Assembly: GCA_000004985.1 (NCBI GenBank)
Contig: GG738910.1
Length of the DNA: 64,000 nt
Source: Naegleria gruberi
Taxonomy: Eukaryota
Direction: 5' to 3' (one strand)
The notes under the pieces are model-generated. The model was not told where the DNA came from. It worked only from the letters and a program-made list of their open reading frames with translations, and made no database searches. Positions within the stretch are counted from its first letter, which is position 1. Every line of letters begins with the position of its first letter. This document shows, piece after piece, positions 1 through 64,000 of the stretch. Both the position numbers and the translations under genes were made by a program.

Positions 1-1492
1 CAAGTTGTTTTACAATCTTTGGGTAGACCTTTGAGTTTCTAGAGTGATTTCCACATAAAACTCCAAATGGCATATCTGATATAACAACATCAATGCTTTC
101 ATTTCTAAAAGGTAAGAATCTAGAATCACAATTTAAAATATGAATATTTCTGTTTTTGCTGCAATTATCCTTCATAGCACTCACTTCATCTAGATTGAAA
201 TCAATATTATAAAGTTGAACTTTAGGATCATTATCAGTGAAGAGATAATTAAGTGAGAGCGAAAGAGTACCACTTCCTGCAAATGGATCAACAAAAGTAA
301 CTAATTGTGATTGTTGGAATAATTTGTCGCGTAAAATTGAATTTTCCATCAATAAAGTTTTCCAAAGCATGTAGCTTGTTTGAGGTTTCAAGGTAGATTT
401 TCCGTAGGTTAATCTAATATCTTGTTTAGTGTATGAATAAATCAAATCACATGAATTCAATACATTCAATTCGTCCTCACTGAGATTACTATCAATAACT
501 TGATTGTTCAAAGAAAAATGTCTAATTTTCAATTCTTCTAAAGCATGTAATGGAGGGGACAATAGCATTCCTATAAACACTCTATCAATATCCAAATAAA
601 TTAAAATGTCAAGGTCATACTTTTTCAGGTTAACCTTCATGTCCTTACAAATTGTTTCTCCAATTCCGTATCCATACTCGGCGGCCATATCCATTGATTT
701 GTAGTCATGCTTCAAAATACTTGTTTGTTTTCTTACACCAGTAGCCCTAAAGTTGGTATCCTTGGAATAAAGGTTTTGTTTTTCAAACTTTTTGCAATAT
801 AATTTTTCGAATAGTTCAAAAGATTGTTTCCATGCTTGAGTATCTTGCTCTCTTTTTGGTATAGTTTCTGCAAATATTGGCATTGCAGTCTCTTTATCAA
901 AAGGTATATCAGGAACAATGCAAATAAATGAATACACAAAATCAATACTAGGAATAGCATTTAAATGGCAGACTAAATAAACTAGATTTTCCATAAATAA
1001 ATTATTATCACTTCCTTTAGAAGAAACATTAAATATTAATAATCCATTTCTAGAATATAAAAATTCAATTTCAAATAAATTAGAAAAATTAATAAATGTC
1101 ACTTTGTGACTCTCACTCAAAGTTTTTAGCTCGTTTGGTACCGAGTTTTCCACCTTTTTCATAAATTTACCAGCAATAGTTGTTGGATAATCGTGGACCC
1201 TAATTTTCGGATTTAATTTTTCATACCAATTAAATTGCAAATTTGAGTCAAAGAGTGAAAGAATTTCATCCTTCACAATTTGTTCAAAGCCATGTGTATG
1301 ACTCACAAGAAAAGTGTGTTCTTGTTTCTGTTGTTCATTTGAATGGCATGCAGACCTTGTCAAAATAGGATGATATACCTCTCCGCAATGTCCCATAGCA
1401 TCTGGTGGAAGTGGTTGTTTTTCCTTTTTCTTCTTCTTTTGTGATGAAGGGAATTTATTTTGTGTGGTATTGTTGCCTTCTTGATTTACCAT
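1..1492 (-). CDS. SAM-dependent (N-methyl)transferase with N-terminal THUMP-like region, copy A; ATG at 1492..1490, open reading frame continues past window start (3' ~190 nt missing)
   Basis: Continuous minus-strand ORF from ATG (MVNQEGNNTTQNKFPSSQKKKKKEKQP...). Motif I DPFAGSGT and motif IV DMPFG are seen in the paralogous copy at 44.5-44.9 kb. It is ~97% nt-identical to 42975-44885 but lacks that copy's 465-bp insert, frameshift and stop. It is not in the ORF track because it has no stop inside the window. Confidence 0.55.
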   Translation of the reverse strand, partial: MVNQEGNNTTQNKFPSSQKKKKKEKQPLPPDAMGHCGEVYHPILTRSACHSNEQQKQEHTFLVSHTHGFEQIVKDEILSLFDSNLQFNWYEKLNPKIRVHDYPTTIAGKFMKKVENSVPNELKTLSESHKVTFINFSNLFEIEFLYSRNGLLIFNVSSKGSDNNLFMENLVYLVCHLNAIPSIDFVYSFICIVPDIPFDKETAMPIFAETIPKREQDTQAWKQSFELFEKLYCKKFEKQNLYSKDTNFRATGVRKQTSILKHDYKSMDMAAEYGYGIGETICKDMKVNLKKYDLDILIYLDIDRVFIGMLLSPPLHALEELKIRHFSLNNQVIDSNLSEDELNVLNSCDLIYSYTKQDIRLTYGKSTLKPQTSYMLWKTLLMENSILRDKLFQQSQLVTFVDPFAGSGTLSLSLNYLFTDNDPKVQLYNIDFNLDEVSAMKDNCSKNRNIHILNCDSRFLPFRNESIDVVISDMPFGVLCGNHSRNSKVYPKIVKQL

Positions 1493-1525
1493 TATTTTTA
1501 ATTTTAAAAATTACAAAACAAAGAC

Positions 1526-4444
1526 ATGTTTTCTTTTCAGAGGTGCCTCTCTCCATCCTCATCAAACAACGGATCTGCAAGTGGCAGTTTTGTGAGGTGT
1601 GCTGAGACTTTGGAATTTATTCATAATAATTATAGAAAAGTAAAAAACACATCTTCCGGCCAGGAATCAAATACTCAGCCTTTTATTAATAATATTCAAA
1701 ATGTTGCTGGTCATTTTGCATTACATTTGTTTGGTGGTAAATTAATTATTGGTCTTGATAATATTCCTTTTTCGAGGCAAAATAATTCATCACAATTATA
1801 TTCTACGTTAATAGATTTATTTCAAACAAAAGATTTTTCAATATTTAATCAAAATCAACCACTTTCTCCCATGCTATGTTGTTATGACAAGGATGGATTC
1901 ATATATTCGGGATTTGAAATTAAAGAAGAGGTATCGGAACAATCTAGTGGATATAACTTTGGTTCTAGTTTTATTAAAGATTTGACCGTAGTAAGATTTA
2001 TCACGATCAATAGAAGTGGACAAGTAATTATTTGGAGATACCATGAAGATAGTACTGCATGGAAGGTTGAAAACATTTTTAATTTAATTGGAGGAAGTAC
2101 AAGTGTAAAAATTGAATATGCAACCGTACTAAGTTCATCAAGAACAATTATCTACAGGACGAGCAGTTCCCTAAATGGATCTGAAAATATTTTAAACATG
2201 CATTCTACTAACCATGGGAATTCATCATTCGTTTTTAGTAGAAGTAGACAAGAGGATAACCTCTTACATATTATTGAGTCTAAAAATTCTACAAATACTA
2301 CCAACATTCTAATAATTACAAAATCGAATATTTATTTATTTGATATTAAAAATAAGAAAGAAGTTTCACACTTAAAGAATATCAAGAAATTTTCTGAGAA
2401 TGAGAAGATAGACCCATCTATTATTTATTACTTATCCATAATAATTCATCCAATCACGAAAGAAGTAATTATTCTTGATTCTACATTTACAGTTTCTATT
2501 TATTCACACGATTTGAAAATTCACAAGAAATTAAACATCAAGGTGAATCAAAATTGTAAAAATTTGAATAGGGTACAAACATGTCTAATCCATAACACTT
2601 TCCTAGCATTTTATGACTCAAGCAGCAACATGTCTATTTATGATTTATTTAGTGGGTGTTTGATTTCAACAGTTATGATACCAAGTGACTTTACATTTGG
2701 AGAAAACTCCACAGTCACCTTGCTTGGAAATGGTTGCTTGAATTTAACTATTGAACAATCATTTACACTGTATTTATATGGTAAATCTCTTATTTATGAG
2801 CTGAAGTGTCCCCCATTGACTGAAATAATCAAGGCTAGCTCATTAACATCTAATTCTAGTCATAGCTATAATCACTTGCTGAAAGAATTCAAATTATTTC
2901 ATATTTACTGTAAAAATATAACCGAAGATATGCACAACAGCCCTAATAAGGTTACTGCAAATGTCAAGCAGTCTATTTCCCATCATTTAGAAAATCCATC
3001 TCTAGTTTGGACTTCTTGCACCACACTCCTTGAACAATCTAATAACTTAAATGATTCCGACCAATTTATTGATAACTATCCACCAATTAATACCTCTTTT
3101 TGGAAAAATAGAGTTGATAATCAGCAAAACTCAAGTAATACTCATAACTCATCTTCCTCTAATCAATCATTCAGTAGATTGACTCCATTGAATATGAGTT
3201 TAGTTCCTCCTCTTTATCAATCTTCATCTATTTGTAAAGATCAAATTTCAAATTTGGATATTTTAAAAGATTTTTCTAAATCACCAACACAATTAGAAGA
3301 TGAAATTGATTTTGATAATCTGACAGATATCGAGCTGTATGATCTGATTGAGACCAATCCATCCAAACTTTTATTACATTTGTTCAAAATTTGTGACTTG
3401 AATGAATTGAAAGCTATACTTGATAAAGGTACTACCAATGTAGATGCACCTAATATTTATGGATTACAATTGCCCTCTATGGAAAGTATGAAACCAATTA
3501 CAACTTTGATGAATTTCTATGAACAAAATTATGAAGAGAATATCAATCCACTTGATCTTTATAGAGTTGAGGAGAATAGAAATGAAGACTATGTAGTTTA
3601 CCAAAATAAGGTGTTTAACGCTTTGGAGCCAAAGAGAAATGCCAACCACACACGAAAGGGACTATTGTACATTGAAATATTGATCAAGACATTATTCTTC
3701 CATTGTGATTGCCCTCAAATAATTTTAATTCTAATCATAATGATGGAGGATTACAAATTAAAAGAATTGAATATTAGAAGGGAGCAATTGAAACAAGAAA
3801 TCGAGAACATCTCAAAGAAAAAATCACCTAATACTGCATCCTCATCAAATTTGACAACTACAACCAAAAACTATCAAATGGAACAATTCAATTTACAAAA
3901 TCTTCAAACGGAATATCAAGAGATTAATACAAAGCTGAAAAATAGTCTAAAACAAAAGTACAGTAAGGAAATTCAGAACATTATTGACTTCTCTCAAGAA
4001 GTAATGACACCACTCTCAGAAATGCAATTAAAAACACTTGCTCAACTCTATTTGTGGCAAGGTGAAAAATTGCATGCCCTTAGACTCTACATTGCACACA
4101 ATATAGAGGAACAAATCATCAAATTAATATCCTCCTACTATCTCAATCAACAAGGCAGTTTCCCAATTGAGGAGCAATATCAACTGTTGAATTTGCTCTT
4201 TGAGTACTGTCTCTCTGTGAAATGTTCTCCAACAGCAAAGGAAACACTCCTATCATATGCTTGGCAATTGATGCCACTCTCATACAGTGTTTTTGATTTC
4301 TTTTCCAAATACAGATCCGAGAGAATATTATCGGATAGTAATGGCAAAGTTTTTACCTCAGATGACGAAACAGTTGGTCAATATCTACAAGGATTACAAT
4401 CTTTCACCAACATGAAATTAAAGCTTGCCACACAAATGAAATAA
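1526..4444 (+). CDS. large (972 aa) Asn/Ser-rich hypothetical protein; possible beta-propeller N-half and alpha-solenoid C-half, function unknown
   Basis: Uninterrupted ORF from a real ATG at 1526, only 33 bp from the divergent start of the methyltransferase gene. Rare codons (TCG, CGG, ACG) suggest low expression. I recognised no diagnostic motif. Confidence 0.45.
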   Translation: MFSFQRCLSPSSSNNGSASGSFVRCAETLEFIHNNYRKVKNTSSGQESNTQPFINNIQNVAGHFALHLFGGKLIIGLDNIPFSRQNNSSQLYSTLIDLFQTKDFSIFNQNQPLSPMLCCYDKDGFIYSGFEIKEEVSEQSSGYNFGSSFIKDLTVVRFITINRSGQVIIWRYHEDSTAWKVENIFNLIGGSTSVKIEYATVLSSSRTIIYRTSSSLNGSENILNMHSTNHGNSSFVFSRSRQEDNLLHIIESKNSTNTTNILIITKSNIYLFDIKNKKEVSHLKNIKKFSENEKIDPSIIYYLSIIIHPITKEVIILDSTFTVSIYSHDLKIHKKLNIKVNQNCKNLNRVQTCLIHNTFLAFYDSSSNMSIYDLFSGCLISTVMIPSDFTFGENSTVTLLGNGCLNLTIEQSFTLYLYGKSLIYELKCPPLTEIIKASSLTSNSSHSYNHLLKEFKLFHIYCKNITEDMHNSPNKVTANVKQSISHHLENPSLVWTSCTTLLEQSNNLNDSDQFIDNYPPINTSFWKNRVDNQQNSSNTHNSSSSNQSFSRLTPLNMSLVPPLYQSSSICKDQISNLDILKDFSKSPTQLEDEIDFDNLTDIELYDLIETNPSKLLLHLFKICDLNELKAILDKGTTNVDAPNIYGLQLPSMESMKPITTLMNFYEQNYEENINPLDLYRVEENRNEDYVVYQNKVFNALEPKRNANHTRKGLLYIEILIKTLFFHCDCPQIILILIIMMEDYKLKELNIRREQLKQEIENISKKKSPNTASSSNLTTTTKNYQMEQFNLQNLQTEYQEINTKLKNSLKQKYSKEIQNIIDFSQEVMTPLSEMQLKTLAQLYLWQGEKLHALRLYIAHNIEEQIIKLISSYYLNQQGSFPIEEQYQLLNLLFEYCLSVKCSPTAKETLLSYAWQLMPLSYSVFDFFSKYRSERILSDSNGKVFTSDDETVGQYLQGLQSFTNMKLKLATQMK

Positions 4445-4627
4445 AACATTGAGGTGATGATGAATTAACTAAGACAATCTTTATCATCACCTTGTTCAAT
4501 TTTTTTAATTGGAAGTTTCATTGCCGCCAACGGTGCACTTCGGTTTGCGAAGAAACAACTTGCGCTTGTAATATGGCTTGTTAGATGTTGGTCAGGTATT
4601 GAAAAAAAATTCCTCATCATCTTTAAC

Positions 4628-6307
4628 ATGTCTGTTCGTGAATTTTCTCCACTCTTCAGTTGGGGTTTTTCTCTTCGTCGTTCCAAGTGGTTGATTCCAC
4701 TCTTTAATAATAACGTCTTTAGTTTCGGTACAAGTGCTGTGAATGATGGACCATATGGATACAAAAAGAGTAACAATAACCGTAGAGAAAAATCAACTAG
4801 TACAATTAATCATAAGGAGTCACACACAATGCTCAAAACAAAAGTAGAAGGAAGTGATTTGTTTGAAACGTAGGTATCTTGTTTTCTTTTTTATTAATTA
4901 TGTAGTCCTATTCAAGTTGTGACTGAGATCGGTAACAATACCTGCTCTGTCAGAATTACTCACGAAGATAGTGAAGATATCAAACAAAAGGAATTAGAAC
5001 AAAGGAGAAGAGAACAAGAAGAAATTAAACGAAAGGAACTTGAAAGATACAGACAATTATCGGATGGAGCTATCATTGATTTGATTGAAGGTGGTAAGCT
5101 TGCCATTTACAACCTGGAAGATAAACTTGGTGACAAGAAACGTGCTGTAAAAATTCGTAGAATGTTCCTTGCATCAAAAATTAATCCACAAGATGAAAAT
5201 CTTCTTGATAACCTTCCATATGCTCATGATTTAAATTACGACCAAGTTTTTGGAGCTTGTTGTGAAAGCGTTGTCGGATATGTTCCATTGCCAGTCGGTA
5301 TTGTTGGTCCAATTATTATTGATGGAAAGCCATATCATATTCCAATGGCTACTGTTGAAGGATGTTTGGTTGCCAGTACTCACAGAGGTTGCAAGGCCCT
5401 TTCCAGTTCTTTTGAAGGAGGTGTAAACAGCGTCATTTTGAGCGACGGAATGACTAGAGGTCCAGTTGTTCAATTTGCCAACACAAAGAGATGTAACGAG
5501 CTTAAACAATTCATTGATAATCCAGAAAATTTCAAGGAATTATGTAGAGTTTTTAACAGTGATTCTCGTTTTGCTAGATTGTTGGAAGTTAAAGTTGGTA
5601 TTGCTGGTAGAAAGGCATTCTTGAGATTCAAGTGCCGAACTGGTGATGCTATGGGAATGAACATGATTTCAAAAGCAACACAAAAGGCTCTTAAATTCTT
5701 GAAGAATGAACACTTCCAAGATATGGACATTTTAAGTTTGAGTGGTAACTATTGTACAGATAAGAAGCCATCAGCAATGAATTGGATTGAAGGTAGAGGT
5801 AAATCCGTTGTTGTTGATGCTACCATTCCAAAGGATGTTGTGAAGAATGTTCTTAAGACTACAGTTGATGAAATTGTCAGTCTCAATATATCTAAGAATT
5901 TAATTGGTAGTGCTATGGCTGGTTCTGTTGGTGGTTTCAACGCTCATGCTGCCAATATCGTGACAGCAATCTTTTTGGCTACTGGTCAAGATGCTGCCCA
6001 AAATGTGGAAAGCTCGAATTGTATGACTATTATGGAAAAGACTGATAATGGTGATTTATATGTCTCTGTGACAATGCCATCTATTGAAGTAGGTACAGTT
6101 GGTGGTGGTACTCACTTGGATGCTCAAAAGACTTGTTTGAAGATTATTGGTGTTGCTGGTGCAAACCAAGAAAATCCAGGTCAAAATGCTCAAACCCTTG
6201 CCAAATGTGTTGCTAGTACTGTAATGGCTGGAGAACTTTCTCTCATGGCTGCTCTTGCTGCTGATCACTTGGTGTCTGCTCATATTGCTCACAACAGAAA
6301 GAAATAA
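4628..6307 (+). CDS. hmgr: HMG-CoA reductase (class I catalytic domain) with a short non-membrane N-terminus; model join(4628..4869,4906..6307), 36-nt intron GTAGGT..TGTAG
   Basis: The catalytic-domain ORF 4919..6307 starts at GTG. The upstream ORF 4628..4873 (real ATG) ends at a stop that lies inside GTAGGT. Splicing to TAG|TCC at 4905/4906 restores the frame. Conserved HMGR blocks seen: CCESVVGYVPLPVG, MATVEGCLVAST, DAMGMNM, GTVGGGT. There is no room for a sterol-sensing membrane domain between 4444 and 4628. Confidence 0.8.
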
Positions 6308-6584
6308 TCAATTCCAAAATTTTGTAACAACAATAAATCCTAATTATTAATTAAAATACGAGTAAACATGTTGTATCCATTAGAAGATAAAGTATTAATG
6401 TGAAGATAGAAAATCCAGCAGAGAGTATGTTTAATTTGGCTTTTTGTTGATTTTTATTCACCAATATCCAAAAAATAACCTATTCCCAAATACAATAACC
6501 CTCATTCTCTAAATGATTTTCGCCCAATAGTGATTCTTCATCTTAATATTTTTGAATGTGATTTTTTAACCAATTCTCAATAGT

Positions 6585-8154
6585 ATTAGTAAAGATAAGA
6601 AAAAAATTAGGAGATTCGAATAGGTATATAATTTTTGTAGGACTACACTACAAATCTAGGGTGAAAAATAGCTTTTTAGCTTGGTCAATAGAATTTTCGC
6701 TGGAGGAATGGATCCACTTGACAAATTGTCGACCGCTCTCTATGGTTTTGAGATTGTTCCAAGTTCGCTATTTTCAAAACTCTTGCAAAATTAATGTAGT
6801 GTAGTTGACAATTTGAGCAACAGGCAAAGTTGATTCATTAACAATATCTCAATCCTTGAGCTTTTAATGTGTTTGTTTTAATTAATATATATTTTATTAT
6901 TTTGTGAATTTAAAAACATGTTGTTTTCCAAAACCACTATTTTATCTCAGTAAACCTCGATAGGAACATAAATTGTTGAAAAATGATTATGATGATACAA
7001 CTGACCTTTTTTTGATTACTCATATTACACGTTTTCAAATTCAAATTCAGTCTGTAAAGTTATAAGACAACTCTGTAAAATAATTTCATTTCAATTACAG
7101 ACCACTGTTATAAAGGGTCTACTGGATTAACAATAATTGAAACCTTCTTTAATAGCTGATCCAATTCTAAAACTACGTCAATTCCATTGTGATCGGAAAT
7201 ATTATAAATCCAATTAATTATCATTTAAAAATGTTTCCTCATATTCAATCAGAATTCAACATTACAATTCTTTTTTTCTAAATAATTCTAAACAGTCAAA
7301 CACATAACGGTTATTTTATTGGGATTTTGTTTAACAATGAATATTCATTTCCTATATGAAAACTACAATAACAATACCAATTTCAAATTAAGTTATCTAA
7401 ATCAAGTATGTTGTATTCTTTTTAGCAAATTTTAATATTCTTTCATATCACTAGATCGTTTCTGATCTTCCTTTTGATCTCTAATATCATTAAGCACCTC
7501 ACTACATTCTTTATCTTTCCGTCTTATCCTTGTGGATCTTATCAGTCATGGTGTTCTTGATGGTGTTTATATTATCTGAAGTAGAAATACTGGTAGAACT
7601 AACCGAATCATCTAATTGGCTTTTGTTATATTCATGCAATGAATGAGATGATGGTGATAAAAGTGGTTCTACTGTATCATTGTCATCATCTTCATCACTT
7701 TCAGCATAAAACGTCTCTTGTACTTCTTTAAAATCAGTAGAGGTAAAGTATTAAGACAGAAACGTAGAACATTTGATCATTTCAAACACTTTCTTATCAA
7801 CTACCTTAAAGGTTGTAGATTAAATCTATTTCAGTATCAAACAAACACCGCATTAGCCTGATAACTTTAGATTAATAAGGTCTTCCTATTGTATTAAATT
7901 TTTCCTTTTTTTGTTTCTTCTTTTTGTTTGTTACATTGTAAATTAATAAAAACAAGATTGAGAATAAGTAATTATACTAATGGATATTAAAGCTCAAAGA
8001 CTGTTTCATCTTTAAGGTGATTCAGCACTGAGAACTGCTTTAACGGATATAAATCTTTATTAGCAGGTCCCGAGATTAATAAATATGGCTCTTATAAAAA
8101 AACTTATCAATAGTATTAGTAAAGATAAGAAAAAAATTAAGAGATGCGAATAGG
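6585..8154. repeat. pair of ~48-bp direct repeats (tcaatagtattagtaaagataagaaaaaaatta[g/a]gagat[t/g]cgaatagg) ~1.5 kb apart inside a gene-free stretch (coordinates approximate +/-3)
   Basis: The same 48-mer with 2 mismatches occurs at ~6585-6632 and ~8107-8154. A short inverted repeat (ggactacactacaaat / atgtagtgtagttg) lies nearby at ~6641 and ~6793. Confidence 0.5.
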
Positions 8155-8665
8155 ACGGTCTAAACATAGCTCCCCAAAGCTTTACGAAAATAATAAAAGG
8201 AATTATGGTCTTTATTTACATAAACGACATCCTTTTAGTGGAAATTTGTTCAATTTGGTACTAGAAAATCTCCGAACGTTAATAACAGACTTAAAATTCC
8301 TTAGATGGCTTCTTCAAGGGAAATCAGTTCTAATTCCAACTCAAACTATTCAGTTTCTGGGCATCCTCTTCGATTTAGAAAATGGGAAAATTCTAATTCC
8401 AGAAGACAAGAAAGTAATAGCTATGGATATCATGGACAAACTAATCTTAGCAGAATCTCAAAGATCTCTGTTAAACTTAAGATTCGTCGCCAAATTCATA
8501 GGAAAAATGGAGTTCCTAGCATTAGCAGAACCAGCAATCATGTCATTCCTAGACAGATTAAGAAAGCAAATGTGTAATCGGGTGGAAATGAAAGGATGGA
8601 ATGGCATAATGATGATAAATCGTGGTCCTAGGAAAGATTTATGTTTCCTCAAAGAAATCTGGTAA
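8144..8665 (+). mobile_element. degenerate retroelement fragment: ORF resembling the thumb/connection region of an LTR-retrotransposon/DIRS-type reverse transcriptase
   Basis: 173-aa ORF with the spacing pattern FLG-x-x-F-(8)-I-(20)-RFVAKFIGKMEF-LALAEPAIMSFLDRLRK, similar to the gypsy/BEL RT thumb (FLG...SFLGL.NYYRRFI..F..IA.PL..LLKK). It has no ATG and sits in a 4.3-kb region without host genes. It starts immediately after the second direct repeat. Confidence 0.35.
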
Positions 8666-10633
8666 GATTCTGGAACATTACATAAAACTCAGAGACAACA
8701 TGGTGTTCTTCATAGATTATAATAAAAAGAGTAACAAATTGATTAGAGACAAATGGGTTTTAGAGTCAGGTAACTGTTTCACCAAATAAGAACCTGCTTT
8801 GATTAGATAAAAATCTTTATTAGCAATAAAATGTAAAAAACTTGCTAATAGACAATGCTAAAAGCAAGAAAAAACCAAATAAAGTGAAAAAATTAAATTA
8901 AAAAATAATATCCAAAAAGACACTAAGAGTGCTTAATAAATTGCCTCGCTTAATTAATTCACTTACTAAGAAATTAATTGGCGTATAAAAAAGGCTAAAA
9001 TATTTTAAAAACTAATATGGGAGGGATAAGGTGGGACCTATCATTTCTTGCTTAGGAAGTGTCATCTTGTGACAAATTTATTATTACAGGTTTTTTATAG
9101 AGGAGTTGTTCTATTTCAATCTCGATTTTGTAAACAACTATAATGTCAATGACTTTAAAAGCAGCATTTCTGAGCAACATACAGTGTTCTTATTGAAGTT
9201 TACTGAGATAAAGTAGTGTTTTTTGAAAACAACAATTGATTGAAAAATTTTACTCTATTTGTACTGAATATACCTCTTTTCTCATTCTCATTTTGATTCT
9301 TAAGTGTCAAGACGGTTGAGTAGGTTTTTTAATTCTTAACTTTTTGGTTTTTACCGATTTTTTTTTCCTACAAGAGTAGGTTTTTTTATATGAGTTGTTT
9401 TTTCAAAAAACAACTTGGTTTATTGGTAGAACGTATTACTTAAATTTGGTTTATTGAAAGTTTGTTAATAGAATAGGTAGAAGTTGTAGTGTGAACTTTA
9501 TATTCATTAGTTTATTTATTGCTGACTCTGATATTGCAAATCTGTCGATAATGTGGTTCTGAATTCTTTTTCTACCATACTTATCAATTCTGGTGATGAT
9601 TTCTAATCGCTTAAACCGCTTAGTTTGTCTGTAATTTTTCTCTGAGGGAATGTAGATTACTTTTGCAATTCTCGAGCCACATTCTATTTCCAAATTTTCC
9701 TTGCTATTTGAGCGAGGTTCGAAAGTTCCATATCTTTTTCTTATGTATGAGAGCGGCAGTTGAATTGGCCCTTCCTATTTCAAGATAGAGCTTTTGTGAT
9801 CTTGCTTCTGAAGAATTGAAGAATTGCCATCATTTCTTTCGAATCGATATGATCGTTGGTGTGAGATCTTCCTATAACAACAGTGTTTGAGGAGTGGACG
9901 CCATATCCTTGAGGAGAAGCATCTGAATTGACTATAATTGGGAAAGGTTGATTTAGATATAGGAGAGAACCTTTTGAGTTTGAACTGATCTACAGTTTTT
10001 TGCACCTTAAAACAATTTAATTATTAACAATAATGTAGATTTAGAAAAGAAGACATTGTTAATGAATTCGTCAACAATCATAAAGATAAAACAAAGAATT
10101 GGAATGATTTTATCTCAATTTCATCAACGAGAAAGGAGTTTCTTAAGATGTATATTGTGTCACTGGTATTGTTATTGCTTATCTTGATTGTTTTCAGCCA
10201 GCAAGAGTAATGCTCAATCCAATTTATACATTTGCAGCAGAGAAAGTTTTATGATGATGACGGGAAGGAAGTTGTTACCTCTCCGATGTTCTTGAGTTAA
10301 GACCTGTTTGGAAAGCTCTTCAACAATGGAGAAAAATTCTGACTTTTCAAAATTTAATAAGTTACTTGGATTCTATGTATCCTCACAAGATCTTGAAGTT
10401 TAATTGATTTGGAGAATAATGTTCGAACTATTCAAAGCAACAACACCCAACAACACTAACAATCAAAGTATGAATGTACAACAAGAAATAATGTTTAAAT
10501 CAACTCCTTTCTGTCAATGTAAATGTATTTACTAACCAAAGCAATGTCAATTTAAAACAATGATTGAGGTAATTTAATCATTTAGGAAGTTTAAGATGAT
10601 CTGAAAAATTATCTTTACTCGAAAATTTGTAAT

Positions 10634-12637
10634 TTACAATTCGTCATGTTGAGCATCAGCAGTGTTTGCTCCTTCAGCACCTGGTTGAGCACCACCTTGG
10701 GATTGGTAGAACTTGGTCATGATTGGCTTAATTTGTTCTTCCAATCTCTTTCTTTCTTCTTCAAATTCTTCCTTGGTAGCGTCTTGGTGTTGTTCTAACC
10801 AAGAAATAGACTTCTTGGTTTCTTCTTCGATAACCTTCTTATCTTCAGCTGGGAGTTTATCCTTGAACTTTTCATCATCCAATTGATTCTTCAATTGATA
10901 AGCATAACCTTCAAGAGCGTTTCTAGCGTCAATTCTTTCCTTTTGCTTTTTGTCTTCTTCTTCAAACTTGGCAGCTTCATTGACCATTCTTTCGATATCA
11001 TCCTTATCCATATTGAGCTTGTCGTTGGTAATAGTAATACTATTTTCAACATTGGCCTTAGAATCCTTAGCGGAAACATGAAGAATACCATCAGCATCAA
11101 CTGAGAAGGTAACTTCAATTTGTGGAACACCTCTTGGTGCTGGTGGGATACCAGTCAATTCGAATTTACCCAACAAATTGTTATCCTTAGTCATGGCACG
11201 TTCACCTTGATAAACTTGAATCAAAACTCCAGGTTGGTTATCTTGATAAGTGGAGAAAATTTGTGACTTTTGAGTTGGAATCTTAGTACCTCTTGGAATC
11301 AATTTGGTCATGACACCTCCGACAGTTTCAATACCCAATGAGAGGGAAGCAATATCAACCAAGACAATGTCTTCGTCCAATTCACCACCCAAAATACCAG
11401 CTTGAATAGCAGCACCAGCTGCAACAGCTTCATCAGGATTAATTCCTTGCTTTGGCTTCTTACCATTGAAGAAGTCAACCAACAATTGTTGAACCTTTGG
11501 AATACGAGTAGAACCACCAACAAGGACAATTTCTTGAACATCTTCCTTAGAAAGTTTGGAATCTCTCAAAACTTGTTCGACTGGCTTCAAAGTCTTGACA
11601 AACAAATCGTTGTTCAATTGTTCAAACTTGGCACGAGTCAATTTAGTGGAGAAATCAATACCATCATGGAGGGATTCAATTTCAACTCTAGCTTCATGTT
11701 GTGATGACAAAACTCTCTTGGCCTTTTCAGCTTCTCTCTTGAACTTTTGGATAGCCTTCTTGTCCTTTTCGACAGAAGCAGCAACCTTTGGATTCTTTCT
11801 CTTAAATTCATCCAAGAAGAATCTAACAACTCTGTGATCAAAATCTTCACCACCCAAGTGGGTATCACCATTGGTAGCCAAGACTTCAAAGAGACCTTCA
11901 TCCAAATTCAACAAACTGACATCAAAAGTACCACCACCCAAGTCAAAAACGAGAACATTGACATCTTTCTTATTCTTATCCAATCCGTAAGCAATAGCAG
12001 CGGCTGTTGGTTCGTTGATAATACGTTCAACACTAAGACCAGCAATAGTACCAGCATCTCTGGTTGCTTGTCTTTGAGCATCGTTGAAGTAAGCTGGAAC
12101 AGTAATAACAGCTCTGGAAACCTTTTGTCCCAAATATGTTTCAGCAATAGCCTTCATCTTTTGGAGAACCATAGCAGAAATTTCTTCTGGTGCAAAAATC
12201 TTCTTTTCACCAGCAATTTCAACTTGAATATATGGTTTACCATTCTTATCGACAATCTTGTATGGCAACAAAGCAGCATCCTTTTGAACTTCGACATCGG
12301 AGAACTTACGACCAATAAGTCTCTTAGCATCATAGACAGTGTTTGTTGGATTAATAGTAGCTTGATTCTTGGCAGCTTCACCGATGAGTCTTTCACCATC
12401 TTCAGAGAAGGCAACAACAGAAGGAGTAATACGATTACCTTGGTCATTTACTATAATTTCAGCCTTTCCGTTTTTATAAATAGCAACACAGGAATATGTG
12501 GTACCCAAATCGATACCAATGATTGGACCTCCAGACTTCTTATCAGTCTTTGTGGCATTCTCTTCAGAGAAAACAAATGTAGCCACAAAGCAGATTAAAA
12601 GAAGAGCTAACAAAGCCTTCGATGTATACTTGGACAT
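10634..12637 (-). CDS. bip: ER lumenal Hsp70 chaperone BiP/GRP78 (Kar2-like), single exon, signal peptide, C-terminal HDEL
   Basis: Real ATG; N-terminal signal peptide [18 protein letters not shown]. Hsp70 signatures seen: [34 protein letters not shown]. Ends ...AQHDEL. Strong optimal-codon bias. The opposite-strand ORFs inside it (for example 11747..12598) are antisense artefacts. Confidence 0.95.
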
Positions 12638-12913
12638 GTTGAGTTATTTTTTTTTGCTTTGATGATTCTGCAAATTTGAGTGGAATTTATTTGTGGGCTT
12701 ACAACAATTCCGAACACGTGTTCCTTGGGTGGGTAACTTCCGGAAGTAAGTAATAATTTCTCTCTTTTGGGTTGGATAACAGAGAAACACGAAAACAATT
12801 TGAAAAGTCAAAATGAATTTCTTACTCTGTATGTTGTCCACTCCATACCTAAATTTTAAAAACTCTACAGTTGTTTTTTAATTTAAATATTTAATATAAT
12901 TTATAAAAAGAAC

Positions 12914-14078
12914 ATGAAGGTTAAGGCTCTGTAAGTTTTGCGAACAGTTAAATTTTTATAGCTTTTTCAGGATTCTCGTTGGTGGCTATGGAACAAGACT
13001 TCGTCCACTTACTTTCTCAACTGCCAAGCCTCTTATTCACTTTGCAAATAAGCCAATAGTTGTTCATCAAATTGAAGCATTGAAGAAGGCAGGATGTACA
13101 GAGATTGTTCTTGCTGTAAATTATAAGCCACAAGAAATGATTGATGCTATGAAGAAGTATGAAGAAAAGTATCAAGTTAAGATTACATATTCCGTGGAAA
13201 ATGAACCATTAGGTACAGCTGGACCTTTGGCCCTTGCCAGGGATATTCTTGTTGCTGATGAGAATGAATACTTCTTTGTTTTAAATTCTGATGTTATTTG
13301 TGAATATTCGTTTGATGAACTGTTGGATTATCATAAGTATCATGGAAAGGAAGGAACCATTATGGTAACTAAAGTTGATGATCCTAGTAAATATGGTGTA
13401 GTTGTTACACAAGATGGAAAACAAGGTGAAATAGAAAAATTTGTTGAGAAACCAAAGACTTTTGTTGGTGACAGAATCAACGCTGGTATTTATGTGTTTA
13501 GTACAAAAGTGTTAGAAAGAATTGAATTGAGACCAACCAGTATTGAAAGAGAAATCTTTCCATTTATGGCCAGGGATAATGAATTATATGCAATGGATTT
13601 AAATGGCTTCTGGATGGATATTGGTCAACCAAAGGACTATATTACTGGTATGTGTTTGTATTTGTCTAGTGACAAACACAAGACAGAAAACAATCAACAA
13701 TTTGCTAAGAATCCAGAAGATGGTTCTTACCAAATAATCAATGAATCCTCAGTTCTGGTTGGAGAAAATGTTAAAATTGGAAAAGGAGCAATGATTGGAC
13801 CTAACGTAGTGCTTGGTGATAATGTCATTATAGAAGAAGGAGCCAGAGTTACTAGGTCAACAATTTTTGAATCAGCTTGGGTTAAACAACACGCTCTTGT
13901 TAAATCATCTATTATTGGCTGGAAGAGTTCTGTTGGTAAATGGTCAAGAGTGACAAATAACACAGTTCTAGGAGAAGACACACATGTCGACAATGAGATA
14001 TTTGTCAACGAGATCAAGGTGTTGCCTCACAAGACAATAAGTAGTGATGTGCTTGAACCAGGTCAAATAATAATGTAA
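12914..14078 (+). CDS. gmpp: mannose-1-phosphate guanylyltransferase (GDP-mannose pyrophosphorylase); join(12914..12930,12971..14078), 40-nt intron GTAAGT..TTTTTCAG after codon 6
   Basis: Track ORF 13080.. lacks the N-terminus. Exon 1 ATGAAGGTTAAGGCTCT spliced to G ATT CTC GTT GGT GGC gives MKVKALILVGGYGTRLRPLT (the canonical G-x-G-T-R-L N-terminus). Further matches: DIGQPKDYITG, left-handed beta-helix C-terminus, ends IIM like Psa1. Confidence 0.9.
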
Positions 14079-14886
14079 ATGAATGATTAAGAAATTTCAT
14101 TTTTATGGAGATATCAAAATTAAGGAAATTAAAAAATGAATAATACGCATTGATGCGTTCCTTGAAATAAAGAAATATATGTTTCATTGTTTTTAAATTT
14201 CCTTTTTTACGTTTTTTTCTATGTTTTGGAACAAAAAAAATATGGAGCAGTAGCTGACAGACCATCTGGATACAAGCGTTGTTTATGTGAAGGTATCTCA
14301 GAAGGTTTTCAATTATGGATGGCCAGATATTTTGGTTAGACTCTCAGATGTTGATAGAGGAGTTTCAATTAGAATTCCAAGATCGAGCGAAGCAGAAAAA
14401 AGGATACTTTGAACACAGAAGACCAGCTAGTAATGCTGATCCTTATATTATTTCTTCCTTGATCACTAACAACACTATTCTGTTGTAAGAAAGCATGAAT
14501 AACAAGTTGCTCATTTATTTAAAGAATGTATATACACCATTGGTTGCTGTTGAAGGAAACATAAGAAAACTTTTATCTAAAGTAATTTGATTGGAATAGA
14601 ATTGGACAATATCTGAAGCTGGGAATTGATAAATTATTTAACGAGTTTGGAAATCTTGAGATAGTGGAGTGGAAATCTGTATGAACTTATGTGAAAGTAA
14701 CGAATTTTCCAAAATTTAAAAGATTTCACAATATTTTCTGGCAACTTTCCTAAGAGGCAATGTAGTTCGTTTGCAATAATTTTAGTAATGATGAGCCGTT
14801 TTTTTAATAATATTATTAAGAGTGCACGGTTGTTGTGGTGAGGTGAGACGAAATATTGTGGTGCTCGCCCTTAATTATTATAAACA

Positions 14887-15894
14887 ATGCAAATAAAAAT
14901 GTCGGAATTACGTGTTCAACCTCTCGTTCTCACCGATCAGGATGTTGTTTTAGTAACAGGAGGAACCGGTCTCTTTGGTAAAGCCGTTGAACATGTTGTC
15001 AAACAAGATAATTTGCCAGGAAGTTGGGTTTTCTTAGGATCTAAGGATGGTGATTTACGTGATTTGAGTGCTTGTAAAGCACTTTTTGAAAAATACAAAC
15101 CAACCTATGTTTTACATTTGGCTGCTTTTGTTGGAGGTCTTTTCAAGAATATGAATTTTAAAGTCAGTTTCTGGCTCGACAATGTGAATATGAATAATAA
15201 TATTCTCTCATGTTGTTATGAATATGGAGTTAAAAAGACCATCTCTTGTTTATCTACTTGTGTCTTTCCGGACAAGATTGAATATCCAATTACTGAAGAT
15301 AAACTCCATGTAGGTCCACCACACTTTTCCAATGATGCCTATGCCTATGCCAAGAGAATGTTGGACATGTTGAGTGTTTGGTATAACGAACAAGCTGTTC
15401 GTGAAGGAAAGGAAAGCAGATTCTCAAGTGTTATCCCAACTAATCTCTATGGACCACACGATAATTTCAATGTTGAAAATGGTCACGTTTTGCCAGGTTT
15501 AATGCACAAGTGTTACAAGGCCCAAAAGGGAGGTTCCGATTTTATTGTTTATGGTTCTGGTAAGCCATTGAGACAATTCTTATTTTCACATGATGCTGCT
15601 CGTATGTTGTTGTGGACCATGTTGAATTATCAATCACAAGAACCAATCATGTTGTGTGTGAGTGAGGAAGATGAAAAGAGTATTGGACAAGTTGCTCAAA
15701 GTATCAAGGATGCTTTCAATTTTTCTGGAAATATGATTTTCGATACATCAAAGGCTGATGGTCAATTTAAGAAGACTGCCAGCAATGCCAAGATGTTACG
15801 TTTGAATCCAACCTTTAAATACACTCCATTTGATGAAGCCATCAAGACAACTGTACAATGGTTCTTGGATAATTATGAAACTGCTAGAAAATAA
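14887..15894 (+). CDS. ger: GDP-L-fucose synthase (GDP-4-keto-6-deoxymannose 3,5-epimerase/4-reductase; GER/FX/TSTA3-like), single exon
   Basis: Rossmann N-terminus VLVTGGTGLFGKAV; catalytic YAYAKRM (Y-x-x-x-K). SDR-extended fold of ~335 aa, typical of FX proteins. Confidence 0.9.
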   Translation: MQIKMSELRVQPLVLTDQDVVLVTGGTGLFGKAVEHVVKQDNLPGSWVFLGSKDGDLRDLSACKALFEKYKPTYVLHLAAFVGGLFKNMNFKVSFWLDNVNMNNNILSCCYEYGVKKTISCLSTCVFPDKIEYPITEDKLHVGPPHFSNDAYAYAKRMLDMLSVWYNEQAVREGKESRFSSVIPTNLYGPHDNFNVENGHVLPGLMHKCYKAQKGGSDFIVYGSGKPLRQFLFSHDAARMLLWTMLNYQSQEPIMLCVSEEDEKSIGQVAQSIKDAFNFSGNMIFDTSKADGQFKKTASNAKMLRLNPTFKYTPFDEAIKTTVQWFLDNYETARK

Positions 15895-16441
15895 ACAAAT
15901 AAAAATATTTCTTAATTGTTTTTTTGCAGGGTTTGGCACTAAACTGATACATTCCAACAAACTCTCTTGTTCCATTTCTTACCATGTCATTTGATATTTG
16001 AGATAATTTCACCACTTCATTTCAATTTTAGCCCTTGGACGAACGAATTCTTTAAATTCTATATTCTCTTGTTTAGAAATATTAATTGCATATAAATCAG
16101 TTAAGGTTCTGATTTTATAGAAAAAGGTAGATAGAAATATATCCAGAAAAATATAAATAGAATGCAAGTTTTTCATTTTTGTTTGTAGAAGACTATGACA
16201 TAAATAATTGTGCATGAGATAGATATTCATGAATAGAGTATATCATAAAAATAAGTTCAGCTTCTGATAGATCTGGAAATTGTTTCAAATTTTCAAAATA
16301 CTCCTTTGTTTGCTGGTAGTTTCTTCTTCGCTTGAATAGTTCAAGACCATACCACGAGTGAAATCTTTGAAATTGGGAACATTTTCTTCCAATTCAAATC
16401 TTTCAAATCATTCAAAAGTCTAGCATCTATCAGTTTCAAAC

Positions 16442-18199
16442 ATGAATCAACATTCATCTCATCTTTCATTCTTATTAAACGACTTGAGGGTCGCTGTGCT
16501 TAGTTTCCAGCCAAAATTTTTGTGCAAAAAAATGAACCTGCAATCATTTTCACTTTCCCCTACGCCAAAATTACGTTTTTTAACCAAAGCAGCTGTGATA
16601 GTATTTGTGATGGTGGCCTTTTTGTTGTGGAGAACTAAAAAAGACAGGTTCTCTAATAATATTCTTATTAAGGAAGATGAGACCAATCAAGCAAAACAAA
16701 CAATAGAACAACAAGTTGCAAAACTAACAACGGAACAAAAACTCAAGAAACAAGCACAACATTCTGACGATACAAAAATTTATCACCAAATTGCTGATCT
16801 TTTAACAAGACCAAGTGGTGTTGGTTCTTACGACTGGTATAAGCAACAACTTGAAAAATACAATTCAATCGGTAATACAACATTTAAGGATTCATATGTT
16901 TCAAGAATAGGATTTAAAAATGAAGAAATAACTTCGCCTAATTGGTTTCATTACTTCAGAACTTACAAGGTCAAAGAAGTATGCTCAAAACAGCATTCAT
17001 GTGAGATACTTCCATTCTCTTCAGCTCAAAGCGAACTCTCAAGAGGAGTAAAATTGGATGCAATCATCTATCATGATAAGTACAGTGAAGGAATTCTCGT
17101 GTCTGGACCTAAAGACATACCAGAACAAGTTAGTGTCAAAAAATTCCAAGAAACAATCAAATCATATGGTTTTTTAAATTCTGTTGAAGAAATATCAAAC
17201 AAGATTGATTCAGAGCTCGGGGAAACTCTTTGGAGAATGTTAAGAAGATTAACATTTTACATGAATGGGGAATCTGTTGTTAGAAACATTATTTCTGGAT
17301 ATTTGCAAACAAAAGATGATCCAGCATCAATGGAAAGATTTTCAAGCACTTCAATAGATGTTTCAGTTTGTTTTTTTAGAAGTTGTACTTTATTCAACAA
17401 TTATCTTTATTACCCAATTAATTTGCTATCGCCAAAGTTTGCCAAAAACACACAAACAAAACCTGGTTTGTGTGCTTTTATTTCAAATTGTGTAGCAGAA
17501 TCTCATGCAACTCAAAGATTACAAATCTTGGAACAACTTTCAACATACCTTCCTGTAAGACAATATGGAAAATGTGGTAGAAATGCATATGAAACTAACG
17601 GAGGTAAGATGTTCGAACTTGAACATAATTGCAAGATTTACTTTGCCATGGAAAACTCAGTAGTTCCAGATTATATTACTGAAAAATTATATGAAGGCTT
17701 CAAATCTATGGAGAATGGCGGAAGATTATTGATGGTTTACAAAGGTCCACCAAATATTGCTGATTTCAAATATCCAAAATCTGCATTCATCAATGTGGAT
17801 GATTTCTCCTCAATTGATGAGTTGGGACAATATTTGAAAAAGTTGAACGAAAATGAAGATGAATTCAATAAGAGATTTGCTGAACTAGAAAGAGACAGAG
17901 TCCAAATCAATCATGCAATTAAGATGATGAGACCAAGTCTTTCAAATTTCATCCCTTGCAGAATGTGTAAAATTGTTGGACAAACTAAATTAGCTAGATA
18001 CCTATTGTTCAAAATCGGATTACAAGTACAAAAGAAAAAACTCAACTATAGGGAATGGGATGAATTCAAGAAGCAATTCGATTATATAGGGCCAGAGAGG
18101 ATGGCAATCCTTGATTCTATTTATCTCAGAGCTTATGCAAATCAATTCCACTCAGAAAATATAAACACTGATATCAATGACGATGAAGTTTGGAAATAA
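16442..18199 (+). CDS. GT10 alpha-1,3/4-fucosyltransferase paralog A (type II membrane protein, long stem)
   Basis: Real ATG. TM segment AAVIVFVMVAFLLW near the N-terminus. Seen: C-terminal GT10 motif CKIYFAMENSVVPDYITEKLYEGF (the FucT 'alpha1,3 motif'), upstream CAFISNC and C-terminal CRMC cysteines. Confidence 0.85.
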   Translation: MNQHSSHLSFLLNDLRVAVLSFQPKFLCKKMNLQSFSLSPTPKLRFLTKAAVIVFVMVAFLLWRTKKDRFSNNILIKEDETNQAKQTIEQQVAKLTTEQKLKKQAQHSDDTKIYHQIADLLTRPSGVGSYDWYKQQLEKYNSIGNTTFKDSYVSRIGFKNEEITSPNWFHYFRTYKVKEVCSKQHSCEILPFSSAQSELSRGVKLDAIIYHDKYSEGILVSGPKDIPEQVSVKKFQETIKSYGFLNSVEEISNKIDSELGETLWRMLRRLTFYMNGESVVRNIISGYLQTKDDPASMERFSSTSIDVSVCFFRSCTLFNNYLYYPINLLSPKFAKNTQTKPGLCAFISNCVAESHATQRLQILEQLSTYLPVRQYGKCGRNAYETNGGKMFELEHNCKIYFAMENSVVPDYITEKLYEGFKSMENGGRLLMVYKGPPNIADFKYPKSAFINVDDFSSIDELGQYLKKLNENEDEFNKRFAELERDRVQINHAIKMMRPSLSNFIPCRMCKIVGQTKLARYLLFKIGLQVQKKKLNYREWDEFKKQFDYIGPERMAILDSIYLRAYANQFHSENINTDINDDEVWK

Positions 18200-19145
18200 A
18201 AACTAAAATTCTGTATCAACTGTTAAAAACGCTGTATATGCCTTCGAATATGAATTTACTGCAATTGGTTATGCATCGAATTAGAAGCAATTCTCACATG
18301 ACTGATAATGTTTATTCGTAATGAATGATTCAGATCAATAAATCTTGCTGACGATTATTCAATAATAACCGTATACTGGTATACTACCTTCGGTGTCAAT
18401 AATATGGTATTCAGTTAGTGCAAGGCCAAATTGATAGAAAAATTCACATAACTGGAGGATACAAAATCAGCAATCCAACCAGAATTCAAATAAACCAATT
18501 TTCTTCATACTTGGAAAGAGTCTCGATTGGATATTGATAATTTGCTTCTTACCATTTCGATCATGGGATTTCGCTACACCAAAAAACTGAACCGAAGGTC
18601 CTTCACATTTAAGTGGTGATAACTCTATCATTAATTCGGTAAGTTGTCGATCTATTCGAATTACCATTGTTTTCTAGTTCTGTATCTGAGGAAATTAATT
18701 GCATAGGGAAACTGTGAAAATATTTTTAAGCAAAGTAATCCATATTCTGGTAGAAGTACTTGTTTTCAACTAGGTATCAATTATTCAGGTCTGAGAGTGG
18801 TTGGAGCCTGATATAGTCATGATGATATTCCCATTAACTTTCTGTGTTATTATTGAAGAGATGTATGTTGAAAGAGAAACAAGTTTTATAAGTTAATTAA
18901 TCATGAATACTTAAGTAATTGAGAGGAATGTGTACAACGGTCGATTCGGAATTTGTTGTTGACTATTAATCGTCCTATTGATCTTCTTTAATAATGATGA
19001 TCATCGAGGAAGCTGTTATTAACATTGGCTTTTCATAAGTTGAAAGATAAGATCGGAGGTTCAGCATGCAACGTTAATGCTGTTAAGCTATCACATGGCT
19101 AAAGTAAATATTCTACGGAATCTCGTTATTTAAAAAACAATAAAA

Positions 19146-20312
19146 ATGTCTGAACCAACTGCTATTGATATTACTCAAATTCCACCTCAAATTCATCATA
19201 CAAAAGTGGCCTTAATTTCTGGTGTAACTGGACAGGACGGTTCTTACCTCGCAGAATTGCTCTTGGAAAAGGGATACACCGTTTACGGTATTATTAGACG
19301 TTCATCATCATTCAATACCGGTAGAGTTGAACACTTGTGTAAGGACATGCACGTTCTTTCTTCCAGTATGTTATTTAAATTCATGATTAATACTAAAATT
19401 TAGATAGGATTCAAGCTTGTTTATGGTGATTTGACTGATACTGGGAATCTTATTTCCATAATATCAAAGATTAAGCCTGATGAAATTTATAATCTCGGTG
19501 CTCAATCTCATGTTAAAGTCAGCTTTGAGATGCCTGAATACACTGCTAATGTTGATGCTGTTGGTACATTGAGAATGTTGGAAGCTATTCGTGCTTGTGG
19601 ATTAGAAAAGAAGACAAGATTTTATCAAGCTAGTACTTCTGAATTGTATGGTTTGGTTCAAGAAATCCCCCAAAAAGAAACCACTCCTTTCTATCCTCGT
19701 TCTCCTTATGCTTGTGCAAAGTTGTATAGTTACTGGATTGTCATTAATTATAGAGAAGCTTACAACATGTTTGCTTTGAACGGAATTCTTTTCAATCACG
19801 AAAGTATTAGAAGAGGACCAACATTTGTAACCAGAAAGATCACTATGGCTGTTGCTCGTATTCATCTTGGATTGCAAGATTGTTTGTATTTGGGTAATTT
19901 GGATGCTGAAAGAGATTGGGGGCATGCCAAGGATTATGTTAAAGCTATGTGGTTGATGCTTCAACAAGAAAAGCCAGCCGATTACTGTGTTGCCACTGGT
20001 GAGAAACACAAGGTTAGAGAATTTGTTGAAAAATCTTTTGCTGTTCTCGGAAGGAGGGTTGAATGGAAAGGAACACCAGGTACAGTTGATGAATACGGAG
20101 AAGTGGACGGTATTGTTAGAGTTAAAGTAGATCCTAGTTATTTCAGACCAACCGAAGTTGAACTCTTGATTGGTGATCCAACAAAGGCAGAAACTGAATT
20201 AGGATGGAACAGAAATGTTGGTTTTGATGAATTGGTGAAGGGAATGGTAGAAGGAGATGTTGAACTTTTACAAAAGGATGATGTTGAACTTGTTAAGAAG
20301 CAGTATCACTAA
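19146..20312 (+). CDS. gmd: GDP-mannose 4,6-dehydratase; join(19146..19365,19408..20312), 42-nt intron GTATGT..ATAG
   Basis: Track ORFs 19146..19403 and 19431..20312 are in the same frame, separated by a TAG inside a GTATGT...AG segment. Splicing gives ...[31 protein letters not shown] blocks seen: [62 protein letters not shown]. Confidence 0.93.
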
Positions 20313-20630
20313 TAAATGAAATTCCCTTTATAAATCCTGGAACCTTCTTGCTGCTTCAAGAACATCTTGTAAAAATGGTTTTTGCACGTTATGAATTCTA
20401 ATAGTTGGAATCTTAAAACTTTGATCACAATGATATCATGTTCAGTTGAACTATTAGTGAAACTATCACTACCTGAATTATAAATATAATAATTGTTGAT
20501 TGTTATTGACTTTTCTTTATTCAACAAACAATTTCCGTTCTCTATGTTGTTCTTCTCTGGGTTTTATATTAAATAGGAACAATTTAATAAATTTATTCAA
20601 TCACGACAATTAAGATTTATTTTTTAAAAA

Positions 20631-22109
20631 ATGACCATCAAAATGAGGAAGGCAATCATATCAATTCTTTGCTATTTATTGTCTTCATTTCTGTTGTATT
20701 ATTTGTTTTCTGTGAGGAGAGAGACTGCGCCTGTTAAAACCACGTTACTTAAACCATTAGATTCTACTCCAATCTTCGAATTAACAAACCCTTCCCATAT
20801 GGAAAATTCTTTTATGTGGTATTTAAGGCAAATTAAGGACCAGAAAATAGGACATGAACCTCTCTTAGAACCAATTAATTTTGCTTTTGATAGCATAAAA
20901 CTTAATGATAAGAAATGGTTTCACTTTTTTTATGATGAAGATAACAACACAAAGCAATGTAAAGTTAAAGGGTGTAAACTATTTTCCATTGATGCATCAA
21001 TAATCTCTAAAAGATTAGATGCAATAATCTACAATGTTTATATGGCCAATGGTCCAGAAATATCGAAAAAATTGTTCGAAAAATCGACAGGTAATGGAAA
21101 GAATGCCTTGCTTTCTTTAAAGAAAGTGTACAAGCAATTGAATTCAACTGCTATGGATAAGGAATTTGCAAACACTATATGGAAAGAAATGGCTCCTTTG
21201 AAAATTGTTTTTAGTTATGAACAATATACTGTAGGGGTTGTCAATCAACATATTGATTATATAGATATAAGTGGATGCAGCCATAGAAATTGTTCTATCT
21301 TTTGTGGATATAATTTTAACACAATCCAACTTGATGAAAAGGTGATAGGGACTAAAAAGAGCACGCATAATTCATTGTGTTCATTTATTTCAAATTGTGA
21401 TGTAATTGATGCAGCCCGAAGAATTCAAGATGTACTAAAGTTATCCACTTTTGTTAATGGAAGACATTATGGACAATGTGGAAAGAATGTTGCTGAAGAT
21501 TCCAGAGGAAAATTATATGAATTAGAGCATAATTGTAAATTTTATACTGCTTTTGAGAATACTAGAAAGGAAGATTATGTAACTGAGAAGTTTTTTGAAG
21601 GAATTAAGGCAATAGAGAATGGAGCAAAGGTATTGATGATTTATGATGGGGCTACAAATGTTGAAAGTTTCGGATTTCCAAAAGATGTTTTCATTAATAG
21701 AAACGACTTTAGCTCGGTGGATGAATTGGGAAAATATTTAAAGTCACTGAGTGAAGATGAATTATTATTCAACCAAACTTTTCTGAGGGCTTTTTCAAAA
21801 CAGAATATACCAATCATCGAAAAAGTCTTTAATTATCATTATTTGAAAAGAACCGACACAACAGTATGTAGAATGTGTACATCTATTGCAGAGGTGAAAC
21901 TCGCTAGGTACCTTCTTTACAAATGTGGATTGTTTGAGAAGGCTACATGGGGTGAATTTCGAGAGAGAATGAAAGTATTGCTTAGTAATGAGTCAAATAG
22001 ACTTTCTATTCTTGACTCAATGTTTGAAATTGCTTATGGAAGAGTGTTCAAGAAAAATTTGTCTGAAACAAATTGGAATGACTATAGCTATAACTATAAC
22101 ACACCTTAA
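20631..22109 (+). CDS. GT10 alpha-1,3/4-fucosyltransferase paralog B (type II membrane protein)
   Basis: Real ATG. TM IISILCYLLSSFLLYYLF. GT10 motif CKFYTAFENTRKEDYVTEKFFEGI, CSFISNC, C-terminal CRMC. Roughly 45% identical to paralog A across the catalytic domain. Confidence 0.85.
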   Translation: MTIKMRKAIISILCYLLSSFLLYYLFSVRRETAPVKTTLLKPLDSTPIFELTNPSHMENSFMWYLRQIKDQKIGHEPLLEPINFAFDSIKLNDKKWFHFFYDEDNNTKQCKVKGCKLFSIDASIISKRLDAIIYNVYMANGPEISKKLFEKSTGNGKNALLSLKKVYKQLNSTAMDKEFANTIWKEMAPLKIVFSYEQYTVGVVNQHIDYIDISGCSHRNCSIFCGYNFNTIQLDEKVIGTKKSTHNSLCSFISNCDVIDAARRIQDVLKLSTFVNGRHYGQCGKNVAEDSRGKLYELEHNCKFYTAFENTRKEDYVTEKFFEGIKAIENGAKVLMIYDGATNVESFGFPKDVFINRNDFSSVDELGKYLKSLSEDELLFNQTFLRAFSKQNIPIIEKVFNYHYLKRTDTTVCRMCTSIAEVKLARYLLYKCGLFEKATWGEFRERMKVLLSNESNRLSILDSMFEIAYGRVFKKNLSETNWNDYSYNYNTP

Positions 22110-22687
22110 TGGTACTTCCAGGTTGGAATTTTGAGACAATTCAGTAGTCACCAAAAAGAAGATGAAACTCAAATAAATATATATGCTATAGTCAACTAGT
22201 GTAAACAATTTAAAGGAGTTCTGGTTTCTATGCATGGCAAAATTCCACAATCAATCTCTGGGCAACAGGGATAATTCCACAAAATATCTTGTAATATACC
22301 TATTCAAAGGAAGCTGTTGTGGATGGGTGCCAGAACAATCAAACTAGTAACATCATTTTGATGGTCTAAATAATATTGAAATAGGTGTCCAAAAATATGG
22401 AAACCGGGTTCAACTCTTTTTCTTTTGTCTGCCACTAACGGATTCTATGCATGTTTATAAATCCTTTGATTTGCAATCATGTAAACTACATCTTCTGATG
22501 CGTTCGGTATTCCAAAATCGGTGTTTGGAAACTATCTCTTTTTGCTTAGGGACATGAATACTATTAATGACTGGGAAGGTACTATCAATCAGAAATACTC
22601 TGTTAGTTATTAAGCCTATATAAAATGAAAATGAAGCTGACCGTTGTTGACTGATTTTGTAGTATTTAATTATCAATTGTGCGTAAT

Positions 22688-25431
22688 TTACTTCAAATAC
22701 TTAGCTGAAAACATTAATTCATCTAAAACTAAACCATTATATGGTAAGGCATCACCACATGATGCACAAGATGAGAATGTATCGTCTGCAGTTGCTAATG
22801 TATATGATTCTCCGTATTTTTGCTCCATTCCAACCATGCCATTAATCTTCTTTTGAATTTGGGTAGATGTTAATTCTGTATCATTTGCATTAGTGTGGGT
22901 TGTTTCAGAACTTGCTTTTGAGTTTCCATTCTCTATAACACCCACATGTAATGTAATAGCGCTAATAGTATTATGAATTTCATGGTGTTTGAAAAGAAGA
23001 ATACTAGGTTGAGAACCTCTGTCATAACATCCAAATAACATATTTTCCTTACATGGAGAGAATGAATATTTGTGGTCCATAAAGATGCTGCTCTTTTCGT
23101 TGACCTTATTCATTTCTCTCATTCTAATTTCAGCGGTAGACTTGGCATCAACAGAGGAGCTTTGTTGAATTGAACGTACAAACTCCTGCACACTGATGAA
23201 AGAATATTGTAAAACATTAGGACAAGATAGTCTTTCCAATGAGCAGGTATAAGGGAATCGTTGCAAATTATGCTCATCTCCATTATTACAAAATCCCTCT
23301 CCCCAAACTATTGCAAGGAATGCCTTTTCCAATGAGGCATGACTCGTTCTGAATGAAGATATTGATGGATGATCACCAATACCTAATAGTTTTGGTAATT
23401 TTGGTTGTTGATAATTGTTGTCCTTTGAAATTGTCATATAGGTACCATAGATATTATTCTTTTCGGTAGAGTAGCAAATAATAATGAAAATATCAGGAAC
23501 TGGTAAATCTTCAATAGTAGGGATCAAGGCATGAATAGTCAATTTCTTCATAGACTCAAAACTGACTAAATTCTTGTTCGGTACTACTACTCTCTCTGCT
23601 AGTTTTAACTCGAGTGATTTTTCACCCTTTTGAATTTCATAATGGTGCACAGTTAGAGCTTGAGAAATTCTATCCTTACTTGCAACAATAATGGTATTTG
23701 CAAAAGCAGAAAATGATAGTAATTGAGATTCATTCGAGTCGACCTTTAAATTCTTATCCAAAATGAGTTCCCAATTATCAGAAACTTGAACCAATTTGAA
23801 GAAACTAACTATACCCGAATCAAAAAGTATTGCTAATCTGAATGACTTTAAATTATTTTTTAAACCTGTCATATCAACAACAGAGTTTCTATCCAATAAA
23901 ATCTCGTTACCGTTGCTACCTTTCAATTTTAAAGGTGGTGAGATCTTATGAGAGTTATAATCGTATATAGAATAAAAAATATTGTTGGCTTTTTCGTAGA
24001 CAATCAAAATGGTGTTGAGAGAATCAATGTTAATAATCTTTGGTGATTTTGCTTCTTCTGTACTTGGAATAGGTTCATTCCTACCATAATTAGAATATTT
24101 TGAAACAAATATCTCCATTTGTATTGGGTCAATATTACTGCTGAATCTTAAAACACCTTTCTTGGAAGGTTTCTTTGAGTATACCTCTAATGCCCTCCAA
24201 ATTTCATGCTGATCAGAGGGCTCCCAAAGGAATTTGGATTCTTCCAAATTATTGAATCTGCCATAGTTAATTTCTTGAGCTTCTTCTAAAAAGTGGGTTG
24301 GGGTTTTTTTGAAGTTTTTGGCTGCGTAATCATTTAACAATGGCTGGTTTAAATACTTAAAGCGAGAATATGGATCTTTCTTTGAAAATAGCCAACCATA
24401 TTCCTGGTTTGTTGGATCTTTAAAAACTTCTGTTGGGTCACGAGCGGATATATAAGTATAAGGCCAGTTTGGCCACTTATTCTCTAAACATTTTCTTGAG
24501 AAAGATTTTGTTCCACCACTTGTTCCACTTTCGTCCAGGATAAACTCTACGTTTAGATGTAATTTATCATTCCTAGAGTTAAATAACTGATACATTTCAT
24601 CAACAAGAATAATCCATTCATTATCTGGTTCCTTACAAGGATTTTTCATTGTTCCTACTACATATGTTCCGGTTCCTGCATTAGAATTGAACATAATTTT
24701 TTGGTACTTTAGACAAAGTGCAACATAAATTCTATCGGAACTATCAGGAAACCTATTTCTAATATCTGTTAATGTTTCAATTAAATCTATATAATCAAAA
24801 TATCCCATTCCGTTATCAGGTCCTCCAATCTTCGGTGGATCATGGGTTAAGAGAAGACAGCGATTACCATTATAAACTCCAGAGAGATCCCTTATACTTC
24901 TCTTACATAATTTACCATATGATTTGATAAAGTGGTCATAATCAATGTGGTAATAAATATCAACTTTAAAGTGTCTAACACCTTTTTGATATCCTTGAAT
25001 CCATTGTCTTAAATCATTCCATGAATGCACTTGATAGGAAATTGTAGGAGTAATCTTATTTTCAAAACTATGTGTGTCGTCAATTAATAATTCTCCATGC
25101 TCGTTCAATTCTCCAAAGCCTGGTCTATCAATCTTTGGATGGTGAGACAACAATAGGGAAGTCATCGTTAAACACATTAAAAAGACAAAAATCACAACAC
25201 TATAAAGAATTGCTTTCCGTATTGTTAACCCTGTTGTTGCCTTTTTCTTCACATTTTCTTCATCTATTAATGCACTGCTAGAGGTTGTGGTTGTATACTC
25301 ACTAACAGATACATCATTGCTCACTCTCCGATGAAATGTATATTGTTGATCAACATGCTGTATTGAATAACAGTCATCTATTTAATCGGAGGATGAATGT
25401 TATTAAAAATAAAGAATTTCCACTTACTCAT
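22688..25431 (-). CDS. type II membrane lumenal protein (897 aa model) with N-terminal PLC-like phosphodiesterase (PI-PLC X-box-like) region; tentative model complement(join(22688..25377,25428..25431)) with 4-nt first exon ATGA
   Basis: The long ORF begins at GTG with no in-frame ATG before the upstream stop. 50 nt upstream lies ATGA|GTAAGT...AAATAG|AT, which joins in frame (MNDCYSIQH...). TM VVIFVFLMCLTMTSLLL. HSWNDLRQW...RHFKVDIYYH resembles the H/H catalytic core of PLC-like phosphodiesterases. The C-terminal 400 aa are unassigned. Confidence 0.45.
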
Positions 25432-25601
25432 TTTTAAAATTGCTCAATTTTTTTCGTTGGTCTGAAGAAATAAATCGGAAGAAACATTACTGTAATTGAT
25501 CAACCTCATCAATTCTCTTCATCAGACAATTTGATCTAAGATTTTAGACGAAGTTGCTTTTATTCCCCAGTTAGCGTAATAAATTTTTATTAAATTAAAA
25601 A

Positions 25602-27053
25602 ATGAACATTGCTAGTACGGAAGAGACTCTTCCCATGGAAGTAAAAATGATAATATTCGAGTACTTATCGATAGTAGAATTGAATCATTTGAGGATTGTT
25701 TGTAAAGAATGGAATGATACACTTTGTTCATCAAAGTCTAATTTGATTTGGTCAGATTTGATTAACAATATGAAAGGTGGAAAATTATTATTTATTCCAA
25801 ATGATGATGGAAAAATTGTACAATTAACGAATAGTCAGCTGAGAAAATTGGCTAAACTTCTTTACTTGAAACAACAATCTTCATTAAACTTGTATAATTT
25901 GATCAGACAAAGAGCAACTGAACCACAAATTATTGAAGATCCTTCCGATGAGGACAGTGATATGGATTCTACTGATGAGGAAAAATCAAACGAACAACAA
26001 GAAACAAATACCATTATTGAAAAGGTAACTGATTTCCAGCTCATTCCACAGAAAGAACTTATTACAGAAGATATTCAACAGATTCAAAATAATTCAAAGG
26101 AAAAAACCTTGTTATCAAGAGGATTGGAAGCCAGCACAGTTGATAATGCTTCACAAAATATTGATTGTACAAGGGATGTAAGAAGTAGAAGAAAGTTTTG
26201 GTCTTCTAAAGGAAGTAAAACCACCCAAGTCAATGAGCATTTAATTTATCAATTGCAAGATCCTTGGTTTGTTGTGGAAAGAGAAAGAAAATTAGCAAAG
26301 CTAAAATCATCCACTTATGGATATCTTGATATCATTCATAAATATGTAAATACTTCTCGTGAAGAAAATCCAATGGATGATTTGGACCACATCAATCAAT
26401 ATTCAAATATTGGAATACTATACCTGGAAAGGATGAGCATTTGTCCATTTGTTGCTAGTTGGCAAAGCAATAACTGCTATTCACCTAAATTTGTATCACT
26501 CTCAATTGGAAAATCATCTGACAAGAATTCATTTATCAAAATTACTCAAGATATGCCAGTTGAACAAAATGGTGATTTTCAACAATTCGCACTAGGTCCA
26601 CTGGTTATCATCTATGAAAGAGCATTTAATTCAGATAATGAGGATGACCTATTGGTGAAATCAAAGGTACCTATCGTGCAGGAGGAAGTCAGGGATGATA
26701 CTATGGACGATGAAGAAGAAAACTTTGAAACAGAAGATGAAGAGGAGGAAGAAGGAGAACAAGGAAGACTAATGATTTCTGTGGAGGATGCCATGTTGGC
26801 CTTGGAAGAATCTGGTGGAGTGTTCAATGCAAGATTTATGGAAGTAGTTCAACAACTTGTAAGGGAAAGAATGAGAACGCAAGAAATGGAACAAGAGGAA
26901 AACAAAATGCTGAGTCAACTTACCTGCAGAGAACATGGGGATCTTATTCTACGAGCTGATTTGATTGGAAAGGTACAAACACAACCAGGCGATAATTTAT
27001 ATTACACCTGTTTAGAATACTTTGATGTTTCTGGATCAGCATTTACTTTGTAG
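25602..27053 (+). CDS. F-box domain protein with acidic (D/E-rich) tracts
   Basis: Real ATG. N-terminal LPMEVKMIIFEYLSIVELNHLRIVCKEWNDTL matches the F-box consensus (LP.E....I...L....L.....VCK.W). Confidence 0.6.
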   Translation: MNIASTEETLPMEVKMIIFEYLSIVELNHLRIVCKEWNDTLCSSKSNLIWSDLINNMKGGKLLFIPNDDGKIVQLTNSQLRKLAKLLYLKQQSSLNLYNLIRQRATEPQIIEDPSDEDSDMDSTDEEKSNEQQETNTIIEKVTDFQLIPQKELITEDIQQIQNNSKEKTLLSRGLEASTVDNASQNIDCTRDVRSRRKFWSSKGSKTTQVNEHLIYQLQDPWFVVERERKLAKLKSSTYGYLDIIHKYVNTSREENPMDDLDHINQYSNIGILYLERMSICPFVASWQSNNCYSPKFVSLSIGKSSDKNSFIKITQDMPVEQNGDFQQFALGPLVIIYERAFNSDNEDDLLVKSKVPIVQEEVRDDTMDDEEENFETEDEEEEEGEQGRLMISVEDAMLALEESGGVFNARFMEVVQQLVRERMRTQEMEQEENKMLSQLTCREHGDLILRADLIGKVQTQPGDNLYYTCLEYFDVSGSAFTL

Positions 27054-27190
27054 CAATATTAATCCTCATACTGTTATGGATGTTGTGAAATAGGAAGAAG
27101 GAGCCAATAGAGGATGTATTAAAATTAATTTACTTTACAACGTTAAAAGTGTGGTCCAAAGATGCTCTTGTCAGCAATCATCAGAAAAAA

Positions 27191-29057
27191 ATGTCAGGGG
27201 AACACCAAGCTCTGTCTCCAACGTCATCAGACTCTTCTGTGCCCACAATACAAATTCTACCACAAAAGGTATCATCACTACAAGATGACGATATGGATTT
27301 TAGCATTCGTACTCATCACTCTCTCAACACACCATTAACTTCTCCTAATTCTCCTTCCATGTCCTCTACCATTTCAACTCCTTCCTCAGAACCCTATCAT
27401 CCCAGCCTCATTCTCCAATCAGAACTTCCTCTCTCTCATATTAAAGTGGTGAGGAATCGTGAGGAAATTCTCTCTCCTTGTGTTTCTGCTGGCAGACATC
27501 ATCATCACATACCAGGTTCAGCATCATCTCTTGGTGGAGGAAGCACATTTGGTTCATCAACATCATTGAATGGCTTGTTAGACAATGAAGATTCTAGTCC
27601 CACAGATATCATGTCCTATAATGTGCCTCCACCAACCATTGTACCTCCATCAACATTCATAGAACCAATAACAAAGAGTGGAGTAGTGCCATGTGGTAGT
27701 GTTGATGATAATAATAATACTGACGACCATCATACAACAACATCCCTCGAAGCAGCTGCTGAAGAACTTCTTCATACGTTGGAAACTTCAAATAATCCCA
27801 AGTCATTAGAGGCTGCCATAACAACATTCATTGAACAGGAGACCACTAGAAGAAGATCTACTGTTGATAAGGAGGATATTGCAATACTACAGGAAATTGC
27901 TGCAGCCTCTTCTCAATTGGCTTCTAATACAACAACAACGGAAGAAAAAATTGAAACTCTTTCCGAAGTAGTACCAAGAAGGCTAACCATTACTTCATCA
28001 TCTGAAGAAATTAATAGAAATGAGGAGGTAAACAATAACTACAATACACTATCATTAGAAGCTTCATCAACAAATAATAACAAACCATTTAGATTCATGC
28101 AAAAAAGACCATCCTTTATTAATCCAGAATTGATGAGTATGCTCTTTTCTTCGTTATTATCCCTTCAGGATTTAAAACCGAGTGATAATCAGGTGGCTGG
28201 ACATGGACAAAAGGACGGAGAAGAACATTTAGTGGTTCGTCACTTGAGAGACAAAATTTACAAGCCAATTAATACAAAATCGAAACGTGCTTTTGATGAA
28301 GTCAAATTCTATGAACAACAGGCTCCAAAAATACCACTTTTAGAGCCTTTTCTGCCCAAATATCATGGTGTTCAGACAGTGAAGGAGAATGACCAACAAT
28401 TTTTGGTTTTGGAGGATTTAACTGCACCTTTCACAAATCCGAGCTTGTTGGATATTAGAATGGGAAGGAGAGTTTATGGAGATGATGCCAGTTTGGAAAA
28501 GATTAAAATGTTTGAAGAAAAGTACATTTATCAAAAAGAGTTAGGTTTTGGCTTTAGTAAGTATTATTGATTGATTTTTGATATTAATTTACAACATCCT
28601 AAAAGGTGGCATGAAGGTTTACAATACTGATCCAGAATTTTCTAAAATCAACAAGAGCAAGCACATAACACACAAAGATCAAAAGTATAAAGTCTATGAT
28701 AGATATTGGGGAAGACTATGTAAACCTGGAGAAGAGTCCACTGAGGCACTGGATGCCTTTTTCTTTGATACTTCATATGTAGATAGCGAAGTTGTAGGTA
28801 TCAAGACAGTGAAAAGTATATTGAGTCAATTGAAACAATTGGAAGAGTTATTCAAAACTCATCAATTGATTTTTAGAGTTTACTCGAGTTCACTATTCCT
28901 AGTTTTTGATGCAGATAAAGCAATAGTGAGGATGATTGATTTTGCTCACGTTCACGAAAACAAAGAACCATCAATTGATGAAAATTATCTGTATGGTTTG
29001 TCTAATCTGATTAACTATATTGAGGAGGTATTAAGGCGAAAAGACGCTAGTCTTTGA
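27191..29057 (+). CDS. inositol polyphosphate kinase (IPK family, Kcs1/IP6K-like); join(27191..28556,28606..29057), 49-nt intron GTAAGT..AAAAG
   Basis: PxxxDxKxG motif (PSLLDIRMGRRVYGDD); splice restores LGFGFS|GMKVY; C-terminal SSLLFVFD...IDFAHV (IPK SSLL and IDFAH motifs). Track ORF 27149 starts at GTG; the first ATG is 27191. Confidence 0.8.
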
Positions 29058-29332
29058 AATAGTAGTCTCTTCCAAAACATTTATTGCAATAAGTCCATTT
29101 TCTTTTGATTTATGGAGAAACCTAAGGATGTATTAACCTAAATGCTTCTGTAAAAAAAGGAATCAAACACAAGCAATTAATCCAACCAAAGGAACTTCAT
29201 TTTTATTTCAATTAATAATAATTCCTTTATTTTTATTTCGATTACAATATTATACTAGGTCAAACAATTTTTGTGTGGCACCGTAGAGAAACATGATTTT
29301 GCTCAACAACCTATTCTTTATTTAGGAAATAC

Positions 29333-31308
29333 TTAATTTTCAGAATCACACTCCAGTACCTTTTCTGTAAATAAATCCTCTGAGTCTTGTGTTGTTTCTT
29401 TGGTCTTTACTTCTTTCTCTCCATCACTTTCTAATTTTTCAGTGTTGGGCGATTCCTCGTTGTGTGCAGAAGCTTCTTTCATAACTGAGTCTTCTAATTG
29501 GGATATTGCCATAACTGAGTCACTTTGGCTATTAAATGATTGGTCAACCTGTGTTGGTTGAGGATTTTGCAATAGTTCAAATTCTATTTCTCTTTTTATA
29601 GATTCTCGCTTGGTGGGAATATCGCTTGTTTGGAAAAGCTCAGGTGCATCGAGTGGCAAGTTTTCTATTTTAGTACAAGCAAGAAGTTGGATGTAATGGA
29701 TCATAAATACACCACAATCAACATGGTTATCCTGTTTTGGAAGATTAGCCTTTCCAACAGGGAAATTATCAGCAGTAAAAGTCACTGGTTTTTCGTTTGG
29801 ATTCTCGAATGAGTATCTCTTTGCCAAGAATTCTCTTACACGTTTGGTTGTGTTGGTGGGAATAGCACCCCCCAACGAATCACAATACATCAACATCCTG
29901 GCATCAGCTGGATACTTCTTGGTAAGATCTAATTTTTCTTTTTTTACACTTGTTCCATTAGGATTACAAATAACAATTAAGGACCAGTGCACACTGAATG
30001 AGTTGATTAAAATGTATTAGTATTTAAACTGTATTAATAACATACTTTTCATTCACTGGAATAAATATTAATTTCTTTTCGAATAGAGTAACATTTTTAG
30101 CTATTCTTTCTGCAGCTCTACTTGAATCTTTTTTGAGCAATTGATAAAAGTGAGTATTAAAAATATAAAAATCATTTTTAACTTGTCTAGCCTTTGCTCC
30201 ATGAAACTGCTCCTCTATGTATCTGAAAAGGTTAATTACTGTTGCAATATATTCCACTTACCTCAAATAAAAATCAATTATATTATCATTTAAGAATTCA
30301 TCCGGTTCCAATCTTGAAATATCACGTAATGTTATCTGAATGCTATACTTGCTAAGGACAACTTTATCCAAATCCAAGTTGGCTCTGACAGATTTTGTTT
30401 TGGATCGTGTCACATGGTGTTTTGTTACAATGTCAGTATCTGAAATGTCCTCACTATCTGAAGATGATAGTTCTTGTTTTGTTTTTTCCACAACTTTTTT
30501 AATTTTCTTTGTAGGAGGTTTTTCAGGCGAATTATCTGTCACCTTTTCTTCAATTTTTCTCTTTTTCTCTTTCAAAGACTTTAGGTCCTTTTTATGACTT
30601 ATTGTCTCGATATTATTCACTTCGTCTTCAGAAAGCTCGTATTCACTATCATTTTTGATTATCTTTTTGTTTTTCTTGGGAGAGAGTAATTGCTTTTCTT
30701 CCCTTACCCTGTTCACAAATTCACAAGGAGTAAACTTCTCCCCTGGAATATTACAGGCAATGTCTGTCGTTGTTGGCCTTTCGGCTGTTATTTCTCCATA
30801 AGGTTCGAAAAAATTGTTAAAATTCGAAACTGAAAATTTGGTTTTAGGCTTGAAACAAACACCCCATTTCGGATGAGAATCAATATCCTGGACTGGGGCA
30901 ATACTATTCGAATAAGTTAATCCGAAAACATTCGCAGAAGAATTGTACCAAATTTTTGAAATATACTCCTTTTCAAGTCTTGCACCAATCCAACCCATAC
31001 CCTCCTTGATAAAGAATTTAATACATTCATCTGTAAATTCCATAGTTTTATATTCACTAGAATATTCGTATCCGATACAAATTGCTCCAAATTTTAAAAA
31101 TTCATCATTCTTTTTTTTTGTATTTACAAATCCTGCATCCTTGTCGGGAGTTGTTATCAAATTTAATTCCTTTTTTTTTCTCCCTGGCTTTCCTGTTGAT
31201 TTTCCTGTTGTTGCTTTTTTAAATTGGTCTTGAAACTATTCATAATAATTAACCAGTAAGAATAAAAGGCTGAAATCAATAAAATGTTAAACTTACATCA
31301 GACATCAT
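29333..31308 (-). CDS. ulp1: Ulp1/SENP-family SUMO protease (peptidase C48), 4 exons: complement(join(29333..29993,30046..30222,30262..31235,31297..31308))
   Basis: Three track ORFs on the same strand are separated by in-frame stops that sit inside GTAAGT/GTATGT...YAG segments (introns 61, 39, 52 nt). Spliced product contains IFNTHFYQLL, LIFIPVNENVHWSLIVI (catalytic His) and DCGVFMIHY (catalytic Cys). 12-nt first exon ATGATGTCTGAT. Confidence 0.85.
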
Positions 31309-31659
31309 CAAAGTGGTTTATTTTTTTTCGAATGTTAGATGGAAGTGATCTTGGCGGTTTGTCCCAAATTTTTTGTAATAGCTGCATAAAATGTGGAAAT
31401 TGTTAACCATGTTTTGAGGTTTTTTAGTCTTCTACATCCCAATGAAACAATTAAACCCTCAATATTTGTTTCATTGTTCCCTGTAGATACGGTCTGACTC
31501 AATTCGTGGCATAAACAGTGACTCAGCAAGTCATTCAAAAATTATCTACAAAAAAAAAATTAAAAACCTCTCCGTTTCATTTTGTACAATATTATCCCAC
31601 TTCTTTCTGGAGGCAAAAAGAGAGGCTAAAGAACAAGTAACACTCACCGAGAACGAAGA

Positions 31660-33751
31660 ATGGAAAAGAAAATATTAACAAAAGCTACTTCCGAAACAGA
31701 AGAACCAACTCCAGGTTGGATGTTTCACCATATTGCCAGTACTACAAAAAAGTCTCCTCAAGCTTGTGAGGAAACAACAAATTGGTTGATGAAGAGATTA
31801 ACCCACAAAAATCCTCACGTAAAAAAGAAAGTTTTGTTGATTATAAAGAGCGTTGCTCAATCTGGTGATGCTGAATTTGCCAGAATAATAGTCAAGAGAA
31901 GCGAAGAAATCAAACAATACGCTAGTAAGTATTAGATTTTCGAAAATAACGTTTAATAACTGATGCATCACAATTTTAGATTTCAGAGGAGATAAAGATC
32001 CACTTCATGGTGATGCTTTGAATCAAAGTATTAGAACAGCAGCATCCCAGGCAATTGAAGCAATATTTGAAAGAAATGAAAGTGGTTCCAAGTTTAAAGT
32101 AAATATGGATTTGAATGGTTCCGATCAAAATTCTGGAAGAATTGGAACTGCACCAACTGGAGGATTTGGTGTTTTTGGAGGAGGAGTAGGAAGTTCAGAC
32201 TATGGTAACGACTATACACACGCTTCCGATACTGAAAATAGACCAGCTTTTGGTGGAGGTTTTGGACCTAATACTCCTGCTTTTGGTGGAGGTTTTGGTT
32301 CAAATACTGTTAATAATCAAGCTTCTAATGCAGGAAGAGTTGGTACCATGACTGGTATTGGTAGTACATTTGCGAATGAGCAAATAGCAAAACAAAATCA
32401 ATCTGCTGGTTGGACTGGTACTCTCAGTAATTTAACAAACTACCTCCCAACTTGGTCTAAACAGAAGGATACTCACGGTATGGATAAAAACAATTTCCCA
32501 GGACTAATTGCTGGATCAGAATACGAAGGTGCTGATGCAAATGGCTCATATGTTGGAGTTATTCTTCCACCTGGAGGATCTTCTGGTCTATCTGGATCAT
32601 CTCATGTTCCTGGAAAGAAACTTTGGGAAACTGATACCCCTTCAACAAAATCAACTAACAATACAGTGGGAGAGTTAGAAATTAAGGTGGTGAATGAATT
32701 TACTTCACCAGGAGGTATTCGTAAACCTGCTCCAACGAAGAAGGAATGTACAGACTTTGCTCAAAAGTGTTCATCGCTCAACTTATTGCAAGTAGCCGAA
32801 TTATTGAATCAAAAATTGGATGATCATGAATGGATTGTAAGACTTAAGGCTCTGTATGGTATTGAGGCTCTTTTGAAGGCTGAAAATAAGGCTGTCACTG
32901 AATTTTATTCCGAAAATTGTGAAAATATCTTAAAACAATCAGAATCCGTGCAAGAAAGTGTTAGACAACAAGCAGAAAAGGTTGCCAAATTGTTGAACTT
33001 TGATGAAGGAGATGATGCTCAGTATGGACCAACACTTCTCGAAGATTTTGGAGGCATGTCCATTTCAACCTCCTCTCCATCTACCTCTAAAACTACTAGA
33101 AAACAAATCAATTTTGTTCCATCCAGTGGTTCTACCACAACCACTAACAATAACTCAAATGATGCCTCTGACTTCTTTGATATGATGAATGATAATTCAA
33201 CAAGTAATTCAGGTGATGATATATTAAGCGGATTTGAGGTGAAGAACTACCAACCAACACCAAAGCAACCTGTTCAACAAAAGACAACAAGAACACCAAC
33301 AGAGACAAAGCCAAGAGTACAACCAAGTCAAAAGACTCCATCAAGTGCAACAACCCCAACCAAATCAGATTTGTTGGACCTTGATACCTTACTCTCTGCT
33401 CCAACAATTCCCTCCCAAAAGACAACTACCACTACACCAACATCCATTCCATACACTGTCCCTGTACAACAACCAATCTATGCTATTCCAACATATCCAC
33501 CAATGTACCAACCATATGGCGTAGTACCTCAACCTGGAGTACCAATTTACCCTGTTTATCAACAACCTTATTATCCACCACAAACCTTTGCAAATGTCGG
33601 AACAATTCCAAACAGATCAAATCCTCCTCCAATTATGCCAAAAGGTTCACAAAGTCAAGCTTTTGATTTTATCAATAATACTCAACCTCAAGAGCAACCA
33701 AAAGAAGAAAAGGATTCTTTTGATTTTGTTAAGCAAGTTTATCTTAAATAA
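31660..33751 (+). CDS. ENTH/VHS-domain protein (epsin-R/tepsin-like) with long Pro/Gln/Thr-rich tail; join(31660..31924,31980..33751), 55-nt intron GTAAGT..TTTTAG
   Basis: N-terminal helices KNPHVKKKVLLIIKSVAQSGDAEFARIIVKRSEEIKQYA then F-RGDKDPLHGDALNQSIRTAA resemble the ENTH core. The splice removes the in-frame TAG at 31933. Confidence 0.6.
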
Positions 33752-33773
33752 AGTTTTGTTTTATGTACAATTT

Positions 33774-34238
33774 TTACTCGATTTCACCAATAGCGTCTAT
33801 TGGATCCTTAGTATCATCATTATCAACTGCCTTATTATCTCCAAATTCTTCTTCAATGTTATCCAGTTCTTTTGGAACATCATCATTATTATTAGCAGCT
33901 GATTCATCCATTTTCTTCATTTCTTCAGCAATCAATTCGTTCAATTCCTCATCTTCTGCCTCTTTCTTTTCTGCTGACTGATTTAAATCAGTTTGAGGGT
34001 TTTCAACCATTTCCTCTAAAATATCGTTATTGTTTGTTGTTCCATTATTATCAGTTTGTTCTTGAGTGTTTTTTGGAACATCACCTGTTGTTGTATTAAG
34101 TTGTTCCGACGATATATCTTGGACAACTGTTGTTGATGTATTATTTACAGGTTCTACTGTATCTTTGTCCCTTGGCGATTCTGGTTGTTGGCTATTGGCG
34201 ACATCAGTGGCTTTAGTCGTTGAACAAGAACTTCCCAT
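33774..34238 (-). CDS. small acidic Asn/Glu-rich protein with N-terminal MGSSCS (myristoylation/palmitoylation-type) motif
   Basis: Real ATG; G2 plus S6 fits the N-myristoylation consensus with Cys5. The rest is low-complexity acidic sequence. Confidence 0.45.
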   Translation of the reverse strand: MGSSCSTTKATDVANSQQPESPRDKDTVEPVNNTSTTVVQDISSEQLNTTTGDVPKNTQEQTDNNGTTNNNDILEEMVENPQTDLNQSAEKKEAEDEELNELIAEEMKKMDESAANNNDDVPKELDNIEEEFGDNKAVDNDDTKDPIDAIGEIE

Positions 34239-34540
34239 TCTAATGAATCTCTTGTTGTTACGTTTTTTTCAGTTGTGTGGCAAATTCATTAAAAACCACT
34301 GAAAGTACCAACCGTTTAATGTGGGAACTTGTTATTGAGGGTGATTGATATTGAGCGACACAACAAAATATCATTCAATTTTTAAAATCGATGTATTTAA
34401 TTCTAATTGAAAAGTAAAGTGGCTTAAATTTTCTTCCAAATTCTTTGGATTAATAATTTTATTATCAAATATCAATACATCAATGTATTTAAATATTTTC
34501 AATTAAATAACATTCAATCAATTTTGTCGTCTTCAAAAAA

Positions 34541-37342
34541 ATGCAAAAACTGACTGTTAAACTTTTAAACAAGGCTTCCTCATCCATCAACGGCAGTTAT
34601 CTTCAACAGGTGTTGGCACAAAATTCATGCCGTCATCTATCCCAAAGAGCAGCCTTTTCTACATCAATAATTAAAAGAGAAGATGTTGTAGTTGAATCAC
34701 AGGACTCAAATGCCTCTTTCAGAAAACCTGCATGGGAAAATAACATCACAACAGCCACCCTCTTCGAAGAAAATCCTGCCATTGAAGAAGGTATTGTCGT
34801 TTCTCAAGGTTTATACGGAGAACAAGCAGCTAAGTTGGAAAGAGACAGCAGAAACCAAATTCAAAAGAAGTTTGAACAATTTATTGGTGAAATCGGACAA
34901 CAAATTGATGAAGTTAAATTGTTACTTAAACAAAAAGAATTAGAAACACGTTCTATGGATATTGCAAAGGCTAGGTATAGAAAAGATTTAAAATCAGCCA
35001 CATCAAGAAATCAAAGTGCTTGCCTTCCACCAGCAAAGAAAATAATGTTGGAATGGTATGAACCATTAACAAAAATTATTCGAGAAAAACAAGATGAAGT
35101 TAATTTCTCTTGTTCTAAAAAGAAATCATCATCAACCAATACTACAACCACCACTTCCCAAGACAATTTTGCCATTCCTCTCTACCTAACCTCCATTTCA
35201 GCTGAAAAACTCGCCATTATCACTCTCCATGAACTTTTGGCATCATGTCTCAAAGAAAGAGGTGGATCACCAGTTTCTTCAATTTCCTATCAAATTGGTG
35301 ACGCTATCCAAGCAGAAATTAACGTTGAAAAGTTGAAGAGGACAAACTATTTTAAACTCATCATTAAGAATCAAATGATTTACCACAATATTAACAAAAT
35401 CTCCAAATTGAAATTGAATGAATACGTTACATTCACAAAGGAAGAGCTCGTACAATTGGGCTCGTATTTAATTCAACTTGCTCTCTCCACTGCCCACGTA
35501 CCTCTTATCTCAAATCCAAAAGAAACAGTTCCTGCCTTCATTCACAGAAATATTACCAGAAATTCCAAGATTATTGGTGTAGTTGAACCAGATGATAATT
35601 TACTTCATTTAATTGGTAGAGAACACGTCGCTCAAGAAATATTATATCCAAATCATTTGCCAATGTTGGTTCCTCCAAATCCATGGACAAGTTCTACCGC
35701 TGGTGGTTACATCGCTCTTAAAGTTTTAATAATGAGAACAAGAGGTTCTCACTTACAGGCCTATACACTAAAGTCTGCCGAATTGAACGATCTTTTATCT
35801 GGTTTAAATACACTCAATGAAACTAGATGGAGAATCAATCCAACAGTATATGAAACAGTTCTTAAAGTTTGGAATTCAGGAGGTGGATTGGGAGAATTGC
35901 CATCAAGATTTGACGATACTCTTCCAGAAGAACCAGAAACTGATGATCCAGAAATTAAGAAAAAATGGAAACGTACAGTAGAAAAGATTAAGACTCACAA
36001 TAGAAACTTACACTCTCTCAGATGTGACATGCTTCTCAAACTTAAAGTTGCTGAAGATTTCAAGGATAACACTTTCTATTTCCCACACAACATCGATTTT
36101 AGAGGAAGAGCTTATCCAATCCCTCCTCATTTGAACCATCTTGGTGCTGATATCAACAGAGGTTTACTCACTTTTGAAAAGGGAATGCCAATTGGTAAGA
36201 GGGGTATCTTTTGGCTCAAGATTCACTTGGCAAACTTGTACGGAAAAGACAAATTACCATTCGATGAAAGAGTTCAATTTGTTGATGAATATATTAATGA
36301 AATTATTGATTCTGCCGATCAACCTTTAGAAGGAAACAGATGGTGGTTGAAATCTGAAAATCCATGGCAAACATTGGCAGCTTGTGTCGAACTTGCTGAG
36401 TGTTTGCGCTCTCCAAACCCAGAAGAATTCTTATCACATCTCCCAATTCAAATGGATGGTTCATGTAATGGTTTACAGCATTATGCTGCCCTTGGTAGAG
36501 ATAACCTTGGTGCTTTGCATGTGAACTTGTTACCAACCTCTAAGCCTATGGACGTCTATGTTGGTGTATTGGAAGTTGTAAAGAAACATATTGAAAGAGA
36601 TATGAAGGCAGGAAACAAACTTGCTAAACTTTTGCATGGTAATGTTTACAGGTCTACAATTAAGCAAACTGTCATGACCAGTGTGTATGGTGTGACATTT
36701 GTCGGAGCTAGAGAACAAATTCAAAAACGTCTTAAGGAAAAGAAGGAAGTTCCAGAAGATGATGTATTTGCCTGTGCCTCATACCTTGCTTCTATTACAC
36801 TTAAATCACTTGGTGAAGTTTTTAGTAGTGCTCAAAATATTATGGAATGGCTCAATGATTGTGCTCTTTTAATATCCTCATCAGATACACCTGTAAGCTG
36901 GATTACACCTTTGGGTTTACCTGTCATTCAACCATACAGATCTAAACGATCAAAGATTGTGAAGACGGTTATGCAAAGCATTACTCTTGCCGATTCATCT
37001 GATAAACTTCCAGTAAGCAGAACCAGACAAAAATCCGCATTCCCACCTAACTATGTTCACTCCCTTGATTCATCCCACATGTTTATGACTGCTAGTGCAT
37101 GTCAAAAAGAAGGAATTGAATTTGCTGCTGTTCACGACTCTTTCTGGTGTAATGCTGGTAACGTTGACAGAATGAACACAATTATCAGAGAACAATTCAT
37201 CAATCTCCATTCTCAACCTTTGCTTGAAGAATTGAATGCTACCTTTACTAATTTATATCCACAAATCCAATTCCCACCTCTTCCAAAGAAGGGATCTTTA
37301 GATTTAACTCGAGTTTTAGATGCCCCATATTTCTTCGATTAA
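34541..37342 (+). CDS. rpo41: mitochondrial single-subunit (T7-phage-type) DNA-directed RNA polymerase
   Basis: 933-aa single exon with presequence-like N-terminus. T7-RNAP motifs seen: DGSCNGLQHYAALGRD (motif A region), YGVTFVGAREQI, HDSFW (motif C). Confidence 0.9.
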   Translation: MQKLTVKLLNKASSSINGSYLQQVLAQNSCRHLSQRAAFSTSIIKREDVVVESQDSNASFRKPAWENNITTATLFEENPAIEEGIVVSQGLYGEQAAKLERDSRNQIQKKFEQFIGEIGQQIDEVKLLLKQKELETRSMDIAKARYRKDLKSATSRNQSACLPPAKKIMLEWYEPLTKIIREKQDEVNFSCSKKKSSSTNTTTTTSQDNFAIPLYLTSISAEKLAIITLHELLASCLKERGGSPVSSISYQIGDAIQAEINVEKLKRTNYFKLIIKNQMIYHNINKISKLKLNEYVTFTKEELVQLGSYLIQLALSTAHVPLISNPKETVPAFIHRNITRNSKIIGVVEPDDNLLHLIGREHVAQEILYPNHLPMLVPPNPWTSSTAGGYIALKVLIMRTRGSHLQAYTLKSAELNDLLSGLNTLNETRWRINPTVYETVLKVWNSGGGLGELPSRFDDTLPEEPETDDPEIKKKWKRTVEKIKTHNRNLHSLRCDMLLKLKVAEDFKDNTFYFPHNIDFRGRAYPIPPHLNHLGADINRGLLTFEKGMPIGKRGIFWLKIHLANLYGKDKLPFDERVQFVDEYINEIIDSADQPLEGNRWWLKSENPWQTLAACVELAECLRSPNPEEFLSHLPIQMDGSCNGLQHYAALGRDNLGALHVNLLPTSKPMDVYVGVLEVVKKHIERDMKAGNKLAKLLHGNVYRSTIKQTVMTSVYGVTFVGAREQIQKRLKEKKEVPEDDVFACASYLASITLKSLGEVFSSAQNIMEWLNDCALLISSSDTPVSWITPLGLPVIQPYRSKRSKIVKTVMQSITLADSSDKLPVSRTRQKSAFPPNYVHSLDSSHMFMTASACQKEGIEFAAVHDSFWCNAGNVDRMNTIIREQFINLHSQPLLEELNATFTNLYPQIQFPPLPKKGSLDLTRVLDAPYFFD

Positions 37343-37475
37343 CAAGTTTCTTCTAATAAATCATACCACCTTTTCGATTTTTACGTAGTCTTCGGAGCTC
37401 TTTCTCCGTTTGCCAAATTTTCTATTTAAAAATTTATAAAATAAAATATTTATTTTTTAATCATAATAATAAAAA

Positions 37476-38240
37476 ATGTCTGACTCAAAGAATAGACTTC
37501 AAGTCCTTCCAAGTCGTATGACTTTGTCTAACATGAAAATTCGTTTGCAAGGTGCCAAGAAGGGTTACAGTTTATTAAAGAAAAAGTCTGATGCTTTGAA
37601 TATTAAATTCCGTTCCATCTTGAAGGATATCAAGGATCAAAAGGAAGGCATGTCGGATATGTTCCGTAAAGCCTACTTCTCACTTGCTGAAGCTCGTTAT
37701 AATGCTGGAGATATTTCATATGCTGTGATTGAAAGTGTTAAAAGTGCTGCTACAAAAGTCAAGATGCGTACAGACAATATTGCTGGTGTTACTTTGCCAG
37801 TTTTCCAACAAGATGATAGTTCACAAAGTGAAGAAGGAATGACATCAATGATTTCACGTGGTGGTGAACAAATTCAAAACTGTAAATCCATCTTTACTGA
37901 AGCACTTCAAAGTCTCATCAAACTTGCCAGTTTACAAACCAGTTTCGTTACACTCGATCAAGCAATCAAATTAACAAATCGTCGTGTTAACGCTTTGGAA
38001 AAGGTTATTCAACCAAGAATTCAAAATACTATTAGTTATATTATCAGTGAATTGGATGAATTGGAAAGAGAGGAATTCTTTAGATTGAAGAAGATTCGTA
38101 ACAAGAAGATCAAGGACGCTCAAAGGAAACAAAAGATTGCTGATGAATTGAAGAAGTTGAATCCAACATCATCCGAACCAGTTCATCAAACCCAACAAAA
38201 GAACGTTTTGGATACATTCGATGATGAAATTGTTGTGTAA
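37476..38240 (+). CDS. vatD: V-type H+-ATPase subunit D
   Basis: [35 protein letters not shown] and [17 protein letters not shown] are characteristic of V/A-ATPase D subunits. Confidence 0.9.
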
Positions 38241-38441
38241 ATTATTAATAAAAACCCATTTAATTAAAAATTAGTTTACTTCTAAGATTTTTACAAGGAG
38301 ATTGTCCAAACTTATTCAAACATATGACAATTGAGGTCTTCTCTACTTTCATCCCTATTGGTTTCTTAATTGAGCCAGTAACCGTTGGAATGAAAGAGTG
38401 CCACCCATGTACGACCTTGACTCAAACAACATCAAATAAAA

Positions 38442-40907
38442 ATGTCCACAAGACTAGTGGATTACATTGCAGTTGTTGGCTCTCCCTATGACCCCAGGGA
38501 AATGATGCACACCAAGAGGTTGTCGTCAACAATAACAAAATACACTTCAACAGTGGGAAGGGATCAAACAATTGATAGTGAAGAAGATGAAGAACAGAGA
38601 AGTAATTTATCTGAAGTTGAATCTGAAACTTTGTCTGTTGGGGAAAATTCATCTAATATAATTGATGATAAAGTTTCTGTTGGAGTTGTAGTCGAGGAGG
38701 TAGGAATGAATAGTTATGATGCAGTGTTTGATAATAGTGCGGAAATGTTTATGGACAAACTTAGGAAACCAATTGTATTGGACAGATATCCAAGAGAGGA
38801 CTATCCTTCAGCTCCACTATCACCTGAAATACCTCTCTTTTGTTTTCCGAATGGAGAGATTGGAATTCGTATTGATGAATGTACTTTACCAATGTATTAT
38901 ACTTTTGTTTTAACTGCTGCTGATGGTAACAAAACCTATGGAGCTTGCCTAAATATTTGGGAGGAATATCATTTGGAAGATGAATTATTGAATACTGAAA
39001 AGAAGGATAATGATGACGGAATGATTTCCATAACTTTTGATCCAATCAAGACTGAACGAGAGACTTCTACAATTTATATGTCAAAAAGCATTGTACTAAT
39101 TTCTCATTATCCATTCTATAATTTATTCAAATTCTTTCTGACTCAAATGTATAGAATTAGTATTACACCATCTAAAATACCAATTGAAAGATTTATTTCA
39201 AATTTCATTTTTGAGGTACCTCTACCTTGTCAGGGAAAAGTACAGGTCCACTACAGCATTGGTGATAAGGAGATTTTTATAACAAGACCTCCACCTAATG
39301 AGTTACCGATGGCTGAAGTTGATTTTGAACTCTTATTTTGTACATTAAGCATTGAGAACATTATGATTTTATTTGATTTAGTATTACAAGAAAAAAAAAT
39401 TTTATTTACTTCAAGTCATGTAGCTTTATTGACTCAAATTTCTGAGATTATTTGCCATTTAGTGTTTCCTTTCAAGTGGCACCATATTTATATTCCATTA
39501 TTACCTGCCAAATGTGCAGAATTTTTATTTGCTCCAGTTCCCTTTATGATGGGATTGGCAAAGGATTTTGTAAATAATATCGAGATACCATCAGATGTTT
39601 TCCAAATAGATTTGGATAACAATCAAATTGTTTGTTCAAAGCAGCAATCAATTCCAAATCTTCCTGAAAAACAAAAGATTAGATTACAAAACACTTTGAA
39701 TAGCTTGGTAAGGACAAAAGTTGGATCCCAAAGAGCTATTGATAAGTTGCACTTTGTAGATCTAGCTTATGCTATGGCTCCAATTACAGAAGAGATTGAC
39801 CCAAAAACAGGAGAGGCATTTCCATTCCCAACACGAGAAGTAAGAATGGCTTTCACACGATTTTTCGTTTCTCTCTTTTTCAAATATAAGAATTTTTTCA
39901 GAGAAGCTCAGGATTCTGAGCTAGAGAGCATGTTAGATTTAGATCATTTCTTTAATAAGAATGCATTCACACACCAACTTCCAGAACAGGCTAGATCATT
40001 TATGGAAATATTTCTGCATACTCAAACATTTGAAAGGTTTTTATTAGATAGATTGGAAAAAGTAAATCAGAATGAAGTTCAATATTTCGAAGAATTAATG
40101 ATACAGAAAGATAATGAATCAAAGTTCAAGTTCAGAAAGCAACCAACCCCATTTCTCTCCAAAAATTTTGCCATCTCAAGAACGTTGATGGCTCTTTCAC
40201 CAGATAACTCCAATCTTACTTCAAGTACTGAACCATATATTTATTTATATTTTCCAACTAAGTTAGATCATACGCTATTCACTAAAAGAGAATATACTCA
40301 ACTATTAGTTTCAGAATCTGACGTGGTTTCTAATAATGAAATTAACTTATCATGGAAATCTTGTATTGCTGCTCTCTCATCCCTTTCTACAAATCAGTAC
40401 TCCAACAAAACAGATAATAATACAAAGATGGCATCAGCAAATATAATACTAGATGAAAATAGAAATGAGAACCTTTTTGATAGATTCTCATTCCAGACGG
40501 ATTCAAAATGTTATCATTGTGAGCATATTTGTAAGGAATCTGAAATAAGGTCTGGTTGGAGTTCAAGTAATTCGCAGAGTTATACAACAACATGTACACA
40601 TTGCTCCAAACAATTCGTTCCTTACTTTTCAGTTTACTTTAAACTTCCTTCAGTCACACAAGAATTACACCAGTTAACCTCTGTTGAATATCTATCACCT
40701 CTAGTGATAAGAAAAGAAATTGAAAATTTGATATCACATGATGTCAAAGCAGATTCTGCCCTGTGTTGGCAGCACCCAGTACTTTTTTGGAATCTTGTGG
40801 TACATTTCAGATCACTTCCTCTTTCGTTTATATTTCCATGTATTGATTGGAATGCTATTCAATCTCATCTTGTTACATCTCTATCTCAAAATTCTACTGT
40901 TAATTGA
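38442..40907 (+). CDS. tripartite DENN (uDENN-DENN-dDENN) domain protein, putative Rab GEF
   Basis: FCFPNGEIGI...YTFVLT (uDENN), FISNFIFEVPLPCQGKVQVHY...ELLFCTLSIENIMILFDLVLQEKKILF (DENN core), dDENN-like C-terminal part; Cys-rich tail. Confidence 0.8.
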   Translation: MSTRLVDYIAVVGSPYDPREMMHTKRLSSTITKYTSTVGRDQTIDSEEDEEQRSNLSEVESETLSVGENSSNIIDDKVSVGVVVEEVGMNSYDAVFDNSAEMFMDKLRKPIVLDRYPREDYPSAPLSPEIPLFCFPNGEIGIRIDECTLPMYYTFVLTAADGNKTYGACLNIWEEYHLEDELLNTEKKDNDDGMISITFDPIKTERETSTIYMSKSIVLISHYPFYNLFKFFLTQMYRISITPSKIPIERFISNFIFEVPLPCQGKVQVHYSIGDKEIFITRPPPNELPMAEVDFELLFCTLSIENIMILFDLVLQEKKILFTSSHVALLTQISEIICHLVFPFKWHHIYIPLLPAKCAEFLFAPVPFMMGLAKDFVNNIEIPSDVFQIDLDNNQIVCSKQQSIPNLPEKQKIRLQNTLNSLVRTKVGSQRAIDKLHFVDLAYAMAPITEEIDPKTGEAFPFPTREVRMAFTRFFVSLFFKYKNFFREAQDSELESMLDLDHFFNKNAFTHQLPEQARSFMEIFLHTQTFERFLLDRLEKVNQNEVQYFEELMIQKDNESKFKFRKQPTPFLSKNFAISRTLMALSPDNSNLTSSTEPYIYLYFPTKLDHTLFTKREYTQLLVSESDVVSNNEINLSWKSCIAALSSLSTNQYSNKTDNNTKMASANIILDENRNENLFDRFSFQTDSKCYHCEHICKESEIRSGWSSSNSQSYTTTCTHCSKQFVPYFSVYFKLPSVTQELHQLTSVEYLSPLVIRKEIENLISHDVKADSALCWQHPVLFWNLVVHFRSLPLSFIFPCIDWNAIQSHLVTSLSQNSTVN

Positions 40908-41192
40908 ACCAGCTGCCCTGTCCAATTTAAAATGAGCAAGATTTTAATTATGATTTGTAGTATTTAGATAACTAAATAAATGAATTATAGTATTAATATA
41001 ACCTCTTGACGTTGAATAACTGAAACAAAGGAGCTGTTTGTCGTTAATGGATGGGTATTAAAACTCTAATTGAATATACTTCAAACAAAGAAAAATCTGA
41101 ATAGCCTTCAAAAGGAATCAAGCTCTGAGAAAACTCAAATATTCATGTATTGAATCATACATATGGTCCTTCTGTTTAGCACGATCTAAAAA

Positions 41193-42860
41193 ATGTCTCC
41201 ATACCCTACAACAGGCTTTGGATTTCATAGTATAGGGAAATTTTTGAAACAAGGAGATGATAAATCCTTATTACCTCATTTTCAACAGGCCGAAAACACC
41301 TCAAATATATTTATCTTAAGAAGATATAGATGGTTTTTGGTTGGTGTTTTCGTGTGTTTCTTTATGTGTTTTGTACGGTGGAATACTAATTCTGAGGATG
41401 AAATCAATAATAATACTGTGATCATAACCTCTGATCATAAAATTGGAAACAAGATTGAATCAATGCAAACTCATTCTACACTTGTGGTGAGTGAACAAGG
41501 CATTAGACTTGAACCAGAGGTGAAGCAGGTACCTATGGTTAAGGAGGATCCAAAACACACCTTCACCGGAATTTTATTACATTTTAAAAGAAGAAATGGT
41601 ATTAAGAAAATCCTTTCAATGATGATTAAATACCCTTTTATTTCTCAAGTAATTGTGTGGAATAACAATCCTGACGTTAGCATAACTCACCAAAATCTGA
41701 TAGAGGACTATCTTTCTGATGGAGAAAAATCAAAAACACTCGAAAAGTACAAGGAAATGGTTTTTATTCACAATCATAATGAAAATATTAAGGACAAAGC
41801 AAAATATTTAGCTTGTGAATTGGCAAATACTACAGCTTGTTTCTACTGTGATGATGATTGGGATATAACAAGATACGCCAACGCTCTACTAGCAGACTTC
41901 TACAATGAGCCTAGCGTTATGCATAGTGTAACAGAACCATACACGTATTACACAAACCTTGTTTGGTCCTTTTATGATTCAAATATTAATCTTCACACAG
42001 CTTTTGCTTGGATTGGTTGTGGGTCTATGTTCTTGAAGTCACTTGCTGTTAACCACCTCCAAAAAGTTGACAAGTTTTTGGAATCGAATCCAAAATTGAA
42101 AAATCTTGTTCCTCTGAGTGATATATTTTTCTCAATATGGCAAAATAATGCTCCTTCACAGATTGTTGCTAACATTGCAGAAATAAGTGTAGAGAAGGAA
42201 AATGTGGCATTTTCTAGTCAGGGTGGGTTTTTACAATTACAACATGAATCAAGTATGATGGCTATTAAGATTCTTCATGATGAACTCACATACAACTCTT
42301 TCTTTACAATATTCCCAAAGAAAGAGATTGAAAATCCATTTCCTCTCTTCCTTAAATCACCTTCTTCAAAGGATTCATTCTTATTTTATTCAGACTTGTT
42401 TCCGTTCTTATTGAAAAATGTTTCCTTTGACATTACAAACCATGTTCATGCAAAAAGAAGCACTAGAGATAACCTTCCTCAAGGTGCTGATGTTGATTTT
42501 TTTTACAACAACAACCCAACAAGGGCGGTTGATTCTGATCCATCATCTTGTTGGCAATCAAACAGAAACGTTGGCATGGACAGTTTTTTTGGAGTGGATC
42601 TGTATTCTGTTGTAACAGATATCGCTATTGAAATTATTTACTCACACACAAAAGATTTTCATGCAACCCTCAAAACAAGACACTCCATTGACAGGAAAAA
42701 TTGGGTTGACACAAGTGCAGCCAGCTATGAATCGAATAACTTTTCTCGCCACTCATTCAAAGACTCAGTAAGATATATCGAGTTCTTCACTCAAACTGGC
42801 TCAAGAAACAAATTTGGTATTTGTGATTTTAAAGTTTTCAAGAATGGAACCTCTATCTAA
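41193..42860 (+). CDS. type II membrane glycosyltransferase, GT64/EXTL-like catalytic region fused to C-terminal F5/8 type C (discoidin) domain
   Basis: TM FLVGVFVCFFMCFV. Catalytic region FTGILLHF..ISQVIVWNNNP...ACFYCDDDWD...VW parallels the GT64 pattern (FT.VI...QIIVLWN...LDEDT...VW). C-terminal AVDSDPSSCWQS...GVDL...RYIEFF...FKVFKNG fits the discoidin fold. Confidence 0.55.
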   Translation: MSPYPTTGFGFHSIGKFLKQGDDKSLLPHFQQAENTSNIFILRRYRWFLVGVFVCFFMCFVRWNTNSEDEINNNTVIITSDHKIGNKIESMQTHSTLVVSEQGIRLEPEVKQVPMVKEDPKHTFTGILLHFKRRNGIKKILSMMIKYPFISQVIVWNNNPDVSITHQNLIEDYLSDGEKSKTLEKYKEMVFIHNHNENIKDKAKYLACELANTTACFYCDDDWDITRYANALLADFYNEPSVMHSVTEPYTYYTNLVWSFYDSNINLHTAFAWIGCGSMFLKSLAVNHLQKVDKFLESNPKLKNLVPLSDIFFSIWQNNAPSQIVANIAEISVEKENVAFSSQGGFLQLQHESSMMAIKILHDELTYNSFFTIFPKKEIENPFPLFLKSPSSKDSFLFYSDLFPFLLKNVSFDITNHVHAKRSTRDNLPQGADVDFFYNNNPTRAVDSDPSSCWQSNRNVGMDSFFGVDLYSVVTDIAIEIIYSHTKDFHATLKTRHSIDRKNWVDTSAASYESNNFSRHSFKDSVRYIEFFTQTGSRNKFGICDFKVFKNGTSI

Positions 42861-42935
42861 TAAAATCCGTTGCAGTACTACTAATGGGACTGAATTGCAA
42901 TAAATTTAGCACTAGATATTAAAAAAAAAACAAAA

Positions 42936-45073
42936 ATGGTGCTAGAGGAATTAACAGATGCCGAAAGACCTTCATCACAAAAGAAGAAAAAGGAAAACAA
43001 CCACTTCCACCCGATGCTATGGGCCATTCGGGAGAAGTCTATCATCCTATTTTGACAAGGTCTGCAGGCTATTCAAATGAACAACAGAAACAGGAACACA
43101 CTTTTCTTGTGAGTCATACACATGGCTTTGAACAAATTGTGAAGGATGAAATTCTTTTACTTTTTGACTCATTAAATTTGATGTAATTTAATTGGTATGA
43201 AAAATTAAATCCGAAAATTAGGGTCCACGATTATCCAACAACTATTGCTGGTAAATTTATGAAAAAGGTGGAAAACTCGGTACCAAACTACCTAAAAACT
43301 TTGAGTGAGAGTCACAAAGTGACATTTGTTAATTTTTCTAATTTATTTGAAATTGAATTTTTATATTCTAGAAATGGATTATTAATATTTAATGTTTCTT
43401 CTAAAGGAAGTGATAATAATTTATTTATGGAAAATCTAGTTTATTTAGTCTGCCATTTAAATGCTATTCCTAGTATTGATTTTGTGTATTCATTTATTTG
43501 CATTGTTCCTGATATACCCTTTGATAAAGAGACTACAATGCCAATATTTGCAGAAACTATACCAAAAAGAGAACAAGATACTCAAACATAGAAACAATCC
43601 TTTGAACTATTCGAAAAATTATATTGCAAAAAGTTTGAAAAACAAAATCTTTATTCCAAGGATACCAACTTTAGGGCTACTGGTGTAAGAAAACAAACAA
43701 GTATTTTGAAGCATGACTACAAATCAATGGATATGGCCGCTGAGTATGGATATGGAATTGGGGAAACAATTTGCAAGGACATGAAGGTTAACCTGAAAAA
43801 GTATGACCTTGACATGTTAATTTATTTGGATATTGATAGAGTGTTTATAGGAATGCTATTGTCCCCTCCATTACATGCTTTAGAAGAATTGAAAATTAGT
43901 TCAGCATGTTCAGGACATGGTGGTTGCATCTCACCAAATAATTGTTCATGTGTCTCTGGATATTATGGAAGTGATTGTAGCCAATTTGATTGTTATGGAA
44001 CTGCCTCCACAAATACATCAACATGTACTAATCACGGTAGTTGTATATCCCCAAATAACTGTTCCTGCTTATCAGACTATTATGGAAAAGAGTGTACTCA
44101 ATATGATTGTTTTGGAACTATTTCAACAAATGGTTCAGTATGTTCTGGACACGGTACCTGTCTCTCACCAAATAACTGCTCATGCTTAGCTGGATATTAT
44201 GGAAATGATTGTAGTGAATTTGATTGTTACGAAACTGCCTCCACAAATGCATCAGCATGTTCTGGACATGGTGGTTGCATCTCACCAAATAATTGTTCTT
44301 GTTTAGATGGATACTACGGAAATGTTTGTAGTCAATTTGATTGTTATGGAACTGCCTCAACAAGACATTTTTCTTTGAATAATCAAGTTATTGATAGAAA
44401 TCTCAGTGAGGACGAATTGAATGAATTGAATTCATGTGATTTGATTTATTCATACACTAAACAAGATATTAGATTAACCTTCGGAAAATCTATCTTGAAA
44501 CCTCAAACAAGTTACATGCTTTGGAAAACTTTACTGATGGAAAATTCAATTTTACGAGACAAATTATTCCAACAATCACAATTAGTTACTTTTGTTGATC
44601 CATTTGCAGGAAGTGGTACTCTTTCACTCTCACTTAATTATCTCTTCACTGATAATGATCCTAAAGTTCAACTTTATAATATTGATTTCAATCTAGATGA
44701 AGTGAGTGTTATGAAGGATAATTGCAGCAAAAACAGAAATAATCATATTTTAAATTGTGATTCTAGATTCTTACCTTTTAGAAATGAAAGCATTGATGTT
44801 GTTATATCAGATATGCCATTTGGAGTTTTATGTGAAAATCACTCTAGAAACTCAAAGGTCTACCCAAAGATTGTAAAACAACTCGAAAGAATTGTTAAGC
44901 CTGATGGAATTGTAATGCTGTTGACAATTGAACTTACCTTACTGGAATCTCAACTGAATGCCAGAAATCGGTGGACATTCACAACACAAAAAGTAACACT
45001 TGGAGATTTAGGTAAGGAATCCAAGCAACCATTTACATTGGCAAGAAGAAACCTCCACAAAATAAATTTATGA
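42936..45073 (+). pseudogene. methyltransferase copy B (inverted paralog of the 1..1492 gene), disrupted by a 1-nt deletion (~42995) and a TGG>TAG nonsense (43589..43591) and carrying a 465-bp in-frame insertion; a C-terminal ORF 43706..45073 remains open
   Basis: Direct nucleotide comparison with the reverse complement of 1..1492. About 97% identity from ~42975 onward. Copy A reads through where copy B has stops. DPFAGSGT/DMPFG methyltransferase motifs are intact in the open C-terminal ORF. Confidence 0.6.
43898..44362 (+). repeat. 465-bp array of ~4 tandem 117-bp (39-aa) EGF-like/tenascin-type cysteine repeats inserted in frame into methyltransferase copy B
   Basis: Repeat unit (S/T)ACSGHGGCISPNNCSC(L/V)xGYYGxDCSQFDCYGTASTN(T/A)S, iterated about 4 times. 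First and fourth units are near-identical at the nt level. The sequence is absent from copy A, which goes straight from ...gaaaatt to agacattttt. Confidence 0.75.
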
Positions 45074-45303
45074 TCAGTAATCAATTAAACCTCTTTTGCT
45101 GACAAGTCATCCGGCCGTGTTCTGTAATCACATGTCATTAATGTAACAAGCAGAAGAAAGGCTAGATTTTTCCACATCAAAAAAACAAAAAAATATTTGG
45201 TAAGTGTTTGGCTGTTCTCACTCTTTGCTCTTACACTGCTCGTATTGATGATTTGATAATGATGATGCGATCGCAAAAACAACAACAGTAGTATACTATC
45301 AAG

Positions 45304-46399
45304 ATGATTTTCTTAGAAGCTGGAAACAAAATTATTCAAGAAATCCTTCTCAAGCAATTTGATGCTTCGTACGTATTTGATGTTTTTAGCTTGATGTTTT
45401 ACTAACAACACCACAACATTTAATCTTTAATCTATTCTTTATACTGTGTAAATTAATATAACAACAACATACCATGATTCAATTTATCATCGCTCACATA
45501 TTAACAACAAAAACAGAACAAGACAACCAAGCGTCCATGTTAACGGAGGTGATTTTGATGGTACTAAATTTGTTATTCAATCTGATGCTGGTAATAAGAA
45601 CCTTCTCACCTTGTCCATCTATGTTCATGGTGAAAAGGAATTTAATCAATATGGAGGTATTGAATTGGTCAAGAAAACTTTACCAGGATTGGATGTTAAA
45701 GCACCAGGTTTAACAGTCGATGATCAAAAACATACTTTCACAGTTACTATTGATGTTGAAAAGGAAGAAAAGAATAAGGACAAGTGGTTAAAGGAATTGC
45801 CACGTGTCAAAACTACATATATGAGTGCTGTCTTTTTGCAAGCCATGGATAAACACGCAAAGGGAGAACAATTCGAACCAATCAAAGTTCCATACAGACC
45901 AGATGAAAATATTTACATTATTTCTTATAAGGGCAAGTCTTTGGTTGTTGTTTATAGTATTTTGTTCAGAGATCCTGATGATGTCGTTTTTGCCAATGGT
46001 TTCTTGTGTGAATTCAAGGATGCCAAGAAGGATCGTGCTCTCAATGCTGCTCCAAATATGAACTTTTCACAAGGTCAATTGGCTGGTGAATTGGTTGACG
46101 TAAAGAGTGTTACTGAACCAAAGGACGAAAGAACTTTGAAGAAGGAAGGTTGGGGCTTTGTTTCTATTGGTTTGTTGGATAATCATACCAAGGCTGATAA
46201 GCAATTGAATACTGCTGAATTATTGCTTGGTTTCCGTTCATATTTGCACTACCATTTGAAGTGTATGAAGGCTTACATGCACATTCGTATGAGAGAATCT
46301 GTTGAAAAGTTAATGTTGAACTTGAATGCTGCTAAGGATTTGAGCGGTAAGAAGACTGAAAAGAAGACCATGTCTGGTAGAACTTTCAAACAACAATAA
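45304..46399 (+). CDS. arpc2: Arp2/3 complex subunit 2 (ARPC2/p34-Arc); join(45304..45368,45517..46399), 148-nt intron GTACGT..TACTAAC..CAG
   Basis: Exon 1 MIFLEAGNKIIQEILLKQFDAS matches the ARPC2 N-terminus ([23 protein letters not shown]). Exon 2 ...DFDGTKFVIQS...LSIYVHGEKEF...GFRSYLHYHLKCMKAYMHIRMR aligns with the conserved core and the RxYLHYHIKCSKAY block. The first AG after the TACTAAC branch point is the acceptor. Confidence 0.9.
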
Positions 46400-46739
46400 C
46401 TTGTTTGAGTGAGAGAACATAATGACATCAGTGTCATTCACATCTTTTTGTAGTTATAAAATCACCTTATTTATTTATTTATAATTAAGTAGACTCATAT
46501 TGATGATTATTCTCAATCATATCTTCCACATTTGTATGGGGAATACCCTAACGTTTATAAAAACAAAATACTGTTTTACATGCACAAAAGCTTGTCAAGG
46601 TTGCAACTTCTCCCTCAACTATAATATAATATGGAAACTGGATAGAAAAAAGTACTGAAATCTACATAGATTTTAAACAATGCAAATATCTAAGCAAGTT
46701 ATATTGTTCCTTAATGATATTGAGGTCTCATTCTACTTT

Positions 46740-47060
46740 TCCTTTTACTAGTTCCTCGAATTGAGACTTTTTCTCCCATCCTAATTCAGTTTCAGCCTTT
46801 GTTGTTGGGTCACTAATAAACTTGTGTTGCAGGTCTGAAAGTTTTCATTCCTTTGTATGGCCCAATCTCTTTTGAACAGCCCTACAAATCAAAGAGTACA
46901 CCGTATGGTAAGATTAAGAAAAAGGCCAAAATTCTCAAAGATCTCACGCCCACTCCTTCTCGTCCCTCGTTCAAGCTTAGTAGAGGATCGGACCGTCCGT
47001 ACCTGATCATATCATTTCCTCATTCCATGCTCCTAGCCGACTTTGGGATGTTGAAATGTC
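46740..47060 (-). pseudogene. decayed fragment of a second GDP-mannose 4,6-dehydratase gene (C-terminal ~100 codons) with frameshifts and stops
   Basis: Minus-strand translation gives ...[29 protein letters not shown], versus ...[31 protein letters not shown] in the intact GMD at 20.2 kb. Upstream pieces seen: FRPATQVY ([13 protein letters not shown]) and REIFENFGLFLN ([15 protein letters not shown]), read in shifted frames. The region is locally GC-rich. Confidence 0.6.
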
Positions 47061-47145
47061 CAAGTCTGCCTTAATACCACTCCCTTCAATTCAACAAACA
47101 GATCATAGGCTTAAAAAATCAAGTTTCTTGAAATTAACTACAAAC

Positions 47146-48683
47146 ATGAAAGAAAAAATGCAAAAGAATCAATTGATTATCACGTTGGTTGTCTTATTGA
47201 GTGTGGTCGCTTGTACTGTCTATGGTTTCTCAGCTAATCCATGCACATTCTGTCAAACAAGTTTTGATATGGTTGCTACAGATAAGAGTAAGTATGATAT
47301 TTCTTTTTGAATGGTCATGAACTCGTTGCATGAATAATCCATTCAATCCTCAACCGATTAATCCAACTCCAGTGAAGCAATTAGTTCCTCCAGTTGCTCC
47401 ACAAAACGCAAGTGAAACTGCCATCTTTTCTGATAGTAACGGAAATGCCACAACTAATAGTTCTTCGATCTTGAATGGCACCTTGGTAACTTCACACTCA
47501 ACTCAACTCATAGTCTTCATATTAATGGAAGCATTGAACACGCCAACGGTTCTATTACAGTTGGTAATTTGACCTTTGAAGGTGATTTCCATGCCAGTGG
47601 AATTATTGCCATGATTAATGACTCTTTGATTGTTGATGGTTCATCTTTAATCAATGGTTCAATTGATCACGGATTGATTCAAGTAAATGGTAGTGTTGCT
47701 TCTAATGGTTCCTTAATGATTTCCATCTCAACTTGGTTCTCTAATGGGTCTCTCTTAATTAATGGATCGTTCGATACTGATGAAGGAAATGCTTTTGAAT
47801 TGAATGGTACTTTGGGTCATAGTGGTGGTTTCGTCTATTCAAACCAGTCTTGGAACACTAATGGTTCCTTGACCATTCAAGGTGATTTGATTCTTCCTTC
47901 CATGGACGAATTCAGTGGTACTCTTCAAGTTAATGGTACTGTTAATTCCTCAATCAGTGGTGATTTGAGCATCATCGGTTCCATGCTTTTAGATGGTTCT
48001 TTCAATGGAAATGAAACTGATTTCAACATGAACGGTATTTTGACACACAACGGTTTGTTCTTCCAAGATAATGAAACTGTTCACATTGCTGGTTCATTGG
48101 TTTTTGAAGGTAACATGTCTCCCATCCAACAACTCACTTAATGGAACTGCTGTTATCGATGGTACCATGAAATCCTCAGATGGTCAATTGTATATTAATG
48201 GTTCAATGATTATCAGTGGTACATTCTTGAGTAATGAAAATCTTGAATTGAGTGGTTATTTGGCTAATAACGGTTCATTCTTAATTGATAACTCCTCCAT
48301 GACAAGTAATGGTTCTCGAAATGACTGGTACCATTTCATTGCCATGCTCAACCTTAATTGATGGTAATTTGACTGTCAATGGTAACTTGAACTCAACAGT
48401 TGGAAGTATGTTAACTATCAATGGAACTACCCATGTTAATGGTAACTTGACATTGAGCCATGCCTTACTCATCACTGGTAACTTGACAATTCACGGAACT
48501 GTTCATTTGAATAACACAAATGTTGCAATCATTGTTCAAGGGGGCGATTTCACATCTGTTGGTGGTATTGTTGCTAATAACACTGCTGATGGTGCTTTGA
48601 GAGCTGACAATGTTTTAACTTTCATGAATATTACTGATATGACTTTCACTAGTATCAAGGTGAAGAGTACAATGAAGTAATTG
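47146..48683 (+). pseudogene. secreted Asn/Gly/Ser-rich beta-helix-like repeat protein gene, interrupted by at least three frame changes (possible pseudogene or sequence errors)
   Basis: Signal peptide MKEKMQKNQLIITLVVLLSVVACTVYG, then possible intron GTAAGT (47288) to AG (47372). The same repeat family (..NGSLxIxGxL.., dense N-x-S/T sequons) then continues through four consecutive track ORFs (47330, 47569, 48071, 48309) that each use a different frame. The switches fall at a CTCAA microsatellite, a CCC run and near TCTCGA. Confidence 0.45.
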
Positions 48684-48938
48684 AAACTCTGTAACCATAT
48701 GGATTAATTGGTAAGAATGTTGTTAAATAGTTTACAAAATAAGAGTTTGGCAAAAAAATTTTCTTTGAATCATATCTTACTACCTTATCGCAAAGGTTCC
48801 AGTCAACGAATCGACCATTAAATATTTCATCTAGTGAAGTTCACAAAATTCTAAGCAAACCTGTTGATTGGACAAGAATGTTGTGAGATGGCTTGGCAAT
48901 CTGGAGATTCATTTACTGGCATTTTAGTGTTAGAACTA

Positions 48939-49853
48939 TCATTGAAAAATTGAAATTTCTTTGGATTTGTTATTAATAACATAGAGTAAACCAGTTCTCT
49001 TATCAACAAACAATCCAAAATTTCTTGAAAAGGCATTAGAATCTTCAAATGTTTTTACAATTGAGAAATCAAACAATCTAATGACAAAAATTCGATGATT
49101 TTCAGTATCCGATAAGTAAACTAATCCAGATTCCTTCTCATAAAATATTGAATAGGCAGTTGAACACTTGGGAATGACCACTCTTCTTTTAGAGATCCAA
49201 TTATTTTCTTGCTTTTTGAAAATTTCCAAAGATTGTTGATTGGATGTTAATATTTCACTTTCAGATAAAAATTCAATTCCATATCCATTAACTAAACTAA
49301 TCCCATCTTCACCTTCATCCTTTCCTGTTTCCTTATTTGCTTTACAAACTACTGATCTATTGTAATCAAGAAAAAACACTTGATTTCCCATCAAATCCAA
49401 CCCCCAAATATTCGTGTTTGATTTTTTACATTCCCACACAATTCCTTCCTTTCCTTCCATCAAATCCTTCACTCTAATTTTAATAATTCCTCCACTTGTA
49501 CTTGCATAAATAAATTCCTCTGAATTCTCATTCACCAATCGCAAACAATGAAACACAAATTCCTTATACTTGACAGCAAATAAAAGGGAATTTTCAGAGG
49601 TGACAACTTTTGATTTATCGAAAATCATTAATGATGATCCACCAACTACAATAATTACGTCGAAACAATTAGAAATTGCAATATCAAAGCTCGGCTCGAA
49701 ATTAGCAACATTCAACGTTCGTACAAGTTTAAAATTTAAAGAAAATTGGAGGAATTTGGAAGCGAGTGATTGCTTTAAATATTTAAATAATTGATCAATG
49801 TTGTTGTCTTCCGAGGAGGATTTTAGATCAATTAGTGAAATGATTGTTGACAT
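48939..49853 (-). CDS. NHL-repeat/beta-propeller-like protein
   Basis: Real ATG. NHL-type strands seen: YVSDTENHRIFVI, LLYVINNKSKEISIF, IIKIRVKD. Confidence 0.5.
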   Translation of the reverse strand: MSTIISLIDLKSSSEDNNIDQLFKYLKQSLASKFLQFSLNFKLVRTLNVANFEPSFDIAISNCFDVIIVVGGSSLMIFDKSKVVTSENSLLFAVKYKEFVFHCLRLVNENSEEFIYASTSGGIIKIRVKDLMEGKEGIVWECKKSNTNIWGLDLMGNQVFFLDYNRSVVCKANKETGKDEGEDGISLVNGYGIEFLSESEILTSNQQSLEIFKKQENNWISKRRVVIPKCSTAYSIFYEKESGLVYLSDTENHRIFVIRLFDFSIVKTFEDSNAFSRNFGLFVDKRTGLLYVINNKSKEISIFQ

Positions 49854-50097
49854 TTTTTAATAATACATTTGAGAGATATGAGGCTGTTCCTAAAATAATT
49901 ACTATTTGATGAAAATAATCCACTAATATCAATTACTATCACTACAATATAATGTTGAGTTACATGATGTGTGTAAACCACCAAACTCCGAAATATAATC
50001 ACTAAGAATTACTAGTTGAAATTAGTATTTCATTTTGGCGCCTTACTAACCGTAAACTTTCAAGTTCGCCGCCATATGTAATTTCACCTTAAAAAAA

Positions 50098-50910
50098 ATG
50101 AAAAAAGAAATCTCCCTTAGCACATTTTTTAAGTAAGTGCCTTGTTAAATTATTAAAAACTGAAAATGTTTAAGGGGAGAGAAGAAACGTAAAATAGATT
50201 GCGTTTCGGAAGAGTTTGAGGATGAAGAGGGAGTTTGGGTCCTGATATATGGAACATTTGGAATGTTAAATTGGCCTGGTTTGTATGATAAGAAGAATCA
50301 CAAGGCAATAATATTGAATGTCGATGATTTAGGTGATTATGAGGTATTATCGGTCCTTGATTTTTCATTATGTGATTCGGATGTTTTCATGACCAAAGTA
50401 CCTGATTATCTTCAAAGTTCTTGGAAGAGTGCTTTGGAATTAACGAATAATAATACAAAAGAGGAATTAATAATGAAACACGTTTTTGAAAAACAAGAAA
50501 AGACTGTTATTGATAGAATAGAGGCAGAGAACAATGATGTTGCTCCTGACTTGCCACTAAGTACAAAATCTTTTCTTGCAAAAGGTTTGATTTCTCTTAA
50601 ACCAACAGGCATAGTGTTTGATGATAATAGGGACATGTTAAAAGTTGAAGAAGATATGGAGTGTGTGTTTGATAGGGACAAAATAGAAAATGTTGATTGT
50701 CCTATTGAGTTCTCCAAAAAACTGTTCCTCTCCTACAAAAACAACAATCCAACTCCATTACTGTCACCACTGTATGCATTACAGAACATGTATTTTGAAC
50801 AAAATTCAGAAATGAACTATCAGGAAACTCTTTCTATTCTGTTTGCCTATCTCATTAGTATTTCAAATGGAAACTTGGCCTCTACTGAGTATGTTCACCA
50901 ATTCTTTTAA
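50098..50910 (+). CDS. hypothetical protein (256 aa model); join(50098..50132,50175..50910), 42-nt intron GTAAGT..TTTAAG
   Basis: Track ORF 50263.. is open upstream to 50164 without an ATG. Upstream ATGAAAAAAGAAATCTCCCTTAGCACATTTTTTAA|GTAAGT splices in frame (MKKEISLSTFFK GEKKRKIDC...). Confidence 0.5.
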
Positions 50911-50969
50911 ATTCCAACTTTAACTCTTTTAGAAATGTCAGACAACAATCACCTGAAAATCAAACTAGA

Positions 50970-52745
50970 TTGGCTTCATATTTCACAACAAAATATTTCC
51001 TGCCTGATAAAATATTGACTCGCAGAAATATTATTCAAGACTATGATTGGAGATGCTTTTTTGGAGAATGGAAACCAGTGGAAGTGGATACAATTTACGA
51101 CCATCCAGACTTTAAGAAAATTGTGTTACTAATGAGAGGATCTTTAAAAGAATTGATGAATAAGTTGTTCTCAAATAATTTACTTAATTCAGATACTGAA
51201 CTGGACAACTTTGGATCGCTCTCTTGTGGGACTAAAATTTGCTTTTTAAGACTTTTTCTTGTACCAAAGAGTAGAAATACTGACATTTTTTGTTATTGTT
51301 TTAGATTATTCAGTTCGGAATGGTATGATATTAAAACATCGAAAGGAAGAGCAAAAGTTATATCAATAATTCTTCAAATTGGAAAAAACTGCTTGAATAA
51401 GAATTTCAATGAAGTCAAAAAAAAGGTGGCAACAATATCTGACACACCAACAACTTCAAAGTCCAGGACAGATCCAGGACCTTTTGATATAACCAATCAG
51501 TCAATTATGATACATCAATTATTCCCTCAACATTTGTTATACGAATTTAAAACACCCGATGATGCTATTGAACATTTTTCTCTAATACTACGATATCCAG
51601 TACCTGTTGAAGAAATAGTTCAAAAAGAATACAAAAGGTCTTTTATCAAAAATTATCTGAACCAAAAAGGAAGAACCTTACTGTTTTTTACAAAGGAAAA
51701 ACCTTTCGAATTGAATGTTTGTCCAAGGGGACAATTATGTCCCCATCCTATGAATGAAATTCAGTTGTTGTCCAGTATTAAAGGAGAGAAGCAGACTTAT
51801 AGGTATTGGTTAGTTAAAGTTTCAATGAGAACAATTGAATATATATATTCTAGAATTGAAGATGGACACGATCAAGAGGATTTTGAGGACGATGAAAGGG
51901 AGGATGATGAAAGGAAAGGCGATTATAACAAAGATAATAACAATGATCAAAGCGATAACAACAATACTTCTCTTTTTCGTCTTTCCCAAAGTATTCATGA
52001 TCTTGATTTAGGATCAGACTTTAGCAACTTGCAAATGGAAAAACTAGAACAAAAATCAATTCTAGGAACCATACAATATAAGAATAAGGAATCGTATTTC
52101 AAGATTACAAATAGAGAATTTGATAATGTGTTTGTAATGAAATTGATGCAAGAAATTAGAGACCCTAATATTTGCAATATTTTCTATTATGGACCTGTAA
52201 ATAGCCAACTAAATATTACAGTTCAAGAAAAATTATTAAACTATGATGAGCTGATAAAAAAGATGCAAAGCAATCAAGAATATCAAGGAAATTCCATAAT
52301 AAGAACCATCATACTGAAGACATTGATAGGTTGTTTACATGCTCTTAAATGCATTCATAATAAGGGCATTGTTCATTGTGATGTCAGTGTTCATAATATT
52401 ATGTTTAGAATGAAAACCAGTTGCGATTTCGATGCTGTTTTAATAGATTTCAATAACTCGAAATACTTGAATTCCAATCAACCAAGTATATTGAATTACA
52501 AAGATGATTACACACCCCAAGATCCGAATATCAGATTCACGGTAAAACATGATATATTCGCTCTATCTGTGGTTATTAAAAAGTTAATGGCCAACTACTC
52601 CAGTGTTTGTGAAGAGATTTGTAGTGACATTCATTTTGAAGAATACAACATTATTCCAATCTCCAATTGTATGGAGAAAATGAGTGCACTTAAGTATTCA
52701 AGAGTTACTGAAGTATTGGATGACATTGTCTCCATGACCATTTAA
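50970..52745 (+). CDS. protein-kinase-like domain protein (probable pseudokinase/atypical kinase); true 5' end unresolved (track start is TTG)
   Basis: C-terminal kinase-like core: VMK (VAIK-like), HNKGIVHCDVSVHNIMF (HRD-like with Asp and Asn kept, Lys replaced), VLIDFNNS (DFG>DFN). No glycine loop. N-terminal 400 aa unassigned, with an acidic D/E/N linker. Confidence 0.55.
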   Translation: MASYFTTKYFLPDKILTRRNIIQDYDWRCFFGEWKPVEVDTIYDHPDFKKIVLLMRGSLKELMNKLFSNNLLNSDTELDNFGSLSCGTKICFLRLFLVPKSRNTDIFCYCFRLFSSEWYDIKTSKGRAKVISIILQIGKNCLNKNFNEVKKKVATISDTPTTSKSRTDPGPFDITNQSIMIHQLFPQHLLYEFKTPDDAIEHFSLILRYPVPVEEIVQKEYKRSFIKNYLNQKGRTLLFFTKEKPFELNVCPRGQLCPHPMNEIQLLSSIKGEKQTYRYWLVKVSMRTIEYIYSRIEDGHDQEDFEDDEREDDERKGDYNKDNNNDQSDNNNTSLFRLSQSIHDLDLGSDFSNLQMEKLEQKSILGTIQYKNKESYFKITNREFDNVFVMKLMQEIRDPNICNIFYYGPVNSQLNITVQEKLLNYDELIKKMQSNQEYQGNSIIRTIILKTLIGCLHALKCIHNKGIVHCDVSVHNIMFRMKTSCDFDAVLIDFNNSKYLNSNQPSILNYKDDYTPQDPNIRFTVKHDIFALSVVIKKLMANYSSVCEEICSDIHFEEYNIIPISNCMEKMSALKYSRVTEVLDDIVSMTI

Positions 52746-53433
52746 CGTATACAAATAGCAAATATCTAAGAGCAGAAATAGTTTGCTTACTGAATATGAT
52801 CTATTCCAAAATCTCCATCCTCTGTTCGAACAATAGCAAAATGATATCTAGCAAGAATGTGAACTGGATTATCTACAAATTCAAAGATACATGTTGAAGA
52901 AGATTTGATTGTTCATCTTGTAATTACATGAATTTTGGAAAGTTGTATATAGCTCAATGTGGTTCAAAAATGGTTTGCCACCTTCAAGTGTACCAAAACA
53001 TGTGATCACACGTCTTTAACACGGCACATGTTGAGGAAATTCATATGCTCATCATCCATATGTACATGCGTTGTGGTAGTTACTCTGTGTAAATGAACCA
53101 GCTCCTTGTATTGTTGTGAGATTAAGGAGTTCTGTTTTTTTAGTTTCAGAGTGAGATGGTGTATTATATTTTTATAGAAAATCATCACTGTCTTTCATTA
53201 TTTACCATTATAGAGAAGGCCCTTAATTGAACATTAAGGCCGTGTTGCCACTTTTAGAGAAGATTACAATGTGAAGAAGAGTTGACGGTTTATTTTGATT
53301 GTATAAACTTTATTTTGAGCTTGTAAATTCATCAAGGAGAGAACTCATCTTTTTCGTATGGATTATTGTTCCTCTTGGCAATTATTATGATGATTAAAAA
53401 GAGAAGAATGGAGAAGGGTAATTAGTCATTTTA

Positions 53434-54477
53434 TTAATTTAACGAACTTGTGTTGTAATTATCATTTTCATCATCAGATCCATCATCAGATTCAGAGTAA
53501 TACGGTACAGATTCATCATTTTCATCTGCTGTGCAAAGAGTTATTCTGCCTTGCCTTGCTTCATCATAAATTTGCTCAATTTCGGCTGCTGACATCTCGG
53601 CACCTCTTGTTTTATGGTTATAATTGATATGATACAACTTAACTCTTTCTGCTTCATATTCCAACAATGAAACAGTTTTATAATCTTTCTGGCTTGAAAT
53701 AAAATTGTTTTCCACCAAGTTGGCATAGAGGCCTTGGTCCTTATTGAATAACATTTGGATGATTTTGCTTCTGCATGGGTGAGAATGTAGTTTCAGATTA
53801 CTAAATTCTGAGTTGTTGTCAGTATTGAATTTTGGGAGATTGTCAAGAGAGCTACTAAGAACGTCTCCAAAAATGGAATAGATCACATATGTCTCACCAT
53901 ATGAAAACCAAACTCTGTCTAAATGTAATTGTACATTCTTGTTGTTTTTGAAAAGAAACTTGGATCTGTGTACTTTCATTGGATAGGTGAAACAAAAGTA
54001 CTCCATACTTTGGAACCTGACATAATCTGTATCTGATTCTTCAATTCTTGTCTCTGAAAAACTAATTGGGTAAATTTCATTTCTGTATGCAGACGATTCT
54101 GCCAGAGTTTCATTTGTTTTAACAGAAAAACCCATTTGTTTCCCTTGATGTTGCACTCGCTTAATCCACAACTTGTGGTTCATGAAATAATTTCCTGGAG
54201 TATCAAAGAAAGCTTCCTCAAACTCATCATATCCAACAAAATATAGATTGGGACGTAACAGCTTTTTAAAATCCTCTCTTCCCATCACAAACGAATACTT
54301 TACACGAACCTTCTCGGCACTGTCAATACGATTTGTTGCTGCCTTGAATAGAAAGTCAGGAAAAACAGAATATTCCAGCACCAAAGTTGCTGTTTTGTGG
54401 TTTGAAACTTTCGACTGGCAATAAGTTACGAACTCGGCATATGGAGGAGGCCTGTACTATTCATTTTTTTTCTTCAT
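53434..54477 (-). CDS. CYTH-domain (thiamine-triphosphatase-like) protein; ORF preceded by ATG..(6 codons)..TAG in the same frame
   Basis: EEAFFDTPGNYF (CYTH FxDxYYDTP block) and KLWIKRVQ (WxxRxR) resemble ThTPase/CYTH. The track ORF starts at TTG. The frame is open upstream to a TAG that lies 6 codons after an in-frame ATG (54477..54475). Confidence 0.5.
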
Positions 54478-54602
54478 GTATTGCTGGAAACTTGAGGCTT
54501 AATCTCAAACCTTACTCAATTGTTAAACAATTCACAACTAAGCGGTAGATTAAGGACTTGTTTAATTATAAAAAGGAGTAAATGTCGACTGACATGTAAA
54601 TA

Positions 54603-56401
54603 TTAATGTTCACACAAGGAAAATTCTCTTTCATATTGTTCGTTTTTGTCATCTCTCTTATACTTTCTGTGATCCATGAGAATTTCACGAGTTTCATTTG
54701 CTTGTTCCTCAGTCATTTGTGGAATGAAGGGAATGACATTTTTCACAAGCACTGGATAGGTAATCTTTTGAGCTAACGAGAAGGAATTTGAAATAATGAC
54801 ATCTCTTCTCTGATTATCAATGTGACTTGTTGAGATAATTGGTGCATCTGGATCAACAAAGAAAAAGACAAGGATTTTTCTAGTTGCTGTCTTTTTTGGG
54901 TCTTCAGGGAAGAAATGTTTCACTCTGTGTTGATTTGTATTTGGGAAAATGATGCATTTACCTTCAGTTGTCTTGACCTTTCCAATTACTTCACATAATT
55001 TGTCTCCGTCATGAATCTGAATTTCCAATTAATTTCCAAAATAAAAAGTCAACTTACACCAAATCGTTCCCAAGCTTGCAAAACATTATCCTGTTCAATG
55101 TAATAAAAGTTTTCCTCACGTAACGATTGTCTAAATTCCAAGAAACTTTGCTTAATATTTTGACATTCATAATAGAAAATGCCAGTTGCCACAATATTCT
55201 CAGTATCTCCCTCAGTATGCCAAGTTCCTCCTGGATAGAAACCTTGTTCTGGAGTGACAATTACATTAGCTGCCTTGACAATTACTTGAACCTTATCCTT
55301 AATGTTAACAAAATTGTTGACAGGTTCAATAAAATGTGATAAGACTTCACAAATGGTATCTTGCAAATCCTTTTGAGTAATTGGATTAACATTGTTAATA
55401 TAAGATAGAGGAGTAACCTTATTATCACTATCCACTTTGAAATCAGTTGGTATCCATTGAGTTTCAGCAACTCCAACACGAACTTCACCTTTCTTTTCAT
55501 TCAAAACACTCAACTCTTTCGAATAGCAATACAAAGAAGGATGAATAATATCCAAAACTTGTTGATTTGAACCTGGATGCCAATCTAACTTGTCAACTGG
55601 AGTATTTTCCACAATTTCGTTCAATTGTTTCTTTAACCTTTCAGTCAAATCTGCAGGAATTAAATTTTCCTTTTCGAGACAAACATAGCTTGAAACACCT
55701 CTTTCATCAAATGCACAATGGGCACAGGGACACAAACAGAATTTTGTAGATCTTGGGTAATAACCTTCTTCTTCTTCTTCTTCGTCATCTTCAATTATTT
55801 CGTCATCATCTTCAATCACTTCGTCTTCATTTTCATTCATTTCGTCTTCATTGTCTTCATCTTCCTCATTTTCGTCTAGTTTCTTTTTAATTTTCTGGTC
55901 AGCATTACCTTCTGCTTTCTTTTTTTCCTCCTCTTGAACTTTCTTCTTTTTCTTTTCAGGTTCTTCTTCAGTACTTTCGAATAATGTTTCATTCTCATCA
56001 ATTGTCTTCTCCTCTCTATCACTCCAATTTTTAATTTTCTTTGGATTGGCATTGCAACAACCACAACAACGTTTCCTATAGGTAGAAATTTCAAGTAAAT
56101 CGTTCAAAATATCCATCGCTACGAGGAAACTACTTTCGGATATTCCTTGTGAAATAGTTTCCTTTCTCCATTTTGCAACAATGGTATTGAATATGATCTT
56201 TTCTTGCCAATTGTCCTTGTCTAGTATTTGGCGAACAATCTTTTCGGCATCTAGTGGATTGACCTGAACTCTTGGATGTCTGTGTGAAATAAATTCTTCT
56301 TCCTCTTGAGAAGATTCTTCAAATTCTTCTTCGTCTTCTTCGTTACCAGAGATTTGGCTGGTTGGCTCTTCTTCGGTATCGCTGAGTGATCGTTTCGACA
56401 T
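54603..56401 (-). CDS. DUF4246-like (putative 2OG-Fe(II)-oxygenase-superfamily) protein with acidic low-complexity insert; complement(join(54603..55016,55058..56401)), 41-nt intron GTAAGT..AATTCAG
   Basis: Track ORFs 55049..56401 and 54603..55028 are joined by removing GTAAGTTGAC...AATTCAG, giving ...QAWERFG|IHDGDKLCEV... in phase. Motifs WHTEG, TNQHRVKHF and Cys clusters CCGCC/CLCPCAHC are as in fungal DUF4246 proteins. Confidence 0.55.
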
Positions 56402-56479
56402 TTTTTTGTGGAATTTGATGAGAGATTCTCACTGATTAGTATCTGTAATTACAATGGTGTGTATTTTAAAAGTACATGT

Positions 56480-58732
56480 TTATTGGATAACACTCTCAGT
56501 CTTGTGTGTAACTGTTACTCCTGCCAACACTTTGGAAACAAATTGATTTTCAAATTCCTTCATTCCTAAATAATGGGTCTTGTAGGTTGGTGTTTGTTTC
56601 AATCGACTGAAAGCTTCAATTAGTTGGAAGGTTACTATACTGGTGAATTTCTTTTTCCATTCAAGATTGTTTGCGACAATTCCCTGATGTTGTGTTGGAG
56701 GAAATTTTGTGGATGATTCCTCAATGACTTGCTCAAGTTTTTTCAAATTAGTTTCAACACTTTCTTTCAATTTGAATGAAGTTGACCCTACATTAATAAT
56801 ATTTTGAATAACATAATATGAGAATGTATCTATCATTTCCTTTTCGGTAAAGCTATTGTTATTGTTAATAAAAAAGTATATTTCCAATAGTTCAGCCCTG
56901 AATTCGGCTGTTAAAAATCTTTTCATAATATCTACACATGGTATTTCATCAATAGTGTTGGCAAAGAACATTTCCATTTCTGATTTCAATTGTTTCAATC
57001 CTTCAAATTCAATTGCTGGTTGGTGATATTCATGCCAGTAGATGAAAAGTAAATAACCTGGCTCGAAACAAACTAGACATACTTCGAATATTGTTTTGGA
57101 AATACCGTACATTGCATATCCAACAATATGGGTGGCTAACATGTTGGAAACTGGTAAAAAGAACTTGGACATATAATTATTATTGATCCAACTAAGTAAA
57201 AAGTACAAAACTCCAGAAATAGCTGTAATAATTACAGTAAAAAATTCAGCATGATATTTAAAAGTATCATCATAAAGGAAATACCACTTGACAACTTGAA
57301 CAAAACTTCCCAATTGTTTGATAATAACTCTATTTGCCAACAAGTACAGAACTGTTGAGCCAAGACTGAGAATAATCATAACAGCAAAGGCTGCAACTGT
57401 TAAATAATCTAAAACGTCATTCTTAATACTAAAATCCTCAATGTCAGACGCCAGATAAATCACAATAATTTCAATTCCAATCACCAAAACAGAACAGATA
57501 ACGTAGGTGAATTTTGAGGATATAAATCTAAACCAAAAAGTTTCCTTCCTTTCAGATTCATAATATTTCTTATAAAACCATCTAGAAAGAAAGTATCTAA
57601 CTGTTTGTAGGGTGTACAGAGAAAATACCAGTATTAAAATGGCAGTCATTACAAGATTCATGTAATAATTGTCAGCTAGTGCCACTACAAAACCAAACCT
57701 CAAAGAACTGGCAATGAAGAATAGAATTGTGGAAAAGTACGGTGAGAAGAATCTCGATTGAATGTATCTATTCTTTCGAGCAATAATGAGCATTATGAGA
57801 AGACCTACACAAACAAGGGCTACAATAAGACATGATATACCCTTCCATATATTATACAGTGGTCTGGTTTGGAAATATGCAGAATCACAGTCCGATTCCC
57901 ATCCATGTGATTGAATCAATTTGAATGTTTGTGACATCTCAAATTGCTGTTCCTCTAGTATAAATGATCTTGAATAAGATTGATTGTTAGAATATTTTAC
58001 AAACTCCTGTAGTCCAATACTCCTCTTAAAAACTACTTGTACCATTGTTTCATTGTCCAAACCAGGTAGTAAGGTACTGTTGATTCTGAGATTGGTCATC
58101 AACTGGAGTGGAGTAAAGGTCAATTGTTCTTCCTCGTGTGTATACCTACTAGTGTTGGAACCAAATATAACATTCTCCAACTGAGACGGCTCACACTTTT
58201 CCCAATATGTCTCATTCTTAAATTTAACACACGTTGAATATGAATACCCTCCAAATGTATCATAATTTCTCGGCTCATACACAATATGATTACAGAAAAA
58301 GTAATAAGGAACATTAATAAACATTCCCTTTGGTGTGAATGAAGGAGATTTTGCTGCTCCCGATACTATAAACGAAAATCCTTGACAAATGAATATTCTA
58401 TCAATGGTTGATGAGTAAAGTCTGAAATCCATACTCGTCAAATTTGTTCCTGTTGTTGAATGGGACATGTCCCACTCTACTCTTACTTGACCATTCACCA
58501 TACAATTTCTATTGCCATCTCTAGCCTCCACTCCTACAATAAAACCCTTACTATTACCAATCAGCCCTCCAATTATTATTATATATATTAAATAACTAAA
58601 TATCCAATTATTATTATTATTATTACAATTATTATTCTGCTCAATATCATCATCACCATGCCTCTCATTATTATTATTTACTTCTATTCTACATTTAAAA
58701 TTCTTCTTATTATGATAAGTATGATAACACAT
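56480..58732 (-). CDS. seven-transmembrane receptor-like protein with C-terminal RGS domain (7TM-RGS) and large Cys-containing N-terminal ectodomain
   Basis: Seven hydrophobic helices between ISCLIVALVCVGLLIMLI and THIVGYAMYGISKTIFEVCLVCF, followed by an RGS-like block (MEMFFANTIDEIPCVDIMKRFLTAEFRAELLEIYFFIN...FTEKEMIDTF). Real ATG; poly-Asn N-terminus. Confidence 0.75.
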   Translation of the reverse strand: MCYHTYHNKKNFKCRIEVNNNNERHGDDDIEQNNNCNNNNNNWIFSYLIYIIIIGGLIGNSKGFIVGVEARDGNRNCMVNGQVRVEWDMSHSTTGTNLTSMDFRLYSSTIDRIFICQGFSFIVSGAAKSPSFTPKGMFINVPYYFFCNHIVYEPRNYDTFGGYSYSTCVKFKNETYWEKCEPSQLENVIFGSNTSRYTHEEEQLTFTPLQLMTNLRINSTLLPGLDNETMVQVVFKRSIGLQEFVKYSNNQSYSRSFILEEQQFEMSQTFKLIQSHGWESDCDSAYFQTRPLYNIWKGISCLIVALVCVGLLIMLIIARKNRYIQSRFFSPYFSTILFFIASSLRFGFVVALADNYYMNLVMTAILILVFSLYTLQTVRYFLSRWFYKKYYESERKETFWFRFISSKFTYVICSVLVIGIEIIVIYLASDIEDFSIKNDVLDYLTVAAFAVMIILSLGSTVLYLLANRVIIKQLGSFVQVVKWYFLYDDTFKYHAEFFTVIITAISGVLYFLLSWINNNYMSKFFLPVSNMLATHIVGYAMYGISKTIFEVCLVCFEPGYLLFIYWHEYHQPAIEFEGLKQLKSEMEMFFANTIDEIPCVDIMKRFLTAEFRAELLEIYFFINNNNSFTEKEMIDTFSYYVIQNIINVGSTSFKLKESVETNLKKLEQVIEESSTKFPPTQHQGIVANNLEWKKKFTSIVTFQLIEAFSRLKQTPTYKTHYLGMKEFENQFVSKVLAGVTVTHKTESVIQ

Positions 58733-58889
58733 GCTGAATATTATTATTCTTATTAATGATGACTATTCAGTGTTTCAAATAGAATGGTTGTTCATTCAGG
58801 ACTGTAGTGAGCGCTTTTTTGTTGTGCATGTTTTGGTGGTGAGGCTGTGGACTTTTTCGGTCTCCAGTGGTTTGTTTTTGTTGGTAATA

Positions 58890-59868
58890 TTTGGCGCCAC
58901 GAGTTGTTTTTCTGTGGTTGATCTTGACCAGTAGGGTTTGTTGTTGTTTGATTAGAGTTTCAATTTAGAAAATAGCTTTAAATTCATCACGGAATTGTTG
59001 AAGAGGAGGTTGAGCATTTTCTTTTGATGTTTGAATTTGATTGAATGAGACTATTGGCAGAAATCGATCAAGTTGAATTGACTACTTAACAAATGGAATC
59101 AACTTTAAAGATTTCCCTCCTAGTATAGCAATCTATTGGAGCGTGAAAGAGGCTGCTTCATTGTACCCATGTTCAAGCAATTAAGTTTCTTAATATTTCT
59201 CTGAACCATCCTCAAAACTCCTTAATTCTCCTGGATAGTGGAGTTTGATCAATCGTACAAGGATTACTCCCTTAATATAGCTCTGCATTTCCATCCCAAT
59301 TTGGCGCCAATAACAGTAAAAAAAATGGCGCCAACAAGTAGAGTTCCATTAACTCTTCAGACAAAAACTTTCGAGTTACCATCATACAATGATTGTATCA
59401 ATATTATTCCAGAAAGTCTACTACAATGTTCTTTTAAGTGTTTGTATTAAATCTCAACAACCATCAAAAAGTCTCAACATTTTTCCTTTCTCACCAATTC
59501 AATGAAGAGATTTTCCCAAATATTCAAAATAGAAAAAATCTATTAATAATCTTATTGTTTAGAATTGTTTCCAACACGTCACATAACATGACCATTTGTG
59601 ACATTTTTAATGTTTGATTGCTTTGTAAACTTTCAAGAATCCATTAATAGTGAGACAGAGATGAAAATATTCAATATCAACAACGTTACTAACAAAGCCA
59701 TTGCTTTATCCCACTTTCCAATGGCTCACCACCACAACAATATTATGAACAACTCTCTCAGGCACAATACCGTATTTCAGCTGTACTTCCCACCAAAATC
59801 ATCATCGCTACAAGGATGCCTTCAATTTGATAATGTGTGTTCTACTTCTCATCTAATAAGGCGCCACT
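58890..59868. promoter_or_regulatory. divergent intergenic region with four GGCGCC-core palindromes resembling E2F sites (TTTGGCGCC at ~58890, TTTGGCGCCAA at ~59300, ATGGCGCCAAC at ~59326, AAGGCGCCAC at ~59859; coordinates approximate)
   Basis: TTTGGCGCCAA is the classical palindromic E2F element. GC hexamers are rare in this AT-rich intergenic DNA. The region lies between the 7TM-RGS gene and the cyclin gene. Confidence 0.3.
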
Positions 59869-60023
59869 GGAACCTGCTAATGTGTAGCCAACGATTCGAG
59901 TACGTGTTGACAAACGTGGCTGAGTGCGAAGTTGTTTCTGAAAGGAGAAGGGGATCGCAACAACTTTGCTGTTGGTCATCATTTAAAAAAAAAATTGCCG
60001 TACAATTTTATCCGCAAAGTACA

Positions 60024-61108
60024 ATGGCAAGACAACAACGAACCAATTCTTCGAAACAGGGAGGACGCAGAAGAAGATATTCCAATGATGGGGACTCGAG
60101 AGAGGAATATAGCAGCACTACAACAACAACAAATAATGGTGTTGCTCATACTAATAACACTACTTCAGTTGCTGCTGCTGTGAGTTCTCAAGCTTATTCT
60201 TCTAAAAAGTCTGAAGATTGTAAGGGAACTTCTCCTGCAAGAGATGTTGGCGTTGTTCAAAATAACAATTCCACTATTAATAATAATAACAATAATACTA
60301 CCACCACTACTTCCCAATCATCATCAATTCCTTCCTCTACAACAAATTCTTCAACCACCTCCACTACTTCTAAAGATGAAGTTATCCCAGCTAAACTCTC
60401 CCAAGAAAATTCATATTTTGGATTAAACCAAGATGAATTCATCAATGCCTTCTCTTCTGTAATTCAAGAAATTTCATCACAAGGAGACATGATCCCTATT
60501 GAAGCCCAACAAAAAACACAATTCCACACCTCTCTTCCACCAAGAATATCACTTCGTAAATATTTGGACAGAATTATCAAGTTTGCTTTCTGTTCTGCTG
60601 AATGTTATATTCTCAGGTATGTTGTTTCAACGAAATTCATAATTATTCATCATCTTTCTACAGTCTTGTATATATGGATAGGTTGGTACAATCGAATCCT
60701 AATTTTGTGATTAGCAGCTTGTCTATTCATCGTTTACTCATCACCAGTATTATGGTTGCTGCCAAGTTCTTTGATGACAAGTTCTATAGCAATGAATACT
60801 ATGCCAATATTGGTGGTATCAAGAAGGAGGAAATTAATAAGTTGGAGATTGAATTTCTCTACATGATTAACTTTTCTCTCCACTTCCAACCACCTGAATT
60901 TGAGCAGTATAAGGAAGAGTTTATTGTTGCTCCAGCCCTCAGAGAGAGAGCTCTCAAGAAACGAACAACAGCTGTTGGTTCTTCTAAACAGTACTCTGTG
61001 GGACAATCACATCATAGTTATGGTGATGAAGTGAGCATTGAGGAATCATGTATATCCATATGTTCAGAACAACAACAATATCCACGACATTCGTCTCCCA
61101 TCCATTAA
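60024..61108 (+). CDS. PHO80-like cyclin; join(60024..60616,60664..61108), 47-nt intron GTATGT..CTACAG (start codon choice uncertain; frame open from 59598)
   Basis: Two overlapping track ORFs in different frames are reconciled by the intron: ...KYLDRIIKFAFCSAECYIL|SLVYMDRLVQSNPNFVISSLSIHRLLITSIMVAAKFFDDKFYSNEYYANIGGIKKEEINKLEIEFL. This is the PHO80/cyclin-U box. I chose ATG 60024 (aaagtacaATGG). The upstream part of the ORF is GC-richer with rare codons. Confidence 0.75.
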
Positions 61109-61281
61109 CTTATTTGAATAAATTATTTTCTATAGTTTATTCTACTCTATCCATACCTTTATTCTGCAGCACATGGCAGATAAATTCACTGAATTCGTTA
61201 TCTTCCTCCAACCAAGTGGTGTGAAGAAACTATTTTAAATTATTTAAAATAAAATTAAAATCGAATTCAATCAAATAAAAA

Positions 61282-62094
61282 ATGCAACAAGACAAAGACA
61301 TCACAACACCACCAACAACAACTACATCGGAACAAAAATCATTCAATACAAAAACATGGTCGAAACAGGTGATTAAAAAAACAAGTTATGGAGTAGGAGT
61401 TGGAGCATTGATGGGATTAACATTAGGCTTGCTCAGGAAGAGGTTCAATGCATCCTCTTTTCTCAACAGATGGTCTATTGGAGTGAAACCACTGAGAATG
61501 TCAGAGACCGTAGTGACTACAGGATCCGTGCAACCTCCAACATCCATTTTCAATACGACAGTTGCATTGGCAGGAAATGTAGGCATTAGTTGCTATGTAT
61601 ATTTTAGTGTCGAGGAATACCTACACCTGAGCAACCTTATACCTTCGCAGTTTATTTCACACTTTGTGACTGCATTTGGACTATATTCGAGTATAACATT
61701 TTTCAAAAGGTTAATGCTGTCAAATGCAGGTAATAAGGGATTGGCAGTTCCTTATTATTTATTGAGATCGATGGCAGGTGGATTGGGAGCAGGTACTGCT
61801 GCCATGTCTCTTTCACTATTGGGGCTATACATCGAACACAGAATTCAATTATACAAACTCAAGAATAATCTTACTGCTGATGAATACAGAGAAATGATGG
61901 GAATTTCTAAGGAAGAAGAAGAGAAAACCTTCATGGCTAAAATTGAGGAAAGACTTCCTGTGTGGTTAACTGTCCCATCATCTCAAAACAGAAATGCATT
62001 GGACGAAATTAGAAAGTATCACTCATTGAGGTCAGTTGAGATTACAACTCTGGATAAAAAATCAAAGGAGGAGAAGGAAAATCAAGAAAATTGA
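61282..62094 (+). CDS. small membrane protein with Gly-zipper helices (Tim17/OEP16-family-like; tentative)
   Basis: Real ATG. GVGVGALMGLTLGLL and MAGGLGAGTAAMSLSLLGL are GxxxG-rich helices as in PRAT/Tim17-family proteins. C-terminal charged tail. Confidence 0.4.
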   Translation: MQQDKDITTPPTTTTSEQKSFNTKTWSKQVIKKTSYGVGVGALMGLTLGLLRKRFNASSFLNRWSIGVKPLRMSETVVTTGSVQPPTSIFNTTVALAGNVGISCYVYFSVEEYLHLSNLIPSQFISHFVTAFGLYSSITFFKRLMLSNAGNKGLAVPYYLLRSMAGGLGAGTAAMSLSLLGLYIEHRIQLYKLKNNLTADEYREMMGISKEEEEKTFMAKIEERLPVWLTVPSSQNRNALDEIRKYHSLRSVEITTLDKKSKEEKENQEN

Positions 62095-63206
62095 ATGTTG
62101 CATAACCTTGCAATAAAAACAGATGGTTCTGGAATTTATTCAAGTACTAGGATTGATAACCATCTGTAACAGGAGAACAAGCCACGGTTGGCCAACCATT
62201 TGTGTCACCTTTCGCAAGCTTCGTATCGTTCAATAAATCGTAGAGTGTATAACTCAACGATGGCGACAAGGGAAAACTGAGCTTAATATAGGCATTCAGT
62301 TTTGGTGTTCATCCTTATGTGGAATATACAATCAGACATTTGGTGGTTTTCGAACATTTTTTAATTGCCAAATTCCAAAATGGATACATTTCACGTATTT
62401 GTTAATGTATTATACAGTTACTGACTTATAACCAACTTTATAAGGTCGGTTTTTGGACAGGGAGAAGTCTCCATAATCAAGCCAATTGGAGACATTTAAG
62501 GAAGCAGGAACTGGACAGTGAGATTCTTATCACACCTTGATCTGGCATTGAGTTTTTAAAATTGAGGAACATATCCCAATGTCGTAGATATGAATGACAT
62601 CGCCTTGTCTATTATTGTCAAGGTATTAAGGGTGAAAATAACCTCACTGTAAACATAATGGCACTGATAGATGAATTAATGTTGTGCTATTTGGCTTTTC
62701 TCTAACATGGACTACACAATCACTGTACCATCACCAATTAAATCACTAGATCCTTAATGGACTACCTTAATGCTGAGTTGGAGTCATTGAATATTCTTCA
62801 ATTGATAGCGAATATTCATTCAATTGAAGAAAACACATCGAAAAAAACTCTCAACATAATCCCATCAAGCGAACGTTGGTTGTACACGACTCTTTCCTTA
62901 ATATAACCCTCAAGCGTGAAAAGAACACATTACTGGCATTCCATTAACAGCTTTAATCAAATCTGGCCATCCCCCTTCGTACATATTTTGCACAACACCA
63001 CACAGACACAACTGCTTCCTAGCCACAACACAACAAAAAAAACAACAATAACCTAGCTTAATAGAGAATCTTCCTTATTATCCAAACACAAACACATACA
63101 GCTTGATCAATTGAAAAGCGACAAACAGTGTTTAATTACCTCCCTGTATCATTTCCTTACCACAGAATACATGTTTCCTATCAGACAATTCAATCAACAA
63201 GGGTTG

Positions 63207-64000
63207 ATGAATAGCAATGCTGCTTCCTTTTCCAGTTCAACTACTACCCCAGGTGGCGCTTCTGGAAGTGAATGGACAGGTCGTCCACAAGAGCAAGAAA
63301 TCTTCAATGCCATTTATAATTGCAGCAGCAAGAGCTTGCCTGGATCTCCTTCTCTTGATACCTTCCTTGATAGTGCTCAATTGCAACAATTGGACAACTT
63401 GGCTCGTTGTGAAAAGCAATTCTGTAGAGGAACAACTCCAAGTAATGAAAGCATTGCAGCTCAATGGCTCAATGACTTCTCGAACGTTGGTGAACACCGT
63501 CTCACTCACTTTATCCAATCTCACAGCAACTTGGTTGTATACTTGCCTGATTATCCATATCCTGTGTTTGTATTCAATCTTGGTTATTTGAATAACATTT
63601 GCCAACAAGTGAGCGTCCTGGAGAGTAGAAGAATGTTATCATTGGCTCTTCCACATCTAGAGATTGGAACCTTGCTGAATAGTGAAGTGGTTGTAACCGA
63701 TTTACCATTTGCCAACTCAGCCACCTATCCAACCCTCTACTTGGACATTCCATTGCCAAGCAGTTACAATGGACACTTTAAAAAGTATGTCCCTTCCCCT
63801 GAGACCTTACCTACATTGAAGACCTTGAGAGAGAGCTATGCCTTCCAAAGATCAGTTCCACTCACTCTCGACATTGAACGTGCCTTCAAGTTAGCTCAAG
63901 CAGTTCCATACTTTTTTGGCTCAAAGAGATCGAACCTTGCTACTCAAGTGTTGAGAGAGTGCTACTCTATTGAACCTCACTCAATCTATGTCTATTGTAT
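63207..64000 (+). CDS. 5' part of an unidentified gene running off the window end (264 codons, no stop); strong optimal-codon bias
   Basis: ATGAATAGCAATGCT... open to the last base. It is not in the ORF track because it has no stop. Track ORFs 63217 (+) and 63237 (-) are alternative frames of it. Codon set TTG/AGA/CCA/GGT/TTC/TAC/AAC as in BiP. Confidence 0.5.
   Translation, partial: MNSNAASFSSSTTTPGGASGSEWTGRPQEQEIFNAIYNCSSKSLPGSPSLDTFLDSAQLQQLDNLARCEKQFCRGTTPSNESIAAQWLNDFSNVGEHRLTHFIQSHSNLVVYLPDYPYPVFVFNLGYLNNICQQVSVLESRRMLSLALPHLEIGTLLNSEVVVTDLPFANSATYPTLYLDIPLPSSYNGHFKKYVPSPETLPTLKTLRESYAFQRSVPLTLDIERAFKLAQAVPYFFGSKRSNLATQVLRECYSIEPHSIYVYC

What the first reader, a model, noticed from the sequence alone, without database searches (positions are those of the whole stretch)
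4628..6307. HMG-CoA reductase lacking the sterol-sensing membrane domain
The catalytic domain is complete. Only 183 bp separate the preceding gene's stop (4444) from the HMGR ATG (4628). The spliced N-terminus is about 90 residues with no multi-helix membrane domain. That is typical of a few protist HMGRs, not of canonical fungal or animal enzymes. It has implications for sterol-regulated degradation and is a lineage clue.
Basis: partly seen in the sequence, partly recalled or inferred. Interest (0 to 1): 0.5.

Follow-up and report, generated by a model that had tools for sequence, protein, structure and literature searches.

The report
Naegleria HMG-CoA reductase without membrane domain
This is the already annotated HMG-CoA reductase gene of the amoeba Naegleria gruberi, which has no sterol-sensing or transmembrane domain; its short first exon instead encodes a 40-residue N-terminal motif, conserved across distant protist groups, whose function is unknown.

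Summary
Exons 4628-4869 and 4906-6307, joined across a 36-nt GT..AG intron, give a 547-aa protein. It is 100% identical to RefSeq XP_002670914.1, "HMG-CoA reductase [Naegleria gruberi]". The class I catalytic domain is complete (PF00368 1-368/368, E 3.7e-140; catalytic E232, K367, D443, H540). No sterol-sensing domain and no hydrophobic helix precede it. Upstream membrane exons are effectively excluded. So the gene and its short architecture are already known.

1. Residues 1-38 are not a nondescript leader. They form a conserved box (invariant M1, W12, G13, F14, P24, G34). It is as conserved as the catalytic core (66% vs 64% identity), while the linker is at 7%. I found it only at HMGR N-termini, in Heterolobosea, a jakobid, a malawimonad, an apusomonad and Amoebozoa.

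2. Short HMGRs without a sterol-sensing domain are common among protists, not rare.

3. [quoted passage not shown]

My best reading is an enzyme without transmembrane helices, tethered or targeted through the box and a flexible linker and associated with mitochondria. Regulation through a sterol-sensing domain is not possible. What the box does is inferred, not shown.

The parts
4628..4869 (+). Exon 1 of the HMGR gene (codons 1-80 plus 2 nt of codon 81).
   Evidence: The spliced product is identical to XP_002670914.1. The first 47 codons show 26 synonymous and 0 non-synonymous differences against N. fowleri.
4628..4741 (+). N-terminal conserved box, aa 1-38: MSVREFSPLFSWGFSLRRSKWLIPLFNNNVFSFGTSAV. 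Invariant residues are M1, W12, G13, F14, P24 and G34.
   Evidence: Alignments A1 and A2. Mean identity to distant taxa is 66%, against 7% for the linker and 64% for the core. An HMM search of 1.84 billion representative proteins found it only at HMGR N-termini. It is the lowest Wimley-White interfacial free-energy window of the protein, -7.5 kcal/mol for aa 6-34.
4870..4905 (+). 36-nt GT..AG intron, phase 2.
   Evidence: Intron retention gives in-frame stops. N. fowleri and Willaertia have one intron at the same position (sequences). The length surplus over the coding sequence is 128 nt in N. fowleri, 119 nt in N. lovaniensis and 52 nt in Willaertia.
4742..4972 (+). Variable, basic, Ser/Thr/Asn-rich linker, aa 39-103 (interrupted by the intron). 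It contains RREKST, which resembles a mitochondrial processing site.
   Evidence: AlphaFold2 pLDDT is about 30 for aa 1-101. Identity to homologues is 7%. The first 75 residues carry a net charge of +7 with few acidic residues.
4973..5053 (+). Charged helix, aa 104-130, in front of the catalytic portion.
   Evidence: AlphaFold2 predicts helix 104-130, with 10-residue block means of pLDDT 66-85.
5144..6298 (+). Class I HMG-CoA reductase catalytic domain (PF00368). Catalytic residues: E232 (5357-5359), K367 (5762-5764), D443 (5990-5992), H540 (6281-6283).
   Evidence: Pfam 1-368/368, E 3.7e-140. PDB 1DQ8 E 4.3e-154. Catalytic residues checked and invariant in alignment A2.
4906..6307 (+). Exon 2, with the TAA stop at 6305-6307.
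1526..4444 (+). Upstream neighbouring gene on the same strand (972-aa open reading frame, no Pfam match). It bounds the HMGR gene on the 5' side.
   Evidence: It is not syntenic with the neighbours of the N. fowleri and N. lovaniensis HMGR genes.
4527..4554 (+). Conserved GC-rich upstream element CCAACGGTGCACTTCGGTTTGCGAAGAA, containing the inverted repeat CTTCG-N5-CGAAG, 100 nt before the ATG. Candidate cis-regulatory element or 5'UTR element.
   Evidence: Local alignments find it upstream of the HMGR ATG in N. fowleri (-219) and N. lovaniensis (-232). It is unique in the window, with 0 matches expected by chance.

Best explanation
Window 4628-6307 is the Naegleria gruberi HMG-CoA reductase gene (XP_002670914.1). 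It has two exons and encodes a 547-aa class I, NADPH-dependent, statin-type enzyme.

The architecture is: a conserved 38-40-residue N-terminal box, then about 65 disordered, basic and hydroxyl-rich residues, then a charged helix, then a complete catalytic domain. There is no sterol-sensing domain and no transmembrane helix.

Two consequences follow. Sterol-accelerated degradation of the Insig / sterol-sensing-domain kind cannot act on this enzyme. The C-terminal AMPK serine of animal enzymes is also absent (K546).

Shown here:
- the gene model and the intact catalytic machinery;
- the absence of membrane helices;
- purifying selection on exon 1;
- the breadth of the box across taxa and its restriction to HMGR.

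Taken from the literature: in N. gruberi the protein co-fractionates with mitochondria, as does an HMG-CoA synthase whose N-terminus looks like a mitochondrial presequence.

Inferred: the aromatic and basic box, held on a flexible linker where other eukaryotes have a membrane domain, acts as the tether. It would attach to a membrane interface or to a conserved partner. In Discoba and malawimonads the presequence-like stretch that follows it would direct the enzyme to mitochondria. The first committed step of isoprenoid and ergosterol synthesis would then run at or in the mitochondrion, as in trypanosomatids.
For: - Gene identity: 100% identical to the RefSeq protein.
- Catalytic domain: PF00368 over its full length; PDB class I hits at E 1e-148 to 1e-154, against about 1e-5 for the weakly matching bacterial-type entries; E232, K367, D443 and H540 present.
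- No membrane segment: the maximum Kyte-Doolittle 19-residue score in aa 1-130 is 0.61. Precomputed Pfam shows PF00368 only, whereas animal relatives also carry PF12349 and PF02460.
- Start codon and exon 1: 26 synonymous and 0 non-synonymous codon differences against N. fowleri; in-frame stops upstream in N. fowleri and Willaertia; the intron sits at the same place.
- Box conservation and specificity.
- Taxa carrying the box: Naegleria (three species), Willaertia, Acrasis, Heterolobosea sp. BB2, Pharyngomonas, Andalucia, Gefionella, Thecamonas, dictyostelids, Cavostelium, Clastostelium, Soliformovum, Gocevia, Vermistella and Acanthamoeba.
- Tether reading: the box is the most interface-seeking stretch of the protein (-7.5 kcal/mol; mean -5.6 across 43 homologues). 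The linker is disordered. In dictyostelid hmgA the box directly follows a single transmembrane helix.
- Mitochondria: Horvathova et al. 2021 (PMC8134430), Supplementary Data 2, Sheet 1, lists the putative mitochondrial proteome of 946 proteins. It includes XP_002670914.1 with 19 unique peptides and 46.8% coverage, abundance rising along the gradient in parallel with other proteins in the list, TargetP mitochondrial score 66 and MultiLoc 95. It also includes HMG-CoA synthase XP_002683507.1, whose N-terminus looks like a presequence.
- The first 75 residues carry net charge +7 with few acidic residues, and contain a conserved RREKST / QRFKSS / RRFKTT site that resembles the RF(S/Q)(S/T) endings of the box-less, presequence-type relatives.
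- Trypanosomatid HMGR is in the mitochondrial matrix (PMC5993337).
Against: - The mitochondrial assignment rests on gradient co-fractionation with PCA clustering. It is not microscopy or protease protection. ER or contact-site proteins can contaminate such clusters, and PSORT II favoured the cytosol.
- In Dictyostelium the box-type paralogue HMGR1 was not recovered from mitochondria, whereas the presequence-type HMGR2 was (PMC9118663). The box therefore cannot be a mitochondrial signal in itself.
- Ordinary presequences are not conserved at 66% identity across supergroups.
- AlphaFold2 gives no confident structure for the box, either within the full protein (pLDDT about 30) or alone (pLDDT 57).
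- The helical hydrophobic moment is unremarkable (at most 0.53).
- Nothing here tests membrane binding, processing or regulation.
- I could not test whether N. gruberi has a second HMGR.
Confidence: 0.8

Rival explanations
1. The box plus the basic stretch after it is one long cleavable presequence. The mature enzyme would be a soluble matrix protein, exactly as in trypanosomatids, and the box would be absent from the working enzyme.
For: The protein is in the N. gruberi mitochondrial cluster, with TargetP 66 and MultiLoc 95. The first 75 residues carry net charge +7. RREKST / QRFKSS sites resembling an MPP (mitochondrial processing peptidase) R-2 site lie 15-25 residues after the box in Discoba and malawimonad sequences. 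Within the heterolobosean clade, some close relatives carry an ordinary presequence-like N-terminus in place of the box (P0032, P0022, P0027). HMG-CoA synthase has a presequence-like N-terminus.
Against: A disposable presequence should not be as conserved as the active site, nor restricted to one enzyme family. Amoebozoan and apusomonad box proteins have acidic residues (GEEAV) right after the box and no MPP-like site. Dictyostelid hmgA places the box behind a transmembrane helix and was not found in mitochondria. The conserved acidic residue at position 5 is unusual for a presequence.
Confidence: 0.25
2. The box is a regulatory module, such as a degron, a product sensor or a partner-binding motif, that controls enzyme level or activity. 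It would be a functional stand-in for the sterol-sensing domain, and localisation would be secondary.
For: The conservation is strict and specific to HMGR. Invariant Trp-Gly-Phe, Pro and Gly suggest a specific bound conformation rather than generic hydrophobicity. The box is kept both in a mitochondrion-associated form (Naegleria) and in a probably ER-located form (Dictyostelium). It is disordered on its own, as binding motifs usually are.
Against: No partner is known and no comparable motif occurs in any other protein. There are no data on turnover or feedback in these organisms. This reading is compatible with the tether reading rather than exclusive of it.
Confidence: 0.2
3. The gene model is truncated: further upstream exons encode a multi-helix membrane domain, or exon 1 is not coding and translation starts at a later methionine.
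For: In N. gruberi the 52 codons in frame upstream of the ATG happen to be open and partly hydrophobic. A 36-nt intron is very short.
Against: That upstream stretch has no ATG, and it is closed by stop codons in N. fowleri and Willaertia. About 40 homologues, including 'complete' transcriptome ORFs, start at the same Met. There are 26 synonymous and 0 non-synonymous differences in codons 1-47. Another gene ends 183 bp upstream. The next in-frame Met inside exon 2 would remove part of the conserved N-domain.
Confidence: 0.02

Closest known systems
Trypanosomatid HMG-CoA reductase (T. cruzi, T. brucei, Leishmania): soluble, in the mitochondrial matrix
   Same: A class I catalytic domain with no sterol-sensing domain or transmembrane helices. 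Both lineages belong to Discoba. Both are associated with mitochondria (PMC5993337; PMC8134430).
   Different: From my own recollection, trypanosomatid enzymes have a short ordinary leader directly before the catalytic portion; I did not examine their sequences here. The Naegleria enzyme has about 130 extra residues, including the conserved box. Matrix localisation has not been shown for Naegleria.
Dictyostelid HMGR1 / hmgA and related amoebozoan enzymes of the box type
   Same: The same N-terminal box (55% identity over aa 1-38 between D. purpureum and N. gruberi), the same order of box, variable linker and catalytic domain, and a similar length of about 500-580 aa.
   Different: Dictyostelids add one transmembrane helix in front of the box and have acidic residues after it. 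D. discoideum HMGR1 was not found in mitochondria and is predicted to carry a signal peptide. A second, presequence-type paralogue, HMGR2, is the mitochondrial one. Only one HMGR appeared for Naegleria in my searches.
Canonical animal and fungal ER HMG-CoA reductase (human HMGCR, yeast Hmg1/2)
   Same: The catalytic portion is similar along its whole length (E 4.3e-154 to the human structure). The catalytic residues and statin-binding fold are the same, and the general layout is anchor, flexible linker, catalytic domain.
   Different: There is no 8-helix membrane domain and no sterol-sensing domain (PF12349 absent). Insig-dependent degradation therefore cannot apply. The AMPK serine is replaced by Lys.
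Plant HMGR (two transmembrane helices, no sterol-sensing domain)
   Same: A short N-terminal region without a sterol-sensing domain, followed by a variable linker and the catalytic domain (P0016, P0017).
   Different: Plants have hydrophobic helices that Naegleria lacks. The box HMM does not match the plant N-termini. A faint resemblance I noticed between plant LPLPLYLTN and the box's LIPLFNNN is not statistically supported.

Membership tests
Class I (eukaryote/archaeal type) HMG-CoA reductase, PF00368 | Full-length match to the catalytic-domain profile | tested here: met
   PF00368 1-368/368, 467.6 bits against a cut-off of 27.
Class I (eukaryote/archaeal type) HMG-CoA reductase, PF00368 | Catalytic Glu, Lys, Asp and His (human E559, K691, D767, H866) | tested here: met
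   E232, K367, D443 and H540 lie in conserved contexts (alignment) and are invariant in 43 homologues.
Class I (eukaryote/archaeal type) HMG-CoA reductase, PF00368 | Closer to class I than to class II (bacterial) enzymes | tested here: met
   Human and Arabidopsis-type structures score E 1e-148 to 1e-154 and an archaeal class I enzyme 2.7e-85. The remaining, weakly matching entries score about 1e-5.
Class I (eukaryote/archaeal type) HMG-CoA reductase, PF00368 | NADPH-dependent reduction of HMG-CoA to mevalonate; inhibition by statins | not testable with these tools
   Only indirect: papers report statin activity against N. fowleri (titles listed). The N. fowleri orthologue falls in the same 90%-identity cluster.
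Canonical ER HMGR with a sterol-sensing membrane domain (animals, fungi) | N-terminal sterol-sensing domain (PF12349 / PF02460) | tested here: not met
   No Pfam hit in aa 1-160. Precomputed domains show PF00368 only, whereas animal hits also carry PF12349 and PF02460.
Canonical ER HMGR with a sterol-sensing membrane domain (animals, fungi) | Six to eight transmembrane helices before the linker | tested here: not met
   The maximum Kyte-Doolittle 19-residue score in aa 1-130 is 0.61. Most animal sequences in the same test give 5-6 hydrophobic segments. DeepTMHMM was not available.
Canonical ER HMGR with a sterol-sensing membrane domain (animals, fungi) | C-terminal AMPK phosphorylation serine (human S872) | tested here: not met
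   The aligned residue is K546 (HNRKK).
Trypanosomatid-type soluble mitochondrial HMGR | No membrane-spanning segment | tested here: met
Trypanosomatid-type soluble mitochondrial HMGR | Located in the mitochondrial matrix | tested here: inconclusive
   [quoted passage not shown] The sub-organellar location is unknown.
Trypanosomatid-type soluble mitochondrial HMGR | Short ordinary leader directly before the catalytic portion | tested here: not met
   About 130 residues with a conserved box, a linker and a helix precede the catalytic portion. The trypanosomatid comparison itself rests on my own knowledge.
Box-type HMGR (informal group defined here; includes dictyostelid hmgA) | N-terminal M-S-[VIL]-R-x-x-x-P-x-[FY]-x-W-G-F ... 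P ... N-N ... G box at residue 1, followed by a variable linker | tested here: met
   This sequence is the first row of the defining alignment A1. 67 of the 146 HMGR-family sequences and fragments held at that point match the box HMM at 20 bits or more. The group is my own construct, not a curated family.

The most novel reading that the evidence does not exclude
The 38-40-residue N-terminal box would be an unrecognised module, specific to HMGR, that dates back to the last eukaryotic common ancestor or close to it. It occurs in Discoba, malawimonads, apusomonads and Amoebozoa.

On this reading the box tethers or regulates an HMGR that has no transmembrane helices. It would be the ancestral alternative to the opisthokont sterol-sensing domain.

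Four observations point the same way: Naegleria HMGR and HMG-CoA synthase in the mitochondrial fraction, mitochondrial HMGRs in trypanosomatids, an HMGR detected by mass spectrometry in Acanthamoeba mitochondria, and Dictyostelium HMGR2. Together they would mean that the entry steps of the mevalonate pathway were ancestrally associated with mitochondria, and that the ER-embedded, sterol-sensing enzyme is a later invention.
Probability: 0.3. Interest if true: 0.65.

Novelty: already known. Interest (0 to 1): 0.35.

Why it matters
As stated, the finding matters little. The gene has a RefSeq annotation, its product has been detected by mass spectrometry, and Naegleria HMGR is already treated as a statin target.

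Three points do have value.

1. A reminder for drug work. The Naegleria enzyme lacks every known handle of sterol feedback: the sterol-sensing domain, Insig-type degradation and the AMPK serine. It also probably works at mitochondria. Its regulation and its substrate supply may therefore differ from the host's.

2. The conserved N-terminal box. It is as constrained as the active site in lineages that span much of eukaryotic diversity, yet it has no Pfam model. I found no mention of it in about 8 million full texts searched for its sequence strings. It is a well-defined, cheap experimental target: peptide binding, box-GFP fusions and point mutants in Dictyostelium or Naegleria.

3. Where the mevalonate pathway starts. 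A 2018 paper still states that every eukaryote other than trypanosomatids anchors HMGR in the ER (PMC5993337). The sequences and proteomes gathered here show that this is too narrow.

Tried and rejected
- Word-indexed protein search with the 42-column box alignment: 23 candidates, none scored. A query this short against 5.8 billion sequences is a limit of the method. The exhaustive HMM search replaced it.
- Two hits of that HMM search (P0128, a 959-aa repeat protein, and P0141) are low-complexity repeats, not boxes.
- Exact look-up of the encoding contig for P0001: not on record. Orthologue loci from N. fowleri, N. lovaniensis and Willaertia were used instead.
- MAFFT alignment of the upstream regions misaligned the conserved element. 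Local pairwise alignment found it.
- The in-frame hydrophobic stretch upstream of the ATG in N. gruberi was considered as a hidden transmembrane helix, by analogy with dictyostelids. Rejected: it has no ATG and is closed by stops in N. fowleri and Willaertia.
- AlphaFold2 on the full protein (box pLDDT about 30) and on the box alone (pLDDT 57, a weak helix at 23-38): no usable structure and no predicted docking onto the catalytic domain.
- Amphipathic-helix test: hydrophobic moment at most 0.53, unremarkable. An alternating pattern F10-W12-F14-L16 hints at a strand, but this is unsupported.
- PTS2 and the mitochondrial beta-signal consensus were compared by eye and do not fit. CRAC/CARC-type motifs are too loose to count.
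- Neighbour-joining tree of 122 catalytic domains: the heterolobosean clade is supported (94%), but the backbone is unresolved (bootstraps below 50). It cannot say whether box-type enzymes are monophyletic or ancestral.
- Rfam scan of 4300-5000: only sub-threshold chance hits. The bacterial promoter/terminator scan does not apply to a eukaryote and found nothing.
- Pfam on the 173-aa ORF at 8144-8665: no family.
- Literature searches for accession numbers and box strings in main texts: none. The proteomics evidence was found only in a supplement.
- Genome Biology review PMC545772: not held.
Full report
**What is in the sequence**

The window is AT-rich (about 30-39% G+C) and eukaryotic. An ATG at 4628 opens an 81-codon ORF. 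A second ORF, 4919-6307, carries the HMG-CoA reductase homology.

Joining 4628-4869 to 4906-6307 across a 36-nt GTAGGT...ATGTAG intron gives a 547-aa product. Leaving the intron in would put a stop codon in frame.

**Catalytic domain**

- PF00368 matches from end to end (1-368/368, E 3.7e-140).
- The best solved relatives are the human catalytic portion (1DQ8, E 4.3e-154) and other class I enzymes. The remaining, bacterial-type entries match only at about 1e-5.
- The catalytic residues corresponding to human E559, K691, D767 and H866 are E232, K367, D443 and H540. They are invariant in 43 homologues.
- The position of the AMPK serine of animal enzymes holds Lys (HNRKK).
- AlphaFold2 models residues 104-547 with good confidence.

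**No membrane domain, and no hidden one**

- No 19-residue Kyte-Doolittle window in residues 1-130 exceeds 0.61. The only windows at or above 1.6 lie inside the soluble catalytic fold.
- In the same crude test most animal relatives give 5-6 hydrophobic segments and plants give 1-3.
- Pfam finds nothing in the N-terminal part. The precomputed domains show PF00368 alone, whereas animal hits also carry PF12349 and PF02460.

- The N. fowleri, N. lovaniensis and Willaertia magna genes start at the same Met. N. fowleri and Willaertia have in-frame stops just upstream of it.
- N. fowleri and Willaertia have one intron at the same place. The length surplus over the coding sequence is 128 nt in N. fowleri, 119 nt in N. 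lovaniensis and 52 nt in Willaertia.
- About 40 relatives, including transcriptome ORFs marked complete, begin exactly at MSVRE.
- The first 47 codons show 26 synonymous and 0 non-synonymous differences between N. gruberi and N. fowleri.

In N. gruberi the 52 codons upstream happen to be open and partly hydrophobic. They contain no ATG and are not conserved.

**The N-terminus is a conserved box**

Residues 1-38 read MSVREFSPLFSWGFSLRRSKWLIPLFNNNVFSFGTSAV. Almost the same sequence recurs in many lineages, with M1, W12, G13, F14, P24 and G34 invariant:

- Heterolobosea: three Naegleria species, Willaertia, Acrasis, strain BB2, Pharyngomonas
- the jakobid Andalucia godoyi
- the malawimonad Gefionella okellyi
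- the apusomonad Thecamonas trahens
- many Amoebozoa: dictyostelid hmgA, Cavostelium, Clastostelium, Soliformovum, Gocevia, Vermistella, and one Acanthamoeba paralogue

Against taxa outside Naegleria and Willaertia, mean identity to N. gruberi differs sharply by region:

| Region | Mean identity |
|---|---|
| Box (aa 1-38) | 66% |
| Linker (aa 39-130) | 7% |
| N-domain (aa 131-196) | 39% |
| Catalytic core (aa 197-545) | 64% |

An HMM of the box searched against 1.84 billion representative proteins found only HMGR N-termini, plus two low-complexity false positives. Pfam has no model for it. A text search for its sequence strings in about 8 million papers found nothing.

**What the box might do**

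The layout is box, then about 65 disordered residues, then a charged helix, then the catalytic domain. This mirrors the anchor, linker, catalytic-domain plan of membrane-bound HMGRs.

- The box is the most interface-seeking stretch of the protein on the Wimley-White scale: -7.5 kcal/mol for residues 6-34, and a mean of -5.6 over 43 homologues.
- In dictyostelid hmgA the box lies directly after a single conserved transmembrane helix whose positively charged flank faces the box.
- AlphaFold2 gives no confident fold for it, either in context or alone. Its helical amphipathicity is ordinary.
- The region after the box splits by lineage. It is basic, poor in acidic residues and carries an RREKST / QRFKSS / RRFKTT site in Discoba and malawimonads. 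It is acidic (GEEAV...) in Amoebozoa and Thecamonas.

**Localisation evidence from the literature**

- *N. gruberi.* Horvathova et al. 2021 (PMC8134430) fractionated N. gruberi organelles. Their Supplementary Data 2, Sheet 1, gives the putative mitochondrial proteome of 946 proteins. It lists XP_002670914.1 with 19 unique peptides, 46.8% coverage and abundance rising along the gradient in parallel with other proteins in the list; TargetP gave 66 and MultiLoc 95 for mitochondria, while PSORT II favoured the cytosol. The same sheet lists HMG-CoA synthase XP_002683507.1, whose N-terminus looks like a presequence.
- *Trypanosomatids.* Their HMGR is in the mitochondrial matrix, and that paper describes this as unique among eukaryotes (PMC5993337).
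- *Dictyostelium discoideum.* HMGR2 (presequence type) is in the mitochondrial compendium. HMGR1 (box type with a transmembrane helix) was not recovered and is predicted to carry a signal peptide (PMC9118663).
- *Andalucia and Acanthamoeba.* The Andalucia enzyme was labelled mitochondrial through homology to an HMGR found by mass spectrometry in Acanthamoeba mitochondria, with a low targeting score of its own, 35 (PMC7050145 supplement).
- *Other relatives.* Many box-less short relatives in my hit list have ordinary presequence-like N-termini. Some of these sit inside the heterolobosean clade.

**Interpretation**

The gene encodes a class I HMGR without transmembrane helices. Control through a sterol-sensing domain and Insig cannot apply to it.

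The best-supported reading is that the enzyme is held at mitochondria through its N-terminal region. In that reading the box is a specific tether or regulatory element, and in Discoba the basic stretch after it supplies presequence-like character.

The main rival is that box and basic stretch together are a cleaved matrix presequence. That fits the proteomics. It fits poorly with active-site-level conservation, with the restriction of the box to HMGR, and with the Dictyostelium data. A purely regulatory role is also open. The function of the box remains inference.

**Phylogeny**

A neighbour-joining tree of 122 catalytic domains places the sequence in a supported heterolobosean clade (94% bootstrap). 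The backbone is unresolved, so it cannot decide whether the box is ancestral. The occurrence of the box in Discoba, malawimonads, apusomonads and Amoebozoa is what suggests great age.

**Verdict**

The object is an annotated, published gene, and short HMGRs without a sterol-sensing domain are a known and, among protists, common state. The finding as given is therefore already known and of modest interest.

The lead worth keeping is the conserved N-terminal box, which appears not to have been described. The wider picture of mitochondrion-associated HMGRs beyond trypanosomatids also deserves note.

Noticed in passing
window 4527-4554 (also L001, about -219 from the ATG; L003, about -232): A GC-rich island, CCAACGGTGCACTTCGGTTTGCGAAGAA, sits in AT-rich intergenic DNA and contains the inverted repeat CTTCG-N5-CGAAG. 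It is conserved upstream of the HMGR start codon in N. gruberi, N. fowleri and N. lovaniensis, is unique in the window and matches no Rfam family. It could be a cis-regulatory site or a 5'UTR hairpin of the HMGR gene.
   Followed up: partly
window 1526-4444 and 6308-8143; L001, L003: The neighbours of HMGR are not syntenic between Naegleria species. N. gruberi has a 972-aa ORF of unknown function upstream on the same strand, and about 1.8 kb without ORFs of 50 aa or more downstream. N. fowleri and N. lovaniensis have a large gene on the opposite strand upstream (with DOCK and RasGEF domains in N. fowleri) and an approximately 840-aa gene 125-145 bp downstream. No cross-matches were found by tblastx or tblastn.
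   Followed up: partly
window 4472-4627: The 52 codons in frame upstream of the HMGR ATG are free of stop codons and partly hydrophobic (…LALVIWLVRCW…). There is no ATG, and N. fowleri and Willaertia have stop codons there. I judge this to be chance, not a hidden transmembrane helix.
   Followed up: yes
related proteins P0025/P0147 and P0049 (Acanthamoeba); P0108/P0109 and P0111/P0116 (dictyostelids): Amoebozoa carry two HMGR paralogues with different N-termini: a box type (with an extra transmembrane helix in dictyostelids) and an ordinary mitochondrial-presequence type. The annotated Acanthamoeba box-type model XP_004337403.1 (428 aa) is much shorter than the 540-aa members of its 90%-identity cluster, which carry the box, so it is probably truncated at the 5' end.
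   Followed up: partly
related proteins P0032, P0022, P0027 (environmental, within the heterolobosean clade): Close relatives of box-type heterolobosean HMGRs have a classical presequence-like N-terminus in place of the box, ending in RF(K/Q)(S/T)(S/T). This resembles the RREKST / QRFKSS site that follows the box in box-type proteins.
   Followed up: no
window 8144-8665: A 173-aa ORF overlaps other short ORFs, and I suspected a mobile-element remnant. It has no Pfam match.
   Followed up: partly
window 4870-4905: The single intron is only 36 nt here. The length surplus over the coding sequence is 128 nt in N. fowleri, 119 nt in N. lovaniensis and 52 nt in Willaertia, and the N. fowleri and Willaertia introns sit at the same position.
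   Followed up: yes

What the first reader, a model, noticed from the sequence alone, without database searches (positions are those of the whole stretch)
12914..22109. Operon-like eukaryotic gene cluster encoding the whole GDP-mannose -> GDP-L-fucose pathway plus two fucosyltransferases
Five consecutive genes, all on the + strand with 318-946 bp spacers, encode the full route. GMPP makes GDP-Man from Man-1-P, GMD makes GDP-4-keto-6-deoxy-Man, and GER/FX makes GDP-L-Fuc. Two type-II-membrane GT10 alpha-1,3/4-fucosyltransferases with the CK(I/F)Y(F/T)A(M/F)EN-x(5)-DY(I/V)TEK motif then use the GDP-fucose. In eukaryotes these genes are normally dispersed. Tight, co-oriented linkage of a complete nucleotide-sugar pathway with its transferases looks like a metabolic gene cluster or a former bacterial-type island. 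GMPP and GMD each contain a spliceosomal intron and all five show host-like codon usage. So this is native nuclear DNA, not contamination. BiP lies head-to-head just upstream and a lumenal type-II membrane protein just downstream. A Golgi GDP-fucose transporter is not in the window.
Basis: partly seen in the sequence, partly recalled or inferred. Interest (0 to 1): 0.85.

Follow-up and report, generated by a model that had tools for sequence, protein, structure and literature searches.

The report
Naegleria gruberi GDP-fucose/fucosyltransferase gene cluster
Five neighbouring genes in the amoeba Naegleria gruberi encode the whole route from mannose-1-phosphate to GDP-fucose plus two fucose-adding enzymes; the cluster is real, made of native genes, seems to have formed recently in this lineage, and is not an operon or a bacterial import.

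Summary
The window is Naegleria gruberi NEG-M nuclear DNA. Window 12914-22109 carries five co-oriented genes: GMPP, GER/FX, a GT10 fucosyltransferase, GMD and a second GT10 fucosyltransferase. All identities are backed by Pfam, NCBIfam, PDB sequence matches and, for FucT1, a confident AlphaFold model whose best fold matches are GT10 enzymes. Both proposed introns are correct.

The genes are native: codon usage is host-like, the nearest relatives are heterolobosean, and the GMD intron sits at the same position and phase as in N. fowleri. So this is not a former bacterial island. It is not operon-like either, because the spacers (318-946 bp) are longer than other same-strand spacers in the window.

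The linkage is absent in N. fowleri, N. lovaniensis (different contigs), Willaertia magna and Acrasis kona. The cluster GMD is one of three N. gruberi in-paralogs. The cluster GER has a near-identical copy on another scaffold and lacks the RING-gene neighbour shared by Willaertia and N. fowleri. The cluster therefore looks assembled in the N. gruberi lineage by DNA-level duplication or relocation. Chance adjacency is excluded (expectation about 1e-10 or less). Co-regulation is untested. I found no paper describing it.

The parts
12638..12913 (.). 276-bp divergent intergenic region between BiP and GMPP. It contains the palindromes GAACACGTGTTC (12712-12723) and TTCCGGAA (12738-12745).
   Evidence: Read directly from the sequence. 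A regulatory role is inferred only.
12914..12930 (+). GMPP (mannose-1-phosphate guanylyltransferase, GMPPB type), exon 1
   Evidence: The spliced product equals EFC38171.1/D2VYB3 exactly.
12931..12970 (+). GMPP intron, 40 nt, GTAAGT...CAG
12971..14078 (+). GMPP exon 2
   Evidence: Pfam NTP_transferase and GMPPB_C. The best PDB matches are catalytic GMPPs: Arabidopsis 7x8j 1.5e-133 and human GMPPB 7d72 2e-125.
14887..15894 (+). GER/FX (GDP-L-fucose synthase), single exon. The annotated start is at 14899 (EFC38172.1, 331 aa).
   Evidence: Pfam Epimerase. PDB 6AQY 3e-199 and human 4E5Y 1e-114. 100% match to P0140.
16442..18199 (+). FucT1, a GT10 alpha-1,3/4-fucosyltransferase-like type-II membrane protein. 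The annotated model EFC38173.1 starts at Met31, position 16532.
   Evidence: PF00852 4.9e-30. 100% match to P0001. AF2 pLDDT 81.6, and the top Foldseek matches are FUT9, AtFUT11, mango FUT13 and H. pylori FucT. Transmembrane anchor at residues 43-65.
19146..19365 (+). GMD (GDP-mannose 4,6-dehydratase), exon 1
   Evidence: The spliced product equals EFC38174.1/D2VYB6 exactly.
19366..19407 (+). GMD intron, 42 nt, phase 1, GTATGT...TAG. It has the same position and phase as the roughly 400-nt intron of N. fowleri GMD.
19408..20312 (+). GMD exon 2
   Evidence: TIGR01472 573 bits against a cut-off of 415. PDB 5UZH 1e-206.
20631..22109 (+). FucT2, the second GT10 fucosyltransferase-like type-II membrane protein (492-aa ORF). 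The public model EFC38175.1 covers only 21153-22106.
   Evidence: PF00852 6.3e-24. 33% identical to FucT1 over the full length. Transmembrane anchor at residues 7-28. Annotated fragment mapped.

Best explanation
This is a native, lineage-specific metabolic gene cluster in the nuclear genome of Naegleria gruberi.

How it should work: three cytosolic enzymes (none has a hydrophobic segment) convert mannose-1-phosphate to GDP-L-fucose. GMPP makes GDP-mannose, GMD makes GDP-4-keto-6-deoxymannose, and GER makes GDP-L-fucose. After import into the Golgi by a transporter encoded elsewhere, two divergent type-II GT10 enzymes transfer fucose to glycan acceptors. By family, the linkage is expected to be alpha-1,3 or alpha-1,4 to GlcNAc.

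Each gene is most likely transcribed from its own promoter; this is not an operon.

How it arose: the cluster was assembled after the N. gruberi lineage split from the N. fowleri/N. lovaniensis lineage. The mechanism was DNA-level duplication and/or relocation of vertically inherited genes into the interval next to BiP. This happened during a wider N. gruberi expansion of fucose genes: 3 GMD, 2 GER and at least 6 GT10 paralogs. One extra GMD and one extra GT10 lie on the same scaffold.

Shown: gene identities, native origin, non-random adjacency, lack of linkage in relatives, and the in-paralog status of the cluster GMD.

Inferred: selection for co-expression or co-inheritance as the reason for the linkage, the acceptor and linkage specificity of the transferases, and Golgi localisation.
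For: Identities.

Source organism and annotated models.

Native origin:
- Codon usage correlates with neighbouring genes, r = 0.79-0.93 against 0.69-0.95 for the neighbours themselves.
- The top GER hits are N. fowleri 83%, Willaertia 74% and Acrasis 67%.
- The GMD intron position and phase are shared with N. fowleri.

Unlinked in relatives:
- N. fowleri GER, GMD and BiP loci each show no other pathway gene within +/-10 kb, and GER and GMD sit on different contigs.
- N. lovaniensis GER and GMD are on different contigs.
- The Willaertia and Acrasis GER loci and the Acrasis FUT12 locus have no partners.

Derived status:
- The three N. gruberi GMDs share 24 derived sites against N. fowleri + N. 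lovaniensis. The window copy has the most private changes, 10 against 1 for the copy on the 938-kb scaffold.
- The window GER differs by about 5 residues from a second copy on a 261-kb scaffold. That second copy keeps the ancestral residues at two of those sites.
- A RING-transmembrane gene flanks GER in both Willaertia and N. fowleri (41% identity, 7e-119) but is absent from the window.

Non-randomness: chance expectation 1.6e-12 to 2.2e-10.

Topology: one N-terminal anchor in each FucT and none in the three soluble enzymes.
Against: - There are no expression data, so co-regulation, the usual functional hallmark of a metabolic gene cluster, is untested.
- No shared upstream motif was found.
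- Synteny between N. gruberi and N. fowleri is generally low (PMC6125883, citing Herman 2013). Absence of linkage in those species is therefore weak evidence on when the cluster formed.
- Gene conversion among the N. gruberi GMD copies could mimic a recent in-paralog origin.
- GMPP also feeds all mannosylation, so its membership in a 'fucose' cluster may be incidental. I could not establish whether it is the only catalytic GMPP in the genome.
- I could not read the other N. gruberi scaffolds. The positions of the extra copies rest on contig lengths and accession order.
- Absence of this GT10 subfamily from N. fowleri is not proven.
Confidence: 0.62

Rival explanations
1. Neutral by-product. 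The region is a local duplication and rearrangement hotspot, and the adjacency of fucose-pathway genes has no regulatory or selective meaning. The genes are independently expressed, and some are redundant copies drifting towards loss.
For: - Fucose genes are multi-copy in N. gruberi, and several sit on the same scaffold.
- The window GMD is the fastest-evolving of the three copies.
- The window GER carries derived substitutions where the other copy keeps the ancestral residue.
- There is no shared promoter motif.
- The linkage is not conserved in any relative examined.
Against: - Duplication explains paralog adjacency, but not the juxtaposition of four non-homologous families. The chance expectation for that is 2.2e-10.
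- FucT1 and FucT2 are not sister paralogs (33% identity), so they are not a simple tandem pair.
- All five ORFs are intact with their family motifs.
Confidence: 0.22
2. Ancestral Naegleria (or heterolobosean) cluster that was retained in N. gruberi and broken up in N. fowleri, N. lovaniensis, Willaertia and Acrasis.
For: - The GT10 paralogs are old (30-51% identity), and Acrasis has a member of the subfamily.
- Genome rearrangement between Naegleria species is extensive (PMC6125883).
- N. fowleri GER and BiP are still on one contig, about 85 kb apart.
Against: - It requires independent dispersal in several lineages.
- GER has the same RING-transmembrane neighbour in Willaertia and N. fowleri, which points to a non-clustered ancestral locus.
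- The three N. gruberi GMDs group together against N. fowleri + N. lovaniensis.
Confidence: 0.1
3. Horizontally acquired bacterial or giant-virus glycosylation island, later ameliorated and given introns.
For: The layout (nucleotide-sugar synthesis genes next to glycosyltransferases, all on one strand) resembles bacterial O-antigen/capsule loci and giant-virus glycosylation clusters. This comparison is from background knowledge.
Against: - GER, GMD and GMPP have heterolobosean or eukaryotic nearest relatives.
- GMPP carries the eukaryotic GMPPB_C domain.
- The GMD intron is shared with the unlinked N. fowleri ortholog.
- GC content and codon usage are host-like.
- There are no flanking repeats, tRNAs or mobile-element genes.
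- The nearest non-Naegleria GT10 relatives are eukaryotic: Acrasis, Synstelium, Closterium, Lingula.
Confidence: 0.02
4. A true operon: one polycistronic transcript processed into five mRNAs.
For: Five co-oriented genes of one pathway.
Against: - The spacers of 318-946 bp (median 678) are longer than other same-strand spacers in the window (median 275).
- Same-strand runs of unrelated genes occur nearby in the window.
- Polycistronic transcription and spliced-leader trans-splicing are not known in Naegleria (background knowledge).
Confidence: 0.04

Closest known systems
Eukaryotic metabolic gene clusters (for example the yeast GAL and DAL clusters, and plant and fungal specialised-metabolism clusters)
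   Same: Three or more non-homologous genes of one pathway lie physically adjacent in a nuclear genome. They are built from native genes by duplication and relocation rather than by transfer of an operon. The cluster is lineage-restricted, and each gene has its own promoter.
   Different: The pathway here is nucleotide-sugar synthesis plus glycosyltransferases (primary glycosylation), not catabolism or secondary metabolism. The host is a heterolobosean amoeba. Co-expression is not shown. One member, GMPP, is a housekeeping enzyme.
Bacterial O-antigen, colanic-acid and capsule loci (manC-gmd-fcl plus fucosyltransferase genes), and the H. pylori GT10 FucT
   Same: The enzyme set is the same (ManC/GMPP, Gmd, Fcl/GER, fucosyltransferase) and is encoded side by side on one strand. 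The same GT10 fold is present (2NZW, 5ZOI).
   Different: There is no polycistronic organisation. The genes are eukaryotic-type orthologs with spliceosomal introns, and GMPP is the GMPPB type. There is no flippase, polymerase or other polysaccharide-export gene, and no sign of transfer.
Eukaryotic GT10 alpha-1,3/4-fucosyltransferases (human FUT9, Arabidopsis FUT11/FucTA, mango FUT13)
   Same: - The PF00852 catalytic domain is present.
- The FxAxENS-x4-DY(I/V)TEK donor-binding motif is present.
- The fold is a GT-B two-domain fold.
- There is a type-II anchor.
   Different: - Identity is only 17-19% in structural alignments.
- There is no Pfam match to the GT10 N-terminal domain PF17039.
- The stem and N-terminal domain are long.
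- A roughly 80-residue helical C-terminal extension carries a conserved CR(M/I/F)C...KLARYLL motif.
- The subfamily so far appears restricted mainly to Naegleria gruberi, Acrasis and environmental contigs.
- The acceptor is unknown.

Membership tests
CAZy GT10 fucosyltransferase (FucT1, FucT2) | Match to the GT10 catalytic domain (Pfam PF00852) above the gathering score | tested here: met
   105 bits (FucT1) and 85.1 bits (FucT2) against a cut-off of 23.9.
CAZy GT10 fucosyltransferase (FucT1, FucT2) | Conserved alpha-1,3-FucT donor motif F-x-x-x-F/M-E-N-(S/T)-x(3-4)-D-Y-(I/V)-T-E-K | tested here: met
   Read from the translations and alignment A1: CKIYFAMENSVVPDYITEK and CKFYTAFENTRKEDYVTEK. 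E404, Y411, E414 and K415 are invariant across 28 sequences.
CAZy GT10 fucosyltransferase (FucT1, FucT2) | GT-B two-domain fold resembling solved GT10 enzymes | tested here: met
   Tested for FucT1 only. AF2 pLDDT 81.6. Foldseek top 18 hits are all GT10: FUT9 3e-11, AtFUT11 3e-10, mango FUT13, H. pylori FucT.
CAZy GT10 fucosyltransferase (FucT1, FucT2) | Sequence match to the GT10 N-terminal (acceptor) domain PF17039 | tested here: not met
   There is no PF17039 hit. Distant animal homologs do carry it. The structural alignments nevertheless span 360-450 columns, which covers both domains.
CAZy GT10 fucosyltransferase (FucT1, FucT2) | GDP-fucose-dependent alpha-1,3/4 transfer to GlcNAc | not testable with these tools
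   Needs an enzyme assay.
GDP-mannose 4,6-dehydratase | Equivalog-level HMM match and SDR motifs (GxxGxxG, YxxxK) | tested here: met
   TIGR01472 573 bits against a cut-off of 415. PDB 5UZH 1e-206 and human 1T2A 1e-152. GVTGQDGSY and YACAK are visible in the sequence.
GDP-L-fucose synthase (GER/FX/TSTA3) | Orthology to characterised or solved GDP-L-fucose synthases | tested here: met
   PDB 6AQY 3e-199 and human 4E5Y 1e-114. The best NCBIfam match is GDPFucSynFcl, but at 188 bits against a cut-off of 500; that model is bacterial. STC, YAYAK and GPHDNF are present in the sequence.
Catalytic GDP-mannose pyrophosphorylase (GMPPB/VTC1 type) | NTP_transferase domain plus GMPPB C-terminal beta-helix domain; closest to catalytic rather than regulatory (GMPPA) subunits | tested here: met
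   PF00483 145 bits and PF25087 95.7 bits against a cut-off of 39. VTC1 1.5e-133 and GMPPB 2e-125, against GMPPA 1.4e-49.
Eukaryotic metabolic gene cluster | At least 3 non-homologous genes of one pathway physically adjacent, beyond chance | tested here: met
   Four families in five consecutive genes. The chance expectation is 2.2e-10 or less.
Eukaryotic metabolic gene cluster | Co-expression or co-regulation of the members | not testable with these tools
   No expression data are available. The upstream k-mer search found no shared motif, which is not decisive.
Operon (polycistronic unit) | Very short intergenic distances or a single transcript | tested here: not met
   Spacers are 318-946 bp with a median of 678, against a median of 275 for other same-strand neighbours. 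Transcript structure was not testable.
Horizontally transferred island | Atypical composition, prokaryotic or viral nearest relatives, no host-type introns | tested here: not met
   (composition). (relatives). (introns; the GMD intron is shared with N. fowleri).

The most novel reading that the evidence does not exclude
The locus is a recently self-assembled, selection-maintained glycosylation cluster in a free-living protist. Native GMD and GER duplicates and two old GT10 paralogs were recruited next to GMPP. Together they form a co-regulated module that makes a lineage-specific fucosylated surface or cyst-wall glycan. The dispersed ancestral copies continue to serve housekeeping fucosylation. 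If so, it would be a tractable case of metabolic-cluster birth outside plants and fungi, and for a primary glycosylation pathway.
Probability: 0.35. Interest if true: 0.6.

Novelty: new member of a known kind. Interest (0 to 1): 0.45.

Why it matters
Metabolic gene clusters in eukaryotes are documented mostly in fungi and plants, and mostly for catabolism or specialised metabolites. A complete nucleotide-sugar pathway sitting next to its transferases in a heterolobosean would extend the phenomenon in two ways: to a deep-branching protist lineage, and to glycosylation.

This case also offers internal controls. Dispersed paralogs exist in the same genome, and unlinked orthologs exist in N. fowleri. 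Those make it possible to ask whether clustering changes expression. It may also bear on the reported differences in fucose glycoconjugates between N. gruberi and the pathogen N. fowleri (Cervantes-Sandoval 2010, cited in PMC6125883).

If the genes turn out not to be co-expressed, the locus is a curiosity of a duplication-prone region.

Tried and rejected
1. Exact-protein look-ups of N. gruberi models, to read the rest of the scaffold and the other scaffolds, failed (the PDB-derived N. fowleri GER construct also failed). The positions of the extra GMD, GER and GT10 copies are therefore inferred only from contig length and accession order.
2. The first AlphaFold run on a 4-sequence alignment was unusable (pLDDT 42). 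It was repeated with 28 sequences.
3. A k-mer search for a shared promoter motif upstream of the five genes found nothing specific.
5. The word-indexed search with FucT1 missed three N. gruberi paralogs that were later found by the exhaustive profile search. Its lack of N. fowleri hits is therefore not taken as proof of absence.
6. The hypothesis that GMPP-BiP adjacency is ancestral was rejected. N. fowleri BiP (L006) and a metagenomic Naegleria-like BiP contig (L009) have no GMPP next to them. The Hexapep gene at the edge of L006 does not match GMPP.
7. The hypothesis that the 878-aa downstream ORF is the ortholog of the 879-aa gene beside N. fowleri BiP was rejected: there is no similarity.
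8. The metagenomic FucT contig L007 and the Acrasis FUT12 locus L008 were checked for adjacent pathway genes. None were found.
9. Literature searches for the cluster found nothing.

Full report
SOURCE AND OBSERVATION

The window is nuclear DNA of Naegleria gruberi NEG-M, from a 243,952-bp scaffold. FucT1 is 100% identical to EFC38173.1. My spliced GMPP and GMD translations, and BiP, are exact matches to EFC38171.1, EFC38174.1 and EFC38218.1.

Window 12914-22109 holds five + strand genes, in this order:
- GMPP: 12914-12930 + 12971-14078, with a 40-nt intron.
- GER/FX: 14887/14899-15894.
- FucT1: 16442-18199.
- GMD: 19146-19365 + 19408-20312, with a 42-nt intron.
- FucT2: 20631-22109.

Further support:
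- GMD passes the TIGR01472 equivalog cut-off.
- PDB sequence searches give catalytic GMPPs (1.5e-133), N. fowleri GDP-fucose synthetase 6AQY (3e-199) and N. fowleri GMD 5UZH (1e-206) as best matches.
- FucT1 modelled with a 28-sequence alignment reaches pLDDT 81.6. Its 18 best Foldseek matches in the PDB are all GT10 fucosyltransferases.
- FucT1, FucT2 and the downstream 878-aa ORF each have one N-terminal hydrophobic anchor. GMPP, GER and GMD have none.

The spacers are 808, 547, 946 and 318 bp.

BiP lies head-to-head upstream. No nucleotide-sugar transporter domain occurs in any tested ORF of the window.

- Gene order is not pathway order.
- The motif is EN-x4-DY, not x(5).
- The public model of FucT2 (EFC38175.1, 318 aa) covers only 21153-22106. 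The 492-aa ORF aligns with its paralogs from the membrane anchor onward.

IS IT MORE THAN CHANCE?

The genome has 15,711 predicted genes (PMC6125883). The expected number of five-gene runs made only of such genes is 1.6e-12. Even the conservative requirement of four families side by side gives 2.2e-10. The adjacency is not random.

Co-orientation, by contrast, is unremarkable: P = 1/16, and a 7-gene + run of unrelated genes lies at 34.5-48 kb. The spacers are longer than other same-strand spacers in the window, with a median of 678 bp against 275 bp. 'Operon-like' is therefore not supported. No k-mer is shared specifically by the five upstream regions.

NATIVE OR ACQUIRED?

- GC content and relative synonymous codon usage of all five genes fall inside the range of their neighbours.
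- The closest GER relatives are N. fowleri (83%), Willaertia magna (74%) and Acrasis kona (67%).
- GMD falls in one 90%-identity cluster with the N. fowleri and N. lovaniensis GMDs.
- The GMD intron is phase 1 and lies in the codon just before FKL in both the window and N. fowleri. Only its length differs: 42 nt against about 400 nt.
- GMPP is the eukaryotic GMPPB type.
- The nearest outside relatives of the GT10 subfamily are eukaryotic: Acrasis FUT12, a dictyostelid, Closterium and Lingula.
- There are no flanking repeats, tRNAs or Rfam hits.

A bacterial or viral island is effectively excluded.

IS THE LINKAGE CONSERVED?

No, in every relative I could examine.
- In N. fowleri, GER (contig VFQX01000022.1) and GMD (VFQX01000004.1) are on different contigs. 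Neither has GMPP, a GT10 gene or the other enzyme within +/-10 kb.
- In N. lovaniensis, GER and GMD are on contigs of different length.
- The GER loci of Willaertia and Acrasis, the Acrasis FUT12 locus and a metagenomic contig carrying a subfamily member have no pathway neighbours.
- The N. fowleri BiP locus lacks all five genes. The only other window gene found there is the mitochondrial-type RNA polymerase: 4 kb from BiP in N. fowleri, and 22 kb away in the opposite relative orientation in N. gruberi.
- tblastn of all window ORFs of 100 aa or more against all fetched loci, and of the relatives' flanking genes against the window, found nothing else.

A caveat applies. N. gruberi and N. fowleri have little synteny in general (PMC6125883), so non-conservation alone says little.

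HOW THE CLUSTER AROSE

GMD. The three N. gruberi GMDs share 24 derived residues against N. fowleri + N. lovaniensis. They are therefore in-paralogs, unless gene conversion has homogenised them. The copy on the 938-kb scaffold has 1 private change, while the window copy has 10. The retained intron shows that duplication was at the DNA level, not by retroposition.

GER. The window GER differs at about 5 residues from a second copy on the 261-kb scaffold. At two of these sites the other copy keeps the residue seen in N. fowleri. In both Willaertia and N. fowleri, GER lies beside an orthologous multi-pass RING protein (41% identity, 7e-119). That gene is absent from the window. The ancestral GER locus was therefore not this cluster.

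Fucosyltransferases. FucT1 and FucT2 are only 33% identical and are not sister paralogs in a neighbour-joining tree. They are not a recent tandem pair.

Wider neighbourhood. A further GMD (D2VY91) and a further GT10 gene (D2VYA1) lie on the same scaffold. By accession order they are roughly 22 and 11 genes upstream of the BiP/GMPP junction, outside the window. This points to a wider fucose-gene neighbourhood.

The most economical reading is stepwise assembly in the N. gruberi lineage, by duplication and relocation of native genes.

MECHANISM (partly inferred)

The cytosolic steps are GMPP, then GMD, then GER, which together make GDP-L-fucose. A transporter encoded elsewhere would import it into the Golgi. 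The two type-II GT10 enzymes would then fucosylate glycans.

By family, the expected linkage is alpha-1,3 or alpha-1,4 to GlcNAc. The closest solved relatives are plant core alpha-1,3-FucT, FUT9 and mango FUT13. The acceptor is unknown.

This subfamily has no Pfam-detectable GT10 N-terminal domain. It also carries a conserved cysteine-containing helical C-terminal extension.

Why the genes are linked remains open. It could be co-regulation in a shared chromatin domain, co-inheritance of a dispensable module, or no selective reason at all.

COMPARISON AND NOVELTY

Structurally the locus meets the definition of a eukaryotic metabolic gene cluster, a kind known from fungi and plants. It is not an operon and not a transferred island.

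The individual genes have been public and automatically named since 2010. I found no paper describing the cluster, within a library that lacks many subscription papers.

I rate it a new member of a known kind, of moderate interest. The key missing evidence is expression data.

Noticed in passing
window 20631-22109: The public gene model for FucT2 (EFC38175.1/D2VYB7, 318 aa) corresponds only to 21153-22106. The intact 492-aa ORF includes the membrane anchor and an N-terminal domain that aligns with five paralogs, so the annotation appears to be truncated at the N-terminus.
   Followed up: yes
window 12712-12745: The 276-bp divergent BiP/GMPP promoter region contains a perfect 12-nt palindrome, GAACACGTGTTC (with a CACGTG core), at 12712-12723. 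It also contains TTCCGGAA, which resembles a heat-shock element (nTTCnnGAAn), at 12738-12745. These may be stress or UPR elements for BiP.
   Followed up: no
window 22688-25324 (-): An 878-aa ORF with a single N-terminal anchor, 14 Cys and no Pfam, NCBIfam or PDB sequence match. It has no similarity to the genes flanking BiP, GER or GMD in N. fowleri or Willaertia. It is an orphan lumenal or extracellular protein lying tail-to-tail with FucT2. Whether it is functionally tied to the cluster is unknown.
   Followed up: partly
window 10634-12637 and 34541-37342; L006 10001-12019 and 16380-19334: Linkage between BiP and the mitochondrial-type RNA polymerase is shared with N. fowleri (76% identical polymerase). 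However, the interval is 4 kb with different genes in N. fowleri and 22 kb in N. gruberi, and BiP is inverted. The interval has therefore been heavily remodelled.
   Followed up: partly
outside the window, same 243,952-bp scaffold and other N. gruberi scaffolds: N. gruberi carries 3 GMD (D2VYB6, D2VY91, D2V516), 2 GER (D2VYB4, D2VYL8) and at least 6 members of this GT10 subfamily (D2VYB5, D2VYB7, D2VYA1, D2VYN3, D2UZK5, D2VJX9). D2VY91 and D2VYA1 are on the same scaffold as the cluster. D2VYL8 and D2VYN3 share the 261-kb scaffold. The public GER model D2VYL8 lacks 17 residues relative to the window GER, probably because of a falsely predicted intron.
   Followed up: partly
window 27149-28570 and 28578-29057: The inositol polyphosphate kinase (IPK) domain is split across two adjacent + strand ORFs (profile positions 1-52 and 56-190). 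This implies a short intron or a frame change in one gene.
   Followed up: no
window 59598-60710 and 60602-61108: The cyclin (PF08613) domain is split across two overlapping + strand ORFs. This is probably one gene with a short intron.
   Followed up: no
window 43706-45073: A single ORF combines EGF-like repeats (residues about 67-217) with a UPF0020/RMKL-like methyltransferase domain (residues about 294-433). This is an unusual pairing of an extracellular-type repeat with a methyltransferase. It may be a real fusion or two neighbouring exons or genes read through.
   Followed up: no
FucT1 residues about 500-566 (window about 17940-18140) and the equivalent region in FucT2: The subfamily has a conserved C-terminal helical extension beyond the GT10 catalytic domain. 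It carries an invariant C-R-x-C and the motif KLARYLL(F/Y)K-x-GL, and is modelled with pLDDT of about 95. The CRLC part is also present in plant FucTA. The rest appears specific to the subfamily.
   Followed up: partly

What the first reader, a model, noticed from the sequence alone, without database searches (positions are those of the whole stretch)
16442..22109. Two divergent GT10 fucosyltransferase paralogs bracket the GMD gene
Paralog A (585 aa) and B (492 aa) share the GT10 catalytic motifs, CxFISNC and C-terminal CRMC cysteines, but are only about 45% identical. Their stem regions differ greatly in length. This points to an old tandem duplication with subfunctionalisation, for example different acceptors such as core alpha-1,3 versus Lewis-type. 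The producer gene GMD sits exactly between them.
Basis: partly seen in the sequence, partly recalled or inferred. Interest (0 to 1): 0.5.

Follow-up and report, generated by a model that had tools for sequence, protein, structure and literature searches.

The report
Naegleria fucose supply-and-transfer gene cluster
In the amoeba Naegleria gruberi, two distantly related fucose-attaching enzymes flank a gene that helps make their sugar donor; they belong to a five-gene block holding the whole donor pathway, an unusual but not revolutionary layout for a eukaryote.

Summary
The window is Naegleria gruberi nuclear DNA. ORFs 16442-18199 (A, 585 aa) and 20631-22109 (B, 492 aa) are both GT10 fucosyltransferases, and a two-exon GDP-mannose 4,6-dehydratase (GMD) gene lies between them. 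Corrections: A and B are 33% identical overall and about 47% only in the donor-binding half.

A is not B's nearest relative. A groups with three other N. gruberi paralogs (bootstrap 100) and B falls outside that group. Neither protein has the Lewis-type acceptor motif or the POFUT3/4 motif.

The finding is part of something larger. GDP-mannose pyrophosphorylase and GDP-fucose synthase lie directly upstream on the same strand. Five consecutive genes (12.9-22.1 kb) therefore cover Man-1-P to GDP-fucose plus two transferases.

In N. fowleri, N. lovaniensis and Willaertia, GMD sits in a different, mutually conserved neighbourhood with no fucose genes within 10 kb. N. gruberi has three GMD and two FX copies, so the cluster appears to be built from lineage-specific duplicates.

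All pathway genes are eukaryote-type, so transfer from bacteria or viruses is unlikely. Acceptor specificity and co-regulation remain untested. Verdict: new members of a known enzyme family in an unreported, lineage-specific cluster; moderate interest.

The parts
12914..14078 (+). GDP-mannose pyrophosphorylase (GMPPB-type). Exon 1 is 12914-12930, the intron is 12931-12970, and exon 2 is 12971-14078 (374 aa).
   Evidence: Pfam NTP_transferase E 2.7e-42 plus the GMPPB C-terminal domain E 1.8e-27. The splice model is an exact match to EFC38171, 'mannose-1-phosphate guanylyltransferase'. The best solved relatives are a 'Mannose-1-phosphate guanylyltransferase 1' (7x8j) and a GMPP beta chain (7d72), E 1e-133 to 1e-125.
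14899..15894 (+). GDP-L-fucose synthase (FX/GER/TSTA3 type), 331 aa. The ORF opens at 14887, but the public model starts at 14899.
   Evidence: Pfam Epimerase E 3.9e-42. Exact match to EFC38172. Best PDB hit is GDP-L-fucose synthetase 6aqy at E 3e-199; I believe this is the N. fowleri enzyme, but the tool output does not name the organism. Next are a group of GDP-L-fucose synthases (4bkp and others; human, from memory) at about 1e-114, well ahead of the 1bsv group (E. coli, from memory) at about 3e-38.
16442..18199 (+). GT10 fucosyltransferase paralog A (585-aa ORF; the public model starts at 16532 and is 555 aa). It is a type II membrane protein with a TM at about residues 47-65, a stem of about 55 aa, and a catalytic region from residue 121 to about 570.
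   Evidence: PF00852 E 4.9e-30. 100% match to N. gruberi P0001, which UniRef names 'Fucosyltransferase'. PDB best hit is AtFUT11 9s6a at E 3e-12, with CRLC aligned to CRMC. Hydropathy peak at 44-62. Residues matching the AtFUT11 donor site: S348, N349, R359, R380, K389, N405, E414, K415. Candidate catalytic base: E277.
18200..19145 (.). 946-bp spacer between A and GMD, the longest intergenic gap in the cluster. Nothing was detected in it.
   Evidence: No ORF longer than 66 aa, no Rfam family, no notable repeats.
19146..20312 (+). GDP-mannose 4,6-dehydratase copy 1 (374 aa). Exons are 19146-19365 and 19408-20312, with a 42-nt intron.
   Evidence: Pfam GDP_Man_Dehyd E 7e-126 for exon 2. Exact match to EFC38174. 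82% identical to N. lovaniensis GMD and 78% to Willaertia GMD. Best PDB hit is N. fowleri GMD 5uzh at E 1e-206. The intron position is shared with the other heteroloboseans.
20631..22109 (+). GT10 fucosyltransferase paralog B (492 aa). It is a type II membrane protein with a TM at about residues 8-27, a short stem, and a catalytic region from residue 51 to about 487. The public gene model (318 aa) covers only residues 175-492.
   Evidence: PF00852 E 6.3e-24. P0020 is 100% identical over 65% of the ORF. The AlphaFold2 model has mean pLDDT 86.1 and pTM 0.82. The top 18 Foldseek PDB hits are all GT10 enzymes: AtFUT11, FUT9, mango FUT13 and H. pylori FucT. E197, S254, N255, R264, E309, N310, Y316, E319, K320, C413 and C416 sit in columns that are 83-100% conserved across 64 GT10 sequences.

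Best explanation
A and B are two anciently diverged members of a heterolobosean-centred subfamily of GT10 GDP-fucose-dependent, inverting, GT-B-fold fucosyltransferases.

Each has the layout of a type II membrane protein: a short cytosolic tail, one transmembrane helix, a stem, and a disulfide-rich lumenal catalytic region, as in Golgi glycosyltransferases.

Inferred mechanism, by analogy with AtFUT11, FUT9 and H. pylori FucT: the C-terminal Rossmann domain binds GDP-beta-L-fucose through the S-N-C...R and F-E-N...Y-x-T-E-K motifs. Arg and Lys stand in for a metal ion at the pyrophosphate. A conserved Glu in the N-terminal half (A E277, B E197) deprotonates an acceptor hydroxyl, giving an alpha-linked fucose. 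The acceptor is unknown. My best guess is O-3 of a GlcNAc in an N-glycan or other glycan.

The two genes belong to a five-gene, same-strand block: GMPP - FX - FucT A - GMD - FucT B (12.9-22.1 kb). This block encodes every cytosolic step from mannose-1-phosphate to GDP-fucose plus two users of the product.

The block is specific to the N. gruberi lineage. It appears to have been assembled from extra copies of GMD and FX placed next to GT10 genes, the same way plant and fungal metabolic clusters recruit duplicates of primary-metabolism genes.

Shown here: gene identities, residue conservation, fold, paralog relationships, and absence of the cluster around GMD in three relatives. Inferred: enzymatic activity, Golgi location, acceptor, and any selective or regulatory reason for the clustering.
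For: GT10 identity:
- Pfam match for both proteins.
- A profile of the subfamily hits AtFUT11 at E 7e-23, FUT9 at 1e-19, mango FUT13 at 1e-13 and H. pylori FucT at 5e-5, and no other PDB family.
- B's model is high-confidence and its top 18 structural matches are all GT10.

Catalytic competence:
- Across a 64-sequence GT10 alignment, the Glu column is E in 62/64, the Arg column is R in 64/64, FEN is 62-63/64, and Y...EK is 62-63/64. A and B carry all of them.
- These positions map onto AtFUT11 donor-site residues S218, N219, R226, R248, K256, N271, E280 and K281 from PMC12929593.
- Ten lumenal cysteines are shared, including an N-terminal pair and the CxxC. The literature describes the CxxC as essential for folding.

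Topology: a single strong hydrophobic segment near each N-terminus.

Cluster:
- Gene identities.
- All five genes are on the + strand, and the flanking genes are unrelated (HMG-CoA reductase, BiP, an orphan protein, F-box, IPK and others).

Lineage specificity:
- In N. lovaniensis (L004), N. fowleri (L006/L007, whose GMD is identical to P0294) and Willaertia magna (L005), GMD is followed by the same unnamed gene and a dCMP deaminase.
- No GT10, FX or GMPP is found by tblastn within 10 kb either side of GMD in those loci.

Duplicates: N. gruberi has three GMD copies that are 91-94% identical to each other but 86-89% identical to the other Naegleria species, and two FX copies that are 98% identical.

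Vertical, eukaryotic origin:
- The nearest GMD relatives are heteroloboseans, and the intron position is shared.
- FX and GMPP score far better against the chains I take to be eukaryotic than against those I take to be bacterial (the organism assignments are from memory, since the tool lists molecule names only).
- No viral relatives were found.

Background: lectin studies report alpha-L-fucosyl surface glycoconjugates in Naegleria, with differences between species (citing Cervantes-Sandoval 2010).
Against: - There is no experimental evidence for activity, location or acceptor.
- The Pfam N-terminal GT10 domain (PF17039) is not detected in A or B. HMMER does not align the acceptor half to any solved structure. 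The catalytic-base assignment therefore rests on a multiple alignment, not on a structural superposition I could inspect.
- No specific k-mer of 8 nt or longer is shared by at least 4 of the 5 upstream regions, so nothing in the sequence points to co-regulation.
- The clustering is not conserved. GT10 loci from Acrasis kona and two environmental relatives have no GMD or FX nearby.
- I could not see where FX, GMPP or any GT10 genes lie in the other Naegleria genomes.
- I could not see the rest of the N. gruberi scaffold. It carries a second GMD and a third GT10 gene, so the true extent and history of the arrangement is incomplete.
- Monophyly of the three N. gruberi GMD copies has weak bootstrap support (32-36%).
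- Near-identical FX copies could be assembly haplotigs rather than true paralogs.
Confidence: 0.7

Rival explanations
1. Neutral co-location. The adjacency is a by-product of local segmental duplications in a genome that has expanded its fucose genes (at least 6 GT10, 3 GMD, 2 FX), with no functional coupling or co-regulation among the five genes.
For: The gene families are multi-copy, and a second GMD plus a third GT10 gene lie elsewhere on the same scaffold. No shared upstream motif was found. The arrangement is not conserved in relatives.
Against: Five consecutive genes with no intruder cover one pathway in full, and all are on one strand. GMPP and FX are not homologous to GMD's neighbours, so simple tandem duplication cannot produce this set. 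My rough chance estimate is about 1e-11, even allowing for the copy numbers.
Confidence: 0.2
2. A and B arose by a single old tandem duplication at this spot and subfunctionalised into a core alpha-1,3 enzyme and a Lewis-type enzyme, with GMD as their long-standing neighbour.
For: A and B are adjacent apart from GMD. They are clearly homologous along the whole lumenal region. They differ most in the acceptor half and at motif II.
Against: A's closest relatives are three paralogs outside this window, and B lies outside that clade. Neither protein has the Lewis-type HH[R/W][D/E] motif. Both score best against the core-type enzyme. The GMD copy is a recent duplicate at 91-94% identity, whereas A and B share 33%.
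Confidence: 0.12
3. One or both enzymes are protein O-fucosyltransferases that act on folded protein domains, like human FUT10/FUT11 (POFUT3/4), rather than glycan alpha-1,3-fucosyltransferases.
For: Like POFUT3/4, they lack the Lewis motif II. They also have helices C-terminal to the CxxC motif (B helices 411-431, 440-450, 455-470). The donor site is shared by all GT10 enzymes, so sequence cannot exclude this.
Against: The POFUT3/4 signature FYGTD is absent. The best sequence and structural matches are a glycan-acting core alpha-1,3 enzyme and FUT9. No POFUT3/4 structure was available for comparison. EMI domains, the known POFUT3/4 substrate, were neither sought nor seen here.
Confidence: 0.1
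4. The block was acquired as a unit from a bacterium or a giant virus, since gmd-fcl-manC plus a fucosyltransferase is a common bacterial surface-polysaccharide layout.
For: The gene content resembles bacterial O-antigen or colanic-acid modules (my own knowledge). Two of 21 long metagenomic GT10 loci had gmd within 10 kb.
Against: GMD's nearest relatives are heteroloboseans at 78-82%, with a shared intron position. FX scores 1e-114 against the 4bkp group but 3e-38 against the 1bsv group (human and E. coli respectively, from memory). GMPP has the GMPPB C-terminal domain and an intron. GC content is the same as the rest of the window. No viral relatives were found.
Confidence: 0.02
5. Paralog B is a decaying or inactive copy. 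Its public gene model is truncated to 318 aa.
For: The database model covers only residues 175-492. B is the most divergent N. gruberi paralog.
Against: The 492-aa ORF is uninterrupted and aligns with A and other paralogs from residue 51. All conserved catalytic, donor-binding and cysteine positions are intact. The full-length model folds with pLDDT 86.
Confidence: 0.05

Closest known systems
Plant/invertebrate core alpha-1,3-fucosyltransferases (Arabidopsis FUT11/FucTA, PDB 9s6a; Drosophila FucTA)
   Same: It is the best sequence hit in the PDB for A, for B and for the subfamily profile (E 3e-12, 1e-13, 7e-23), and the best structural hit for B. Shared features: the donor-site residues, a conserved Glu in the N-terminal half, a C-terminal CxxC aligned residue for residue, an N-terminal cysteine pair, and a type II membrane layout.
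   Different: Identity is only about 27% over the aligned part. HMMER does not align the acceptor-binding N-terminal half. The Naegleria proteins have a family-specific helical stretch between the LDAIIY strand and the catalytic Glu (B helices 143-167 and 172-186). The AtFUT11 acceptor-contact residues (Y163, Y192, E197, H361) could not be mapped. Core alpha-1,3 activity is therefore a lead, not a result.
Vertebrate Lewis-type alpha-1,3/4-fucosyltransferases (FUT3-7, FUT9; PDB 8d0o)
   Same: Same GT10 family, fold and donor motifs. It is the second-best PDB hit (E 1e-19 for the profile).
   Different: Motif II [F/I/V]HH[R/W][E/D], which recognises lactosamine, is absent. A has IYHDK and B has IYNVY, while a FUT3-like sequence in the same alignment shows VHHW at that position. 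The Naegleria proteins also have the CxxC and C-terminal helices.
Human FUT10/FUT11 = POFUT3/POFUT4 (GT10 protein O-fucosyltransferases of EMI domains)
   Same: GT10 donor site, absence of the Lewis motif II, and extra C-terminal helices tied in by a cysteine (for POFUT3/4; for B).
   Different: The FYGTD signature is absent. No structural comparison was possible. POFUT3/4 work in the ER on animal-specific domains.
Bacterial surface-polysaccharide gene modules (gmd-fcl-manC with a fucosyltransferase, e.g. colanic acid or O-antigen loci; H. pylori FucT, PDB 2nzw)
   Same: The same set of enzymatic functions sits side by side on one strand. H. pylori FucT is a detectable GT10 homologue (E 5e-5).
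   Different: The Naegleria genes are eukaryote-type, two contain spliceosomal introns, and they are separated by 0.3-0.9 kb spacers. This is convergent organisation, not shared ancestry.
Plant and fungal metabolic gene clusters
   Same: Non-homologous genes for consecutive steps of one pathway are physically adjacent. Duplicated primary-metabolism genes have been recruited (three GMD and two FX copies). The distribution is lineage-specific.
   Different: The product is a common nucleotide sugar and glycan decoration, not a specialised small molecule. Co-expression, a usual criterion, is untested. I found no report of such a cluster in Heterolobosea in the paper library.

Membership tests
CAZy GT10 / Pfam PF00852 fucosyltransferases | Significant match to the GT10 C-terminal (donor) domain model, above the curated cut-off | tested here: met
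   A scores 105 bits and B 85 bits against a cut-off of 23.9.
CAZy GT10 / Pfam PF00852 fucosyltransferases | GT-B fold whose closest structures are GT10 enzymes | tested here: met
   B's model has pLDDT 86.1. Foldseek ranks 1-18 are AtFUT11, FUT9, mango FUT13 and H. pylori FucT. A's model was too poor to use (pLDDT 59.9).
CAZy GT10 / Pfam PF00852 fucosyltransferases | GDP-fucose binding residues (S-N...R; FEN; Y-x-T-E-K) and a conserved Glu in the N-terminal half as catalytic base | tested here: met
   A: S348, N349, R359, N405, Y411, E414, K415, E277. B: S254, N255, R264, N310, Y316, E319, K320, E197. These columns are 83-100% conserved across 64 sequences. The donor residues were mapped to AtFUT11. 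The base assignment is by alignment only.
CAZy GT10 / Pfam PF00852 fucosyltransferases | Transfer of fucose from GDP-fucose with inversion | not testable with these tools
   Needs an enzyme assay.
CAZy GT10 / Pfam PF00852 fucosyltransferases | Pfam N-terminal GT10 domain (PF17039) | tested here: not met
   Not reported for A or B at E <= 0.01. It is present in several animal hits. This domain is absent from many GT10 proteins, so its absence does not exclude membership.
Lewis-type alpha-1,3/4-FUTs (FUT3-7, FUT9) | Acceptor motif II [F/I/V]HH[R/W][E/D] | tested here: not met
   A has IYHDK and B has IYNVY at the aligned position. The FUT3-like control shows VHHW.
POFUT3/POFUT4 (FUT10/FUT11) | FYGTD at the motif II position | tested here: not met
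POFUT3/POFUT4 (FUT10/FUT11) | C-terminal helical extension linked by an extra disulfide; ER location; protein-domain acceptor | tested here: inconclusive
   Three helices follow the CxxC in B's model, and the cysteines are conserved. No POFUT3/4 structure was available, and location and acceptor cannot be tested here.
Core alpha-1,3-fucosyltransferases (FucTA / plant FUT11-12) | C-terminal CxxC motif and closest similarity to characterised core enzymes | tested here: met
   CRMC aligns with CRLC of AtFUT11, which is the best PDB hit for A, B and the profile. The margin over FUT9 is small. Mango FUT13, described in the PDB only as a fucosyltransferase (I recall it as an alpha-1,4 enzyme), also shares the CxxC.
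Core alpha-1,3-fucosyltransferases (FucTA / plant FUT11-12) | N-glycan core recognition residues of the N-terminal subdomain, and activity on GlcNAc-terminated N-glycans | not tested
   The acceptor half could not be aligned to AtFUT11 by sequence. I had no access to model coordinates for a superposition.
Eukaryotic metabolic gene cluster | Three or more non-homologous genes of one pathway that are physically contiguous | tested here: met
   GMPP, FX, GT10, GMD and GT10 are consecutive on one strand with no intervening gene.
Eukaryotic metabolic gene cluster | Co-expression or shared regulation | tested here: inconclusive
   No k-mer of 8 nt or longer is shared by at least 4 of the 5 upstream regions. 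Expression data were not available.

The most novel reading that the evidence does not exclude
The five genes form a selected, co-regulated glycosylation cluster that arose recently in the N. gruberi lineage. On this reading, duplicated GMD and FX copies were recruited next to GT10 genes. The cluster would supply GDP-fucose on demand, for example during encystment or a change of surface coat, to two transferases whose acceptor sites match none of the three characterised GT10 classes and which may make a linkage not yet described in protists. It would be a rare example of a primary-metabolism-derived biosynthetic gene cluster outside plants and fungi, caught soon after assembly.
Probability: 0.3. 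Interest if true: 0.55.

Novelty: new member of a known kind. Interest (0 to 1): 0.38.

Why it matters
If the block works as a unit, it offers a compact eukaryotic case of metabolic gene-cluster birth by duplication and relocation. Close relatives (N. fowleri, N. lovaniensis, Willaertia) lack the arrangement around GMD and can serve as 'before' states.

It also points to an expanded fucosylation toolkit in non-pathogenic N. gruberi: at least 6 GT10, 3 GMD and 2 FX genes. That may underlie the published lectin-binding differences in fucose glycoconjugates between N. gruberi and the pathogen N. fowleri.

The two transferases are tractable targets for defining a GT10 acceptor class that is neither Lewis-type nor POFUT3/4-type.

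On the practical side, the public model for paralog B is truncated by 174 residues and should be corrected.

Tried and rejected
- **Bacterial or viral origin:** rejected. The pathway genes are eukaryote-type with introns, and the viral contig scan found no relatives.
- **Conservation near GT10 relatives:** the Acrasis kona locus and two environmental loci have no GMD or FX. The single metagenome scan returned only distant GT10 genes and no close relatives, so it said nothing about conservation of the cluster.
- **Signs of a mobile element, flanking repeats or an RNA gene around GMD:** none found.
- **Shared upstream motifs for co-regulation:** only AT-rich 7-mers, barely above the shuffled background.
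- **Structure of A from a 5-sequence alignment:** too poor to use (pLDDT 59.9). B was then modelled with 64 sequences.
- **AFDB fold search:** the library was unavailable.
- **N. gruberi contig look-ups for A and P0003:** not on record. I therefore could not inspect the second GMD/GT10 locus on the same scaffold or the FX2/P0003 scaffold.
- **Possible remnant of ancestral synteny:** I suspected window ORF 8144-8665 might match the LysM gene upstream of GMD in N. lovaniensis. The match is 15/47 residues at E 3e-4 in a single comparison, and I rejected it as insignificant.
- **Lower identity in the acceptor half as evidence for subfunctionalisation:** the same asymmetry occurs in all family pairs, so it is weak evidence.
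- **Extending the cluster to the 878-aa convergent neighbour:** it has no Pfam or PDB homology.
- **AtFUT11 disulfide mapping:** I tried to map the published AtFUT11 disulfide pairs onto the alignment, but the numbering for one pair did not reconcile, so I make no claim about it.

Full report
**What the window is.** The window has about 33% GC throughout and no tRNA genes. Its genes have short GT..AG introns. Paralog A is 100% identical to a 'predicted protein [Naegleria gruberi]' on a 243,952-bp scaffold. My spliced models of the neighbouring genes are exact matches to N. gruberi proteins EFC38171, EFC38172 and EFC38174. This is therefore N. gruberi nuclear DNA.

**Checking the observation.** The two ORFs are at the stated coordinates: A at 16442-18199 (585 aa) and B at 20631-22109 (492 aa), both on the + strand.
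- Both match the Pfam GT10 C-terminal domain far above threshold, at E 4.9e-30 and 6.3e-24.
- They align with each other over about 470 residues (E 2e-72).
- GMD lies between them as two exons, 19146-19365 and 19408-20312, with a 42-nt intron.

The identity figure needs correcting. It is 33% in BLASTP and 36-37% in a global alignment. It reaches 46-48% only in the donor-binding region, and is 24-29% in the N-terminal half.

The 93-aa length difference breaks down as 70 aa before the homologous region (120 aa in A, 50 aa in B) and 24 aa of net insertion in the acceptor domain. Thirty of A's extra residues lie upstream of the publicly annotated start at 16532.

**Are they real GT10 enzymes?**
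- A profile of five subfamily members hits only GT10 structures in the PDB: Arabidopsis FUT11 (core alpha-1,3) at E 7e-23, human FUT9 at 1e-19, mango FUT13 at 1e-13, and H. pylori FucT at 5e-5. A and B individually give the same order.
- An AlphaFold2 model of B built from a 64-sequence alignment is confident (pLDDT 86.1, pTM 0.82). Its 18 best Foldseek matches in the PDB are all GT10 enzymes.
- A's model from a 5-sequence alignment was too weak to use.

The AtFUT11 structure paper lists donor-site residues S218, N219, R226, R248, K256, N271, E280 and K281, and the catalytic base E158. Using the HMMER and MAFFT alignments, the donor residues correspond as follows:
- A: S348, N349, R359, R380, K389, N405, E414, K415.
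- B: S254, N255, R264, K285, K294, N310, E319, K320.

Across 64 GT10 sequences the Arg column is invariant, and the FEN and Y..EK columns are 62-63/64. A Glu in the N-terminal half (A E277, B E197) is present in 62/64, and I take it to be the catalytic base. That last assignment is by alignment only.

Both proteins share ten lumenal cysteines, including an N-terminal pair and the CxxC. The literature describes the CxxC as needed for folding.

Each protein has one strong hydrophobic segment near its N-terminus (A about 47-65, B about 8-27). This is the type II layout typical of Golgi glycosyltransferases. Location itself is inferred.

**Which kind of GT10?** The POFUT3/4 paper states that all Lewis-type alpha-1,3/4 enzymes carry motif II [F/I/V]HH[R/W][E/D] for lactosamine recognition, and that FUT10/11 carry FYGTD at that position. 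In my alignment a FUT3-like control shows VHHW at that position. A has IYHDK and B has IYNVY, and the other family members differ again.

Neither A nor B therefore passes the Lewis-type or POFUT3/4 test. The position varies among the Naegleria paralogs, which is compatible with different acceptors but does not show it.

The closest characterised relative is the plant core alpha-1,3 enzyme, but only by a small margin over FUT9. The acceptor half could not be aligned to it. Core alpha-1,3 activity is a lead, not a finding.

**Relationship between A and B.** N. gruberi has at least six GT10 genes of this subfamily:
- A (P0001);
- B (P0020);
- P0002, P0003 and P0290, on other scaffolds;
- P0022, on the same scaffold but outside the window.

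Pairwise identities are A-P0002 49%, A-P0022 43%, A-P0003 41% and A-B 33%. In an NJ tree, A groups with P0002, P0003 and P0022 at bootstrap 100. B lies outside that clade, in an unresolved position with two environmental sequences; the whole set of seven has 91% support.

A and B are therefore not each other's closest paralogs, and a simple tandem duplication at this site is not demonstrated.

A profile search of 1.84 billion representative proteins found 7,574 GT10 relatives, but only 25 at E <= 1e-30. The named ones among these come from N. gruberi, Acrasis kona, a dictyostelid (Synstelium) and a choanoflagellate (Salpingoeca). The subfamily is therefore mainly but not exclusively heterolobosean.

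**The larger picture: a five-gene block.** Two further genes lie directly upstream on the same strand:
- a GMPPB-type GDP-mannose pyrophosphorylase (12914-14078, one 40-nt intron);
- GDP-L-fucose synthase (14899-15894).

The order is GMPP - FX - FucT A - GMD - FucT B, with spacers of 0.3-0.9 kb and no intervening ORF, repeat or Rfam match. Together the genes encode every cytosolic step from mannose-1-phosphate to GDP-fucose plus two consumers.

The surrounding genes are unrelated. They include HMG-CoA reductase, BiP, an orphan 878-aa membrane protein, an F-box protein, an inositol polyphosphate kinase, a DNA-dependent RNA polymerase (Pfam RNA_pol/RPOL_N, probably mitochondrial), a V-ATPase subunit and Arp2/3 p34. 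No GDP-fucose transporter was seen in the window.

**Is the block conserved?** No.
- I fetched GMD loci with 10-kb flanks from N. lovaniensis (L004), Willaertia magna (L005), and two assemblies (L006, L007) whose GMD is identical to N. fowleri's.
- In all of them GMD is followed by the same unnamed gene and a dCMP deaminase. In the two Naegleria species it is also preceded by a LysM gene and a DEAD helicase.
- tblastn finds no GT10, FX or GMPP in those flanks, and no other gene of the window is shared with them.
- GT10 loci from Acrasis kona and two environmental relatives likewise lack GMD and FX.

N. gruberi carries three GMD genes. These are the window copy, a second on the same scaffold, and a third on a 938,756-bp scaffold. 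They are 91-94% identical to each other but 86-89% identical to N. fowleri and N. lovaniensis GMD. The third copy is the least diverged.

N. gruberi also carries two FX genes that are 98% identical. The second is on the scaffold that also carries GT10 P0003.

The most economical reading is that the cluster was built in the N. gruberi lineage from extra copies of pathway genes placed beside GT10 genes. Caveats:
- Monophyly of the three GMD copies has weak bootstrap support.
- The FX pair could be haplotigs.
- I could not inspect the rest of the N. gruberi scaffolds.

**Origin.** The genes are vertically inherited eukaryotic genes.
- GMD's best hits are heteroloboseans, and the intron position is shared.
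- FX scores about 1e-114 against one group of GDP-fucose synthases and about 3e-38 against another; from memory these are human TSTA3 and E. coli Fcl respectively, though the tool lists no organisms.
- GMPP has the GMPPB C-terminal domain.
- A viral-contig scan found nothing.

The resemblance to bacterial gmd-fcl-manC-fucosyltransferase modules is therefore convergent.

**Mechanism and confidence.** I am confident (about 0.95) that A and B are GT10 homologues with intact active sites. I am fairly confident (about 0.8) that both transfer fucose from GDP-fucose. I consider it an even bet that the clustering is functionally meaningful rather than a neutral by-product of duplications.

I found no shared upstream motif and had no expression data. 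The acceptor is unknown. A glycan GlcNAc O-3 is my best guess, and a protein acceptor cannot be excluded.

Lectin work cited in reviews reports alpha-L-fucosyl surface glycoconjugates in Naegleria that differ between species. This fits, but is not tied to these genes.

**Novelty.** The proteins are already in public databases, named 'Fucosyltransferase' by UniRef. Four full-text searches found no paper describing Naegleria GT10 enzymes, GDP-fucose synthesis in N. gruberi, or this cluster. The library is incomplete, so absence there is not proof.

I rate this as new members of a known enzyme family, in a previously unremarked, lineage-specific pathway cluster. Interest is moderate.

Noticed in passing
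window 20631-21152 (B residues 1-174): The public N. gruberi gene model for paralog B (P0020, 318 aa) starts at residue 175 of an uninterrupted 492-aa ORF. It lacks the membrane anchor and most of the acceptor half. The full ORF aligns with A and other paralogs from residue 51 and folds confidently, so the database model looks truncated.
   Followed up: yes
window 16442-16531: Paralog A's ORF opens 30 codons upstream of the publicly annotated start (M31). Which ATG is used cannot be decided from sequence. Either way, the membrane anchor follows.
   Followed up: partly
outside the window, on the same 243,952-bp N. gruberi scaffold and on others: N. gruberi has three GMD genes (EFC38174 in the window; EFC38159 on the same scaffold; EFC48202 on a 938,756-bp scaffold). 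It also has two 98%-identical FX genes; the second, EFC38078, is on the 261,328-bp scaffold that also carries GT10 paralog P0003. A third GT10 gene (P0022, EFC38212) is on the window's scaffold. There may be further GMD/FX-GT10 pairings that I could not inspect.
   Followed up: partly
window 22688-25324 (- strand): An 878-aa ORF lies convergent with paralog B. It has a single N-terminal hydrophobic segment (about residues 39-60), giving a type II membrane layout. It has no Pfam or PDB sequence match, and this exact ORF sequence (from its GTG start) is not in the protein collection. An orphan beside the fucose block; function unknown.
   Followed up: partly
window 6308-10633: A 4.3-kb stretch between HMG-CoA reductase and BiP has no long ORF. 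Its largest ORF (8144-8665, 173 aa) has no Pfam match. From memory, part of its sequence (FLGILFDLENGKILIPEDKK) resembles the region after the polymerase core in retroelement reverse transcriptases. It might be a decayed mobile element next to the cluster.
   Followed up: no
window 12638-12913: BiP (ER Hsp70, 10634-12637, - strand) and GMPP (+ strand) are divergently oriented and share a 276-bp intergenic region, which could act as a bidirectional promoter.
   Followed up: no
window 19366-19407; L004 about 10229-10648; L005 about 10238-10296; L006 about 9600-10009: The single GMD intron sits at the same codon position in N. gruberi, N. lovaniensis, N. fowleri and Willaertia. Its length differs about ten-fold: 42 nt in N. 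gruberi, roughly 60 nt in Willaertia, and roughly 400 nt in N. lovaniensis and N. fowleri (estimated from tblastn segment ends).
   Followed up: partly
window 27149-29057: The inositol polyphosphate kinase domain is split across two adjacent same-strand ORFs (27149-28570 carries profile positions 1-52; 28578-29057 carries positions 56-190). This is presumably one gene with a very short intron or a frame change.
   Followed up: no
window 43706-45073: One 455-aa ORF combines several EGF-like repeats with a C-terminal class I methyltransferase domain. This is an unusual pairing and could be two genes read through by the mechanical ORF call.
   Followed up: no
window 19602-20009 (- strand): A 135-aa antisense ORF lies inside GMD exon 2 and gives tblastn hits in the other species' GMD loci. 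This is most likely a by-product of strong conservation of the sense strand, not a gene.
   Followed up: partly

What the first reader, a model, noticed from the sequence alone, without database searches (positions are those of the whole stretch)
42936..45073. Inverted segmental duplication of a methyltransferase gene; the second copy is broken and has captured an EGF-like repeat array
About 2 kb at 42975-45073 is ~97% identical to the reverse complement of 1-1492. Copy A reads straight through from its ATG. Copy B has a 1-nt deletion in an A-run (~42995), a TGG>TAG nonsense at 43589-43591 and a 465-bp in-frame insertion. The first ~45 nt of the CDS and the promoter are unrelated between copies, so the duplication breakpoint lies inside the coding region. 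The C-terminal methyltransferase domain of copy B remains an open 455-aa ORF fused to the new repeat module. This is a candidate young chimeric gene or a pseudogene in the making.
Basis: seen in the sequence. Interest (0 to 1): 0.7.

Follow-up and report, generated by a model that had tools for sequence, protein, structure and literature searches.

The report
Decayed duplicate methyltransferase gene with EGF insert
In the amoeba Naegleria gruberi an RNA-methyltransferase gene exists as two inverted copies 41.5 kb apart, and the copy at the original chromosomal position is a dead pseudogene that picked up a piece of an EGF-repeat gene, which is ordinary genome decay rather than a new gene.

Summary
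Window 42968-44883 matches the reverse complement of 3-1451 at 97.2% identity over 1444 aligned nt, interrupted by a 465-nt in-frame insert (43898-44362) of four 117-nt EGF_2 repeats. The window is Naegleria gruberi. Copy A is NAEGRDRAFT_74053 (563 aa, intact THUMP + UPF0020 RNA methyltransferase). Copy B is the annotated 448-aa model NAEGRDRAFT_74071.

Besides the A-run frameshift, the TAG (W221*) and the insert, B carries a TAA at 43182-43184 and a second frameshift near 45014. That frameshift destroys a C-terminal motif conserved in all orthologues. At ortholog-invariant columns, B carries 7 derived changes and A carries 1. The substitution pattern fits B being neutral since birth, and its 455-codon ORF is expected to stay open by chance.

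The broken copy, not the intact one, sits at the ancestral position next to ARPC2, as in three single-copy outgroups. The functional gene has therefore effectively relocated.

The EGF array matches the 39-aa repeat type of giant N. gruberi surface proteins, but no donor was found (best 54% identity). Whether the duplication arose at an inversion breakpoint or by copy-paste is unresolved. Verdict: a mis-annotated pseudogene, of low interest.

The parts
1..1492 (-). Copy A: the in-window part (codons 1-497 of 563) of the intact THUMP + UPF0020 methyltransferase gene NAEGRDRAFT_74053. Its ATG is at 1492.
   Evidence: Open frame. 100% identical to P0001. Pfam hits THUMP and UPF0020.
3..1451 (-). 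Arm of the inverted duplication in copy A. It is cut off by the window edge at its 3' end.
42936..45102 (+). Copy B: the pseudogene (annotated as NAEGRDRAFT_74071) at the ancestral ARPC2-adjacent position. It runs from its own ATG (42936) to the stop of the original, now frameshifted, reading frame (45100-45102).
42968..43897 (+). Copy B homology arm, 5' part, corresponding to A 1451-524.
42986..42997 (+). Lesion 1: loss of AAG plus one A in an A/G run. The net change is -4 nt, which shifts the frame.
   Evidence: frame switch seen
43171..43184 (+). Lesion 2: two 3-nt insertions and a CAA>TAA change, giving an in-frame stop at 43182-43184 (Q86*).
43589..43591 (+). Lesion 3: TGG>TAG (W221*). 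This Trp is invariant in all four intact homologues.
43898..44362 (+). Lesion 4: a 465-nt insert (4 x 117 nt minus 3) encoding four EGF_2 repeats of 39 aa. It has a 2-nt AG microhomology at the junctions and sits in the variable linker between the THUMP and methyltransferase domains.
44363..44883 (+). Copy B homology arm, 3' part, corresponding to A 523-3. Protein-level homology to copy A continues to about 45069.
45011..45017 (+). Lesion 5: a 1-nt deletion (GGTAA-GGA). The conserved C-terminal motif G-x-Q-A-T-I-Y-I-C-K-K-K is thrown out of frame.
43706..45073 (+). Residual open reading frame (455 aa from TTG; 448 aa from ATG 43727, which is GenBank model XP_002670926).
45301..46399 (+). ARPC2 (Arp2/3 p34) gene, with a short 5' exon near 45301-45366 and a main exon ending at 46399. 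It is the conserved neighbour that marks the ancestral locus.
41193..42860 (+). Upstream, co-oriented 555-aa gene. Its stop codon is only 75 nt from copy B's ATG.
1526..4444 (+). Divergent 972-aa ORF. Its ATG lies 33 nt from copy A's ATG.

Best explanation
**What it is.** The window is nuclear DNA of Naegleria gruberi. A single-copy gene for a THUMP-domain, UPF0020-type RNA guanine-N2 methyltransferase (Trm14/TrmN/THUMPD3-like) was duplicated in inverted orientation in the N. gruberi lineage. The duplication covered the gene from about codon 14 to at least its last codons.

**The two copies.**
- Copy A (1492->1, NAEGRDRAFT_74053) is intact and is the working gene.
- Copy B (42936-45102, annotated as NAEGRDRAFT_74071) lies at the ancestral position beside ARPC2. 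It is a non-functional pseudogene that has evolved neutrally.
- Copy B has collected two frameshifts, two nonsense codons and replacements at invariant residues.

**The EGF insert.** Copy B also received a 465-nt fragment (four pre-diverged 117-nt units) copied from one of the genome's many EGF-repeat surface-protein genes. The most likely route is repair of a break with filler DNA, joined through short microhomology (AG). The 455-codon EGF-methyltransferase ORF is a relic, not a new gene. The net effect is that the functional gene moved 41.5 kb and flipped orientation.

**Shown here.** The duplication, the lesions, the ancestral adjacency of B to ARPC2, the asymmetry of derived changes, and the pre-formed nature of the array.

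**Inferred.** Lack of expression, the repair mechanism of the insertion, and the origin of the duplication. For the origin I give about 0.45 to duplication at the breakpoint of a ~41.5-kb inversion made by staggered breaks. I give about 0.4 to a copy-paste duplication followed by loss of the parent.
For: **Organism and gene models.**

**Duplication.** 97.2% identity over 1444 nt, with the breakpoint at B 42968 / A 1451.

**Lesions.** Five disabling lesions. No single GT-AG intron shorter than 638 nt restores an ORF from B's ATG.

**Orthologues.** The N. lovaniensis, N. fowleri and metagenomic orthologues are single hits without EGF. The insertion point sits directly before the invariant R324/F326, so the insert is derived.

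**Relaxed constraint on B.**
- B is the deviant copy at A203, W221, I296, T367, I450, G481 and C550, all invariant in the intact homologues. A deviates only at I134.
- 21 of 41 substitutions are nonsynonymous. This rejects both copies being neutral (p = 0.004).
- It is compatible with A constrained and B neutral since birth (p = 0.12-0.23).
- The 3' ORF staying open is expected with P about 0.5-0.7.

**Ancestral locus.**
- The orthologue's 3' end lies within about 1.5-3 kb of ARPC2 in L001, L005 and L004.
- L004 is collinear with B(+)->ARPC2(+).
- N. gruberi has a single ARPC2 model, alone in its 90% cluster.

**EGF array.**
- It hits Pfam EGF_2 four times.
- Its units differ by 11-23% at the nt level, against 2.8% between A and B. 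It therefore arrived as a block.
- The best local matches are N. gruberi giant EGF proteins with the same 39-aa period.
Against: - The insert is in frame, in sense orientation and free of stops. For a random capture from a coding donor this is roughly a 1-in-6 event. It also lies in a variable linker where it might be tolerated.
- The SAM-binding motif (DPFAGSGT) and the DMPFG motif are intact in B.
- The uncorrected Nei-Gojobori dN/dS between the copies is 0.23. Taken alone, this could suggest that B was constrained for part of its history.
- No donor with more than 54% local identity was found among cluster representatives, so the source of the array is not demonstrated.
- No expression data or raw reads could be examined.
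- Copy A's ATG is only 33 nt from the ATG of a divergent gene. That is odd if A's 5' flank is ancestral.
Confidence: 0.8

Rival explanations
1. Copy B's 3' ORF (NAEGRDRAFT_74071) is a real, young chimeric gene. It would encode a truncated THUMP remnant, four EGF repeats and a methyltransferase domain, expressed from a new internal start.
For: - A 455-codon ORF is open.
- The EGF insert is in frame and in sense orientation.
- UPF0020 scores 48.8 bits and the SAM and catalytic motifs are present.
- A gene model exists in GenBank.
Against: - The ORF begins inside the THUMP domain, and Pfam finds no THUMP hit in it.
- A 1-nt deletion near 45014 removes the C-terminal motif conserved in all orthologues.
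- Invariant residues within the ORF are replaced: T367I, I450N, G481E.
- EGF modules are disulfide-bonded extracellular modules. This ORF has no signal peptide, and the partner enzyme is intracellular (established knowledge).
- The ORF's openness is expected by chance.
- The ORF lies behind two stops and a frameshift, with no separate promoter region.
Confidence: 0.07
2. Origin model 1: the two copies are the duplicated breakpoint of a ~41.5-kb inversion (window 1493-42967) made by staggered breaks. Copy A kept the ancestral 5' flank and promoter. Copy B kept the ancestral 3' flank (ARPC2) but lost its promoter and first ~14 codons, so it was dead on arrival.
For: - The two copies are inverted and sit at the two ends of one segment.
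- B retains the ancestral 3' neighbour.
- The breakpoint lies inside the CDS, and B's ATG is only 75 nt after the stop of the upstream gene.
- The model explains without luck why the copy at the ancestral site is the dead one.
- The substitution pattern is compatible with neutrality since birth.
- Un-inverting the segment restores the Hsp70/ARPC2 co-orientation seen in L007 and the F-box/methyltransferase orientation of N. fowleri.
- The mechanism is documented for 17 of 29 Drosophila inversions (PMC1885836).
Against: - The F-box orientation in N. lovaniensis fits the present, non-inverted N. gruberi order instead.
- The outgroups' head-to-head neighbour has no homologue next to A or anywhere in the window.
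- The 33-nt spacing between A's ATG and the divergent gene's ATG is unlike the 180-444 nt seen in outgroups and looks like a fresh junction.
- The left flank of A lies outside the window and could not be fetched.
Confidence: 0.45
3. Origin model 2: a 5'-truncated copy of the ancestral gene (locus B) was pasted in inverted orientation 41.5 kb away, beside the start of the 972-aa gene. There it gained an in-frame ATG and the use of that gene's promoter region. The parental copy B then decayed. This is gene relocation by duplication and loss of the parent.
For: - B is at the ancestral site.
- A's ATG sits only 33 nt from a divergent gene's ATG, as expected for a recent insertion into a promoter region.
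- The N. lovaniensis F-box(+)...methyltransferase(+) order is collinear with F-box(+)...B(+).
Against: - It needs a truncated copy to acquire a start codon and a promoter by chance. I estimate about 20% for an in-frame ATG before a stop.
- It then needs the intact parent to be the copy that was lost.
- B's tail-to-head arrangement, 75 nt behind another gene, differs from the head-to-head arrangement in N. fowleri and N. lovaniensis.
Confidence: 0.4
4. The duplication, or the lesions, or the EGF insert is an assembly or sequencing artefact. Examples would be a collapsed or misplaced haplotype, or a chimeric clone.
For: No reads could be inspected. No independent assembly holds these exact proteins.
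Against: - The copies differ by 41 substitutions and at least 7 indel events. Each is embedded in unique, gene-dense flanks on the same scaffold.
- Artefactual duplicates are normally identical.
- Allelic haplotigs would share their flanks.
- The transition-rich, third-position-rich substitution pattern (27 transitions to 14 transversions; 23 of 41 at the third codon position) looks like evolution, not error.
Confidence: 0.04
5. The duplication is old and the 97% identity reflects gene conversion between the inverted copies. The EGF insert could then be old too.
For: - Inverted repeats 40 kb apart can undergo gene conversion (general knowledge).
- No close donor exists for the EGF array, which would fit an old insertion.
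- Identity varies from 93% in the 5' arm to 98% elsewhere.
Against: - Only N. gruberi has two copies.
- Conversion would tend to erase B's lesions or spread them into A. Yet five lesions persist, spread across the whole length, each flanked by 98%-identical sequence.
- The homology edge is sharp, with no residual similarity beyond it.
Confidence: 0.08

Closest known systems
Trm14 / TrmN / THUMPD3-THUMPD2 family (THUMP domain + UPF0020 Rossmann-fold RNA guanine-N2 methyltransferases)
   Same: - Copy A has a THUMP domain followed by a PF01170 methyltransferase domain, with DPFAGSG (SAM-binding) and DMPFG motifs.
- The best solved relatives are archaeal Trm14 (3tlj, E = 2.9e-7 with the profile) and T. 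thermophilus 3tma.
   Different: - Similarity is limited to the methyltransferase domain and is far below NCBIfam equivalog cut-offs (40 bits against 280).
- The Naegleria proteins are longer (551-593 aa), with a long N-terminal region.
- The substrate is unknown.
- Copy B is not a functional member.
Duplicated (non-processed) pseudogenes mis-annotated as protein-coding ORFs
   Same: - Copy B is a genomic duplicate of an intact paralogue.
- It has frameshifts, nonsense codons, a foreign insertion and replacements at invariant sites.
- The gene predictor salvaged the longest remaining ORF.
   Different: Here the decayed copy is the one at the ancestral locus, so the event amounts to gene relocation. 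The foreign insertion happens to be an in-frame coding repeat, which makes the relic look like a domain-shuffled gene.
Inverted duplications at inversion breakpoints (staggered-break model, Ranz et al. 2007, PMC1885836)
   Same: - Two inverted copies of a non-repetitive genic segment bracket a ~41.5-kb block.
- One copy keeps the ancestral downstream neighbour.
- The breakpoint cuts a gene and one copy degenerates.
   Different: The inversion itself is not demonstrated here. Outgroup gene orders are too rearranged, and one flank is outside the window.
Templated/filler-DNA insertions at repaired double-strand breaks (microhomology-mediated end joining or template switching)
   Same: A foreign segment of a few hundred nt, copied from elsewhere in the genome, is inserted with 2-nt junction microhomology and no target-site duplication or transposon features.
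   Different: - The donor was not identified.
- The insert is almost exactly four repeat units (468 - 3 nt), with both ends at the same repeat phase. This hints at microhomology with the repeat boundary, or at a circular intermediate. Neither was tested.
Giant EGF-repeat surface proteins of Naegleria (e.g. NAEGRDRAFT_63708, _82303, _70916, _71475, _53247)
   Same: They share the same 39-aa unit, with the CSGHGxC...NNCSC...GYYGxxC...FDCYG pattern. They are the top local matches.
   Different: Identity is only 45-54% over the array and at most 67% per unit, so none of these representatives is the direct donor. Those proteins have hundreds to thousands of residues of repeats and, in NAEGRDRAFT_63708, a hydrophobic C-terminal segment that looks like a membrane anchor (read from the sequence, not tested). 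Copy B has four units and none.

Membership tests
UPF0020 / THUMP-domain RNA methyltransferases (Trm14/TrmN/THUMPD3-like) | PF01170 (UPF0020) methyltransferase domain above the Pfam gathering score | tested here: met
   Copy A scores 35.7 bits and the copy B ORF 48.8 bits, against a cut-off of 22.3.
UPF0020 / THUMP-domain RNA methyltransferases (Trm14/TrmN/THUMPD3-like) | THUMP RNA-binding domain N-terminal to the methyltransferase domain | tested here: met
   Copy A scores 20.8 bits on PF02926 against a cut-off of 20.6, at residues 233-308, so the hit is marginal. The copy B ORF has no THUMP hit. The domain there is cut by W221* and by the ORF start.
UPF0020 / THUMP-domain RNA methyltransferases (Trm14/TrmN/THUMPD3-like) | Equivalog-level similarity to characterised Trm14 (tRNA m2G6 methyltransferase) | tested here: not met
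   NF040721 scores 40.4 bits against a cut-off of 280. PDB relatives match only over the methyltransferase domain. It belongs to the superfamily, but it is not a demonstrated Trm14 orthologue.
UPF0020 / THUMP-domain RNA methyltransferases (Trm14/TrmN/THUMPD3-like) | m2G methyltransferase activity on tRNA or snRNA | not testable with these tools
   Needs biochemistry.
Duplicated (unprocessed) pseudogene | Clear homology to an intact paralogue, retaining genomic (not retro-copied) structure | tested here: met
   97.2% nt identity to copy A. No poly-A tract or target-site duplication.
Duplicated (unprocessed) pseudogene | Disabling lesions relative to the paralogue and to orthologues | tested here: met
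   Two frameshifts, TAA, TAG and a 465-nt insertion. Splicing cannot rescue the ORF.
Duplicated (unprocessed) pseudogene | Relaxed selective constraint on the broken copy | tested here: inconclusive
   Derived replacements at invariant columns run 7 to 1 against B. The nonsynonymous fraction is compatible with B being neutral. With only 41 substitutions, partial constraint cannot be excluded, and the NG dN/dS is 0.23.
Duplicated (unprocessed) pseudogene | No functional transcript or protein | not testable with these tools
   No expression data are available. The gene identifiers do not occur in the searchable literature.
EGF-like repeat (Pfam EGF_2) | Repeated Cys-rich EGF_2 units above the gathering score | tested here: met
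   PF07974 scores 77.3 bits against 22.1, with 4 stretches. The period is 117 nt / 39 aa.
EGF-like repeat (Pfam EGF_2) | Secretory or extracellular context (signal peptide or membrane anchor), as in the native Naegleria EGF proteins | tested here: not met
   Read directly from the translations, with no signal-peptide or transmembrane predictor run: the B ORF begins MDMAAEYGYG..., which is internal THUMP sequence, and shows no signal-like or long hydrophobic segment. NAEGRDRAFT_63708 ends in a hydrophobic C-terminal segment that looks like a membrane anchor.
Inversion-breakpoint duplication (staggered breaks) | Two inverted copies flanking a segment that is inverted relative to outgroups | tested here: inconclusive
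   Inverted copies at both ends of 1493-42967: met. Inversion of the enclosed segment: F-box in N. fowleri and Hsp70 in L007 agree with it, but F-box in N. lovaniensis disagrees.
Inversion-breakpoint duplication (staggered breaks) | Each copy retains one ancestral flank | tested here: inconclusive
   B-ARPC2 adjacency is ancestral. For A's 5' flank, no homologue of the outgroup neighbour was found. A's 3' flank lies outside the window.

The most novel reading that the evidence does not exclude
NAEGRDRAFT_74071 is transcribed and translated. It would then be a very young domain-shuffled gene made without introns or transposons. A microhomology-mediated templated insertion would have dropped four EGF units in frame into the linker of a decaying methyltransferase copy, giving an EGF-methyltransferase fusion with no known counterpart.
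Probability: 0.06. Interest if true: 0.6.

Novelty: new member of a known kind. Interest (0 to 1): 0.22.

Why it matters
The main value is as a correction. XP_002670926 / D2VYC5, an 'EGF + methyltransferase' predicted protein that sits in public databases and feeds domain-architecture surveys, is almost certainly a pseudogene relic. It should not be counted as a novel domain combination.

It is also a clean, datable example in a heterolobosean amoeba of three things:
- a gene changing position through duplication followed by decay of the copy at the original site;
- a coding tandem-repeat block being pasted into another gene by break repair, which is the raw material of domain shuffling in an intron-poor genome;
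- possibly an inversion generated by staggered breaks.

None of this is surprising to a specialist.

Tried and rejected
- **Fetching N. gruberi DNA outside the window.** I wanted to see copy A's 3' flank. Exact-protein look-ups for copy A, copy B, ARPC2 and the 555-aa neighbour all returned nothing.
- **Donor of the EGF array, word-index search.** It returned only 16 hits at 51% identity or less and missed copy B itself, so it is not exhaustive.
- **Donor of the EGF array, exhaustive search.** The HMMER search gave 1994 hits. The best local identity among the top 150 representatives is 54.5%, and the best per unit is 67%. No other EGF array exists in the window.
- **Selection on B.** The uncorrected Nei-Gojobori dN/dS of 0.23 first suggested that B had been under selection for a time. 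Correcting for the observed mutation spectrum removed the signal, so I dropped that claim.
- **Upstream synteny.** I tried to decide which copy keeps the ancestral 5' flank. The N. fowleri and N. lovaniensis head-to-head neighbours (482/561 aa) and other upstream genes have no detectable homologue in the window by tblastx, phmmer --max or a two-sequence profile.
- **F-box orientation as a polarity marker.** It differs between N. fowleri and N. lovaniensis, so it is uninformative.
- **Willaertia magna.** Its ARPC2 locus has no methyltransferase neighbour.
- **L007.** The contig ends before the position where the methyltransferase would lie.
- **Splicing rescue of copy B.** It would need an intron of at least 638 nt, which would delete the whole conserved N-terminal half.
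- **Literature search for the gene identifiers.** No papers.
- **tRNA scan of the window.** None found.
Full report

Yes. The repeat finder reports three collinear inverted arms:
- 3-523 / 44363-44883 (98%)
- 522-1239 / 43182-43899 (98%)
- 1244-1428 / 42987-43171 (93%)

A gapped alignment gives 1403 identities in 1444 aligned positions, or 97.2%. Homology starts sharply at B 42968 / A 1451. Upstream of that point, the 32 nt (B) and 41 nt (A) of coding sequence and the flanks are no more alike than AT-rich random sequence.

The alignment is interrupted by a 465-nt block present only in B (43898-44362). This block is a direct repeat family with a 117-nt period. It is in frame and encodes four Pfam EGF_2 units.

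Copy A is open for 497 codons from ATG 1492 to the window edge.

**2. What organism and what gene?**

A protein search identifies the window as Naegleria gruberi:
- Copy A is 100% identical to residues 1-497 of NAEGRDRAFT_74053 (XP_002670961, 563 aa).
- The 3' ORF of copy B is the annotated 448-aa model NAEGRDRAFT_74071 (XP_002670926).
- Both lie on the same 243,952-nt scaffold.

Only three other homologues were found, each about 50% identical and none with EGF domains. They come from N. lovaniensis (574 aa), N. fowleri (593 aa) and a metagenomic relative (551 aa).

Pfam finds THUMP (marginal) and UPF0020/PF01170 in copy A. The nearest solved structures are archaeal Trm14 and T. thermophilus 3tma, and they match over the methyltransferase domain only. 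NCBIfam Trm14 models match far below their cut-offs. The gene is therefore a THUMP-domain RNA guanine-N2-methyltransferase-like enzyme of unproven substrate.

The window as a whole is ordinary, gene-dense, intron-poor eukaryotic DNA. It holds HMG-CoA reductase, Hsp70, a mitochondrial-type RNA polymerase, V-ATPase D, a DENN protein, ARPC2 and others.

**3.

Comparison with the full-length copy A protein and the orthologues reveals two further lesions.
- Two 3-nt insertions plus CAA>TAA create an in-frame stop at 43182-43184.
- A 1-nt deletion at about 45014 (GGTAA-GGA) frameshifts the C-terminus. The motif G-x-Q-A-T-I-Y-I-C-K-K-K, conserved in all four intact homologues, now lies out of frame.

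This second lesion is inside the 'open' 455-aa ORF. That ORF therefore ends in 17 unrelated residues.

A search for any single GT-AG intron that would give an uninterrupted ORF from B's ATG finds only introns of 638-863 nt. These would delete the whole conserved N-terminal half.

**4. Selection.**

The two copies differ by 41 substitutions (27 transitions, 14 transversions; 23 at third codon positions). Uncorrected Nei-Gojobori gives dS = 0.077, dN = 0.018 and dN/dS = 0.23.

I then weighted by the observed mutation spectrum.
- The neutral expectation is 72.5% nonsynonymous, and 51% is observed (21 of 41).
- This rejects both copies being neutral (p = 0.004).
- It does not reject 'A constrained, B neutral since birth' (expected 58-61%, p = 0.12-0.23).

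Polarising with the orthologues gives a clear asymmetry. B is the deviant copy at seven columns invariant in all intact homologues: A203T, W221*, I296M, T367I, I450N, G481E and C550G. A deviates at one (I134, a conservative change).

About 3.8% of spectrum-weighted substitutions create stops. The 3' part of B remaining open therefore has a probability of about 0.5-0.7 under neutrality.

The data fit a pseudogene. They give no positive evidence that the residual ORF is maintained.

**5. Which locus is ancestral?**

I fetched the orthologues' contigs.
- In N. fowleri (L001) and N. lovaniensis (L005) the order is methyltransferase(+), NamZ(+), ARPC2(-).
- In the metagenomic relative (L004) the order is methyltransferase(+), a 223-aa gene(-), ARPC2(+).
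- tblastx confirms that the only genes these loci share with the window are the methyltransferase, ARPC2 (window 45301-46402) and an F-box gene (window 25.6-27.1 kb).

In the window, ARPC2 begins about 230 nt after copy B's stop and is collinear with L004. N. gruberi has a single ARPC2 model, which is alone in its 90% cluster. A second ARPC2 next to copy A is therefore unlikely.

The broken copy B thus occupies the ancestral position, and the intact copy A is the one at a new position.

**6. The EGF array.**

The four units differ from each other by 11-23% at the nucleotide level. Units 1 and 4 are 89% identical and the other pairs 77-79%. Copies A and B differ by only 2.8%, and the orthologues show that the insert is derived, because it sits directly before the invariant R324/F326 in a variable-length linker. 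The array must therefore have arrived as a pre-formed block rather than being amplified in place.

The junctions share a 2-nt AG microhomology. There is no target-site duplication or transposon feature.

The insert is 4 x 117 - 3 nt, so both ends fall at the same phase of the repeat. The host site (GAAAATTAG) loosely resembles the unit boundary (ACAAATGC/G). This would fit microhomology-guided template switching, or a circular 4-unit intermediate. Both ideas are speculative.

An exhaustive HMMER search finds 1994 proteins with this repeat type. The best local matches are giant N. gruberi proteins (NAEGRDRAFT_63708, _82303, _70916, _71475, and _53247 on the same scaffold) and N. fowleri or Acrasis proteins. 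Local identity never exceeds 54.5%, and per-unit identity never exceeds 67%.

The family of origin is clear, but the donor is not identified. It may be hidden inside a 50% cluster, unannotated, unassembled or lost.

**7. How did the duplication arise?**

Two models remain.

*Model 1: inversion with staggered breaks.* A ~41.5-kb inversion made by staggered breaks duplicates the breakpoint segment in inverted orientation. This is the mechanism inferred for 17 of 29 Drosophila inversions (PMC1885836). Copy A would keep the ancestral 5' flank. Copy B would keep ARPC2 but lose its promoter and first codons, which makes it dead on arrival.
- It explains without luck why the copy at the ancestral site died.
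- It agrees with the Hsp70/ARPC2 co-orientation in contig L007 and with the F-box orientation in N. fowleri.

*Model 2: copy-paste.* A truncated copy was pasted beside the 972-aa gene. It gained a start codon and promoter use, and the parent then decayed.
- It is favoured by the anomalous 33-nt spacing between A's ATG and the divergent gene's ATG.
- It is also favoured by the N. lovaniensis F-box orientation.

The outgroups' upstream neighbours have no detectable homologue in the window. The flank left of copy A could not be obtained. I rate the models about 0.45 and 0.40.

**8. Artefact?**

This cannot be tested without reads, but it is unlikely. The copies differ by 41 substitutions with an evolutionary signature and by several indels. 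Each copy is embedded in unique genes on one scaffold.

**9. Verdict.**

- This is a lineage-specific inverted duplicate pair in which the copy at the original locus is a multiply disabled pseudogene.
- That copy carries a captured EGF-repeat fragment, and it is currently annotated as a chimeric protein.
- It is a tidy example of gene relocation and of repeat capture by break repair, and it corrects an annotation.
- It is not a new kind of element.

Noticed in passing
window 13080-22109: A run of GDP-sugar and fucosylation genes lies on one strand. It comprises a GMPPB-like nucleotidyl transferase (13080-14078), an NAD-dependent epimerase / GDP-mannose-dehydratase-like gene (14887-15894) and two GT10 fucosyltransferases (16442-18199, 20631-22109). 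This is an operon-like functional cluster in a eukaryote.
   Followed up: no
L001 12952-14592; L005 12037-13498; L007 5888-7327: A NamZ-family gene (PF07075/PF20732, a family I know as bacterial exo-muramidases) lies between the methyltransferase and ARPC2 in N. fowleri and N. lovaniensis, and next to ARPC2 in L007. It has no match anywhere in the N. gruberi window. This could be lineage-specific gain or loss of a possibly horizontally acquired gene.
   Followed up: partly
window 10634-12637 (-) and L007 1052-3052: Contig L007 (Logan SRR15442815) has an Hsp70 gene 2 kb from ARPC2 in the same orientation. Its product is 90.6% identical to the window's Hsp70, which lies 33 kb from ARPC2 in the opposite orientation. 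This suggests conserved linkage with rearrangement.
   Followed up: partly
L001 1334-3054 vs L005 1-136; window 25602-27053: The F-box gene upstream of the methyltransferase has opposite orientations in N. fowleri and N. lovaniensis, so small inversions are frequent around this locus.
   Followed up: partly
window 1492-1526: The start codons of copy A (minus strand) and the divergent 972-aa ORF (plus strand) are only 33 nt apart. Other head-to-head pairs in the window are 300-860 nt apart, and the outgroups' equivalent spacing is 180-444 nt.
   Followed up: partly
window 43898-44362: The EGF insert is 4 x 117 - 3 nt, so its two ends fall at the same phase of the repeat. Units 1 and 4 are 89% identical against 77-79% for the other pairs, which hints at a 3-unit higher-order repeat in the donor.
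   Followed up: partly
window 45301-45366 and 45530-46399: ARPC2 appears to have a short 5' exon separated from the main exon by an intron of about 160 nt. This is inferred from tblastx matches to L004. It is one of the few apparent introns in this part of the window.
   Followed up: no
same scaffold, outside the window: A 4502-aa EGF-repeat giant protein (NAEGRDRAFT_53247) is encoded on the same 243,952-nt scaffold. It is not in the window, and its best local identity to the insert is only 52%, so it is not the direct donor.
   Followed up: partly
tool behaviour: The word-indexed protein search with the EGF array did not return NAEGRDRAFT_74071, which contains the query exactly. It also missed all the giant Naegleria EGF proteins later found by the exhaustive search. 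Negative results from that search on repeat queries are therefore unreliable.
   Followed up: yes
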